A DNA stretch of 64,000 bases from Catajapyx aquilonaris (taxonomy: Eukaryota), in the NCBI GenBank assembly GCA_000934665.2, contig JYFJ02001660.1, positions 1 through 64,000 of the forward strand, written 5' to 3'. Numbering within the stretch: the first letter of the stretch is position 1; each line of letters starts with the position of its first letter. Both the position numbers and the translations under genes were made by a program. The notes below the pieces were generated by a model that saw nothing but the letters and a program-made list of their open reading frames with translations, searched no databases and was not told the DNA's origin. Positions 1 to 64,000 of this stretch are shown here, one piece after another.

Positions 1-300
1 GAAGTAGTGTGTGGAAGTAGTCGTAGTAGTAGTAGTCATATTATTAGCAGCAGCAGTAATAACAGCAACAACATGTAATAACATCATATAATACCATGAA
101 ATATAACAACAACAGTAGTAGTAGTAGTAGTGGTAGTAGTGATGATGATGGTGCTCTATCACATCTATTATTGTAAAAGGGAAAGTTCGTTTGTTTGTCC
201 ATGTTTGGTTACCATGGTTGTAGGGTTTCGGCTCTGCACAGTTTTATTATTTGGCTGTGTGAAGAACAGGTTCAGCGGCTGTAGTTATACTGTACTAGTA

Positions 301-339
<39 letters not shown>

Positions 340-357
340 GATTATCATCATCATCAT
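1..357. repeat. Trinucleotide microsatellite cluster ((GTA)n, (TAT)n, (CAT)n)
   Basis: Direct inspection; it flanks a Helitron-like 5' end at about 166. Confidence 0.85.
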
Positions 358-667
358 AAAATATCCTGATTATGAAGTGAAAACATGCAACCAAAAATGG
401 CTGGAGGAGGAGAATCAACGATGCATGTCCATCACCATATGCTTTTTATTATGATCGTTGAAGGCTTAAAATTGGGAGATAACATTCGACCTTAAATGCA
501 TTAGTAGTGTACAAAAAATATCATTGCCTTATTCACTGGGGTACCTTTGGCACAGTCGAGTGTTTTGGCAGCTAAATGCAAAAGTAATGGTTACATGGCC
601 TGTATATGGCAGCACTTACTGTACCTTTGATTACACATTTTGATTCATGCAAAAAACTGGTACCGAG

Positions 668-2712
668 TCAGTCGTCCTGTAACATGCTGAGTAACAGGCT
701 GTAATATTCCTCCTGTGTATAGTTACGCCCTTCATCCACCAACTTGCGCAAGGTCATGGCTTCAAAACTAGCCGTCTTCCACTGTTCGTCCCACCAATTG
801 GACTGAACCTCCACCTCTACCCCTGCATGCTTAGTGGGTGCAGGACATCCGTAGTGGTCTTCTGTTGCCACTCTGTGCACCGCGGGCTGACCACGGGCAA
901 AGTCATCTGCTATTCTGTCACACAAGAAGCATTCAAATCGCTCCACAAAGTTGCTCTCCTCCCAGCTGTTGCTGATTCCCCAGGATCTCTTCAGCATAGT
1001 ATCCTTGAGCAGGTTGTTAGAGATTTGACCTTCCAGCTTGTGCAACAGACGGTGTTGATAGGCAGTGTCATTCGAGTTGATGTCACGGATGTGGTCAGCC
1101 AGTTGAGCAGGGGAAGGGAAGTCACGGACCAGTATGGCAGAATCCGCATGGTTAGGAAGCCAGTCCTGTGAGAAAGTACACCGTAATATCAAGCTTTCAT
1201 CGGTTTCTGCATAATTACTGTCTATGAGAATGAGAACAGCCTATGTTAAATCCACATTATTGAACATACCAGTACAGTGTTAGACATGAATCGCATCGTA
1301 CTGCTAGAGACATTTTCCGAAGTGGCAGCAGAATTAATCTTGTTCGCATGGCTCGCACTATCCATTGCTTCGATTAGTTCTTCGGAAAATGTTGCTAGCA
1401 GTAGGATGCGATTATGTCCAACACTGTACACCTCAAAGAACAGCTGATGGACGTGCAAAATAACAACAAACAATCAAAAAGGGAAGGCTCAACATACTTG
1501 AACACTAGGCGATCCCATGTATATTGGCACTGTGCCGACTGTGAGTGGTCTCCACAACTTCTCCGTTATGTAATCCTCACAAATCGCATTTTCAAATGCA
1601 AGAGCAAATTTATACGATGCTACAATCTGCAAAAAGTCTGGCGAGTTCATGGTTTCCAGAGGTCTCCTCAATCTGAAGTAAATTAAGCAGTGTCAGTATC
1701 CTATGGCTTGCAATGATAGCGTGAATTAAACAGCTAACGTTTCAGGAAGATTCTTGTTGTGCAAACATTCCCCATAGGAATCGATTCGAATGTGTTTCAA
1801 GAGTTCCGTAACGTACAGGTCTCGCTGCGAAGGAGTGTCACAGTCTGATTGCACATATATCACAGGTGCCAGCTCAGAAAGAAGCTCATTCTTTCTCTTC
1901 AGAGGTACATAGTATTTCAGATCTGAAAAAGAAAGTAATCCTTTACATCCCAGATATCTGCAATTTTAGCTAATTGAATTATGATGACTCGCTTTTAATT
2001 AATCCATTAACCTGTCAATATAGAGAGATTTTCCAGGTACTGTAAGGTGAGTGGAAAGTCACTTGTCCTTCGGAAAGTAGCAGTGTGGTTGAAGAGACTC
2101 ATCACTTGAGAGTACGAAAAGAGTTGGTTGTTCTTTGGCGATTCTTCATGCAGCAATGCCCACTGCTGCGTAGTCCTTGGAAGGGGAAGGTCCGTCGGAC
2201 TGAAGCCACTTCCGTAAAATAATATCACCTAACCAACACAGAGAAAATGTTACATTCTGATATCAGGTGCGCATGCAATGTGTAAAAACAACACCTTGGT
2301 TTGAGTATGATTCCACAGGACACGGTTGTCGCTAAAAAAGCAGGAATGTTTCCCACAGCTTTTGACCTCCCCTGCATTGTGAGTAAACGGAGTCCACCAT
2401 ATTATCACAGGCACATTTGGCGGTGGAAGTATTTGTACATTCTCTTTACTCTCCCTGCTACTCTTGGAGTACGAATTGTGTCGTAGCATCTCCTCACTCT
2501 CTTCTTGCAGTAAGTGCAGCAACTGAAAAAAAAAACAACGAGTATGTGCGTTTCTCTCTCTCATCTCTTCATTGCGTGTGATTTGTGTCTCGACAACTAA
2601 CCTCAAGCGTAGAGATGATGGCCGTAGTGATGAGAAGGCCAATGACGGTGAGCAAACATGTCTGGAAGCGCTTGCAGCATGTGTAGTTCTTCGGCAGTCT
2701 GACCCCCATCAT
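668..2712 (-). CDS. Alpha-1,3-fucosyltransferase 10/11-like (GT10 family), 6 exons
   Basis: Phase-consistent exons 2712-2602, 2522-2295, 2228-2012, 1922-1739, 1672-1498, 1165-668. The N-terminus has a type II TM anchor ([14 protein letters not shown]). Motifs [32 protein letters not shown] and the GT10 motif [24 protein letters not shown] are typical of the FUT10/FUT11 clade. Confidence 0.93.
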
Positions 2713-3487
2713 CTGAGTATTGTATGTGCTGCTGTACTGCACGCATCACGCTCACATCTCGCTTAACTGTAATTGGATTTTACTCATGTTGTGTTACGCT
2801 ATTGCCACACATTTCATTGACATGTAGGCTACTTGTGAATGTAATGTTCAACGATGCATTGAACCCTATGTATTCCCACACATTTACTTGACAAATGTAC
2901 GTAATGTTCACTCAATCAACATAAAGTTTAATACATCATTGAATCCAATCAATCATCATAATTTATTTTTTTTAACCAATAATACATCATTGAACAGTGT
3001 GTACGTAAAGTCCAATGATGTCAGTGTACTGCACGTGCTGACTGTGCATTGATGTGTTACTGTTAATGTACAGCCAAACATGTACTCTATTAATTAACAA
3101 GTATAATTAATAATAACTATAATAATTAGCGTGTTAAACCCTAAAACTTGCCATTGACAGTTAGCCTAGCCCAGTCTAGTCTAACACGTTCAACACCATC
3201 ATCATGAGACAAAAAAAATACCTAAAATATTTTAATTGCATGATTTTTAACACAGTGTAATATAATTCCGCACATTAATTAATTATTTCAAAATAATCAG
3301 TCCGTTCCTTTCAATCGGTTCGGTTCGTTCCTTTCAATCAGTTCGGTTCGTTCCTTCGTCCACACACACTTTTCGAAATAAGACGAAGGAACGAGCGGAA
3401 CGAGCTCACGTTGACATCGGGTTGACATGTTCTATTATTATTTTTCCTAGATTCAGTTGCCCTTCAGGAGGATTGTTCTCCATAATT

Positions 3488-6326
3488 ATGTCTCCCACGA
3501 TGGCCAGGGAGGATGTGAGGCAGGTGCTGAGGGCCGTGACTGCCCTGAAGTCGGCCGTGGTTGAGCTGGAGGAGAGGATGGAGGAAGAGGCGGAGGCTGT
3601 CAGCTACCTGGCCAGGGCGATGGGGGAGAAGATAGCGTGCATGGAGGACAGGATTGTGGAGAGAATCACCGCGGCTCTTCTGGCGGGGGGAAGGGCAGGG
3701 CAGAACGCAGGTCAAGAGGTCGACACAGACAAGGAGGTCAATCCAGGTCATGTCAACACAGACCAAGAGGTCAATCCAGGTCATGTCAACACAGATCAGG
3801 TCGAGAGTCATGCGGAGGAAGATGAAGGACAAGCAGAGGATGGCGGTCAGGAGGAGGAGGAGTCCGCAGGTACAATATTATTCCCTTTTATTGCTAGACG
3901 CATGTTCATGAAAGAGCAAATAGTATAGCGCCACATGGTGTACTTTTAGTGTACTTTACAGGACATTCAGATCAAGATGACAGTGGGTCTGAAGCAACTG
4001 TGATGAATGATGGTGAGAGGAGCGAACTGGAGGATAGTGCGTCGGAAGGAATCCCCCAGCTGGTTGAAGTAAGAGCAATGGGCAATGGAAACATGAAATT
4101 ATATATTTTCCGTTGTTGTTTTGGACAATTTGTTATCACTGAAGAATGTCACAGCAAAATTCTGCTGTCCCATGGAAAAAAAACGGTATCTGCAAAACCG
4201 TTCGAGTCGACTCGAACGGTTTTGCAGATACAGCTTTTCTCTGTGGGACGGCAGAATTTAGCTGTAACAATATTACAATGTAATAGTAATGTTGCCCACA
4301 AGCAATACTCAAGTAGTCCATTGAGCAGACTTTAAATTTCTTGTTTTAAAAAATCCATAATTGTAATTTTAAATGTATATATGTGTGTCTTACTAGGTGA
4401 TGACTGCCCTCGAACTGGCTCCAGCTGATGGTTCAGAGAGTGGCCAACAGCCTGACTCTCCGCAAGAAAGGGAGATCCCTACCCCACCACCAATAGATGA
4501 TGATTCCTGTGGCTTACTGTGTAGCGTGGATTGCGTGTTGGAGAATTCCACAGATCAGGTACTTGAAGTAAGACTCTTCGAAATAACATGAGCATTCAGT
4601 TTGTGTGGAACAACTCTTTTTAAAAATAGAGAAGTTGCGTACTCATCACGGTTTCATATAGGCAGATTAAGTTGAAGGATGGCTGCAATAAATATCATTA
4701 CGACATGAACACTTTTCCTAACTTCAGAGTCAGCAAGATGCACAATATTTGCCTTGCACTGATTTTAAATTACAGCCTTGCGTGTCCTTTGAGCAGCGAG
4801 AAGGATATCGACCTGAATTGCATACATTTTTATCTGGTCATTGCAGGAGACTGCTTCTCCAAACCAAACCACCAACCAACCTGTCGCATGTAATACAGAG
4901 GGAAGTAAGCAACCCACCCTCCTGCCAGAAGAGGAAGAGCAAGCATCACCAGTGAATTATTCACAAGATGTATCAGGTTTCTCGGAGGAGATGGCGAGGG
5001 ACGAAATAAATGAGCCAAATGAAGTACAACTCCAGGTAACATGGACATTTGCTTTGCTTGCTGTTCTCGTTATTTTCTGTGGATGACTGTGTACTTTGGA
5101 TAATTACGACAATATCAAGGTTGAGTTCACTTATGGCTATGTGTAATCATGTTGTTGACAGCATTAATACTTTATTGTTTTAAAATTGCAATGCAAGCAC
5201 TCGTCACGTAAATTTTTGTTGCGACTCAGACCAAGTTCATGATGACATGCATGGCAGAATAACATATTTTAGATTATTAATTTTTCATATTTTATTCCTT
5301 TGCTAGGAGCCCACAACTAAGCGACTAACTGTAGTGGATAGTTCAGAGATCAGCAAGCAGCTGACTTATGAGCCACAAAGGGAAATTCCCACCCCACCAA
5401 TAGAGGATTCGTCACAAGACATAACTGCAGGCCCCTCAAAGCCGAAAAAGAGAAAGAAGAAGTCCTCTCTCAGGCGTGAGAGACTGCATAAAAAGGTACA
5501 ATCATGCTCGTCATTGTCTTTTATTTCCAGGAAGGATCAGCAAATGGGAATGTAATTAATTGTTAGAAAATAATGAGATGTAACAAGTGTATGGTGTGGC
5601 TGCGCTATGTCCATTTTAATTTTCAAACTCCACTGTACATAAAAGAGGGAAATATTACTTACTGCATTTTTATTATGCTTTCAGAAACTGAAGGCACATG
5701 ACCATGCTCTGACCGTGTTGAAAGAGAAAGATCAAAATGTGCCCAATGATCACCACCTGAGGGATTCTCCTGATGATGTCCCGCAACTAAAATCACAGTC
5801 TTCATCTGGTAAGAGAATGATTGACAAGGAAGGAAAAAAGGAGAAAAAGAAGAACAAAAAAGGCGGAAAGAATCAGAGGAGAGTTTCATTTGAAAATAAC
5901 TTGCAACAAATCGTATCATGGGCACAGAAATTGTCGCCAGTTGCTGCCAGTGGGAAGCGTATGAAAACAAGGTCAGTCACCCGAGTGTCGAGCCCTGGCA
6001 GTAGCGGCAAGTTGACAAAAGTTTTCCAGCACAAGAAAGTACTAGCAAAGAAATACAGTGCTGATTGTAAAGAAACACAGAAGTCTTACGTGTGCAGAGA
6101 GTGCAAGAGGTCTTTTACTCGTAAATCTAAACTGGAAAACCATAAAAGGCAGCATTCTGGTGAGGGCCGACACATTTGTGAGTGCGGGAAGACATTTGCT
6201 GATAAGCATAACTTGGCTCGTCACCAGCAGCTCCACACAGGTGTTAAGCCATTCAAGTGCGATATTTGCAATAAAGATTTTGCACGAAAGTATTACGTCA
6301 CTGATCACCAAAAAAGAGTCCACTAA
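3488..6326 (+). CDS. C2H2 zinc-finger protein (3 C-terminal fingers, acidic low-complexity middle, coiled-coil-like N-terminus), 6 exons
   Basis: Exons approx. 3488-3869, 3962-4068, 4397-4558/4567, 4847-5035, 5307-5495 and 5685-6326 splice in frame. The last exon encodes CRECKRSF..H..H, CECGKTF..H..H, a TGVKPF linker and CDICNKDF..H...H. Basic NLS-like stretches (KPKKRKKK) are present. Confidence 0.8.
3712..3800 (+). repeat. 33-bp coding tandem repeat (about 2.5 copies; EVNPGHVNTDQ)
   Basis: The unit gaggtcaatccaggtcatgtcaacacaga recurs at 33-bp spacing. Confidence 0.85.
4147..4269. mobile_element. Foldback/MITE-like palindrome in a zinc-finger gene intron
   Basis: Perfect 46-bp palindrome at 4186-4231 (gtatctgcaaaaccgttcgagtc|gactcgaacggttttgcagatac), extended by imperfect arms of about 40 bp. 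Confidence 0.75.
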
Positions 6327-7233
6327 TCGCAAGTGAGCCTCACACTTACAAAGCCTGAGGTAAAACGTACCTAGTGACAAGCGTTGCAGATAAGAAGGTT
6401 GATTTGGTTGTAATAGTTTATTGAATTATTCAGGGTCAGTTTGTAGTACATAAATGATATTCAGAAGTTGTGCAATTTATGATTAATCATTTTCAATATG
6501 GTCAGTGGAATTTGCAGAAAACATTTTGCTGCTCCATATGCATTGCGATGTGGAATTTTAAGAAAAATATGCTCGTTACTTGGATATCGTGCAATTTTCA
6601 GGGATAATGTCTGAAGCTTATTCTCTCCATGTTATTCATGAGATGTGATTAATGTGTTACTATTTTTTTCTATGCGGAGAAACAAAATATTTTTTATAAC
6701 TGTAAGTGATATGATTACTGTGCCATTATACAGTTAAACTTGCCAATCGGGGATTCCAGATTTGTCGTAAACATGCCCTGTACAGAACTTGGGCTTTGTA
6801 TGTGCAGGGTTGTCAATGCACTTCTGTACGATGTTGTGGAAACCCGAGCTGAATTGACAGGTTTCGCTGTTGTTTTGACCTGGAGAGTGGTGTAATACGC
6901 TATTACCCGGAATGCATTATGCAGTCTCTTTTTGCCGTACTTCACCTGAAATATTGGTGGAGATACATTTCTTTAACTTGGAATACAACTCTATAAAATA
7001 ATTTTCTTTCGCCAACAAAGTGGCTGTGACAGGCAGGAGTTGCTGTGAATTTATGTAAGTATCCATAAAGGTGTGGTACATTGTTTAATAAAGTTGGTTC
7101 ATGTTTCAACTGTACATTATATTTATAATGAAAAGCAGTCGCCTTTCACTTAAATTTGGGTGGGAACACGCATGCTTGCCTCTGAACCAATCAGCCGTGC
7201 AACTTACATAATAAATTCACCCACATCATTGGC

Positions 7234-8385
7234 TTAATAATAATAGCCATTCCGACTCCAGGGTGCCCTTCCCATGAAACCGAATCCCTCATTCCCATAG
7301 TTAGGCCTCTGGAGGCACTGCGGTGAGATCTTTTCACATACGAAAGGTAACTCCTGATTGCAGGGCATGTCATCCCACTTAAAGTCCCTCTCTTTATGAA
7401 GGGCCATGCAGTTTTCCGGGCCATGTGCCTTCAACAACCCACCGTTGTCGGGTTGTCCAGAAGCCCAATCATTGAAGTACACTGCCATCTTGGTCATCTC
7501 CCAATGCCACCGTCCTTCATGGCCGTGGTCGTAGCCTCCAACCCAAAATGTGCGTGCATGTCCTGTGAGACATAAAAGTAATGCATTATCTGGCGATTGC
7601 GACTTGCAGAGCTCACTTACTGGATCGGATGTAGTTCTTAAGTGTGTATGCCTCCTCGTAGCTTTCCACCATAGCCAGCTCCCCGCCCTGCATTCGGCAC
7701 GACTCCGAAGCTTGCCACCAGTTCATGCCCTGGACGTTGCTGAAGAGGTAGCATCCAGTCACAAGGCGAGTGTAAGGCGCAATGCACCCAATGCCCTGAC
7801 TCAAACCTGTCACTGTCGGGTAGAAGGTCATGTCATGAAAGAAAAATTCGCTAGAAACACAGGCAATACTTACTGTAAATAAGCTGGGCCGCAACCAAAT
7901 TCAGCCACATTCCTTCCATGTTGGACGTGCCCTGCCTCTCTGGCAAAATGTGGCTACCTTCTTCCTTTTTAATGACATTGTGACTTTCCGTGCCGGAAGA
8001 CAAATGGCATTACCTATCCTGGTGTCGCTTTATTAGATAATTATTTCATGTAGCGACAATGCACACGTCAGATAAAAAAAAGAAGAATTCATTAAAACAA
8101 TGGGATTGTTTTGGATTACCAGGGCCAGTAAAAAACAATAGCGTGATTAGTGGAAGGTGAAGCGCAAAATAGAAATGAAGAGAGATAAGACTGATAATAG
8201 TTTTCCGTCCACTTTGGACTATTGTAAACTATCTAATACACTTTATTCCATTCTTTTTAAAGTACACCAACAACAAAAACTGTACAAAAACAGCTTATTA
8301 TTTTTTTCTCTGTAAATGCATTTACAAACCCATCCCTTCAATAAATTAAATCCATATTCTCACACCTTATCCTAATAAACAACAT
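7234..8385 (-). CDS. Secreted single-domain C-type lectin (QPD motif)
   Basis: Exons 7812-7621 (GCYLFS..MNWWQASESC..GGELA) and 7562-7234 (FWVGG..EGRWHW..WASGQPDN..ENCM..WDDMPC..FVCE). A hydrophobic signal-like exon lies at 8190-8120. The ATG exon at 8385-8366 is phase-compatible but tentative. Confidence 0.88.
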
Positions 8386-10285
8386 TTAAATATTTCATTT
8401 ATACACATATTCCGAAATCTCATATATGCAACAATGTCAGTTAATTATTACTTTTGCAACACTGCTCCCTTGCAGTTTAACTTAATAACCAATTTGTAAA
8501 AACCTTCTGCCTACGCACCTCATCAATCACTGGTACAGCTTAACTCTTGCCATGAAAGCAATCCGCAACAAATTATTAATACATACTGTACCAGCAATGT
8601 GCAGTGTTATGGCAATATTTTCACTCTTTCCCCAAGTGTCATACAGTACAATCGCAACATATCAAGAGCAAGACGCCCAATATCATACATTAATCTTCAC
8701 GGATCACTGACTCGGCTAGAAATCAACTGAATTTTTTTTTTTCCTAATAGAGTTTGAAAATTCATTAGATTCTGTTGCTTTTTAAATACGAACAACCAAT
8801 AACTGTTTGTCTCCTATCCATTTCGACATGCAGTATTTACAAGAAGTGAAATCCTTTAGGGTCATTGTCTGAAGTACAGTATATAAAGCGTGTGATAATT
8901 CGTGGAATCATCGTTCTTGTCGTAAACAGCCACAACGATACAACCATTTTTACAGTGTAAAGCTTCTCGACTCCTTTCTTGTGAACTTAAGAAAGCTGAT
9001 TTGACAACTGGCATGTTGCACAGTGTTAATACATCTTCAGATCAATAGTTCACCTGATCAGAGCCTAGCTCATCAGTCGAAAAGTAAGATATGGGGTAAA
9101 TAATTAGGGTGCTAAATGCAGTGTGCCCTAATGTTGTAAAAGGATTACAAAGTGTACAAAAAATGTAAAATAGTGTGCAGGATTGTCTAAATCACCCCAG
9201 TGCTCCCTTCGAACTGGTAAGATTATCACTTGCATCACTAAGCCATTATGTCGGTCAGTTTCGTTGATTCACCTAAGAGACCTTGTAAGTAGCTTTGCAA
9301 CATTCTCACTCATTAAGTCTGGAGGGTTCTGCAAACACAATTCGTAAAAATGAGCTCTTATTCATTGCATTAAACACTCTGGCAATGTATGTGCCCCTGA
9401 ACAGAATGGTTATGGGTTCAATCCCAAGCCTACGTCCTGTCCCATTTCATCTATTGCTGAGTTCATCATCTCTGGCGGAACTTCCACTAACTTACCACCC
9501 GGAGGCAAGAGCACACCATTATTATTATTATTGCGGCAAAAAATCAAATCGAAGTGATGAAAGAGCAACCAACACATCTCTTCGATTCGCTCTGTTGTGG
9601 CGGCTAGCTCATTGCGACACCATAAATGTCCTTGCACAGTCGTGAGCATAACGATGTGGACCCATTGCAAGAGGGATTGCACATGAGCAAGATACTGCCT
9701 TTTTGAATGTGACACATGCCCCATGAGGCACATATTCATGCCACTGAAGTATTTATATTTGGCACCGAAATTGACTGGGTGTTATCAGTTTAGTGATATG
9801 CTTAAAAATACAGGTGCTTTCCCTGTTGAACAAAACAATCCACCTGTGGCAGTGCCAGTATTGCATGCACATTGACACATCGTATGAGTAGAACCTGCAG
9901 ATGCATGGCAGTAATAAATATAGCAGCAGCTGTCAATACCACACCCGGAATTCAAAAGCAACTTTTCAATCATGAAATTACTGTTTGGTCCCACAGAAAA
10001 ATTTGCAACATATTGTGTTCACAACCGAAACCTGTGCAACGTTGTACGCTTTTGTGGAATGGAGCAACTTCCTTGTACACAGGTTTTACGGCAGGATATT
10101 TTGATGCACTTGGCAATAATGACATATTATACATAATGATTATCATAATCAAGGTACGATTGCAGACCCTCCATCCTTTATATTGGCACAGCGAAATGGT
10201 GGTCCTCAAAATTTCTCACTGTCACAACAACCAGTTGTCAAACCCGCTAAGAATTGGCCAACTGTTACATAGTAAAGGGAAAAAC

Positions 10286-13200
10286 TCAATGGAACTTTGA
10301 CTTATGCACAACGTTCCTGGCAGTGTTCCTGAGCTTCTCCTCAGACTTGACAGCCATCCTTCTGACCCAAAGGCAGAGCCTGTGTGGCCTCAGGGGCCAT
10401 TCGTATTCGTTGGGTACCATCCCGTCGATTTGTGACTCGAAGTATGAAAACAGTGGGAACCAGATGCGGGTTCGTTTGGAGTCCAAATGCATCAGGGCTC
10501 TGTTGTTGGCCAGTGTGTGGTAATACAGGAATAAGCGAGATGTGATGTAGAAGGCCACAAACACATCTATGGAGTAATGTTCATGGGCTGCTAGGATGAA
10601 GAATATGCCAAACATATTCAGGAGCCAGCTGAACGTGTGAAGAAAGTAGATGCGACGGGGAGTGTCTGCACACAGGATGGAAGGCAAGTGAGCCTCGAGT
10701 TACATGAAAACAAAAATTAAAATTACGAAGTGTACTCACATTCAGTAATAAAGAAGTTGAGCATGGTCAGCGCAACAGTGTGTCCTGAGAACATGTAGTC
10801 CCCGCATGTCCGAACTCCTTGGATAGACATCCCTGCAGCCTTCCATATCAGGTACGCCTGGTGGGCTTTGGCCGTTACGTCTCCGTATGGCTGCTTGGGC
10901 ACAAATAAATATATCTCAGTATATGCCTAACATGTAAATGAATACACCACAATCATAGAAATAGGCTTCAATCATCAGCTGGCAGCTGCCCAATCCAACT
11001 TTCTAGGTCCATAAGTAAACTGTGCTTAATAAAACATCATAATATATTGATAAAGCCCATCTCGTGCATCTCACTTCTTATTAAGTATAAATGTGCCTCA
11101 CGTGTCACGCTGCATTTATTTGTGAAGAGGTTGGCAAAATAGTTTTCATAAATTGAGGATGATGATATTTAACCAGAAGTTACCATTTCCCAATTACCAT
11201 ATTTGACAGCATAAAAGACGCATGTTTTTCCCACAAAAATTGGCTCAAAAAATCTGCCTGCGTCTTATATGCAAAAATACGCTAAAAGCTTTTTCTTTCC
11301 CCTGAATATCATCTGCTGAAATGGGGGTGCATCTTATATGCCTTCAAATACTGTATTTTAAGACCATACATGTAACATGCAAGGTGTAAAAAATGCATGA
11401 AATTATTAACTTCGAAAGCTGTGACTACTTTTACAATTATGTGACATTACCTGAATATTTGAGAACCAAATCCATTTTGAAAAAAATTTCAAATTATGAG
11501 TCATCATCCTCAAAACAATTTCACTAAATTGCATTCCCATTCAAATGATGGCACATGCATATAACTATTACTTTCAAAAGCAGCAACTTGCTAACTCTAA
11601 AATGCATCTCTTGCGTATTTTCTACAGGTGCAAGGTTTGTTCCAGATTTTTTTATACATACATACATCATCATCACGCCTAGTTCCCTGAAAGTGGGTAG
11701 GCAGTAAAAGAACAGGAAGAAATATAAGCTGAGGTGAAGGCGGAAAATGGTCAGACTTTCCTCTTTAAAAATTACTTATCCGTTGACAATGTATTGCCTT
11801 AAGACTACCACATTAATGCAACACATTCATGGTTTGTTGAATTAATATTTCACCTGAAATTATCTGGAAATCCAAAATGGTTCATTTCATGTTTCAACAA
11901 TTACGACAATTATTATGAAACTTAAACTCACCCTAGGATTGCACTGCAGGTGAGTCCCAGGAACTGACAGCGAAGTAATGAGCATTGTTACACATCTCAG
12001 TAAGAAAACGGTGCCCGACAAGCAGAAGAATCGGCGGAGCAAAATAAATCTGAAACATGTGTACCAAGCTGATTAGAAATGTGACGACTATTCCTATTAT
12101 CACGGGATTGATCAATGGCCAAGCAGTTATTTGGATCTAATCTGACTACCACTCTCATTAATTTATTTTCACAAGAACTTTCGGCATGGAATAAAAGGCT
12201 GTCACTAGAACCATTACTTCACAACACATGCGTATAGAAAAAATGTGGAGTCACCCTAATTATACCTTCAATTGTTGGGAGGGGTGACAGCTTTAATCCA
12301 AAGCTTTATTCTGCCAAAAGAGACCACCAAAATTCCTTACTCAACTTGATAAAATTGACTGCAGACTTCGACAAAAGTCCAAAACAATTTAACAGCGAAC
12401 TTGAGGAAATGCGTAACTCACCTGTGCTTGTGAAAAAAGAGCACGACAAGCCAAATGAGAAGAAGTATGGTTCCAGTAATCTCACACATCTCAAAGGCCC
12501 AGGGAATGTGGGGCACGTTATCCAGGAAGATGTCTGGGAGTGGAGGGTATTTCTTCATGTCTGGAACTCTGTCGTGGACAATCACCATTACAAAAGCTGT
12601 AATCCAGGTCACTCCAAAGAGGTAGGCCAAACTCAGGAAAGCTTTTCCGATTTCAGGTTCCAGCCGACACCCATGAGATCTGACAGAAAATCCAAACATT
12701 AACAAAAGCTCAATGACAATCATTATCTGCTGCGGAAAAAATCACGTGAAAAACTTCCGCACTCTCAGCGAATATTTAGAAAAAATACCTGTGGTTTGTT
12801 GACGTATATGACTGGCTTCTTTCAATCTCAAGTTCTGAAGCGGATGAATCAGTTGAATCTGGAATTTGCTGTCCAGACACAACATACGCAGGCGAAGGGA
12901 GCCTGGTAACCGAGCACTCGCCATGGCAGGAAGAAGTGGCGGACATGCCTAGAGATTCCAGGACTGAGCGATTCTCCTTCTGCAACTGGTGGAGGTCAAA
13001 CACCAACCGTTTTATGTCTCCCAAAACCTGGAATTGGAATTGAATAATTAAGACGTCTTTGTCACAGCTGACTCGACAGAGTAAAGCGAGAAAATCAGTG
13101 AGTAACGCAGATATGCCTAGCATCCTATGTACACGACATTTGTACAGTTGTTAGATTTAGAGTCATTAGTTCATCTAACATAATAAAGCAGAAAGTTTGT

Positions 13201-15145
13201 TTGTATGTCCGGGCTACCTAACCCACTTTTGGCCACCCAAGTGCTGATTGACACACTGATGTTTTACATGCCCCACTGATTGAGGGAAAAGTATGAAAAC
13301 TGCACTTTTTAGAGCCTAAATACCCAAAAATTTATGATTTTTTTCTAGTTTGCTCATAACAAGATTTTTGTTTTAAAATTTTATTTAACAAAATAATTGG
13401 GCCATATCGGGGTTTGTACTCTTTTCAAGTCCTACCTGAATGCTAAGCGGCGGTTGCCTGAGGTCGCTCTCATTCAGCATCAGCAGTGCCTTCCCGTCCA
13501 CCTGATGGTTGTCGCACAGCATGCTGACATACTTCTGATGCCCATTCTTCTTCAGCCAGGTCCCGACATCCTCTGGGGTCCAGCTCAACGCCGATTGACT
13601 CAATCCATCCATCGCTTGCGCCTGACCTTGACATGTAACCTGACGTCTCTTCAAATCTGCGGAATTAATAGTAGTACTGATGTTGCAATTTAATTCTCAT
13701 GTTGTCGCTAATGTTGCAACATCAGGGAGCCGCAAAGGCAGCACATATTGTACTGAGCAGTGAATCTAGTTCTTTGCATGACTTGTTGCCATGCTAACCC
13801 GTCGCCCATTGCAATGTTAATCCCATGGCAATGCTAACTCATTGCTATGATAATCCAGTTGCAATTCTAATCCCACTGCTATATGCTAACCCACTGCTAC
13901 ATGTTAATCCCGTTGCAATGCTAACCTGTTGCAATGTTGACCCATCGCCATGCTAATCCTGTTGCAATGCTAAACTGTTGCCATGGGCACACAAAGTTTT
14001 CCCACTTTCAACAATACTCCTAATTAAAAGAGGTTGCCATGCTAACCCATTGCCATGCTAATCCTGTTGTCATTCTAATCCCATTGCAATGTTAATCCTG
14101 TTGCAATGATAACCCATTGCTACGCCAGTTCCATTGCAATGTTAACCTGTTGCCATGTTAATACCTTTGCCATGCTAATCCCATTGCAATGTTAATCCTG
14201 TTGCAATGATAACCCACTGCTATACTAGTTCCATCGCAATGTTAACCTGTTGCCATGTTAATCCCTTTGCCATGCTAATCCCATTGTGATGTTAATCCTG
14301 TTGCAATGATAACCCATTGCTATACTAGTTCCATTGCAATGCTAACCTGTTGCCATGTTAATTCCTTTCCAATATTAATCTGGTGCCATGATAATTTCAT
14401 GGCATTAATGCTAACCCGTCGCAATGCTAATCCTACTGAAGTGTTAATACCGTTGCAATGTTAACCCATTGCCATGCTAACCCCGTTGCCATGGACGACC
14501 AAACGTTTCCAGCTTCCAACAATAATTATTATTCCCAATTCAAAGAGGGTACTGACCCCGAACCCCCTTCGACAAGAGTCGTCGTACATAATTATTATGA
14601 AATTTTTGCTGAGACGCAAATTCCCTTTCCGCCCAATTCCAACCGTCCAGCCCCTGCCAAACCCTGTTCCTAAACGTTCCTCACCTGCGTGTCTTCAACG
14701 TGTATCACCTGGGGGGTTACGCAACAGGGCGGATATCAGACGAGAGGAGGCAACAGAAGACATTATTCCTGTTCGTTCAAACTGGTCATGCGAGTCGCCA
14801 TTTTTGGAACCTTTAAAAAAAAAGGAGAAAAAAAAGGACGAACGGCACTTTTTTTTAAATGTTCCGTCCAATTTTAAATTCATTTAACATGTAATTAACA
14901 GGGAGGGTAATTAAATTGTATTTAAGGTCAGGTTGGGCTATTACTGGTTTATTATGAGTGCATTTTGCATTAATTAATGAACGTGTTTGCTGGCGGACAG
15001 GTGGCAGCACATGTCTCGTATCCCAATGAGTTGCGACATCAGCGCCATCTGTCAGCTGGCAGTTCAAGCTGCGTCCACCTTTGTCTGAACGTGGTTTTCC
15101 CGCGCCTTTTCTTGTTCTCCGCGCCCGAATTTCTTTGTGGGCCAT
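10286..15145 (-). CDS. SMSr: Sphingomyelin synthase-related protein (ceramide phosphoethanolamine synthase, SAM domain)
   Basis: Exons 13656-13436 (SAM domain [19 protein letters not shown]), 13027-12789, 12679-12422 ([17 protein letters not shown]), 12049-11932, 10890-10740 ([10 protein letters not shown]) and 10665-10286 (HEHYSIDV). The first coding exon at 15145-15079 is in frame but tentative; the alternative start is the ATG at 13612. Confidence 0.95.
13785..14492. repeat. About 20-bp minisatellite with an exact 100-bp higher-order repeat
   Basis: Monomers resemble ttgcaatgctaacccattgc / gccatgctaatcctgtt. Blocks starting at 14081, 14181 and 14281 are near-identical 100-mers. Confidence 0.9.
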
Positions 15146-16050
15146 TTTGGGTTGAGAGCTGGTCCGGTCTGGTCTAGTCTGCACGTCGCTCCAGCATCGC
15201 CGCATCATTCGCCGTACTTTGGGTAGCACACAGGTGAAGCGCTGCGTGGTCCACTAGGAATAGGCTGAGACGTACAGGCAGCAGAAAGGTTGTCTTGGTA
15301 CACCCTGTACTTGTAAAAGCAGTGTTCACTGCTGTATGCACATGACCTGTGCCCCCAGTAGCATGAAATGGGTTTTAATGCTGTGTACAGTATGCTTCAG
15401 TACAAGCCAAATTATGCGAAGAAAATGGGCTTGTAGGTGGGCAATGGCCAAGCACGGCCGAGCAACACGATTGTAGTGGCAGCATGTCTAGCATAAGGGG
15501 CTGGGCTCATAAAATGCTCCCCGTTACTGGATTGGAAGGGACAGCGTGGCCCTCCTTGGAAGCAAAGCAATACCTCTGGACACATTTTATTCTGGCAGAA
15601 AATGTAGTCGTGTTTGTCTCTTTAACCCTCTCGTCGCCATGTCTGTGCTCCACGGACGAATACTTTGAGAATTTTGTGCAAAAAAGATATAAATCATCAA
15701 TGAATGCGGGTTTTGGCATGTTCACAAGCAAACCATGCTGAATCAAGCACAAAAATCACATGCTCAAGTCTTTTGTCTGTCTTCTTCGTATGACTTCATC
15801 TTCTGGTGGCCATATTGGAAAAAATTATGTGCAGAATGATAGAGATTGTATGAAGACTAGCTCAATTTTGGGAATGTATTAATTAGATCGGTTTCTAAGC
15901 AACATTTTGCATATAGAATCGTTGCTTGATCCATATACTTCACTGCTATGATTTTTTCCGACCCCCAAGTAGATGCGTATAAGTAGTTATAGCTGTTATG
16001 ATACGCACAGCCTAGACCATGACCTTAAAACGCTAAGGTCTGGTCACTCG

Positions 16051-16339
16051 TATCGCCTGACGGGGCGTTTTGCGGGAGGTGCTCACTTGAGAGTGCCTGT
16101 CATTGATGTGAATACAAGTGGCGACCCTACCGGACAGCGCTGAACTCATGTAGAAGGGAAGAGTCTGTCAAAATTAAGAATCTCATACGTATCATACTCG
16201 TATGAGATTCTTAATTTTGGCCGAATCTTCCCTTCTGCCTAAGTTCAGCGTGGTCCAGTAGGGTCGCCACATGTATTCACATCAATGACAGGCGCTGTCA
16301 AGTGAGCACCTCCTGCAAAACACCCTGTTAGGGGCGATA
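16051..16339. mobile_element. Long foldback (inverted repeat, arms about 140 bp, loop about 8 nt) between SMSr and PCNA
   Basis: The arm 16051-16189 is the reverse complement of 16199-16339 with scattered mismatches (for example aaaattaagaatctcatacg / cgtatgagattcttaatttt). Confidence 0.85.
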
Positions 16340-17265
16340 AGAACTGATTATAGGGGCAGTGTCCGGGAGCTGGCCTAGACTGTGGGGGCAGCGCAGTAAA
16401 TCTGGTGGGAGCACCGATTCAGTGCGGTTCGAATGATATTTAGCAGCACCATATACCTGCTGTCGTATCTTACCTGTTGGTCGTATCTTCAGCGCACGAG
16501 TAAGCGGAAAACTAGGCCGTGGCAGGTATAGCTGGTACCTGGCGGTCGAGGTCTCAGCGCCTAGATGCTAGGCGGCTGGGGCTCAAGGTGTTAAGTCTCC
16601 AGATTAGAAATGCGTAGTTTAATATTTATTCTTTTGCTTCAATGCAACTGGGTAGTGTCACTAACCTGTAAGTAGTTGTGTTGATGGTAAATAGAGTGTT
16701 ACGTTATTCATGGGTGATTAATCACATGTTATGGATTTACTGCTGATCATGCAACCCACCCAGATAAACTCAACTGCTATTACCGTATTTATTTGAATCT
16801 TAAAAGACACACACTTGTCCCTAATGCGGGGGGGAAATGGGATGCGTTTTAGAATCAAGTACAAAGCATTCTTCCATGGCTAACATTTGACTACTTAAGC
16901 CTATTCTTTGACTATTCTATAACTTTGATTCGGGGGGGACTTATATTTGAGTAAATATGGTACTTGTAAGTTTCTTTTTTAAAAAGATGGAGGGTGTGAC
17001 CATTAAGGCAACTATACTGCTGTCATTTTGGTAAGCATTACATCTGCACACAGCCGTAGTATAGGTCAAGTCTCGAGGCAACCCAACGTAGAAACTTGAC
17101 CTTACTGTTATTATGCAACGCTTTTCAAAATGGCAGAGCTGTGTAGTCCACACCTCTAGATTCTGAGCTTCTGCTGTCTATACGCTTCAACTGAGTTTGA
17201 CTATGACAACACATGGAAAGCACGGTCATGATACTGATGCCTTTTGTTCTATTTCAGTTCTTTAA

Positions 17266-18377
<1,112 letters not shown>

Positions 18378-19328
18378 ATATGGAATGAAGGAGTGGTGCC
18401 CTCTTTTTTTTTATACGGAAAAGCAAGAACTGCCTATGTACGGTTTTTTTGTTCGATCATGTGATTTTTTTTGGCTAAGTAAACAGCAACAAGAACAGAT
18501 GGTGTACTTATTCCTCTAATGTGGCATGTTGAGTAGCAATATATTACGGGCGTGTTTATCAACTGGGAAGAAAATCTTTGATAGCGTATTGGGATATGTA
18601 CTGTTTCTTGGGCTAAACCTTTTACTCTTTTGATTAATGTCGCACAAATCATTGGTGAGTAGTTAATTTGTTTACTTTCCGCAACTTGAAAATAACACCT
18701 GTAGTGTTTCGGTAGTTCAACAGCTTTAAAATTATTAACTAGTGTGGTTATGCAACGTTACAGTTATTTTGTCGAGAAAGTGTTTCAAAATTACATGAAA
18801 TGCGATCCTCAAACAAGTTCTTAACTACCGGGAACTCATTTTTTGGGAAAGTTCCATAATTTTGTACCACACGCAAAGTCATGAAAAAGTGCATCAATAG
18901 TTTTCACTTACTCAACATTATGATCGCATGCTTATGTCAAGAAAAGGAAAGTGTTTTACAATATAAAATAGCAAGTTGTTATTGGTGTCAAAGGGTAAAC
19001 CAGTTTTGGTCAAGGTGTACCACTGTAAGTTCATATTACTACTGGGAAAAAGCTTAAATCATATAAATTACCATTTCATAATAGTACATTACTATTGCGA
19101 AAATTCATCTCTGTCTATCAACTTTGTATAGAGAAATGCGATCATTGGTTGAGAATTATTCAGGTTCATTGGGATAGTGTGTTGCAATGCGGATTGCACA
19201 ATTTTGTGGTAAAAATTCAACAATAGTTTTAATGCACAAGAATGTATGCTTACAAAGATATTTCAAATAACTCGCCTGTAGAACAAGATTACAATGTAAG
19301 GTGCTGCAGTTTCTAACCTAAACGTTCA

Positions 19329-21859
19329 TCACGAGCTTTTGAATATTCTGTATTTTAAAATTATGCTTGTTGTTGATACTTTGGATTCATTTTCACTGGT
19401 GGGTTTCCCATTCTGTTAGAAAGAGAATATTTACATGTTTCAGTACATTAATTAAAGTCATTAACATTTTCAAGCGCAATACCTTGAAGGAGTCAGTTTT
19501 CAAGCAGGCAAATTTTCCGCACACATCAGAAAGTTTTGTCATTGCCTTCTGAAAATTTTTAATATGACTGTCAGTATGATATTTTAAAGTGACTGTCAGT
19601 GATTAATATACAGTACTTACCTCATGTTTCTTCTTGTTGTAAGCATCCAGATAAAACTTGTAGAAAAGCGAGAACATGACTATTCCAGTAGGAATTGTCA
19701 GTATCCTTGTAAACCTTGGGTAATCACATTCAACAAAGAATAATTGAAACTGATGTATCATAAGCAAAACAAACTGAACCTGTGAGGACACAAAGTATCA
19801 CGTTTCAGATTATAGAAATAATTTTGTCATAATATGATTTTGTGTAAAACTTGCAGAAATTATATTGTAATTTACCATTTGCAATAGCGTCAGGTACCTC
19901 TTCCACCATAAATATTTATGGTAGCCTAGAGCTGCCAGTAAGTAATACATATACATCAGGACGTGGATGGTGGAGTTAAACGGAAGTATTAAAGTTCCTT
20001 GTCCACCTGAAACACACATTATGTAAAGTACATTATACTTTTAAAAACTTGCAAATATTTTAAGCAATTAGCTTGCCCAGCGACTCACCTCCAATGAAAC
20101 GTGCCACATACCACGTGAAGAAAGGTGTGGTCAGGTGATGATACACATGAAGGAAACTGACTTGCCCATAGCTTTTTCTCAGAACGAAAAATACCTTGAA
20201 AAGCAGAGAAGATAAATGAGACAACTTTGTACCTTCATTTTTTACTGATCATTAATGTATGCATTACCGTATCAAGCCAGTCAACTATCTTGGAAAAGAA
20301 GAAGAACCAGATGGCATACACCATCTGTAATTAATCCATAATTATTTATCGGGTCTTGTACTGTACATATATTGAGCTTGTAATGTGTTGCAATCATGAT
20401 TGTAGTCATTAAAAACAACACTATAATGAAGGTGTACAACCTACTTCGAGCTATATGGTGCCATATTGAAATGAGGCATTTAGAGAAATGATACCGGTAC
20501 CATGAGAATGAGTTCAACCGAAGGCATATACACATTTCGCAAAAACTATCAATGGACCGACTTACGAAATCTTAATTCAATTATTTACATCTGCAAATAT
20601 TTTTTTCCGTAGCTTTATTTCCCAACATGTCGGTTTATTATAGGCTATGGCACTTGGCCTGTAGGACACTCGCAATTGGACGTCCAAAAAGTAATAATTT
20701 AAAAGTACGTGAGTGAGGACAAGAACTTGCCTCTTGAGTACGTGATACCATAATTTGAATCTAATGAGCAGCACAACTACCCAGTAGTAGTGTCGAAATT
20801 TTTTTTAAAATCGCGGTCAGGTTCATGAAACTGCTCTGCAAACATGCTTATTTACTCTTGCATACAATAATTCCCATAATGAACTGCATGCCTGCACTCG
20901 CTTTTTTTGTTGTAAAGAAAACTAATATGGCACATGCTGTACGGAATTTAGTGTTTCCATAATAAAGTCTCCCAGAGAAAGTTTTGTTAACTATTCACAA
21001 TGCAACAATTATTCTCAGCATCATAATATCAACTATGAATATTCGGTGTTATTTCATTTACATTTTATTCTTCGTGTGGAAAAATGTCTCCATGGTAACT
21101 AAACCTGGACAGACAGACAAACAAACAATCAAGCAAACAAACAAACTTTGCCGTTTATAATAATAAGAGAGACTATGCACAATGCAACATTTATCAGCAT
21201 CAATAGATATTCGGTGAATTATTTACATTAATTCTTTGCATGGAAAAAAATTGTCATTTTGACAGACGAACAAACTTTGTCTTTTATAATAATGTAGATA
21301 TTTCTTATCGTGGTATTCCAAGTTCTACTGCAATATGGTATAAAAATTTGAGAAGTATTTACCATCATCGCCTGTGGTCTCCTGGAGAAATCAGTGGGCT
21401 GGCACACGAAACTGTATCCATTAAACCATCCGCCTTTGATACTCTACAAAAGCAACGGTATGCACAGTATAGTAACCACCACTTTTTTGAACAATACCCC
21501 CCCCCCNCCCCCCCCCCCCCCAAACTAACCAAAGCCAGGATCCACAAATTTTGCACCACTTGAAACGCATTATACACCATCATCGTCTTCCGCAGCTTGA
21601 ATGGTTCCCTTCCCTTCATGAACCACGGAAGAAGGTAACAAACCAACACAAAATATCCAGAGCAAGCAACCACAATAGGGTACATGTCACCCAAAAGTGG
21701 CAACTCCTTCACACGCTCATCTGAAGAAAGAAAGAAAAAAGTCAAAAAGAATCATATTTTTGAAGTTCAATGTTACATCGCACCTGTGTTGTCGTGGAAG
21801 AAAAAGTTGTACTGGCTCTTGACAAACCGGAGCAGATGCTGACCATGTTCCGCCTCCAT
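19329..21859 (-). CDS. Very-long-chain fatty acid elongase (ELO/ELOVL family)
   Basis: Exons approx. 21859-21784, 21720-21530, 21443-21363, 20324-20268, 20194-20089, 20007-19876, 19779-19621, plus tentative 3' exons 19548-19483 and 19412-19329. Motifs FMKGREPF, YNAFQV, SKIVDWLDTVFFVLRK, histidine box FLHVYHH, NSTIHVLMYMYY, LWWKRYLT.LQ. Confidence 0.95.
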
Positions 21860-24800
21860 GCTGGACACTTTGGGGGTCAAATGTATGGCCAGTCTTCCAA
21901 GACTTGTGAAAGGTATGGCTACTCACGATTGTATGGCATACCTGAGTGTGGTAGGCCGCCAAACTTAACTCTGAGACCGTTGTGTAATGGTGTACCTTCA
22001 AGAGAGGTCCAAACTACTTTTTGGAACAAGCTTTCTCCTTTTTTTTCTGGGTTGGGCACAAAACTGGTTAGCTTAATTATTCAGCATGTCGTACCAGTAG
22101 GTCTTGTTGTCGCAGGTTCTCCATTGGTTATCGGTTCGAGGTCGTTTATTAGATGATCTGTTTTTTGTGTGTGTAGGAAAAGTACAGTTAGTGTACGTCA
22201 GCATAATTTTTTTTAAACTAATTTGATGTGGACAGAACCTGATTTTTGAGGAGGTCCGAATTTTTCTGACTGACCTACACCAACATTGGTTCTTTTTTGC
22301 TACGAACCAGACATACCTTTAGAAGGAAACCTTGCCCTTATTGGGTTGCCGGTTTATCTTGATGTCATGTTAATAAAATAATTTAATTAAACACGTCCTG
22401 CTGCTTTTATACAATTAGCGATATCGTCAGGTGGGGTTTTTTTTGCTCGTTCTAACCTTCACCTTGTTTATAGGAGTGTAGAGTGCCAAGGTACACACGT
22501 GGGTGACACTGTTTTGACATTTAAACATGTACGAATTGAACTGTTATCATGATAAAGTGAAATGAATGACTTTACGCACAATGTAATTAAGCAAAAAATG
22601 GAACTACACATAACCGCAATTAGGTTACCCACAAAATGTATTGCAAAACTGTGCCTGTTAAGAAATAAGTGTCATAGGTCACGTAACAATTATTTCGTAT
22701 GTCGTGTAAGTAACATAGGTTTACAACTACACCGAGAGAGTGAAGGTTGTAATCGCCATTTAAAAAATTTCATTGCGGCAGCAATACTACGAATTATCCT
22801 AAGAAAGTACACAGAGAAATCGCGTCTCGTCCGCCATTGACCCTTAACCTTATTGCAAAAAGGTAATGACCCGCAGGGCTATTTAATTGGCCATTTTCCT
22901 GCAAGCCAATCACTTTCACTTCACTGACCGACATACCGGACACGAAAAATACCTGATAGCCAGTATTTTGCATACCATTACATTTCCATTGTACCAATGT
23001 AAAAATATGCAGAATTTGGCATCAAGCTACTTCCTCTAACATTTTCCTGGTTATTAATATTATTAGTTACCGGTAGGCCACTTAATATATTCGTATCATT
23101 GAAGAAGTAATGCTAATTTGCATTTTAAATATTTTTGGCGGTTCTTACAGGAATACTTTCAATTCTTGTTAGAAGCTCTTAAAAAATTACCTACCGCAGT
23201 ATGGAAACATTTGTAATCTACAGTACTTATGCGTAAGTGATGGTGCAGGCTACTGCCCCAATCCCCAGTAATTCAATGGGAGGGTAGGCCTAAGCGAAGT
23301 TATGGATTCTGAAACCGGTTTAAGATAAGCTGCACCTGTTAGAAAGACAGTGTTTGGTATTTGTTTCTGGATCATATATATTTTTTGCCTCACCGACATT
23401 TCTGGGCTATTCTGACAGGACATCATAAATTATGATCAAAAATTTCTTATCCTTTCACTAAAGTTAGCATTTATAAGCAACACTAATAGTAATTATATAA
23501 TTATGCGCAATAGGTACAAACTTCATAATATTACTTTTTGTGCAAATTATTTATGCTACACCCAGGATTACCTTGATGCTGCTTCCTGAGGTTGTCCTCT
23601 TCGGTGTAAACATTCTATAGAACTGAATTTATCTGAATGATCTTCGCTGTTTGTGCAGCTTTAATTGCATGCACTGAAAACAGCAGGATCTCATGCATGA
23701 GATTATTATACGGTGAATTGGGTGATACGATGTGAATCATGCATTCATTTTTGTGGGAATGTTTTAAGCGGCATTGGAATTTTTCATATGATAATATTGC
23801 GGTATACTAATCGATAGTGCAAAAATATTTTGATTGTGTGTGCCATAAAGGTAATAATATTTGATTGAAATTATTAGTAGTCGGTTTGATATCGCTGCAT
23901 TATTGGCACACCCAGACCGTTTTGCATGGAGCCCTTTCAGTGTTAGTGGAGCAAAAAAGATTGTGCAACGAAAATAATTTTTTGTCACGCAATAAAGAAT
24001 TTTATAACAGTAATTTAACAGTGTTTTCTTCCTAAAAGGGGGTTTACAGTACATACTTCACGATTTTCTGCGTACGTTAACATTCCTAAAAGATAACTAT
24101 CGATGATTACCTGCTTCACTTAGCTTGTGAACGATCACTATTGAATGTCCAGGAGTGGGACGCAATTTGCCCTGATATCCTCTTTTCTACGCTCGAGTTA
24201 TTTTGCAAAGATTCTTAGGGATGATACGGTATCCAATAAATTACTGTAGTTGAAGTTCGGGAAGAGGATCTTGAAGGTATTGAATCTCATAGGTTTGTAA
24301 TAATACCAAGAATTCGCAATAATGTCATGCCATAAAATTTTTAACTGTTTCTGTCAGCATTTTGGAAATACTTTCCTGCTGTATTTTTTTTTCTACTTCG
24401 CTTACACACTATATCAACTCCCAAAAAAGAAGCACGGCATGAGTCTTGAAACTAATTAATTAAACTAAACACATGGCAAAACGCAGTAAGTTTCGACATA
24501 TATATACAGTAATGCAATGTTATTTTTAAACATTTCTCACAACATTATCAGTAATGGGAAAAAGTATAGAAATTTTTCATTACGTGTTGTAGGTTAGTGC
24601 ACGAAGCTTTAACTACCGCATGAGTTAAGAAACAGGAGTGCAGTTATATAATGGGGCGTATACCAGTGATTGGCTGTATTAAAATGAAAATTAGCATATT
24701 AACGTCAATGTAAAATATCATTGGCTTAAATCAAACTAAAGTGAATTAATAAGCCTTGCGAGAGTATATGTATTTCGCAAACCTTTGGTAACCCTGCATT

Positions 24801-25248
24801 TTCCCAGCCTTTTGCAAAATTTTCAACCTTGAAAAATTTGTACGTAGATAGTGATCTTGAACGCTTGCAATTTTTAGCGCATATTTTGATACTAATGTTA
24901 GGCCCACATAGGCAGATTACTAACATTAGTAAAAACTTTTCCTCCCTCAACTAGTTAGATTCAATATTACATGCAAATGCCAGTGTGCCTATATGGGGAA
25001 AAATCTGCATATTTAAATGCTGATAATAATACCGTATTTTGCATTTAAAATATTCCCATCAACCCCTCTATTAGGTTATTCAACATCAATTTGGCAAACA
25101 ATCGGAAATAGTCAAGCCACATTCGTTATTATATTATTCTTCTGAGGGAATCTATTATAATGATGAGGAATATAATTAAAGTCCCATGTCGGTATCTACA
25201 ATAACGTTATGTGGTGTCCAAATTTCAAGACGAACAATTTAAGAACGA

Positions 25249-25259
25249 CGACTACGACG

Positions 25260-25337
<78 letters not shown>
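25249..25337. repeat. (CTA)n microsatellite
   Basis: Long pure run of cta units preceded by cga variants. Confidence 0.95.
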
Positions 25338-25341
<4 letters not shown>

Positions 25342-25346
25342 TTTAA

Positions 25347-25510
25347 CCCTGTAATGCCCCTTGGGTCATATCTGGCACACCATTTAGTGCAATTTGGCAC
25401 TTACAGGAAATATAAAAATTGCAAAAGTTGCAAAAATTGCAAAAATTGCACTAAATGGTGTGCCAGATATGACCCAGTGGGCATTACTTAGATTAGTGGG
25501 CATTACAGGG
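25347..25510. mobile_element. piggyBac-like MITE with TTAA target-site duplication
   Basis: TTAA|CCCTGTAATGCCC ... GGGCATTACAGGG|TTAA, plus an internal inverted repeat tgggtcatatctggcacaccatttagtgcaattt / aaattgcactaaatggtgtgccagatatgaccca. Confidence 0.85.
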
Positions 25511-26156
25511 TTAACTCAACCGACACAATTTTTTTTTGGAATAACTAAATAAAATAAATAAATTTGATAAATTTCCCTTATATCCCACAATGCAACAAAT
25601 ATTTTGGGAATAGATCACATTATCCCTGAATGCTCTATTAGATCACCGTATTTTCTTTAAAAACATATAGTACTTACAATGTGATCAAAATGCACGTCCA
25701 GTTCAATGATCCAGAAGTCTATAGTAGCCTAGCGGCTGTAGCACTGTTGGTTCACTACAGGGTTTACTGATTAACTGATTTCAACATCTCCAAATCACGG
25801 CAGGCGGCCTAATTATTCGCAGCACTGTTACGTATACCCAATGGCCTTGGCGTGCGGGGATTGGATTTTAACTATTAATTATTACATCATATCCTATATA
25901 AACTACTGGGTGCTGGGGAAAGTGCTCATATTTTCCCCCACACATTTCCTGGCACATTCTGACATGCAAGGTGTATAATTTATTACAATTCAATCCAAAT
26001 ACTCGAGCGAGAAAATTATTATTTTTTAAAATAATTTTTTAAAAATGTGAGCAATATAATTATGTCCATGTGCGCATGTAGTGTCAAAGAATTATGAAAG
26101 TCCAGGTCCAGGTTACTCATCTGCCTCCTAATTACAAAAGGTCGAAAAATCTTGTA

Positions 26157-26306
26157 CAGTCGACTCCGGATATAACAGACTTCAAGTGACCTCGGAAAAA
26201 AGTCTGTTATAACCGTAGTTTGTTAATATCCAAATGGCCACTTTTGCAAGTACGAATAGTCCTGCACATGTTTTCTGTTTTAGGGTATTATATCCGGAGT
26301 CAACTG
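26157..26306. mobile_element. Tc1/mariner-pogo-type MITE
   Basis: TA|CAGTCGACTCCGGATATAA ... TTATATCCGGAGTCAACTG terminal inverted repeats. A partial second copy lies at 47926-47980. Confidence 0.75.
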
Positions 26307-26379
26307 ACTGCAATTTTGATTAACTAATTTTAAATGATGTTCGAAAAAAGCCCGCGCCCGATATTATCGCAAAAAATTA

Positions 26380-26396
26380 TATCGATAATATCGATA
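26380..26396. promoter_or_regulatory. Two tandem DRE motifs (TATCGATA)
   Basis: Exact TATCGATA at 26380-26387 and 26389-26396, followed by AAGATGGC, about 140 bp upstream of the SRPBCC-gene ATG. DRE is the DREF-bound housekeeping promoter element known from Drosophila. Confidence 0.6.
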
Positions 26397-26536
26397 ATAT
26401 CGTAACGTCAAAGATGGCTGCGCACTGCTTAAAAATTGATGATCTCCTTTATGTTGTCCTTCCTGGTGGTCGATGGAGACCACGTAGCACTCTGATCGAT
26501 TCCTCACTTCCTCCTGCATAACACCTGCTAGTCAAT

Positions 26537-28114
26537 ATGGTAACGTACACGTCTCGTTTATTATTAGATAGAGAAAAAAAAATGTGCATGGAAAAATGTT
26601 ATCAGTTTGTCCAGAGCCGTGTCATGTATTTGCATTGGATGTCATGAAGGTACTTATTGTCTCATCAATTGCAGGGCTGGAGTTACGTTCCCTTATGCTT
26701 TGTGAGCATATCTCTCCTGGCCCACCTGTCCATGAAGGAGTGTGATCCTGATGACCAGATGGCCGTCGAGTCTGGTTTGCTCGATAGCTCAAGGGACGAA
26801 ACTTTTCAGTTTCTTCTGCACACTGACACGGTCCCCAATGTACGTATTACAGTACCCAAAAGGTACCATCAATGTATGTTGATTTTTCACCTGCAGTAAT
26901 ATCTTTGGTCTAACAGGTAAGTGCTCCGAAAACGGTCAAGAGCCATACCAAATGCACAAATATTAAATAAGTATCTTCTGATTGTTCATGATGACTTAGG
27001 AATAAATCTTGATATACACTGTATTCCCAATTTTCTGGACTAATGACCGCGTGGGTGTTGCCGGATAATCAGAAAACATGGATATTAAATAGAAAATGGT
27101 TTGTAAAAGTGAGCTGCTCAGAGGTTTTAAATGAACTGCTGCACATCAAAATAATGAAATGTCCCACACATTTTCAAGGTGCGTTTACATTTGAGCGATT
27201 TGACGAGCGAAGTCGTCGCCGAGCGATGTAACCAATATTGTTTGAGGTGAAAGTAACAATCGATTTTCGCCTCCAACAATACTGGTTGCTTGGGTTACTC
27301 AGCAATGTTATGCTTGGCGATGACATCGCTCGTCAAATTACTCGCATGTAAACGCCACTTCAGTTTGTCTTCTGGAAAAAGCATGCTATGCATTTCAGTT
27401 GTTTGCATGCCATATTGACATTTTTTCAGACTCGTATTTATTTTCTTTTGTTTTGGAAGTGCATGGATAATCCGCAACATGGATAATCCGCACCCGGATA
27501 ATCGGGAGTACAGAGTGTATATTTGATGCATTTGCAAAATTATGGTCAATACAGACAGCTATATAGACAGTGAAGAAAAAAATTGTGCATTGAGCAAGGA
27601 TACATTTTAATCTAGTTTATTTTCTGTGCGGCAAAATATATGGGGATTTTATTACAAATAATAATGCTGCTTTTTTCAGTGGCTGTTTTGGGTGTCACAC
27701 TTCAGAGCCATGGACTCGCGCCTCCTAGGGCTCGGCAAGCGGTATGAAGCCACATTTGATGTGCCTTTTTATGGTGTGTACAGTTGCAGTATATCCACAT
27801 TTAATGCCGTTCCTGTCATCTCTAATGCGTTTTAAATTTTGACAATTTTAGGTCTGGTGCGAGTGCCATTGGAAGTTACGGACTACACCCCAAACATGGT
27901 CCTGGTTCTGAGCTCCAAAACTGGAATGCTGAGGCCCAGACTGGACATAATATGCTCTGACATGGGACCCAATAAGTCACGGCTCACTTTCAGGCTGAGC
28001 TTCAGAAGAACCTCTGTACTCTTTCAGAACACTGTTGGGAGGATCCTGAATTTTGTGTCCACGCAGCAGCTTCAGCGAGCTCTCTTGGCTCTCAGGTCAC
28101 TCATGCCAATCTGA
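26537..28114 (+). CDS. SRPBCC/START-superfamily (polyketide cyclase/dehydrase-like) protein with an N-terminal hydrophobic segment, about 174 aa
   Basis: Exons 26537-26539 (ATG|gt), 26675-26839, 27680-27773 and 27852-28114 join in frame: MGWSYVPLCFVSISLLAHLSM..AVESGLLDSSRDETFQFLLHTDTVPNWLFWVSHFRAMDSRLLGLGKRYEATF..EVTDYTPN..KSRLTFRL..QQLQRALLALRSLM. This matches the SRPBCC pattern by eye. Confidence 0.75.
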
Positions 28115-28412
28115 ACGTCCACATTGCAAGACATTCCCGTTATCATTGCACAAACTGTACCTCGTACTGTTACCAATAAATCATGCAATAACAAGTGCCT
28201 TCAATGCACTTGATTGATGGAAAAGTTCATAAATTTCATTATTAAATAAGTGGATCACATATGTTAATTTTCTGCAATTATAGGCTCAGACAGGAATTTA
28301 ATTGATGATAATTCATTCCAAATAATTTTATTTTTTTGTAAATAAAAGTCATTGTAAATGATTGTAGGAATTGTCCCATGTTGTTATGTGTACAGCATGT
28401 GGAATATCTTTT

Positions 28413-30268
28413 CTACTTAAGTTTTTTAATGTGTGCTCTTAGTTGTCGAAGATCTTCAAGTGCTGCTCGTGCAAGGTAAGCTTCAGGAGTACCCAGAGGT
28501 TCATACAGCAGCAGCCGTGTGCACTCGGTCAGCAACACTTCTGCTTCTTTGAGCTTTGCCTTCAGTTCTGATTTTGTAATCTCGCCCTTCTTACGACTCA
28601 TATGTGCCATCATTACCATTGGTCCCTGAAGCTCATGAAGAAGTACACCTGTAATGTATAATATTAATTAGTTAAAAGCACATTTTCTCATTGCAACGTC
28701 CGTACCTCTAAACCGGGATATTCCTGGATCCAAAACATTGGCCACTGCAAGAAGTTCCCTACAAAGCTGCGTCTGCCTCAACAAGTCTGACGGATTGGGG
28801 AATTCAGACTGCCTGCTCTTATCTGCGTAGACACGTAGCAGGATCTGCCTTAACTCCAGTAGGCAGCTGTGTTGTGGGTGAAGTGAACGTTGCAGTTTGG
28901 TCAGCAGCTTTTCTAGCGCTTCGGAATTTGGTCCGCAGTTTTCTATTGACATCTGCAGGTAATAAGATAACGTTCTCACATTGAGTTAATAAAAATTCAT
29001 GGCCGTTCTACATTACCTGGACATTGACAGCTAAAGTCTTCATGATCTGCTGGGACATAGTTCCTCGACAGCTTTTTTCACACTTCCACTCCTGGGTGGT
29101 TTTGAATGGTGTCGGTGGCAGTACAAACCCAGTTCGGCATTTTGTGCATCTTATTGCGCTCACATAAGTGCCCATTTCTGTCGGATCACTGCATCGACTG
29201 CATTCACAGTTTAAATATTTTCCTGAAAAGCTAGAGTTGTAGTCATGTGCAATTTTGAATTTTTGATGACTTGAGCTGCTTGTACAAGGCTCCTTTTCTG
29301 GAGAATTCATTACCTTCTCTTAAAAACTGTTGCCTTTGCGGAGTAGTATCTAACTCTCTAGTATAGTTCACAAGCAGGAGATTACCCTTTTTGATCTGTA
29401 ATCTAGCTCTAGCACGAAGTCGGAAGGTTGGATCCACCGACACCTGAACATTTCCAATGCAGCTATGAGCCATGAGGGACGCTCTTGGATACAAAGCACG
29501 GACAGGAGGACCTTCCGTTTGCCTGATAATTGTGAGAGAAAAATTAGTAATCCAATTTGACTCATTTGTGCAAGTGTACTTATGTGCTAAACTAACCCTT
29601 CCACATTAGGTCCCCTGACTTCAGAGGCATTGGCATCCAAAACTCCACAAATAATTTGGACCTTATCCTCCTCTCCATCCTGGACCACTCCGACCCTCTT
29701 TAAAACCGGTGTAAGTTGATCCCGGTTGTGGATCCACACTGGACCATCCTTCCTCTTGTCCAGATGAGCCTCCATCTCCATCACGACTTTCTCTGCCTCG
29801 GGACTGCCCTGGAGTCTTCGCAAGCATCGCATCGGAAGGACAAATTCCAGGATTCTAGATTCGGCCATGTCTCCATGTGTGACCCATTTTAAAATTCCAG
29901 ACACATTTTTCAGTGTTTGGCATTCTGATGAGTGTGTCGGACTTTTCTCACAGTTTTGGTCGCACAGTGGGGCTGAGCATGTTTTGCATGTGTATAGCTT
30001 GTGAGGTAGTAGCAGTGAGAGGCAGTTTAGACACAAGGGTGGCCCCTGGGCAGGAGGACCCACCGCATATGGCATATCCTCTAAAACAATCTCACCTGCT
30101 GAAACGTCTCTGGCTGCTACCAAATACCTATATCAACAATATTTAAAAAATGTACAAATATGTAAAATAATTTGATTCAATTTTTAATTCATCACCTTAC
30201 CTGCCAAACTTTGCGTTGCACAATATCTCGAATTTTTGGTCCTCTGGCTTCTTATTTTTTGACGCCAT
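28413..30268 (-). CDS. SET and MYND domain protein, arthropod SmydA/msta type, 6 exons
   Basis: Exons approx. 30268-30201, 30128-29597, 29523-29334, 29223-29017, 28952-28707, 28648-28413. Motifs FGRYLVAARDV..GE, MYND CxxC..CxxC..C...C..H...C, MAHSC, post-SET CECSRCSDPTE, LHPQH, LDPGISRFRG.LLHEL and LLYEP. Confidence 0.92.
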
Positions 30269-31166
30269 CTGCATAATAATGCAACACAAGTTATTATGCA
30301 TAATAATTGTTCATCTTAGAACTTTAATTTCACAGGGGAGAAGGCATACCAAAAAAAAGCCTAATTAAAGAGAAGCAACAATCATGACAACTATTGCTTC
30401 CAACTGGTTGCTGATGTGATATACAATCCAACAACTTTGAACTTGCATGAGCAGTGTTTGAGACTTTATGTTATGAAACTTACCCTTTTAATCCAGACAA
30501 GTTTTTATCCTTTCAGAGGATAATATCAGATGCTACTGCACTCCCTAGCTGCATATAATAGGCTGGGACAGAAATAGAACTTGGGGAGATGCGGCTGCTA
30601 AATATATTCGCCAAAAGCCCAGGCACTATTCAGACTGGACGCACTAAAAATATAAATTATGTTTCCTCTTTTTGACAAATAATTCTGCTAAACACAGCCA
30701 AAAAATAAATGATTCGCAATAGGTAAATGCGTTTGATGTTTTGAGGATGTGATTTACACTTTTGTCAATTTTTTTAAAAATTTAAAAATTATTGGAACTA
30801 ATGCAATAATTGATGTCCTTATTGTTAGTCATATTTCTAAGAAAGTTTAGCAGCAAGCTAATGGTGAGAATATTTCTGTTCATATTGTAGTCATAAGTTC
30901 AAAAATAAATGTACTTGTATACTTGTAGTATCATACAAGATCTTATGGTAAATGCGCCTAAATGATGGGTCCAATGACTGAAAAAATACTTGGCATGTAC
31001 TCTGCGTCAATTTTCAAGCCAAAAAGGTCCATCACCTTTTGAGAGCTAAAAATACGTTGCATTTTACATACAAACCAGAAGTGCAGTACTTGCAGGAGGA
31101 AATTGGTGCGGGTCAGTTGTAGGAAACTCTGTGTGGGGAAATTATTTTGATTATTCATTTTGAATA

Positions 31167-33198
31167 ATGCCTCTGAAAGTTGTGGCAACCGCTTCGGATT
31201 CTGAGCGTCACTTGGAAGATGTCGAATCGCTGATTTTTCACCAAGGGAAACTCTACAGTGGCGGAGACGAGGGAAAAATTAAGGTTTCTGGATTTAATTA
31301 ACAGTATAATATAGATTGGGTTCACACGGGTGTGTCGTTGGTCGTTTTGGTTTGGATGTTCTAATCAACATCCAGCCATGCCTGCCCTAATTGGTGTGAT
31401 TAGGTGACGAAAGTGTGACAGTGAAAAACGTTCTCCTTTCTTCTAATATTAATTAGACTAATTATAATTATTTTTAAATATTTTTTTGATTGGCCAGGTG
31501 AAAAATTCTGCAAAATAATACAGCATAATACTTGTGTGTTTAGGTGACATAAATAATTTTAGCCACAAATTTAAGTCCTTACAATGTTCACCTCTGTGAA
31601 AAATTGTGATATTATATAACATCACAATTTTTTAAAAGGGGAAAAACTTGAAAAATTAATATTATAATGACTCCCATATTGGAGTAATTATAATTACCTT
31701 TTCAAGTTTTTGTTATAGCCTGGTGAGCAATAAATTTTGATAAATAATACAGCAATCTGCTGCACATACCTTGCAATATTTTGAAGTCACATTTGCTTTA
31801 AAAATTGAATTTTTACATCATGCAGTGACAAGCCAACGACAACCACCTAAAAACAACGACTCCTTTGTGAACCCATAGAGTTATCCTGACAGGTCTGGGA
31901 TGCGAATCTTCACCTTCTGGACGAATTCCAAGCACATCCTGTTGGTGTATCCCATATCGAAGCTGCAGGTGAAGCCCTGTACTCGTGCTCCAGCGAGGGT
32001 GGAATCAACGAGTGGACGTCGTCCAACGGAAACAATGGGGACATGATGAGCCATTGGGAGCTGAAGAGGAAGATGACCGGAGTTATTCCGGCTGCTTTTA
32101 CCAGAATCAGGGCCTCTGAAGGGCGTCTGTTTGGAGGAGACGAGTACGGAGGGGTCAGTCACATTTGCTGTCACAGAATGTGGCATCATGGTGCTAATAT
32201 CAATTAATTTGAATAAGGTTGGAGTATGGGAAGATGGCATGTTGGTGTGTGTATACTCTCTGGTGGAGGAAGTTTGGGATCTTCATGTTGACAGAGAGCT
32301 TTTGTATTCTGTACGAGACAAGGATGTGGTCATCACCAAGATGATGCCAGGTATATAACGACCCGCATCCTCAAAATGTTCATAATTATATTTTTAGCTA
32401 ATTTTCAGGCGCGTCCCATCGGTATTGCACCAAGGCAACAATGGAGGGCAGAGGTCCCATGTGCGTGGTGGACGACAAACTCTGCTTCGTCACCAGGGAC
32501 GGCATGGGCGTGCATGTCCACAGAGACGGACACGACTTCTGCAGGCTCTCCACACTCAAGGTGCACTTCCTTGCCTAAGAAATAATATTTCCTGCAATAA
32601 TGCATTGTGCATGCAAGTAATCCACAATTTCCCATCTGCACGAAGAAAATGCATGTAATTTATTTGCACGAAAGATTCAAGTACAGGGAAACAAATTGAC
32701 CTCAAATATGTATCCTTTATTGAACATAAACATTTTAAAAATCTATGTGAAATTTTACGCTACCGCAAGTTGTGCAACTTACGCAATATTTATTAATGAT
32801 TTATTACTGCTGTATGTGTACTTACGTGTACTTTATACTGTACATGTACTTACTTATGTGTTCTTATACTCACTAATATACGTGTACTTTATACTGTACG
32901 TGTACTTTATACTGTACGAGTGTACGTGTATACACTTTATACTTAATTCTTATATCGTATGGACTATGGACATCAGGGTCATGAATTGATAGTGAAGGCT
33001 CTGTGCGGAGAGAATGGGAAGCTGTTCAGCAGCGGCTGGGACGGCACAGTGATCCAATGGGACCTGGGTTCGAGTCTCCCCAACGACTCGTTGAAACTGG
33101 ACGTCAACGTCAACGTCCTTTGCCAGGGCCCAAGCGGACGCGTCTTTGCCGCAGGAAGTGGAGGAATGCTCTGCGCCCTTCAGAACACTACACCTTAG
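31167..33198 (+). CDS. WD40-repeat beta-propeller protein, 5 exons
   Basis: Exons 31167-31283, 31893-32153, 32218-32350, 32409-32560 and 32977-33198. Motifs LYSGGDEGKIKVWD and GHELIV..LFSSGWDGTVIQWD. AATAAA at about 33258. Confidence 0.85.
31317..31875. mobile_element. Degenerate TIR element filling WD40 intron 1
   Basis: tgggttcaca..gtcgttg at the left end and caacgac..tgtgaaccca at the right end enclose an AT-rich interior. No clear TSD. Confidence 0.5.
32805..32945. repeat. Degenerate tandem repeat (cgtgtactttatactgta, about 18 bp)
   Basis: The motif recurs at least 3-4 times within the last WD40 intron. Confidence 0.6.
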
Positions 33199-33444
33199 TC
33201 GAATCAAGTACACCTGGGCGCTGTTTTGTATACATTTTTTGTACACATTTTCTAGTCAATAAACAATTTGAATATTGGCGGGGCAATCTGCGCTTCCCTT
33301 TTTGTCCGGCAGATGTCGCGACGATCGGTATCGTCAGGTATCGTATCGCGTATCGTCCTGAAGGTCATCATGTGCTACTTGACCACGCACTGGACAAGGT
33401 GACAATTTCTTTGGCAGGACAAAATAGGGTGGACTCCACAGGCC

Positions 33445-35985
33445 ATGTCCAGGTCTGCCGTAGCCAGGAGACTCAGCACCCTGCTGGGCAGAAGGACACC
33501 CGCACTTCCCAACAGAATTTGCAGGTGCATCACTGGAACACAGGTTTACACTTATTTTTTAATATTATTATCCTCAGATTATCCGACCATGCATCGGTCA
33601 TGTATGGTAATTTAAAAAATTAAGGCCAAAAATTACTGGAGCATTACAGTTGATTCGATCCCTTTGTTTACTGCAGGTGGAAGACCCTGTGCCGTTGTTC
33701 CTAAGGGCGCTGAGGTATCCAGATCGCACTGCTATAAGCGACCAGTATGGGAAGTTCACTTATGGGGATCTGTTCACACGAGCTGGAGTCTTGTCCGCCA
33801 AAATTAAGGAGGCGCTTGGCCCTGAAAGTCAGCAGGAGAGAGTGGCCTACCTGTGCACTAGTGACGTTACCTATGTCACCAGCCAGTGGGCTGTTTGGAT
33901 GGCAGGGCATGTCGGTTGGTGACTTGATTCAAGTCGTTGCAATATGCGTACGGTGTAAACATTTCGTTGTCACATTGCAGGTGTGCCGCTGTCACCGATG
34001 CATCCTCCGTCTCTCCTGGAGTACATGCTGACCGACTCTGAATCGAAGCTCCTTCTGTTCTCCGACTCTCTCTCAGAAATGGTGACTCCGCTTTTGAAAT
34101 CCACTCGCAACCCTCCTCAGGCCATTCCTGTCCGTCCAGATGATGCCTACTGCGCTATCCCTCATTCAGCCTCAGATTGGGTCCAGGATCCTGATTATTA
34201 CTGGCGTAACTTGGGTCTGATCCTATACACAAGCGGCACCACCGGAAAACCGAAGGGAGCAATGCTGACCCATCGGAACCTGTATTCCATGGTCCATAAC
34301 TTAGTGACAGCTTGGGGTTTTACCCAGGACGACAACTGCCTGCACGTATTGCCTCTGAACCACATGCATGGAATCGTTAACGCTCTTATGGTTCCACTCC
34401 AAGTCGGGGCAAGGTAAGCTCTATATTTCTCCCCCATGTTTTTCAAAGAAATTGTGGTTTTCACCTGATGTATTCGCCGATATCATGTAGACATTCCGTA
34501 CTGGCAAACTGCATGTTGTTACTGCCACCGGATGGGAATTTACAAAAATCTGGTCACCTCAGCAATCTGTGTGCACGTCACATCAATTTTGCATATTACT
34601 TTCCAGATGCACCATGCTTCCGAAATTTGACGCCCATGCTACTTGGGGTCATCTCCTCTCTCTGAAGGCATCCACCAAGGACCAGATCACGGTGTTCACC
34701 GCAGTGCCCACGATCTACTCTCTCTTAATCAAGGACTACAAGGAACGCTTCAGTCACAAGAGCAGGGCTCAGGATTACGTGAAAGCCGTTTGCCAGCAGA
34801 AGTTGCGACTCATGATGTGCGGGTCTGCGTCATTGCCTACTTCGGATTTCTACAAGTGGGCCGAGGTGAGTGGGCACCAGCTGCTGGAGAGGTTCGGGAT
34901 GACTGAGATTGGAATGGCCCTCTCTAGTCCACTGCATGGCGAAAGGAAGCCTGGTAAGTTTAACATCTGCTCATATCATATGCCAGGAAAATATGCTGAA
35001 TATTCTCTGGAAAGCTGCAAATTTCAGAGTTCTTTGACAGACAGATTTCACTGAACTTTTTAAATGCTTGGCGCAGGATACGTTGGGAACCCCCTTCCGA
35101 CAGTGCAGGTTCGGATTGGCGTATCAGAGGGACTCAAGAGTGACAAGGTGTACACCACTCTGGCAGAGGGGACCTTCTTTGGTACCAAAGTGACCCCAGG
35201 TCAGGAGGGAAAGCCAGGAGAGTTGCTCGTACATGGACCCTCTGTCTTTAAGGGGTACTGGAAGAAGCCTCAGGAGACTGCTGACACATTCGCTGTTGAT
35301 GGGTGGTTCAAGACAGGTAGGCTTTTCTCGCATTTGTGTCCACAATTATGAAGATCTATCATACAAAAATGCCATTTTCCACAAGGGGACACGGCTGTGT
35401 ACCAAAATGGCTCATACAAGATCCTGGGCCGTACGTCGGTGGACATCATTAAAACAGGCGGATTCAAAGTCAGTGCTTTGGAGGTGGAATCAGTGCTGTT
35501 GAATCATTCGGTTGTGGAAGAATGCGCTGTAATTGGTCAACCTGATCCAATCTGGGGGAATAAGGTTTGTGGTCTTTCATTACAAATTCTCTGTAGAGTC
35601 GTGCACTGCTAAAGCCTTTAATTGAAGCGGTATACAGGCAAAGAAGTTCGGATTTGTATAAAACATGCAGGCTTTGCTAAGTGGTTACTCTGTACAGATC
35701 TAGGAACCATTCTGCATAACTCATGTACACTGATTTCTTGTTATGTACATCTGTAGTACCTATGGTTTTTTTTGTGTGTTAATACATTTTAATATAAAAC
35801 AGGTCATGGCCTTAGTTGTACTAAAGCCAAATGAGAAATTCACGAAGGATGAAATGAAGGCGTGGGCTGCGAAAGAACTTCCACCGTATGCAGTTCCCAC
35901 AGAAATGAAACAAGTAGATGAGCTTCCGAGAAATGCCTTGGGTAAAGTTAATAAGAAGGAGCTGCAAAGTATGTTTACAACCTGA
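33445..35985 (+). CDS. ACSF3: Malonate-CoA ligase / acyl-CoA synthetase family member 3, copy 1 (mitochondrial), 7 exons
   Basis: Exons approx. 33445-33543, 33677-33914, 33981-34413, 34607-34953, 35077-35317, 35386-35564, 35803-35985. Arg-rich, acid-free presequence [17 protein letters not shown]. Motifs [51 protein letters not shown]. Confidence 0.93.
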
Positions 35986-36673
35986 TTAGGAACATGTAAA
36001 CAATGTTAGTGATGTGTATTATGCTACGTGATGATGATAATCATATTTTCCAAGTGTGGTGCATCCAATTTTGGTTTGCACTCTATTATTTTGTAATTAA
36101 TAAAGCTGTATTCTTAACATGTATTTTTAAAACAAAAGACTGGAAATACAAATAAATATTTTTACCTTTGAGATAGTTATGTTCTGGGTTTTTTCAGGTG
36201 TGTGTGTGTCAAGTGGCGTGGTGTTTTTACTCGTGTACCGATGCCTGTAATACTTCTGCGTTAAAAGATTTACTTTTTCAAGCGTAATTCAAATGATTTC
36301 TTGCTGTTTGCGAACATCAGTCAGTATTGCAATATGACCTTTTTAGACATAGGAACTCTTTGAAAAGTTGCTCAGTTTTACATGCGGAAAAAATTATGCT
36401 AGGCTAGAGATACTGATATCTGTAATGTAGATATCCCAGTATTTATTCCCCTTCTTTTTCTTATGACCGTTATGTAATTTATGAGTGAATTTTGTTATCG
36501 TACTTCTCATGTCATTCTATGGTCTACACTTATCCTCACTGTGGCAACATTGTGTGTGTGTGTCAAGGACAAGGTTCGGTGATTAAACTCCTTTCAGCAA
36601 CATGGCGCTGCAGTGGTCAAGTGAAGAGGGCAGGAAACTTTCACTTCTGTTGAGAGTCTACTTGGCATAACAA

Positions 36674-39543
36674 ATGGCAGGATCGCTAGTGCAGAGAATG
36701 TCTCCTTCCACGGCCATGCTGCGAAAGGCATTGGCGACTTGTGGTTGTAATCAGATCAACAGAGGTTACATCACTGGATCACAGGTGATACACTGATAGT
36801 GCAAGCTTATAAATGTCACACTTGTAATTATCGAGGAAAATTTAGAATGGAAATCTAAATTTTTGTGCATTAGAATGTGAATGGTATACATTTTTCAGGG
36901 AGAAGATCCGGAACCTTTATTCCTAAATGCACTCAAATATCCCAATCGCATTGCGCTGAAGGACCAGTATGGAAATTACACTTACGAGGAATTGTTCTGC
37001 AGGAGCCAGTCACTTGCTACGAAAATTAAGGAAGCCCTGGGCCCTGCGAGTGAGCAAGAGAGGGTTGCTTACCTGTGCACTAGTGACATTACCTACGTCA
37101 CTAGCCAGTGGGCAGTTTGGATGGCAGGGCACATTGGTTGGTAATTTTTTTTAAATTAAATAATTAAACCAGTTTACACTAACTAATAATATAAAAAAAT
37201 TATAAATGAAATATTGTTACAGTGACAAGTGAGGCGATGAGGAAAGTAGAAATTGATGTCAATTTTTTATTGTCTTTATTACGGATAAAGGCTAAATTCC
37301 AAGTGATATATGACAGAAGTGTATCACAAATATATTATCCAGAGACCTACAAAAAGATAATGTAAACACACTTTTTTGTACATTGCAGGTGTGCCTCTGT
37401 CACCCATGCACCCTCCATTACTTATGAATTACATGATGAATGACTCCGAATCCAGTCTGCTCCTCTTCTCTGAATCACTGTCAGAAAGTGTGCTCCCTCT
37501 CCTAAAGTCCAGTCGTGAACATCCTCGGGTGATCCCAGTGTCTCCAGAATATTCCTTCTGCGCCACTCCTGACACCACTTCAAGTTCAGTACACTCTCCA
37601 GAGTTTAATTGGAGTCAACCTGGTCTGATTGTGTACACAAGCGGAACCACAGGGAGGCCTAAAGGTGTGGTTTTGAGTCACCAGAATCTTTATGCTAACG
37701 TCAAAAACATGGTTACTGCCTGGGGATGGACCAAGGAGGACAACATACTTCACATACTACCCTTGAACCATGTTCATGGGATTATCATTTCTCTTATGGT
37801 TCCGCTGCAGATTGGGGCAAAGTGAGTTGGTTCATCATACGCTTTGAATGCTGTCATTATTTGAAGGCTCAGTGTTAGCATTTAATTTTAAGATAGCGCA
37901 GATTGAAAGAGGCAAATGAAAAATCCTTTCTAAGGTTTTATAATGGCAGATAGCAATGCTACCCCATTTTTGGGTTAATGCCGTGATGTAATGAATGAAT
38001 GAAAGATATCAATAATAACTGCACTTTTCTCTCTAGATGCACAATGCTTCCGAAATTTGATGCCTTGTCAGTGTGGAATCATTTTTTGGAGACATACGCA
38101 TCCCATGAGGACCTAATTACAGTATTCACAGGAGTGCCCACTGTCTACTATCTTCTTGTAAAGAGCTACAGAGAGAATTTCAGTCAGAAGAGAGAAGCAA
38201 GAGATTCTGTAAGATCAGTTTGTGAGCAGAGGATACGCCTGATGATGAGTGGGTCTGCCTCCTTGCCTACCTCTGCTTTCCATGAATGGGCTGAAATCAC
38301 TGGACATGAGTTGCAGGAGAGGTATGGGATGACTGAGGCTGGGGTTGTCCTGTGCAATCCTTTACGTGGAGAGAGAAAGCCTGGTAAAGTTTGCAATATG
38401 TCGGAGCATCCCGGACATTGAAAGCTTATTTATAGGGCTGCATGGTGATGTATATGTGTTTCATGCAGCCAGATTATTTCTCGACAAAGTGACTGAGTTG
38501 CTACTTCTTGAAAGCATCACTACCACGCAGATTTCTGAGAATAGAAAGATTACAACCCACTATTCAATGTTTAATGTGGTATTCCAAGAAGGGCTTTGTC
38601 AATGAATAGGTGTCTGTGTAAACAGTTGTAGTGTGAAAGACTAGGGAAGATAAACTGTCATGACCTATATAAATAGCTACAGATTTAGCTCCAAAATATT
38701 TGATGATTATTGTGCAAATTCAAACAGGCATTTACTTGACAGGGTATGTCGGAAACCCTCTGCCAACAATGAAAGTGCGAATTGAGACACCTGAGGGTAA
38801 CAATGATGGAACAATCATCACTCTGGCAGAGGGAGACTTTTTTGGTACTGAAATGACCATGGGTCAGGAGAATAAGCCAGGAGAAATACTTGTGCAAGGA
38901 CCGTCTGTTTTTCAGGGATATTGGAATAGACCTATGGAAACTGCAGACTCATTCACTCGTGATGGATGGTTCAGGACAGGTAATGACCACTCTCTGCTGT
39001 TAATGACAACCTCACAACTGTTGAGAATTGTATTTGAAGAGACGCATTGACCATCCATACTCTTTCCACTTGCTATCAGGTGACACTGCCATGTACCAAA
39101 ACGGTTCATACAAAATCCTTGGGCGTACGTCCGTGGACATAATAAAGACAGGTGGATATAAAGTCAGTGCACTGGAGGTTGAATCAGTGCTCCTGACCCA
39201 CCCTTCTGTGAATGAATGTGCTGTGATTGGAATTCCAGATGGTACCTGGGGACAAAAGGTTTGTTTCCGTTTCATTAATTTTTTTTCACAGTTTTGTCAT
39301 TACATATTTAATGTGCTTTATGGAGCTGATTATTTACCATATACTTTCTTTAAACAACAGGTTACTGCTGTGGTTGTTATAAAACCAAATGAAAAGTTCA
39401 CTCTGGATCAAATGAAGACATGGATTGCAAAACAGCTGCCACCGTACGCAATCCCTAAAGAAATGAAGAAGGTAAACGAACTACCCAAAAATGCAATGGG
39501 TAAAATTAATAAGAAGGAACTTATTACACTTCTTATAAAATGA
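36674..39543 (+). CDS. ACSF3: ACSF3-like acyl-CoA synthetase, tandem copy 2, 7 exons
   Basis: Same exon structure as copy 1 (approx. 36674-36784, 36899-37136, 37389-37821, 38037-38383, 38743-38979, 39080-39258, 39361-39543). Motifs YTSGTTGRPKG, QERYGMTEAG, PKNAMGKINK. No frameshift or stop was seen. Confidence 0.9.
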
Positions 39544-42500
39544 GTATAACGTGTTATAGTACATGCCATTTTTACTGGTTATATAGAAACATAAAGCCGC
39601 GAATAAATCGCAATTTTTTCATACTTTGCAAAAAAATGATATATGAATGTTTTCTATCTTTACTATGGTACGATGCGATGCTGTACTTCATAGCACACAA
39701 ATTCCTCGTGATAGTCGTACCTATCACTATCCGATAGCTAGTCAACCTTGCATCTGAGCGAGAGAGAGAGGAAAAAAAAATCCGGAATCTGCTTACGAAA
39801 CATGATAACAATAGTCGGGTCTTGCATTTGCATGGTATTGCTTTACACCGGCTAAACCCCGCCCTTGAGATATCTTCATATAGCTAAACTTGCAATTGGA
39901 ATCGGGCCGTACAAAACCACAAACCCCCCGCCATATAGACCCACTTCCTGGCTTGTCACTCACACAACCAAAGCCGGATACGTCACTACACATACGTCAC
40001 CCACACAACGTGAGTCAGAATTTCGATTCAAAATATTCCGGTCGAGGTCACTCTTCCCCCCCCCCCCCCNCCCATTATTTTCTTGACTCCTTGAGGCTGG
40101 ATTGTTTGTCCCCAAAAATGCTTCACTTTGGACCCAACAATTTTGCACCTGACAAAATTTGATTAAAAAATTGAGCCCGGTTTTTGCATTACATTTGCAG
40201 ATGAGTTAACCTAATTTGCAATTTATTCCAGATGCGGTCTCTTGTAAAGCGCTTATAGTGTCGAGTGACATGGATTTTTTTGGGGGGCATATAAAGCGTA
40301 GACCTACATAGTCGTAGTAACGGAATTGTCGAGCCTAGGAAATTAGTCGACGTACATTTTGCAAAGGAATTTTATGGGCGGGGCATACCCTTGCATTGTT
40401 CAGATAATTGGCAAAGAATTGTGCAAAAATTACTCTAAGAAATTACTGACTTTAACTTATGTCGAATAACTGATATAATGGGTCGTATAACTAATAGAAT
40501 AACTAATCAGTGCAATGATTGAGGACTGGTATTAAATGCTGAAACTATTAAAAAGCGTCATTAATTTTTTACGCTGCGATTTCAATGGACAGTTTTATTC
40601 ATGGGGGGGTCACTGGACTCCGGATCACTTCGGTAACTTCTTTTTTTTAATGCTTGCGATTTCGCAAAATTGCACCTATTTTATTGCGAGGGCCGTTTTG
40701 CGAAACAGCCCGGTCGTTTCAGAGAGTCTTATTTCACATATCGCAATTATCATTTTCGGAGTAATGGGCAGTTACCACTTTTGAGAGACCGTTTTTGATG
40801 ACCAAAGCTATTAATCCAGCTCGATGCTCCGGAATATATACGAAACTGCACTTAAGTTGAATGAACTGTTACTCTAATTATAATCAAGAATAAGCTCATC
40901 TTAATACAAAACGGGAGTGGAAGATATGTTTTTTTTTGCGATTTTTTTTTTGCATTATTGTTTAGTTTGCGCCAAAATGCGATGGAAGTGTCGTATGTAT
41001 CCTTATAAGTACAAGGTGCTAACTGATAATGAAGTGTCATTTGGATGAACCCCTGACATTTGTATGTCCTCCCAACAATGGACAACAATCCAATATATTC
41101 TCCTGAAGATTTTCTCCATGCGCACGCGTTAACTCCACACATGACGTCACACTATCCTATACGATATATTTTTTTTTTATTCTTCTTCTTCGTCTCTTTG
41201 GTCTCTGACTGTTTCCAACTCCTCCCTGAAGGCTGGAGGAGGGCTGCAAAGGGAAACGAGATCAGTCCGCAGCATGCCTGCCCAGGGTGTTCTCTGCTCC
41301 TCCTGCGCGAGTGAATCCGCCACTGCCCTCGAGTGCACCCCTCAGAGGCACAGGTCAGTTTCACTGGGAAGAGGTCAGAGGTCAAGCTTTTAGGTCATAT
41401 CTAATTGCTGACAGGCTGTCTGACAATGATTGGATGGTACAAAGTGACAGTTTTCTGAATGTGCCGGTTGGAGACATGAAATTGTTGGTGGTAGTTTTGC
41501 ATGCAAATTTTGTTTTAATTGACATGAAGGGTATGTACCCGGCTGATTTTTGCGTATTTATTGCTAGACATTATATCATAGGAAACTAATTAAAAGTTAG
41601 CCTCAATTATTTTCGCATTGTTGTTACATATTTTAGGTAAATGCTAATATTAATTGCAAATAATTATTAGTGCTCTGAATTATTTACCTATTACATGATG
41701 ACTTCCGGTTCAATGTTGGGTTTAGACTGATAATAATTGTTGTGCAGGTGTTAATTTATTCGCATGCACCGAATTGCATTGCATTTGCCAGCATGTGCAA
41801 CTATTGGCATGAAAACGGGGACATGTTCTAATATTATTTTTACTGCTCTCATTTCCCAATGGATTATTTTTCTGGCCCCATTAGCATTACTTTTTTTCAC
41901 CCAAAAAAAAACCCATCTTTTCCTTTCCAAACTCACCTCTATAAAAGATGGTTATCAACTTTTTTTTTTTTTTTGGTACGGATGTCACGCTCAGGCGACT
42001 TTATGATGGCTGATACGAGTTGTAAAAAAAAAAATGAAATGTGTCTCAGTAGCAGACAGTTTATAGTCGGGAACAAATTACTCCGGAGCCCAACGTAAAA
42101 GCTGCAAAGCGCAGGAAACTCCGGGGAAGTTTCCTTAAGTCGTAACTTGTAATAACCCAATTTTTTGGTTCAAAAAACTTCTCTCTCTCTTTTTTTTATA
42201 TATTTTTTTTGCGCATGTGTGTTGCCGGAGCTCTGCTAAGTTGGCGGCAAAAAAGACCCAACACGGCAGAGCTTCTCTGGGGTCTTGCCAAATAGAAGTA
42301 GGCTATATGAATAGGATGGGCCAGGGCCTATGACCTTCTGGCCCAAGGCCACTGGACTGCCTGCAAAAATCTACAGAAAAGATTTTTTTTCTCTCCTAAA
42401 TATGCATAAGTAGGAAATTACACGTTATATGTGACTTAGTAACAGGATGATATTGAAGTGACATCTGCAGGTCATCTTAAAGTGTGCGTATGCAAATCGG

Positions 42501-43045
42501 TGTCTATTTAAAATCGCCCGGATGTCACTAACCCAAACACTGTGTTATCTAAACGTAATTTATAAACTCTGTCTGCCCTTGGCATTGGTAACTTTTTTTT
42601 TTTGAAAGTGACATGTTGCATCATTATGTATCAGTGAATGAAAGGTATATACCAGACAATTTTTTTCTCGAGGACACTCTAATGCTTATGCAGATGAAAT
42701 TCAAAACTGTATGCTGACAAGAATACATTGCAGACATTTCGCGAGTTCTAATGAACGATAGGCTGCATAATTTTGTTGGCCTTTGCTCATTACTAACGTT
42801 ATATTAATTTGAGCAGTAATGAGGCAAAAGCATGTTGAATAAGGTAAAATTTTTGAATTGCGAATTCTTTTTGAGTAATATTTTGTGAAGTTGGACATTG
42901 CTTTTTTATTCTTATTTAAAAAAAAGACATTTGAGTCCAATTTGGACTGTTAGGTCAGTTATGAGGGGGCACGATTTTCCACTTTATTTTCTAATTGAAA
43001 TTGTTTAAAAAATTACTCACATGTTAAGATTGTAAGTACAGTACT

Positions 43046-43120
43046 ATATCGCTCAAAAAGATGAATACGATTTTGCATTTGGTTTCAATGCAAAATCGTC
43101 TCTATCTTTTTGAGCGATAT
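43046..43120. repeat. Imperfect palindrome (75 bp)
   Basis: atatcgctcaaaaagat..acgattttgcatt / aatgcaaaatcgt..atctttttgagcgatat. Confidence 0.75.
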
Positions 43121-44270
43121 TACAATAATTTTGGTTCCTAAGTTATGCAGATTGTACAGTACTTGTAAGAGGTGGGATGAGCAATAAATAAATAGCACTC
43201 TTTACATGCAGAAATTGCACCTTATTGATGTTACCTCTTGATACAATAATTATTTCAAACTTATTAAATTACGACCATCACTTAATTGAAGCTACCTCGC
43301 GCCATGGGCAAAATCGTTTCGAAGCTACAAAAAAAGCTTGGAATTAATGATAGGAACCAATTACAGCTCGGTTTAGCAGCGATGCGTAAAGACCAAAAGA
43401 TATGAACCATGGAAAAGATGTGTGAATGCCACACACAGATCGCATTCGGTTTCGCCTCAAAAACAACGATGTCTTTTTTTTAAAAAAGAAAAAAATTGTG
43501 TGAAAAAGAGGCCGAATCCAAACAATTTACATCTCCTGCAAAAATTTCGTCCCCATTGTTATATTAACACTTGGAAGTTACGACCAGTTTTTTTTTCTTT
43601 TGGCATATAACTCACTGCACTCAGACCGATATTTTTTCCTTCTCCAGTTGCAGTTGGAAACAGTCTTTTTTTTCGTCTACTTTTTTGGGGGGGAAGGTTC
43701 TTGTTCCCTCGGCTGCCTCCATTTGACAAGTAAGCTTTTGGCTCCCTTCTCCATCCCCTTCTTTCATCACCCCCATCCCTCCCTCCCCTCTTTTCTCCTT
43801 CCTCGAGAGTCGCCGACAGCCGGAAGTTTCCCTAATCTACTATTCTACTCAAGAAAACCGGACCAATAGTTTTGCTTCAGAAAAAAAAAATCGGAGACTC
43901 GTTTTTGATACTTTGGAAGCAGGGTCGACGTTCTGAGAAGAAAACGGTACGGTAACTTAGGTCTATATGGTTCCTAAAGTTGGCTCTGAATTCGGTGGAA
44001 AAAAAACTCAGGAGGATGAAAATGTGTCATGATTTTTTGATATGCACCCTGTATAGAGAAAGGTTGCTAACCCTGCCATATTGGATATAGTGCACCTATG
44101 TATGAAGTCACTTAATATTTGTTTCAAAATTCATGAATTTTGGAACAAATATTAATCTGACAAATATTTTTAGATCACCCTGTTGTTTTGTTGAAATTAC
44201 AACTTTCTATTGTTTCTATTAGATTGAGAGGGCAACACCATCATCAGCTGCAGGAGGAGCCTCATGCGAG

Positions 44271-47089
44271 ATGAGTTTGGGGATGGAGAAGACATCGTTT
44301 GTTCTGCTGGTGTGGTGCGCGTTGGTGTTGACCCCGGGGTCAAATAAAGTGGGGTCATCCTCCGTGTTGGGGTGTCCTATGTTGATGGGGGGCGAATCGG
44401 ACCCCAGTTGGCGAGCAGCCGCATCACCTGTGGTCCTGGAGGCTGAGGTCAGGGCCAGGGGTCGACCTGACTCTTCGGGAGTGTACCCTGTCCACGCTCA
44501 GGTCATTCGTGTCCTCAAAGGTCAACCTGCCCGAAGAGGGGCCATCCGAGTCAGACTGAGGGACCAGGATGACCCCGGTGGAGGGACGATCATACGAAGG
44601 AAAAGTGGTCAGCAGCAATTAGGGACATGTCTGCCTCCCCAGGTCAGGTTACGACCTGGGAGGAGGTACATATTCTTCCTGTCCAGGTCGGACACAGGGA
44701 GAGACATGGTGGCCGTAGCCGTACCGGTTGCAGTGTCCAAGCGCATCCTCAAGAGGGTCAAGGATGTGATCTGCGATGGCTGTGGTGAGTGTCCACAAAT
44801 TTTTTTGGTCAGTTTATATCATAAATAGTGATGCACGTTGGTGATGAGTCACCACGTGGACAAACGTTTCGCTAGATAAAATAGGTGATGTGATGAATGG
44901 AAATTCGAGTGAAGTGTACAGAGGATGCGGTTGCGGTACCGGTATGATTCTGAAGAAGGTACTGGGAGTCACAAAACCTTGAAGAATCGTCTGAATCAGT
45001 TTGGCTTCCACAGTAGAGTATATTTTAAACAAAAAGAAGTTGAAAGTAATAGTTTTAAAAAAAATGCATGAAGCTTTAAGCCAGAGATGTCAATCGTTAG
45101 AGTGACTTGTGGAGATGGGATAAGAGACATATTGTCCTTCATGGTCGTTTTAGCTTCTGTTGGAGCTTGATTTATCGAGGGTTTTTCCTTGAGAATATTT
45201 CTTTCCTGATGACGTACATTCTGATCAAATGAGGATTAGTGGAACAAATATGTCTCAGTGAGGGTTAAGAAACATGGGTGGTTGCACACTAAAGTCCAGG
45301 CAACTTATTTCGTTTTCTTTGGCACAGCACACTCGTTACTTGGGGTCTTCCGAGTTCTATTAGGAAGTGGAAATTGGATCTGACGGTGTTGTTGATGTAC
45401 ACACAGACATACACACAAAAAAAATGCATTGAATATACCCACTTCCGTGATCTGAAGCCAAAGTGTATTATCCATGTATGTTTATGCAAACTGTTTTTTT
45501 TATATAGTTACAGCATACTTAACCTGTCGTCGATCTAAGTGGTTCATTCTAGCATGACATATTGAATGAAACAGTAGATTTGAGTGACTCTTTAAAAAAA
45601 TGTGATCTATCATTTTTGACAGACGTCATTTTGACTACCTACCCTTCTTTTTTTGTCTTTTTGGCATCTTCATCCATTCGCTAGATTCTATAATGCTAAT
45701 TTTGGGTGCCGTCGAGTAGAAGGAAGGGTGGAGGGTTTGCTCGGCTTAATTTAGTCGGAGAATAGATGGGAACGCAACTTTTTTTTCCTAAGCTTCATCT
45801 TAATGTGAATATGGTACGAAATTTGGGCTGGCACGTGCCATAAATTTCTAGCTTTAAAAGTTGCAAATATTTCACATTTATCTTCATTGCAGACCGGATG
45901 GTAAACGTTTGACAAAGTTACAGCTTAAAAACGTAGCAGCGAAGTTTCCAAGAAGTTCTATAATCAAATTAATATTAAAAGAAAGTCGTGTAATGATTAA
46001 TAATGGGGGTAATGTACTGGGTGTAACAATTTAATTTTTCAATAATAATTTTATGTCGCACAAGCACATTTTATCCTGCAAGACCGATTACTGAGTACTG
46101 CTGGTTGCATAAGTGTAAGGATAATTTCGTCTGTAACCGGGTAAGGGATGATTGGGTGGCGTAATAAAGAGAAGTAGTGTTGGAGACAGAAAATGTCAAA
46201 AAAGGGAAAGCGGATTTATCGGAGCGGATCTGAAGCCTTTGGAGATTGTGTCTAAAGCGGAGGGGTAGCTTGTAATGGAGACATTTCGAAGAGGGCTTGA
46301 ATGACTTAAAATAGGCCTGGCTGATGCCTGTGCATGCCTACACAGCCTACACAGAAAAACTAGGCTGCATTTGCCCATCACGCGACCGTAATAATAAATG
46401 GATGCCATTTAAAAAAATTGGAATCAATTGAAATTGGGCATTAGGAAGTCTGTTAAAATTAAAACACTTGCAATATGTTCGTAAATTAATAATTCTCATA
46501 ACGACGACGGAAACGTAACTATATCCTGCTAACATAGTACTGAGTTAGCAGGATATACGTTTCTTTCGTTATGAGAATCATTAATTTATGAAAATAGGTT
46601 TAGGAGTAGATATTGACACAACACTAATGTTCTGGTTATTAATAAATTGTTGACGTCATTGAATAATTATGCACAGTTCTGCGCTAACTTTGTGAGACGA
46701 TAATTAAGCGAGTCTTAATGGGTGCAACGTGATGTTAATTCGTCAATACACTTAACATTACGAAATGAAACAATCCACTCTAAATGCGCTTGCGGATTAT
46801 TAATATGAAGAAATAAACAGCCAAAAATTATGACAGACAATTTTGCCTTTTTTTTGCAGGTAGAAATTCCCGCCAAAATATTACCAGAAACACAGAATTT
46901 GTTGCAACTAATGGGATTATGGGGGTGGATTCATGAAATGGATTTTATTCGGAATGGAACTGTCGTGATTGAAATTTTTTTAAGAACCTGAAAAAAAACC
47001 AACTCAAGCTATAGACAAGTAACATGTTAACTGACCTGCTTTTAATTAATTACACGACTTATTTGTCAGCGAACTTGTGCGATGATGAC

Positions 47090-47153
<64 letters not shown>

Positions 47154-47437
47154 TGGATTGTACTGCACATGCCAGACATCAGATGTTGCACGCTAGACAG
47201 AGTTTATGACCGGTCGTTTATTGCTAAAACTGCATTTTCAAGACACATGACCACCCCCTCCTCAACCCCATTCTGCTTAATTTAGCCTTAGAAGGCATGT
47301 TCCAGACGATTAGTTCAGTGCAAGTGCACTTGCCCCACCTCCAGTCCCATCCTCCCTTCCCTTTTAAAAAAATGGTTATAGATGGGGGGGGGGGGGGGGG
47401 GGGNTCTAAAGTGTAAAGGCTGTAAAGGCTGCCCCCC

Positions 47438-47476
<39 letters not shown>

Positions 47477-50400
47477 AGCCTCCCTTCCACCATCTCCTCC
47501 TCCTCTCCTGACTCCCCGGCTGCCGCCCTCGCCGCCCCAAAATAGTGCGAAATGCGATCCTTGGCGAGGGAGGGCGGGGCTGCCACATTCGAAAAGAACT
47601 GGGAAGGGTGCTAGGGTGGGTAAGGGGGATGGATGGAGGGGGGGGGGGTTTAAAGCAAAAGCACATAACACATACACATGGGTGGCTAGACGGTAGGGTC
47701 CATTCATCCAAGGGTGCTCTGTCTCCCGCCCAGCCGCCATGACACACTCTTCTTCTTTTTCTTTTTGTTTGTCCCCCCTCACACCGATACGGAAGGATCT
47801 CTTTGGGACACCCTGTTCCGGTTTGTTTTTAGTTTCGTGCAGGTGTACACACGAGTAGGCTGTAAAGTGGTTATGGCCACATGATGGATACGATGTGTTT
47901 CATATATATGGGAGATTAACAAATACAGTTGAATCCGGATATAACAGACTTCGAGGGACCGTGAAAAAAGTCTGTTATAGGCAGCTACGAATACATAAGT
48001 TTTCTGCCTTCATATATGCTTATAATGCACACTACTGGATATACTTCTTGATGAAACTATGCACAAACATGCAAAATTAGTTCACTCGTAACTTAGGCAG
48101 GACCCCCCCCCCCCCAAATCCGCCAATTTCTTCTGCAGTGTCGTTCTTGCCAAATATACAAGAAAAACAATGATTTGACCGGCCTTTTCGGAAAGTGTTA
48201 GATCAGTGACAGATGGGAAATGACGTTTTTTTCGCAATAGAATTGTCATTTAAATACTACATTAATTAATTAACAAATCTAACGTAGACGTTTTACCCGT
48301 ATTCACCAGCACATTACTTGCACAGTTTGTCAAAAAGGTTCAGCTACAGGCGTATTCTGGCGGTACTCAAGATAATATGAAGGTGATGAGGGTTGCATAC
48401 CACCAGGATACTTATATTGACATGTAGTACATTATCTTAGTAGCTTCTAGCTAATGTTAATTTTTTACTTAATGCACAAGACAAGTGTGTTCCGCATGTG
48501 ACTATAGGGGAAGGAAAACATTTTGCTGTCGTCTACTGGTTGATCCATAGACGTTTCTCGCCAGTACGTTTTGGGCCAACGATTTTTACACCGTCTGGAA
48601 GTCCCATTAGTGAGAAACACCTTGTAGGTCCAAAAATATGTGGGAATATGGTACCCTGGGGCGCTATGCTAACTGTCAGCACTATAGTGAGGTGAAAGTT
48701 ATAGGGACACAAAATTTGTCACATTTCTAGAGTGATGATGGTTGGGTATAGAATCATTGGCTGAACAAGTGTTTGTTTATTTATTTATTCTACTTACATG
48801 CCGTTTAGCGCGGTTTGCATGTTTCGACCACAACAGTCAGCATTTAGCAATAACAAAGAGAAAATAACACTGGAGTGTTGATGGTTGCGGAGCGCCAGGA
48901 TACTATTAGCCCGAAAGAAAATATTAATGGCAAGGGATAACCTGATGGTTATATAATTCCACAGTAACGCTAGGCTGACGTGTTGCTTTCCGATATGATA
49001 TTCCGTGATGTAATTCCCATGAGAATCGCACCAAAAAACTTGAATTCTATAACGGCTACTCGCAGCAGGTGGTTTTTGCGCCTATTGTAGAAAAAAATAA
49101 ACAATTTATGAAAAATAATTGGAGTGGACAATAAGCGACTGAGCCTGATATTTATTGGAATTAATTTATGGAATTAAATGTGTAACTTGCTAATAAACAT
49201 TTGTGCAAAACACGGTTCACATGATGCCCCGTGCCGATATAGTTTGTAATTTGTCCAAATGTGCAGTTTTGGAAGACCCAGTTAATTAGTTACTCGATGC
49301 GAATTGTGCTTAACATTTATTTACAATCCGCTGCCAAATACATGCATAGGAATATGAACTTTCGAAGGGTTATTCGTAGTACAGTACCGTATCTGAAATC
49401 TCTACATGGATATCACAGAGCAAATTATTTTCATAATACATATGTACCGCATTTAAATCGCAAAACACAACTTCCTCGTACATTGAGAAAGTCTTACGTT
49501 GCGAATTTCCACTACTGCTAAATGCTAACTTTTGAAAACCACTTGTCGCTAATAGGGAATGCTTTCATCTGCGCATTATTTGCATTTTTGTTGAGTTTTA
49601 ATGGAATAATCATTGGTGGTTGCTTGTACTAATTTTGTGATTTTGTATTGTATCCTGCGACTATAGGCAACCAGCGTTTAATGATTCACTAAAATTTAAA
49701 ATTAATACAAATCGTACAGTTGTCACTTTCCAGGAAGAAATAATTTATTTTCGCATATTCAGACTTGTTTACTGTAATATGAAACATTCAAAAATTGTGA
49801 AATAATTGCAACTCGTGACCTGATTATTATTGCAATTCTGCAGTGTAGCATGAAATAAGCTGTTATTCACTTTTGATCAACATGAACGTCAACTGTCATA
49901 TGTCAATATCCGGAAAAGTCTGGACATGTACTTTGCTTGCAAGTGACGCGGACGGGTGGAATTAGATGTCAAGTTGGTCATACGTACATGATTACGGTGA
50001 AGTGGAGATAATGTGCTGTGGTTGAAAAAGTTATGACAACAAAAGGCCGGTAAAATATTAGCCGAGAAAAGATTAATGGCCAGACAATGTCTGTCGCTGA
50101 AGGTTATCTGCAGCACTGTAATTACGACACACTGATTACTGTAACACACCATAACCTCCGGGTATTATGCAACATGGATAAATATGATATCACTCATGCA
50201 GGTTATTATTACCACATTCTGAAATCAGCACATGACCGTAATTTTTTAAAAGGATTTTCCGTATAACAACATATAGCCACTTGGTTTACCAGGGGCTTGA
50301 AGACACTGATATTCTTGGCCACATATTAATGTAATGAAGATTGTTATTGTTTTATTTGCAATTTTGTTTATTTAGATCAGAGGTGTGAATCCTTTTTAAA

Positions 50401-53400
50401 GATTGAAGGACTGATTTAGATGAAATCGCGTTTGCATGAATATTTATCTCGCCAAGTCCATGCTGAGACCACATGCGACGCTTTTTCTCAGATGTTCTAC
50501 ATATGTATTAGAAGCTTAAATAAGATTTCCTAGAAAGGTTGATTTTAGTATTCCCGGTTTTTCCCTATGCATATGGCGCTCACATGTGTCCACTCCCTCT
50601 AATATTTTATGTATTTCCTGGAACTAATAGACACATACATACAAAGTGTACAGTGTGTAAAAGGACACGCGTAGTTTCCATCACCGTTGAATTCGCGGGA
50701 AACCCAAAAATAAATATATGTATGCTCCATCCGTGTTTATACCCAGCCATTAGCACATGTTTTTTTGAGTTTTTTTTTCTCTTCTCCACCTCACATGTGA
50801 TGCGACACACGAAACAGTGGGCCTCCTTCAGGACAGTCTTTTAACTTGGAAAACTAGGAGGGCGGCTCCTGAAACATCCGAAAGGAAAATAATTGCTTGA
50901 TTTCTTGACAGGATTATGACACGAGGAAAGAAAGAGACGACACAAAAATAACCAAAGTGGTCTGGAACACTTCTTCTGAGGTGGGAAGGGAAGAAACTTG
51001 GTTGTGTATCCACCTTCAAAAAGTCTTCCGATTTATGTGGGGTCATTAACACGTCCACCATTGGCGGAATGGTCCAAAATGGTCTCCTGTTACAGACACT
51101 GTTAACAGACTTACAGTTGGCGGTACTTTTTGAAAGTGAATTCGGTTGGCGATTGATGTTATTTATTTATTGGTCACTGAGGACCTTTCGTGGGTCGGTT
51201 TTGTGTACCCACACATCTTTTCCTAGTACCCACCAAAAATCTTTGGTGTTGCCAGAGCAGACTGTGAACGGTGCTGACGGAAATATAACATAGCGTCTTT
51301 TCCTTTTCTGGGGCCAAGGACGTACAGCTTCCGTGTGCGCAGTGTGATTCGTTTTAAAAGTCGAATCGGTTTTACACATTATATTGAGAAATTATATTTT
51401 AAAAATAAATTTAATAAATATGTGTCAAAAAATTAAGACAAAAAACCTTTTATTACGCACAAATTTTTCATGCAAGAAATTATTTTCTGCCACGGTTCTC
51501 AGTATGTTAAGTTCAAGTTCAATGTTCCGCAAGCATATTTTTCATGTGTTGTAATAACTTTCCTGCCATAAGTTATTATGTGCGTTAATAATTTGCAGTG
51601 ACATATACCCCCTTGGCTCTTGAAGATGCTACTTCTGAACTTCCGAGTGTCTTGTAATATGTTTCCGCCTGTGCAACCTCGTGCAAAAATATCTTTACAT
51701 GATATTATGAGGGTACCTCATGCATTTTTACAACCTATTTCTGTCGCGGTGAGTACGACAAGTAATGGCTAAGTGTCACAGATGTGTCATTCGAGGACGA
51801 GTCTAATAGTCTTTACATATGTCCAGGACTTCCTGTATAGCAAAATGTGATAAGTACTAATAGCATAAATATTTTTAAGGGAATATTATTTTTAGGGTAA
51901 GTTAAGTGTCGAAACCAAAAAAAGGGTCACCTTTAAAAACGTGCGTATATGGCGGCACACGTTTTAATGGCAACACAAACAATCGTAAGAAATGGAAAAA
52001 CCCAAAATTTAATTTTTATGTAGAACAACAGGATTTCGGGTATTACTTTTCAGCATCGGGTACGTCGAACGAAAATATTTTATGGGATTTTTTCTCACTT
52101 CCTTTTGCCATATGATCATGTCATCAAAACTATTTATTTACTATTATGCTTTGGCGACTTATAGCTCTTCAATTTTTCAAGAGCAAATCATCACTCCGAA
52201 TAGCCTCACAATATGTAGGTCGGGGACACCTATTTGCATAGGTACGACCAGCATAAATATTCGGGAGTGCCTCTAGAATCACTAAACCTTAAGGCTGTGG
52301 ATCATACGATACAAATGTCCTTGGATTCGTTTCCTGTGGGAATTGGGTGTACCATTGCAACCCACATACCCAACAACAACGACGACAGTGTGAACCCCCA
52401 ACTTTTGTCTCATATTATTAAGAAGCTGTAGCACGCGCCTTGATGTCTATACCAAACAAATGGTCGGGCAGTTTGAGTGAAAAATCTATTCTGAATAGGG
52501 GGCCGAAGAAGAAGATTCTGATAGACACAACAAAGGTAGTCTGGCCCTGATCCAGAGTGATAAATCAAAGCCACGGTGAAAACACGCCCTGAGCCGAGGT
52601 CGTTGGCCCGTTATGGCTTTGCAAATAAAAATACATTTATTTTCGTTTTCAGCTTCCAAGGTATTTGCAGGCGGGCTTTTGACGGAGACACACAAAAAAA
52701 ATATAGATGTGGGGGATAGAAAATGGGTGACACTATTTCAGATAGTTTGGGTGTGACATATGGTTCGAATAGAGTTGGAGAGAGAAAAATAAAGGAGAGC
52801 CAAATGGATTGATTCATTCTGAAGCGATTAAGGCGGAAGTCCAGAGTAAGCTTCTGGGATTGTGGAAATGCTGCCAAAGTCAACTGGTACCAGGAAATTC
52901 ACGAAGACACGATGCCAAACTTTATTATTTTGTAATACTTTTTTACTATACATTATTAGAACTAGAGCAGCAGAATTGGTACAGTGGATTAGTGCTTGCC
53001 CCTGTTTTTGTAAAAAAAAAAGAAGCATTTAGAACGAAAGAAGTCATCAGTTTGAATTTTTTCCCCCTCCATGTACAGTGTCGCAAGCAGTATACGACGC
53101 GATTACTGTCCAACCTATATGAAGTGAGATAATCACAAGTTGAGAACTTATACGTCAAAAATTAGTAATATTTGCGGCAAAAAACATGTGATAATTTCTG
53201 ATCTAAAAATATGTTTGTGTATTTTTGTGCTGATTTTGTAACTTAACTGACCTGCTATCACACAGTCCAACTTGTGATAAAAATATGCCGAGATATGAGT
53301 CTAAAAGTGAATATTTTGGCTGCCACTATGTTTGTTTGGCTATCATCTTTTTTTTCTGACATCACGGCAAAAATTGCGATGGGTCAGTTTCACACGTTCC

Positions 53401-56400
53401 TATCCTGCATATGAGATGCCCCGCTGACTCACACTCTTTGGCTTGAATTCACGAAACAGTTTTTACCAAGGTTTTTACTAGCATTTTTTCACGCTTATAG
53501 CCTCGTGCTATGAGGTCTTTAGCCTCCAAATAGTCGCAGAAGCGTGTCATCGATTGTTAAGACATTTTTCTAAGAAACTAGTGAACCCATTGCCAAAATT
53601 TGGCAATCAGTGTAACAACTTTAATGAGATGGCCCGCCGATTTACCACCTAGTGCGATTCTTCACGCATAGATGGCGCACACTTCCTCCGCACACTCATG
53701 CCACCTGTGCGATAGATAGCGATACTATGAGGTCGGACAAACATCAGACGCAGATTTTCTTACAAAAAATATTTTTTTAATTTGAAATTGTCCCATATTT
53801 TTAGACTTAAAATGATTAGAGGCATGGCAAATTCAAGCCAGGGCCTGATGGGAAGGTAAATATTTGAGTGTCTGTGTACGTGTTAGTTGGGCCGGGTTCA
53901 AACTGGTGGAAAAGACCGGCGGGTAAAAATGCGCGCGTCCCGTAATTGGCGGTGAGGTCATCGACGGCACCAGAGCAGCCCAAGAGTCCCACTTGATGTA
54001 GGTAGAAAATTCTCACCTATTGGCACCTGTCCCAAAAGCTTCATTGTGCCGTGGGGGTGTGTGTGTGTGTGAACCTTTGCTTGCATCACTAAAGTCGCCC
54101 TTCGCCAATGTGTGTGTATAAGGGTGGTAAAAAAGCCGGCTGAGGAGGAACTCCAGGAGAAGAAGAAGAAGAAGAAGAGGAAGAAAAAAGAAGAAGAGAA
54201 AAACGAAAAGAGACGGAAACCCCAGCCAATAGAGCTGGTAGGCCTATTCTTGTCCTTCTCTTCCTGTGCTGCTCAGACAAGAATGGAGCTTTGGCCCTGA
54301 ATCTTCACTTCCATGCTGCTTGTCTAGCCTGCTTTTGTCAAGACAGGTAGCAAACAACAGGCTAGGGAGACATTGTTGGGGGAAAAAAAAAATCTGAATT
54401 CAATGTTGTCCAGGAGGAAACGACACTATTAGTGGTTTACTGTAGATGGGCTGTGCTAGATTTAGTAAGGATTGTGAAGAAATTATTCAGGGATTTTCAA
54501 AGTTTTTATGGGGGATTTACTCGCTGAGAAATGTAGAGTGAAACCTGTTAAGTTGGACACCTTCATAAGCTGGACATTTTTTGCATTCTTCTGTTGAAAC
54601 AAGTGCAGTACAATTTTCACATTTACTCTGCATTTGTGGTTTCACTATGAAATCCAAGAGATTGAAATCTTAATGGTGGACACCTCCCTACGTTGGACAT
54701 TGGAACCGTCAGTGTCCAACATAGACAGGTTTTACACTATTTTATTATCTCCCACTATATCTACCAGTGAGATATAACCTATGAAATATGTGTATATTGG
54801 ACACTGAAGGTTCCAAGGAAAATGACCAACATAGGGAGGTGTCCAACATATGAGGATTTCAATCTCTCAGGTATCATAGTGCAAGCGAGAATATATGTAG
54901 AGTAAATGTGAAAATTGCATTGCACTTATCCAACAGAGAGGGAAATAAATATTAGATGTGTCCACTGTCCAACTTCCAAGATAGAGAGGTGTCCAACTTA
55001 GCAACATTATAGGGGATAGGCGTTGTGACTGTTCCAAAAATAATGTCCAACATAGGGAGGTGGCCAACTTATTAAGGTGTCCAACTGAACTGGATTCACT
55101 GTACATAATTTGTAATATGTACAGTTAATTTGTCTAAAACATGGCATAGTGTTGATGTTTATGAACTACATTTTTTACTTAAGATCTATGATATCCGGAT
55201 ACAAACTTGTAAACTGGATTTATGGAGTCGTTACCCTGCAGAATTCTGTGCCAGTGGTCCATTCAGGATTTTTGCCAATAATTAAGTGCGAATTCATTTA
55301 TTTGGCACTAGCACTTTGTGTATATCTCATCGGCCACCTGCCTCCCCGACCTCCATAGAACTTTGTAGGATGTAACGAATCGAGGACCCCCAGAACACCT
55401 GGCTTCAAAAGGCCCCGGAAGTTGGCGGTGTACCACCCTGTATTTGGGACACCATGTGTATACTACCATAGTACACACAAAAAAATGCTGTTGTTTTCTA
55501 ACTCTGCCCTATACAACACCAGCAAAAATATAGGTAAAAATGCCATAACTCGAGCATTGCGTCACTGTATCTTGAGCTGCCAAGAGAATTGGACCAATGT
55601 TTAGACAACAACCTTGTACCGGAAATGAAAATAGGATAAGTCATTAAACCCTGAGGATGATGTACGAGTATTGTTTGCTACCCAAATGTTAATTAATTTT
55701 AGTGTCGTATTCGGTATTTAATTTAAGTTGTGGTTTCTTCTCGATTTCTTCTGGTGTCCTGTGGGTTGCATCATGTTAGGATATACCGATTTTTTGGGGG
55801 GGATGGTTTGTGTCCAGTGGTGAACCCTTCCGGTGCAATACACGAACTCGAGGAAGCCTTCGTATTGTGTTCGAGGGGTGTTTGGTTGGTCCTTTGGGCG
55901 AAAGGCCAACTCGACGCCAAGGTTATCCGCACGCTCCGCACTGTCTGCAAGCACCGGGACCATTGCCAGCCCCCCACCAGGAGAGGGCGCGACTGATGAA
56001 GAAGTAGAAGAGGAAGAAGAAGAAGAAGACGAAGAAGTGGATGTGGGGTTGAGTCGGTGGTTATTTCTGTCCGGACGCGGCTCGCGGTCTGCATGGCCTC
56101 CCTCGGTACACACACCAAGAGAGAGACAGCACCAACAGGCAACAACAACTTCGATGCATTGCTGTCCTTTACCATGCTTCGTATGTGCAAAGGCCAATGG
56201 TTTCGCCTTGGAGGGCGGCTCAACATTTTCTATATACAATGGCGTGAGCATCCGAAAATAAAAACAGGGACTTTCAGCAATGGTGACATATTCTGTCACA
56301 TCATATCAGAATTCGTCACAATCCATGATCATAATTATACAGAATTCACAATCAGTGATTCAGAATCGATGGAAATGCTCCAAAAAAATTCCTTACCTTT

Positions 56401-59400
56401 AATGACTCTTATACGTAGGCATTACGTCACTAACCTTAACACCTCCAGAAGAATTCCAACAATTGTTGATAACTGCAATCGACATTGTACATCTAAAGAT
56501 AGAGAGCATGTTTAGCAGTGTCTAACCAGGAACCTAAGAGGATTGCCCTTGTTTCTTTTTCTTTTAAATTTTTTTCCCAGATTTCTTTTTTTCTTTTGGT
56601 ACAAGTGAGCTGGACTTGGCGCGAACTCACACTGGCACACTCACACTACACCTGTTGGTTTCTTTATCCATCTGCTTGGTACCCGGTAGTGATGGCCACC
56701 GTGCTAGCAGCACGCGCTAGTTTAAAAAAAAATTTAAAAAAAAGTAGAAAAGAGGCCAACAATTACTAGGAATCAGGACCGCATCCAGGAAGGTGTGAAC
56801 CACCCAATTTGCATATTTGCACTCGAAATAGTTTCACCTAGACGTCCTTAAATACTATGGTGTTTGTTTAAAAATAGTTATTTAGCTGGTATAATATAAG
56901 CAGAATAGCAGTTGACTTACTGAACAATCAAATATTTTTTTAAAAAATAAAATGGTCGTTGAACTTTAACACTGATATTTTCAATTGATTTGCAGTGACT
57001 GCACCTGTTGTGAAGGTGTCTCAGAAAGCTGGCAAGAGACGACTTCGTTTGCGATGCAAAGTCGAGCGAGGTAACCCCTCACCGCTACTCTCCTGGTACA
57101 AAGATGGTGAGCAGCTCTTTCCAGGAGGGAGGTTGCGGATCCGTAATAAAAGGTACTATATTACTCCTTTTTGGTTTTTAATTTTTAAGCAAATAATTGA
57201 GGCAATTGTGAGAGCCCACCCCCTTCAGGTCATGTGAGGTAGGCGGGGCATGCGCACTGCTTCCCTGGCTTTGGCCAGGGGAGAGTCGAGTGAGTCTGGA
57301 CGAGTCTGTACTAAGGTGGTGAGCTGGATAGGTCTAATAAACAAGTGTCTATGGAACCCAGGTGTTTTCTTGGTAGAGCTAGCACGGGGTAGGCCCCGGG
57401 GCGGACACACATTTTTAGTTAAATACTCTCATGGGGATGTGGACGAAATGTCTGTAGCTTCCGGTGTCTCAAGGTGTAACGTCCAAATTATTCTGGCATA
57501 TACGAATTGAGCCAAATTGGCATCGGTGTTACCTGGAGAGGTCTAGAACCTGAAGGCGGAAGAGATCATAAATCATTGCGATCTAACGAACATGGAACAT
57601 ATGCAAAAATAAACGGTTATGAAATCATCGAGGATAAACAATCTGTGACATGAACACTGGACGTCATTATTCCTACATGACGTCTTGTATGTCGACAGCG
57701 GTTGCCAAAATATCCCATGGATCCGTTTGTCGTTTTGGAAGCTATGAAGAGGCTATCTCCACAGAAATGATTTGTTTTTAAAGATCAGTAAAATTTTGGT
57801 TATGCCAACCACACACGCTCCGGAACTGGTTTTTTAGCTCGGTTCTTCCAATAGTAAAAAAAAATCATGCACTTGCAACCAGAAGCTTGTAAACAGAATG
57901 ATGATGTATGACTCCGAAATTTTTATTGGTACCTGCCAGAAGCGAAAGGGGGACCGCACGTGTGTATATGTCGCACTCAATTATTTTAAACGGATATTTT
58001 CTTACGCACCAATTTTTTGTGTACATGTAACGTGAACATGAGGTAACCTTAAAAAAAAAATTGCCAGGATATTACCCATTTCCGGGTTTAAACATACTTT
58101 TATAGTTTCTCCATGGTGCGAAAGTGTAATAGTGATTTTTGGTTACGTAATTTTCGGTCTGCACTTGCTTTCAATTTTTGAGTCATTTTGTCCTAATATT
58201 TCATGATTTTTAAATAGTTATTTCAGTAAACTTATATTGGTTAAGTAGCAGCTACTTTTCGTACCCGTACAATACCTTACATCATGTTAGTGTTTCGTGT
58301 ATCTGTACAGGTTGCGTTCCGTGCTGGTGATCCGGAGGTTACGTGTGACCGACAGTGGTCGCTACGAGTGTCGAGCTCTGGGTGCAGAAGGTCACCTGGC
58401 CAAGGACCACTTAGTCCTCCACTTCCAGAGAGGTCATCTGACCACGCACATCACCCCTCCTACAACTGGTGAGCTGCAGTGTTTGCGCCATGGGGCCAAT
58501 AGGTTAGAGGAAACTTCATGTGTGTTCTGTGATTCAGGAGAACAGATAAAACAGGATTCGAGTTCGAGTATACTTTTTTTTCCCTCAAATTCAAATTGGA
58601 CAACAATGACATGGAATGTTGTCAGTATAATTTCCCGTTGCAAAGGAAGCGAAGAAAAATAATATCTAAATTTCTTACCTTATAAATTTCTTACCTTATA
58701 AATTTCTTACCTTATAAATTTCTTACCTTATAAATTTCCTACCTTAGAGAACAGAGTGAACCTGGAAAATCGGAAGTTGACTAGGAAGTTGATACCTGTC
58801 CACGGACACAGCCGTTCTATAAGACTTTTTTCGATGAGAAAATGGATGAAAGCGGACATTATATAGTATATTTTAAAAATACATTAAATCTGACCATATA
58901 CCTGCTAGTTGCGCAAACACTTTTCTTAAACTTCTGCACGTGTCAGTAATTTAAGAACCAGATATGACCCTCAGTCGACCTTTTACCCATGACTTTGCCG
59001 GACTTAAAATATGGTTCCAATGATATAGATGAAGGTTCGTTGTCCAAAGACCAAGATGGAAAGAGTGCGATAATTAGAAGAAAGAAAGAAAAAAAAATGG
59101 CGTCTACCGGGTCAAGTTTCTGGCGCTTGCACAACGCCACTAGTTTAGGGGACGGTTGTGGCCTCAAGGTTAAAACATTCAGTCTTGTCTCGTCTTACCC
59201 AGCTTGAAGGCGCCAACCTGTATAAAAGACGTAAGTCACGGGGAAGTGTGTTGAACAACTGCGCAAGGGTAATCGGGAGCTGGGCCAAAAAACTCTTCGT
59301 CTTTGTCACGTCTCCTTAATCATTCGTCGTGACACCTCAGAAGAAAATAAACACCTTCCTTCCAGCAGAAATTGACATCCACAGGGTGTCCCCCATGTGT

Positions 59401-59848
59401 TCAAAAAAGGGCGGCTAGTTGATAGTTTGGCGAGTGAGCCACCCGAGGCGCTGCTGTTAAGCGCTACAGTTATCGTGACTTCTTATGAGCTCTCAAAAAT
59501 GTATAAGTGGACAATTATTTTGCTGATTGTCACGATGATTTTGTGCCCTTTTCAGCAGAGTCACCAGATGATATGTGCCACCCTGAATTCTGCCAGAACG
59601 GCGGCACTTGTACGTATTACAGAGAGCTTGGCGAGTTGGCGTGTCAGTAAGTACACCATTGTTGCAGTTACAGATAATGTACGGACTTGCATCATTTTTT
59701 TAAAAAAATGCTATTTTCTCACGTTAGATGCGCTGACGGGTACAGAGGTCATAGGTGCGATAACAAGGCCGTCGATGGAGGAAGTTCGTATGCAGCCTCC
59801 AAGACATGCTTGGTAGGCTATCTTTCCTCCCCATTCCATCCCTGCTAA
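44271..59848 (+). CDS. Vein/neuregulin-like secreted EGFR ligand (signal peptide, N-terminal NRG2-like domain, Ig domain, EGF domain)
   Basis: Exons 44271-44784 (signal peptide; ASPVVLEAEV..VIRVLKG..RYIFFL), 56996-57152 and 58311-58468 (Ig: LRCKVERGNPSP..WYKDG..DSGRYEC), 59556-59646 and about 59728-59848 (EGF: CHPEFCQNGGTC..CQCADGYRGHRC). No TM segment precedes the stop, as in Drosophila Vein. Confidence 0.88.
46482..46588. repeat. Imperfect palindrome / small foldback
   Basis: taaattaat..ttctcataacga..gaaacgta..tatatcctgctaac / gttagcaggatata cgtttc..tcgttatgagaa..attaattta. Confidence 0.75.
47089..47153. repeat. (AAT)n microsatellite
   Basis: About 20 pure aat units. Confidence 0.95.
53578..53752 (-). 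mobile_element. Non-autonomous Helitron-like element (3' end)
   Basis: The minus strand ends with the hairpin TTGCCAAATTTTGGCAA, then 8 nt, then CTAG|T. The body is shared with copies at about 60020-60207 (+) and 60268-60470 (-). Confidence 0.7.
54533..55103. mobile_element. Tc1/pogo-type MITE(s) with repeated TGTCCAAC/GTTGGACA subterminal motifs
   Basis: The left end agtgaaacctgttaagttggacaccttcataag matches the right end cttattaaggtgtccaactgaactggattcactgta as an inverted repeat. The two halves mirror each other (gagattgaaatc / gatttcaatctc). Confidence 0.7.
58667..58746. repeat. 16-bp tandem repeat x5 (TAAATTTCTTACCTTA)
   Basis: Four exact copies and one variant copy. Confidence 0.9.
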
Positions 59849-60019
59849 AAGTTGCTGCCCTGCTCGCCGCCGCTCACAACATGCAACAATATATCCACAA
59901 TCTCGTTCTGTTCCGAGCCACCAAGGATTCAAGACACTGCTCACCCATACCCAGCAACTCTGCACTGCGATTCTAGGTAAGTTACACACGCAATAAGTTG
60001 CCTCTCGATGTCTCATATT

Positions 60020-60470
60020 ACTCCTAATAGGCTTATTCTGTCTGGCGGATGTTTGTCCGAGTGTTTCGCACAGCTGGCAGGAGTGTGCATGCTCCATCTA
60101 TGCGTGAAAAATAATACTACGTGGTAAATCAGCGGGACATCTCATTAAAGTTGTTTGATTGCCACTGTCATACTGATTTTGTCAAATTTTGGCAACGGGT
60201 TCACTAGTAAGACATACGACACTTACAGAAGACTGTTCTAAAGGCAAGAGTAATCAGAAGTTGTAATTAACCCGTTGCCAACATTTATTGAGCAAAACAT
60301 ATAATCAGTGTAACAACTTTAATGAGATGGCCCGCCGATTTACCACCTAGTACGATTCCTCACGCATAGATGGCGCACATTCCCTCTGCACACTCCTGCC
60401 ACCTATGGGAGAGATCGCGATACTATCAGATCGGACAAACATCCGACGGAGAGGACAAGGCTATTAGGAG
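60020..60470. mobile_element. Two tail-to-tail copies of the Helitron-like element
   Basis: 60020-60207 ends ..ttttggcaacgggttcaCTAG|T. 60268-60470 is the inverted copy and is nearly identical to 53605-53745 over much of its length. Confidence 0.7.
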
Positions 60471-62460
60471 AAAATCATAGCGTGTATGCTGAGTTGGTTG
60501 AACTAATTAGTTAAGTACTGTGTATTTGCAGATTTGCGACGTCGCGACGGTGGATACCAACAATGGATACACGGGTGATTCCGACGGCACGACAGCCATA
60601 GCAATTGGTAAGTTTGTGCTCATATTCTTCCTGATTCTTCCAACAATGGATGTTTCTTCTCTTCAGATGGCAGCCTCGAGTGTGTGAAGTTAACGGACAG
60701 ACAGACCAGAAGAAGGTTTTAAAATTTTTTGTTGGGGGTTCGGCGGGGGTGGGGCAACCTTTAATAATCTGTGAACGGTCAACCTTCAAAAGCTGCATAC
60801 GGTAAGTCGCAATATTGTAACACGAGTCACATCGTAGGTCCTCTTTGAGTGGCAGGGGCGGTCGTAGGGTTAATTTGGCAACTGGCAAAAGTCCTTGTTT
60901 GAAAAAAAAGAAGGGGGGTTGGGATGGGGGGGGGGGTTTGTACCAAGCAAAAGTTTGCCGCCAAGCTGTCTGGACATGGTCCCAACAATACGAAACTTCC
61001 GCATTCTTAGCCGGGTGACTCGTCACTCTTGACCACGCCATTTATTTTGGCTGACATTTTTTGAACCCAATGGTTGCTGTCAACGCTTGCAGAATGAGAT
61101 CCGTAAGGGGTACAAGTCACAACACACTGACCTTTCCTCCACTCTGTACATGTGGAGAAATGTTGAAAAAATAATTCTGGCAACTTTGGTGTAAGAAAGT
61201 TGTGCATAGAGCTCAAGACGCTATTTATTGTTGAAAAAAAAAATTGGCAACTGCCCATCCCCGAGTGACGTCATTATGTCGATAGTAGGAGCAACGACCT
61301 GAGTATACGATAGACTGCTCCAACTCATAGGATAACCTAGCCTCACTGTTTAATAGTGTTATATCGTTCGACGAATATGTCACGGGGGCGAAATTGTCAC
61401 GCCGGGGGCTGAAAGTCCGGGAGCGAAACGTCGTCGGGGGCGAAAAATCCGAGACCATTAATAAAATAGCACTCTTGGTATTTATGTGAATTGCAATTGT
61501 ACGGATTTTTTTAAAATTTAAATGCGCGCGCAGCATTTTACTAGCATCATGCGCGCGCATAGCCTATTAGATGCGCGCGCAACTTCTCACACAATTTTCT
61601 TTAATTTCACAGGTTCCCTCGTTGTCCTGAGGGATCTTCCGATGACGGGACGCAGTTGATGTCTTCTCCAAATAATAAAAAAAATAACTCAAAATTTTTT
61701 TTAAACGAAAAAAGAGGAGTCCAAAAAGACAGTGCCCCGGGACCAAGATGGTGTGCAGCGTACAGTTCCTGACGGTGGTATCTCCAAGTACATTTTTTTT
61801 TTTTTCGTAATGAAGTGACGGGTGAATGAACTGCACATATTTGCGCCACATGTTTTTTAAAAATCCTCAAAAAAAAAACTATGAGCTTTAGGCACCTACT
61901 GTATTTCTCTCGATACAAATCACCTTCATTTTTTGAGTATTAACAACTTCTTCCTAGTTGAAATTCTGGGGCAAGAAAAAAATTATTGTGAGCTTCTAGT
62001 CAGCTTTGAACATCGCTATAAAAATGGAGTAGAGTTTTTTGCGAAGTATTATAGAGTGCAGTGGCGGCGTGCGATTTTTTTTTTGGGATAAACATTGTTA
62101 ATATGATGTACATTAAGTCGAAATTTACAGGGCAGCAAGAACATCCTGGGCCGGCCCCGTGGATTTCGTATATATAACGAAAAAAAAAATCACCAAACCA
62201 AAAATTTGTAGCCCTGGTCAGTCTCTTTTTTTAAAAATATTAATTTTTAGTTTTGTACTTAAGCTTCCATCGTGCCGATTTTTTTCCCTCCAAAAACGTA
62301 CGATCGACTGATGTTGATGAAAACATTTTAAAAAAATAACGAAAAAAAAAGACGAACGTGGAAGGAGTGTGAATCATTCCTTTCTCGACTTCATTTTTTT
62401 TTTTTTATGTAAATCTACTTAAAGACATACACACATTATACACAGCACATACACACACAC

Positions 62461-62797
62461 TCTTGTCTTGACTAAGGCGTGGGGACGGACATTGATCACT
62501 TTTCACTGCGAGTGTAAACTGATCTAACCTAACCTAACCTAACCTAACCTAACCTACCCTACCTAACCTACCCTACCCTAAGTAACCTAGGCTGAGAAAA
62601 ATGGACTTTTGTGAAACCCTACAAATGAAAATAGTGGGGACATGTCCCCACTAATTTACACATGTCCCCACTGTAATGGTACACTTCGCGTGTGTGAGAC
62701 TGTGGGGACCGACAAATGTCCCCACAATTGGAACTGGTCCCCACAGCTACAGTAAAACCACAGACTTCCGTCCCCAGACCTTAGTCAAGACCTGATC
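62461..62797. mobile_element. TIR element inserted in (CA)n and carrying an internal (CTAAC)n tract
   Basis: 25-bp TIRs gtcttgactaaggcgtggggacgga / tccgtccccagaccttagtcaagac. There are repeated gtccccac/gtggggac motifs, (CCTAA)n at 62524-62590, and CA runs on both flanks. Confidence 0.8.
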
Positions 62798-64000
62798 ACA
62801 CACACACGAAACACATGTACAGCAAGAAAGAAAAGTAAGCCCAAAGGTTAGTGTAGAGCACAGTACAATATTTATTTTTAATTATTATTTGTAACATATT
62901 TATTGTAAATTTTATGAGCGAAAAAATGACAACAGCCAAACTTATCCACCTCTAATTAGACTTTTTTTTTTTTTTGAAATAATTCTTCATCATCACATTG
63001 GAATAAAGACAGTTGGACATTTCAAAATTAACATCAACATATGTGATTTAACTCGATTCGCAAAAAGAATGGTGCAATTGACTGCGCCTTTTTGTGAATC
63101 CAGCCTTATATTACAAAATGGGATATTTTTAGTAACAATATGAAAATGAGCAGTACTTAAATGTTTTCAAACTGATCACAAGAATTGCATTATTTTTGTC
63201 AACACCATTTGTTATTGGTCCATATCCCATTTTGTATATGTCCACTCTTTGTTCTCCCCAATTTTTTCCAGAATATAATTTTTTCTTCTCCATCTTTTCC
63301 CAAAGCTATTCCTGAGCTAGTTCTTCTATACACTTGCAGCAGGCCTTAAATCTTGTTAAGTCTGGCAGTAAATCTGCCTCTCACTTGCATATGACCCGGT
63401 GGCTCGTCACCTTGGCCAATCCGAGACGCAGTTCGGGAAAGGGCTATTAAAATCACATTTTGGTCCGGCTGCACTTAAAAACGATCGTCTCTTCTCTCTC
63501 CTCCACAGATGAGTTAAAACGGAGGCTCATTTCGGTTTCTCATGACACATGAGACGATGCTTGCTTTGCTTTTCTTCTTCCACGTGCAAGAAGTTGCATA
63601 ATGCGGATACTAATATTTATAGACTAGGTCATGCGTGGAGAAGATGAGTGTTATGTACTTTGCGAGAACTTGCAGCAAGCCGGGTTCAATTACATTGAAG
63701 GGTAAATGGTCTGGAGGATTTGAAAAAACCTGATTTCGGGTGGTGCAAATGCTCCATGTGATCATATTGTCCCAGGGAGGTGTCTAATGGGGGTGTAGTA
63801 GATAACACAGCCAGTAGTGCTTCATTATTGTACCATTCAAAGTGTGCTGGGGAATGAGGAAGGTGCTGGAAGAAGGCATTGATGACAGGTAGGACAAGAC
63901 AGTAAGCTTAAGAATTATTGTTGGGGCAACAGTATTGTACATCAATAATAAGTAATTATGACTGGGTGTCCACTTCAAAGAGGAACTTGAGGTGTTTAAC

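What the first reader, a model, noticed from the sequence alone, without database searches (positions are those of the whole stretch)
26537..28114. Hidden intron-split gene encoding a bacterial-looking SRPBCC/polyketide-cyclase-like protein with a signal or anchor peptide
The ORF track shows only unrelated-looking fragments. Four exons, the first contributing only the ATG, join in frame into 174 aa. The layout (..S.DETFQFL....VPNW......LGLGKRY....EVTDYTP.....SRLTF.....LQRALLALRSL) resembles stand-alone Polyketide_cyc2-type proteins, which are common in bacteria, more than the familiar animal START, COQ10 or AHA1 proteins. The hydrophobic N-terminus suggests a secreted or membrane-anchored small-lipid carrier. 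It may be an uncharacterised invertebrate family or an old, domesticated horizontal acquisition.
Basis: partly seen in the sequence, partly recalled or inferred. Interest (0 to 1): 0.7.

Follow-up and report, generated by a model that had tools for sequence, protein, structure and literature searches.

The report
Unannotated arthropod SRPBCC lipid-pocket gene
A small split gene in this arthropod genome encodes a member of an unstudied arthropod protein family with a bacterial-style ligand-pocket fold and a membrane-targeting start, a useful annotation but not a surprising one.

Summary
Exons 26537-26539, 26675-26839, 27680-27773 and 27852-28114 (+), all with GT-AG introns, join into 525 nt, or 174 aa. 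A profile of 12 homologs, built without the window, scores the spliced product at 169 bits; the best of 1000 shuffles scores 9.7. Among 3233 six-frame fragments of the window, it hits only the three exon ORFs. All named homologs are 'uncharacterized' arthropod proteins of about 170-200 aa from locusts, ticks, amphipods, shrimp, a hoverfly and a leafhopper. The window's PCNA also looks arthropod. One tick member passes the Pfam PF10604 cut-off. The closest homolog folds with pLDDT 92 into an N-terminal helix plus a helix-grip domain. Its best solved matches are bacterial stand-alone SRPBCC proteins, with Z up to 18.3. Two of the window's intron positions recur in homologs, which argues against recent gene transfer.

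Still open:
- the ATG-only first exon
- cleaved signal versus membrane anchor
- expression
- the ligand

Verdict: a real, apparently unannotated gene, a new member of an unnamed arthropod SRPBCC family.

The parts
26380..26396 (+). Two adjacent TATCGATA motifs, 141-157 nt upstream of the proposed ATG. Possible core-promoter element (inferred).
   Evidence: These are the only 2 matches in the 64 kb window. The chance expectation is 0.56, and 9 of 100 shuffles had 2 or more. Reading them as a DRE/DREF-type element is recalled knowledge and was not tested.
26537..26539 (+). Proposed coding part of exon 1: the start codon only, with donor ATG|gtaacg. This is the least certain part.
   Evidence: it is the second best of 56 candidates by a crude donor score, and the nearest; the family profile cannot distinguish it from alternatives such as 26094-26111.
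26540..26674 (+). Intron 1 (135 nt, phase 0, GT-AG)
26675..26839 (+). Exon 2 (55 codons). It encodes the hydrophobic N-terminal segment (residues 2 to about 21), then strand 1 and the first helices of the domain.
   Evidence: Family profile positions 8-55, 16.7 bits for the ORF fragment alone.
26840..27679 (+). Intron 2 (840 nt, phase 0, GT-AG). It holds an inverted repeat with 49-nt arms at 27176-27224 and 27312-27360.
   Evidence: The same junction position is seen in homologs: P0027 and P0006 diverge there, and P0009 has a 20-aa insert there.
27680..27773 (+). Exon 3 (31 codons plus 1 base). It carries the most conserved block, including invariant W57, D68 and K76.
   Evidence: 61% identity to the Hyalella azteca protein over this exon. 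46.6 bits alone. Invariant residues.
27774..27851 (+). Intron 3 (78 nt, phase 1, GT-AG), with a stop codon in the exon-3 frame
   Evidence: The same junction is seen where P0005 joins P0006.
27852..28114 (+). Exon 4 coding part (2 bases plus 86 codons plus TGA). It encodes strands 4-7 and the long C-terminal helix, including invariant L114, P116, R117, R140, S142, L144 and F145.
   Evidence: 88.7 bits alone. phmmer found 11 hits, the best at E 4.9e-9. Invariant residues.
28175..28180 (+). First AATAAA after the stop codon, a candidate polyadenylation signal (inferred)
   Evidence: Further AATAAA/ATTAAA matches start at 28241 and 28341.

Best explanation
The region holds a real protein-coding gene on the + strand, split by three GT-AG introns. 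The protein collection searched shows no entry for it. Its product of about 174 aa belongs to an unnamed, so far uncharacterised arthropod family.

Family members have a hydrophobic N-terminal segment of about 20 residues, followed directly by a minimal SRPBCC / Bet v 1-like helix-grip domain of about 150 residues (strand, two helices, six strands, long helix).

Inferred mechanism. The N-terminal segment sends the protein into the ER, either as a cleaved signal peptide or as a short signal anchor. The domain then holds a hydrophobic or amphipathic small molecule (a lipid, sterol or terpenoid-like ligand) in its pocket, in the secretory pathway, at a membrane face or outside the cell. The conserved polar set D68, K76, R117, R140 and S142 probably contacts a polar head group or shapes the pocket mouth.

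Shown: the gene structure apart from exon 1, family membership, and the fold of the closest homolog. Inferred: targeting, ligand binding and expression. My confidence is about 0.85-0.9 for gene, family and fold, about 0.6 for ER targeting, and about 0.4 for passive ligand carriage. The 0.8 given is for the statement as a whole, leaving the ligand unnamed.
For: Gene model:
- 525 nt, 174 aa, three GT-AG introns.
- The exons align colinearly along whole homologs.
- The family profile, built without the window, gives 169.0 bits against at most 9.7 for 1000 shuffles.
- Only the three exon ORFs score among 3233 six-frame fragments; the next best is 3.8 bits.
- The pieces tile the profile in order.

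Family:
- 11 hits with exon 4 among 1.84 billion representatives, and 10 with a profile.
- All named ones are arthropod 'uncharacterized' or 'hypothetical' proteins.
- All 11 positions that are invariant in 11 of 11 aligned sequences are kept in the window protein.
- Two window junctions coincide with break points in homolog predictions.

Fold:
- PF10604 at 33.3 bits, above the 27.4 cut-off, in P0002; AHSA1 at 23.9, above 22.1, in P0003.
- AlphaFold2 model of P0023 (39% identical to the window product over 164 aa): pLDDT 92.0, pTM 0.80, helix-grip order of elements.
- Foldseek: at least 374 PDB matches at E<=0.001, with bacterial SRPBCC proteins at the top.
- VIA: Z 18.3, rmsd 2.2 over 140 residues to 3ijt_B; 87 of 48161 chains reach Z>=8.
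- ESM features of exon 4 and of P0023 point to bacterial PF10604 clusters, at 0.95 and 0.94.

Targeting:
- Uncharged runs of 13-18 residues, preceded by 1-5 K/R, in 12 of 12 family rows; the window has 21 residues.
- Removing the hydrophobic start costs 7 bits.
Against: - No expression or junction evidence.
- The whole spliced protein could not be given to Pfam or to structure prediction. The window's exons on their own hit no Pfam or NCBIfam family, so fold and Pfam membership are carried over from homologs that are 31-39% identical.
- Only 3 of the 20 rows of alignment A2 (fragments and the window exons included) match PF10604 at E<=0.01. 5 of 8 homologs scanned had no Pfam hit at all.
- The window protein has the longest terminal branch in the family tree (1.11) and its placement is unresolved.
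- With the ATG-only exon the N-terminus has no K/R before the hydrophobic run, unlike all 12 family rows.
- By the abstract of PMC1626468, start-codon introns are typical of proteins without signal peptides.
- No signal-peptide predictor was available, and pocket geometry was not examined because no model coordinates were accessible.
Confidence: 0.8

Rival explanations
1. Same gene and fold, but the domain is an enzyme rather than a passive carrier. It might act as a cyclase, dehydratase or lyase on a lipid-like or aromatic substrate, as in some SRPBCC members.
For: A conserved polar set (D68, K76, R117, R140, S142) is invariant in 11 of 11 sequences. High structural matches include polyketide aromatase/cyclases (3tl1 Z 15.6, 3tfz 14.6), norcoclaurine synthase (8ho2 14.4), a hydroxynitrile lyase (5e46 14.0) and lachrymatory factor synthase (5gte 13.6).
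Against: These rows do not stand above binding proteins with the same fold (PYL9 14.7, cytokinin-binding protein 14.7). No catalytic residue correspondence was tested. Arthropods are not known to me to have a pathway needing such a step (recalled).
Confidence: 0.2
2. The family entered the arthropod stem lineage by an old horizontal transfer of a bacterial stand-alone SRPBCC gene. It then gained introns and a targeting segment.
For: The fold is nearest to bacterial stand-alone SRPBCC proteins in size and shape. ESM features put it next to bacterial PF10604 clusters of 167-181 aa. All named family members so far are arthropods.
Against: Identity to bacterial structures is only 6-17%. Intron positions are shared across family members. 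The Atlas search covers only large clusters, and its own text says a row from another domain is no sign of transfer. The searches for non-arthropod animal members were of limited reach.
Confidence: 0.1
3. The locus is a decaying or silent copy: an unexpressed pseudogene that still looks intact.
For: It has the longest terminal branch in the family tree (1.11). No protein from the window appeared in the collection searches. There is no expression evidence.
Against: The frame is open over all 522 coding bases, all splice sites are canonical, and all 11 family-invariant residues are kept. The long branch may simply reflect a deep lineage: the window's PCNA is at most 83% identical to any named arthropod's.
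Confidence: 0.08
4. Translation starts at an internal Met of exon 2 (residue 21 or 30 of the model), giving a cytosolic SRPBCC protein without a targeting segment.
For: Exon 1 is only an ATG and is unconfirmed. In-frame Met codons exist at residues 21 and 30. The domain proper begins near residue 23-31.
Against: The hydrophobic segment encoded at the start of exon 2 aligns with that of all full-length homologs. Dropping it lowers the profile score from 169.0 to 162.0 bits. The acceptor lies directly before this segment, and the ORF has no in-frame ATG between the upstream stop and it.
Confidence: 0.07

Closest known systems
Unnamed arthropod family of 'uncharacterized protein LOC...' entries, e.g. 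Penaeus indicus LOC134782508 (P0023), Hyalella azteca LOC108667321 (P0003), Dermacentor variabilis LOC142570704 (P0002), Schistocerca piceifrons LOC124776917 (P0001), Eupeodes corollae LOC129950949 (P0008)
   Same: Same length class (169-204 aa) and the same order of N-terminal hydrophobic segment and domain. The match is colinear over the whole length. All 11 invariant residues are shared, and two intron positions are shared.
   Different: Only 31-39% identical. The window protein has the longest branch. With the ATG-only start it lacks the K/R that precedes the hydrophobic run in the others.
Bacterial stand-alone SRPBCC proteins with solved structures (SMU.440 3ijt, YPO0625 7tmu, MSMEG_0129 5z8o, MLL2253 3q63, TTHA0849 2d4r); Pfam PF10604 Polyketide_cyc2
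   Same: Same helix-grip fold and domain size of about 140-150 aa. Z 15.5-18.3 at rmsd 2.0-3.2 over 125-141 residues. One family member passes the PF10604 cut-off.
   Different: Sequence identity is 8-16%. In the arthropod family the structural matches begin at model residues 21-30, after the N-terminal hydrophobic segment. The genes have introns. Most of these bacterial proteins have no known function either.
Animal SRPBCC-type proteins: START domains (StarD13 2pso), Aha1 C-terminal domain (8z3j), Aster/GRAMD1 (8axw, 6gqf), COQ10 (PF03364)
   Same: Same superfamily fold, and a general role in holding lipids or sterols for START and Aster (recalled).
   Different: Lower structural scores (Z 12.8-13.1, with StarD13 at rmsd 7.2). 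No family sequence passes PF03364 (best 19.8 against a cut-off of 23.4), and no START family appears among the Pfam hits at E<=0.01. Those proteins are cytosolic, mitochondrial or parts of larger proteins (recalled), whereas this family has an ER-type N-terminus.
Plant Bet v 1 / PR-10 / PYR-PYL / cytokinin-binding proteins
   Same: Same fold and size, with Z 13.2-14.9. They are small-ligand binders.
   Different: No sequence-level match was found here. They come from a different kingdom and have no N-terminal targeting segment (recalled).

Membership tests
Unnamed arthropod SRPBCC-like family (P0001-P0003, P0006, P0008, P0012, P0019, P0021-P0025) | Full-length colinear match to a profile of the family built without the window | tested here: met
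   169.0 bits, profile positions 8-172 matched to residues 8-173. The best of 1000 shuffles scored 9.7 bits.
Unnamed arthropod SRPBCC-like family | Family-invariant residues present | tested here: met
   F47, W57, D68, K76, L114, P116, R117, R140, S142, L144 and F145 are identical in 11 of 11 aligned sequences, the window included.
Unnamed arthropod SRPBCC-like family | N-terminal hydrophobic segment preceded by basic residues | tested here: inconclusive
   The hydrophobic run is present (21 uncharged residues, against 13-18 in 12 family rows). With the ATG-only exon 1 there are 0 K/R before it, against 1-5 in the others. The alternative first exon at 26094-26111 would add one K.
Unnamed arthropod SRPBCC-like family | Shared intron positions | tested here: met
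   P0027 leaves P0006 after 56 shared residues, at the window's exon 2/3 junction. P0005 joins P0006 for the last 102 residues, at the window's exon 3/4 junction. This is indirect, because no homolog DNA was seen.
SRPBCC / Bet v 1-like superfamily (helix-grip fold) | Strand, two helices, six-stranded antiparallel sheet and long C-terminal helix | tested here: met
   Met for the closest homolog P0023, folded with an alignment that holds the window's exons: pLDDT 92.0, element order E31-37, H41-49, H51-57, six strands, H149-170. The window's own spliced product could not be folded.
SRPBCC / Bet v 1-like superfamily (helix-grip fold) | Strong structural match to solved members over the whole domain | tested here: met
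   Z 18.3, rmsd 2.2 over 140 residues to 3ijt_B, and 87 chains with Z>=8. Foldseek found at least 374 matches at E<=0.001.
SRPBCC / Bet v 1-like superfamily (helix-grip fold) | Internal hydrophobic ligand pocket | not testable with these tools
Pfam PF10604 Polyketide_cyc2 | Score at or above the gathering cut-off (27.4 bits) | tested here: inconclusive
   Window exons scanned singly: 0 hits. The whole spliced protein could not be scanned. Homolog P0002 scores 33.3 bits (passes), and P0003 scores 20.3 (fails). 3 of 20 alignment rows match at E<=0.01.
Pfam PF08327 AHSA1 | Score at or above the gathering cut-off (22.1 bits) | tested here: inconclusive
   P0003 scores 23.9 (passes), P0002 21.0 and P0008 15.8 (both fail). 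The hits overlap those of PF10604 and so point to the superfamily, not to Aha1.
Pfam PF03364 Polyketide_cyc (COQ10 type) | Score at or above the gathering cut-off (23.4 bits) | tested here: not met
   The best family scores are 19.8 (P0002) and 17.4 (P0003).
Cleaved secretory signal peptide | n-, h- and c-regions with a predicted cleavage site | not testable with these tools
   No signal-peptide or membrane-topology predictor was available. Only run lengths and charges were counted. At 13-18 residues (recalled ranges), they lie between typical signal peptides and membrane anchors.

The most novel reading that the evidence does not exclude
This would be the first recognised animal family of ER-targeted, bacterial-type minimal SRPBCC proteins. 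It would be arthropod-specific, present from ticks to crustaceans and insects. It would act as an extracellular or membrane-face carrier or sensor for a lineage-typical lipophilic signal such as a farnesoid or juvenoid, an ecdysteroid or a cuticular lipid. It might descend from a bacterial gene taken up by the arthropod stem lineage.
Probability: 0.12. Interest if true: 0.7.

Novelty: new member of a known kind. Interest (0 to 1): 0.35.

Why it matters
The gene fills an annotation gap. No protein from this locus turned up in the collection searches, and an ORF track shows only fragments of it.

It also points to a small family shared by ticks, crustaceans and insects. That family has no Pfam model of its own and no paper in the library searched. 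It combines a ligand-pocket fold best known from bacteria and plants with an ER-type targeting segment.

If the family carries a lipophilic hormone, pheromone or cuticle lipid, it would be a new player in arthropod physiology, including in vectors and farmed shrimp. As it stands, this is a solid annotation with an open function, not a surprise for specialists.

Tried and rejected
- **Read evidence.** The look-up of sequencing runs listed no RNA holder. Junctions, transcript ends and expression are therefore untested.
- **Own genome.** None is held for this window.
- **Single exons against libraries.**
  - Pfam: exons 2 and 3 hit nothing, and exon 4 gave only a sub-threshold MBDa match at E 0.12.
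  - NCBIfam: nothing.
  - PDB sequences: nothing.
- **Word-based search with exon 4 among longer proteins.** 598 candidates, none at E<=0.001.
- **Family profile against PDB sequences.** Only 6 rows at E 0.05-0.09 (staphylococcal leukocidin-type chains), which I take as chance.
- **Rfam on 22000-29000.** Nothing.
- **The search for related loci.** P0006 and exon 4 as single queries in metagenome contigs found no relative. Genome contigs was not scanned with a single protein.
- **Family tree of 11 sequences.** The window's position is unresolved, so it says nothing on orthology or transfer. No tree with bacterial sequences was built, because no bacterial sequences were in hand and identity is about 10%.
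- **First-exon alternatives.** The profile cannot tell them apart. A donor at 26650 would leave an intron of only 25 nt; I rejected it by eye, on recalled minimum intron sizes.
- **Literature.** Three searches found no paper on this family or its LOC identifiers. Supplements were not searched.
- **Earlier findings of this scan.** Nothing.

Full report
**The observation.**
- An ATG at 26537-26539 is followed directly by gtaacg.
- An acceptor (ttgcag) precedes 26675, and the frame is open to 26839, followed by gtacgt.
- An acceptor (ttttttcag) precedes 27680, and the frame is open to 27773, followed by gtgtgt.
- An acceptor (ttttag) precedes 27852, and the frame is open to TGA at 28112-28114.

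Joined by coordinates in a script, these give 525 nt and 174 aa with three GT-AG introns of 135, 840 and 78 nt. In a stop-to-stop ORF list the gene appears only as three unrelated-looking fragments of 83, 56 and 92 aa among 103 ORFs, so 'hidden' is fair.

**Is it more than chance?** Single exons hit nothing in Pfam, NCBIfam or PDB sequences. A word-based search with exon 4 found nothing either.

A full HMMER pass of exon 4 over 1.84 billion representative proteins gave 11 hits at E<=0.001, the best at 4.9e-9. Several were 173-177 aa long. A profile search added more.

The three exon translations align colinearly along the full length of these proteins. Exon 3 is 61% identical to the Hyalella azteca protein. 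A profile of 12 full-length homologs, built without the window, scores the spliced product at 169.0 bits; the best of 1000 shuffles reaches 9.7.

Run over all 3233 six-frame fragments of the window, the same profile picks out exactly the three exon ORFs (88.7, 46.6 and 16.7 bits). The next best fragment scores 3.8. The three pieces tile profile positions 8-55, 56 to about 88, and 86-172. Exons 2 to 4 and their junctions are therefore well supported by comparison. There is no second copy in the window.

**What the family is.** Cluster look-up and the profile search name these members:
- Schistocerca species
- Dermacentor species
- Hyalomma asiaticum
- Hyalella azteca
- Trinorchestia longiramus
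- Penaeus indicus
- Eupeodes corollae
- Homalodisca liturata

All are labelled 'uncharacterized' or 'hypothetical', and none carries a precomputed Pfam domain. The other hits come from unnamed ENA, JGI or Logan contigs.

The window itself is arthropod-like. Its PCNA exon is most similar to PCNA of Daphnia magna (83%), Blattella germanica (82%) and Ladona fulva (81%), and nearly all of the best 120 rows with a name are arthropods.

The window protein is 31-39% identical to family members, closest to the Penaeus protein at 39.0% over 164 aa. It keeps all 11 positions that are invariant in 11 of 11 aligned sequences: F47, W57, D68, K76, L114, P116, R117, R140, S142, L144 and F145.

In a tree of 11 sequences, amphipods group together (support 100/99), and shrimp joins them (88/88). 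The window sits on the longest branch (1.11) with no resolved position.

**Fold.** Among eight homologs scanned:
- The tick protein P0002 passes the PF10604 Polyketide_cyc2 cut-off (33.3 against 27.4 bits).
- P0003 passes AHSA1 (23.9 against 22.1).
- Five have no hit.

Across the 20 rows of alignment A2, 3 match PF10604 at E<=0.01. These Pfam families belong to the Bet v 1-like clan (recalled).

I folded the Penaeus protein with alignment A2, which includes the window's exons as rows. The result had mean pLDDT 92.0 and pTM 0.80. It shows an N-terminal helix (residues 4-21), then strand, helix, helix, six strands and a long C-terminal helix.

Foldseek found at least 374 PDB matches at E<=0.001, led by bacterial structural-genomics SRPBCC proteins. 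The Foldseek-independent VIA search of 48161 chains gave Z 18.3 (rmsd 2.2 over 140 residues) to SMU.440, and 87 chains with Z>=8. Ranks 1-41 are prokaryotic or plant SRPBCC proteins. StarD13, an Aha1 entry and Aster-C follow at ranks 42-45 with Z about 13. Language-model features of exon 4 and of the Penaeus protein also point to bacterial PF10604 clusters, as leads only.

One reservation remains: the window's own spliced product could not be handed to Pfam or to the folding tool, so its fold is inferred from homologs.

**N-terminus and first exon.** All 12 full-length family rows examined carry an uncharged run of 13-18 residues preceded by 1-5 K/R. Three of these rows are locust isoforms. 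The window has a 21-residue run.

Structural alignments to solved domains begin at model residues 21-30, so the hydrophobic segment abuts the domain with no linker. The run length lies between typical cleaved signal peptides and membrane anchors (recalled ranges), and no predictor was available. 'Signal or anchor' therefore stays open.

Exon 2 has no in-frame ATG before the hydrophobic segment, so the start must come from an upstream exon. The ATG at 26537 is the nearest of 56 phase-0 ATG...GT candidates and the second best by a crude donor score.

An alternative at 26094-26111 would add six residues including a Lys, which would match the family's basic n-region. The family profile cannot separate the alternatives (168.8-169.1 bits). 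Starting at the internal Met 21 costs 7 bits.

Two adjacent TATCGATA words at 26380-26396 are the only ones in the window (expected 0.56; 9 of 100 shuffles had 2 or more). They would suit a promoter just upstream of the 26537 start, if read as DRE-type elements (recalled). This is weak support.

The abstract of PMC1626468 reports that introns right after the start codon are common in eukaryotes, arthropods included, but mainly in proteins without signal peptides.

**Age and origin.** P0027 is identical to P0006 for 56 residues and then diverges, exactly at the window's exon 2/3 junction. P0005 shares the last 102 residues of P0006, starting at the window's exon 3/4 junction. The Hyalomma prediction P0009 has a 20-residue insert at the first of these points.

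These look like gene predictions running into introns at the same positions, so at least two intron positions seem to be old. The family spans chelicerates, crustaceans and insects, and exon 4 has no named bacterial hit. Together this favours vertical descent within arthropods.

A very old transfer from bacteria cannot be excluded or tested here. The searches for members outside arthropods were limited to one exon and to word-sharing candidates.

**How it probably works (inferred).** The N-terminal segment directs the protein to the ER. The helix-grip domain of about 150 residues then encloses a hydrophobic or amphipathic small molecule. The invariant D68, K76, R117, R140 and S142 probably lie at the pocket or its mouth. 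A catalytic role is a real rival, because cyclases, synthases and lyases of this fold score about as well as binding proteins.

**What could not be done.**
- No genome is held for the window.
- Related-locus scans gave nothing.
- Three literature searches found no paper on the family.

**Verdict.** This is a real gene that appears to be unannotated. It is a new member of an unnamed arthropod family in the SRPBCC superfamily. Interest is modest.

Noticed in passing
window 17272-18173 (+): PCNA gene in at least two exons. The first exon matches PCNA_N at 201 bits. The best named relatives are Daphnia magna (83%) and Blattella germanica (82%), which places the window in arthropods.
   Followed up: partly
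window 33959-35054 and 37361-39543 (+): Two tandem genes of the AMP-binding (acyl-CoA synthetase-like) family with very similar exon translations, apparently a local duplication.
   Followed up: partly
window 28416-30132 (-): A convergent neighbouring gene whose last coding exon ends about 300 nt after the finding's stop codon, so the two 3' ends must lie close or overlap. Its two large exon ORFs hit no Pfam family at E<=0.001.
   Followed up: partly
window 27176-27224 / 27312-27360 (intron 2): Inverted repeat with 49-nt arms, 82% complementary, 87 nt apart. It may be a small foldback or MITE-like insertion in the long intron. A 15-nt direct repeat lies nearby at 27462-27492.
   Followed up: no
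window 26157-26306: Nested short inverted repeats (19-20 nt arms, 90-95% complementary) upstream of the proposed start, between the two candidate first exons.
   Followed up: no
window 7234-7722 (-), 5643-6326 (+), 10286-10699 (-), 21566-21751 (-): Exon-sized ORFs matching C-type lectin, C2H2 zinc finger, PAP2_C (sphingomyelin-synthase-like) and ELO fatty-acid elongase families.
   Followed up: partly
window 21507, 40070, 47404: Single N bases. Those at 21507 and 47404 fall within proline- or glycine-rich translations, that is, homopolymer-like runs.
   Followed up: no
protein P0009 (Hyalomma asiaticum KAH6920732.1): This database prediction (254 aa) carries two 20-residue inserts and an N-terminal extension relative to the Dermacentor orthologs. 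They are probably retained introns and a wrong start in the annotation.
   Followed up: partly
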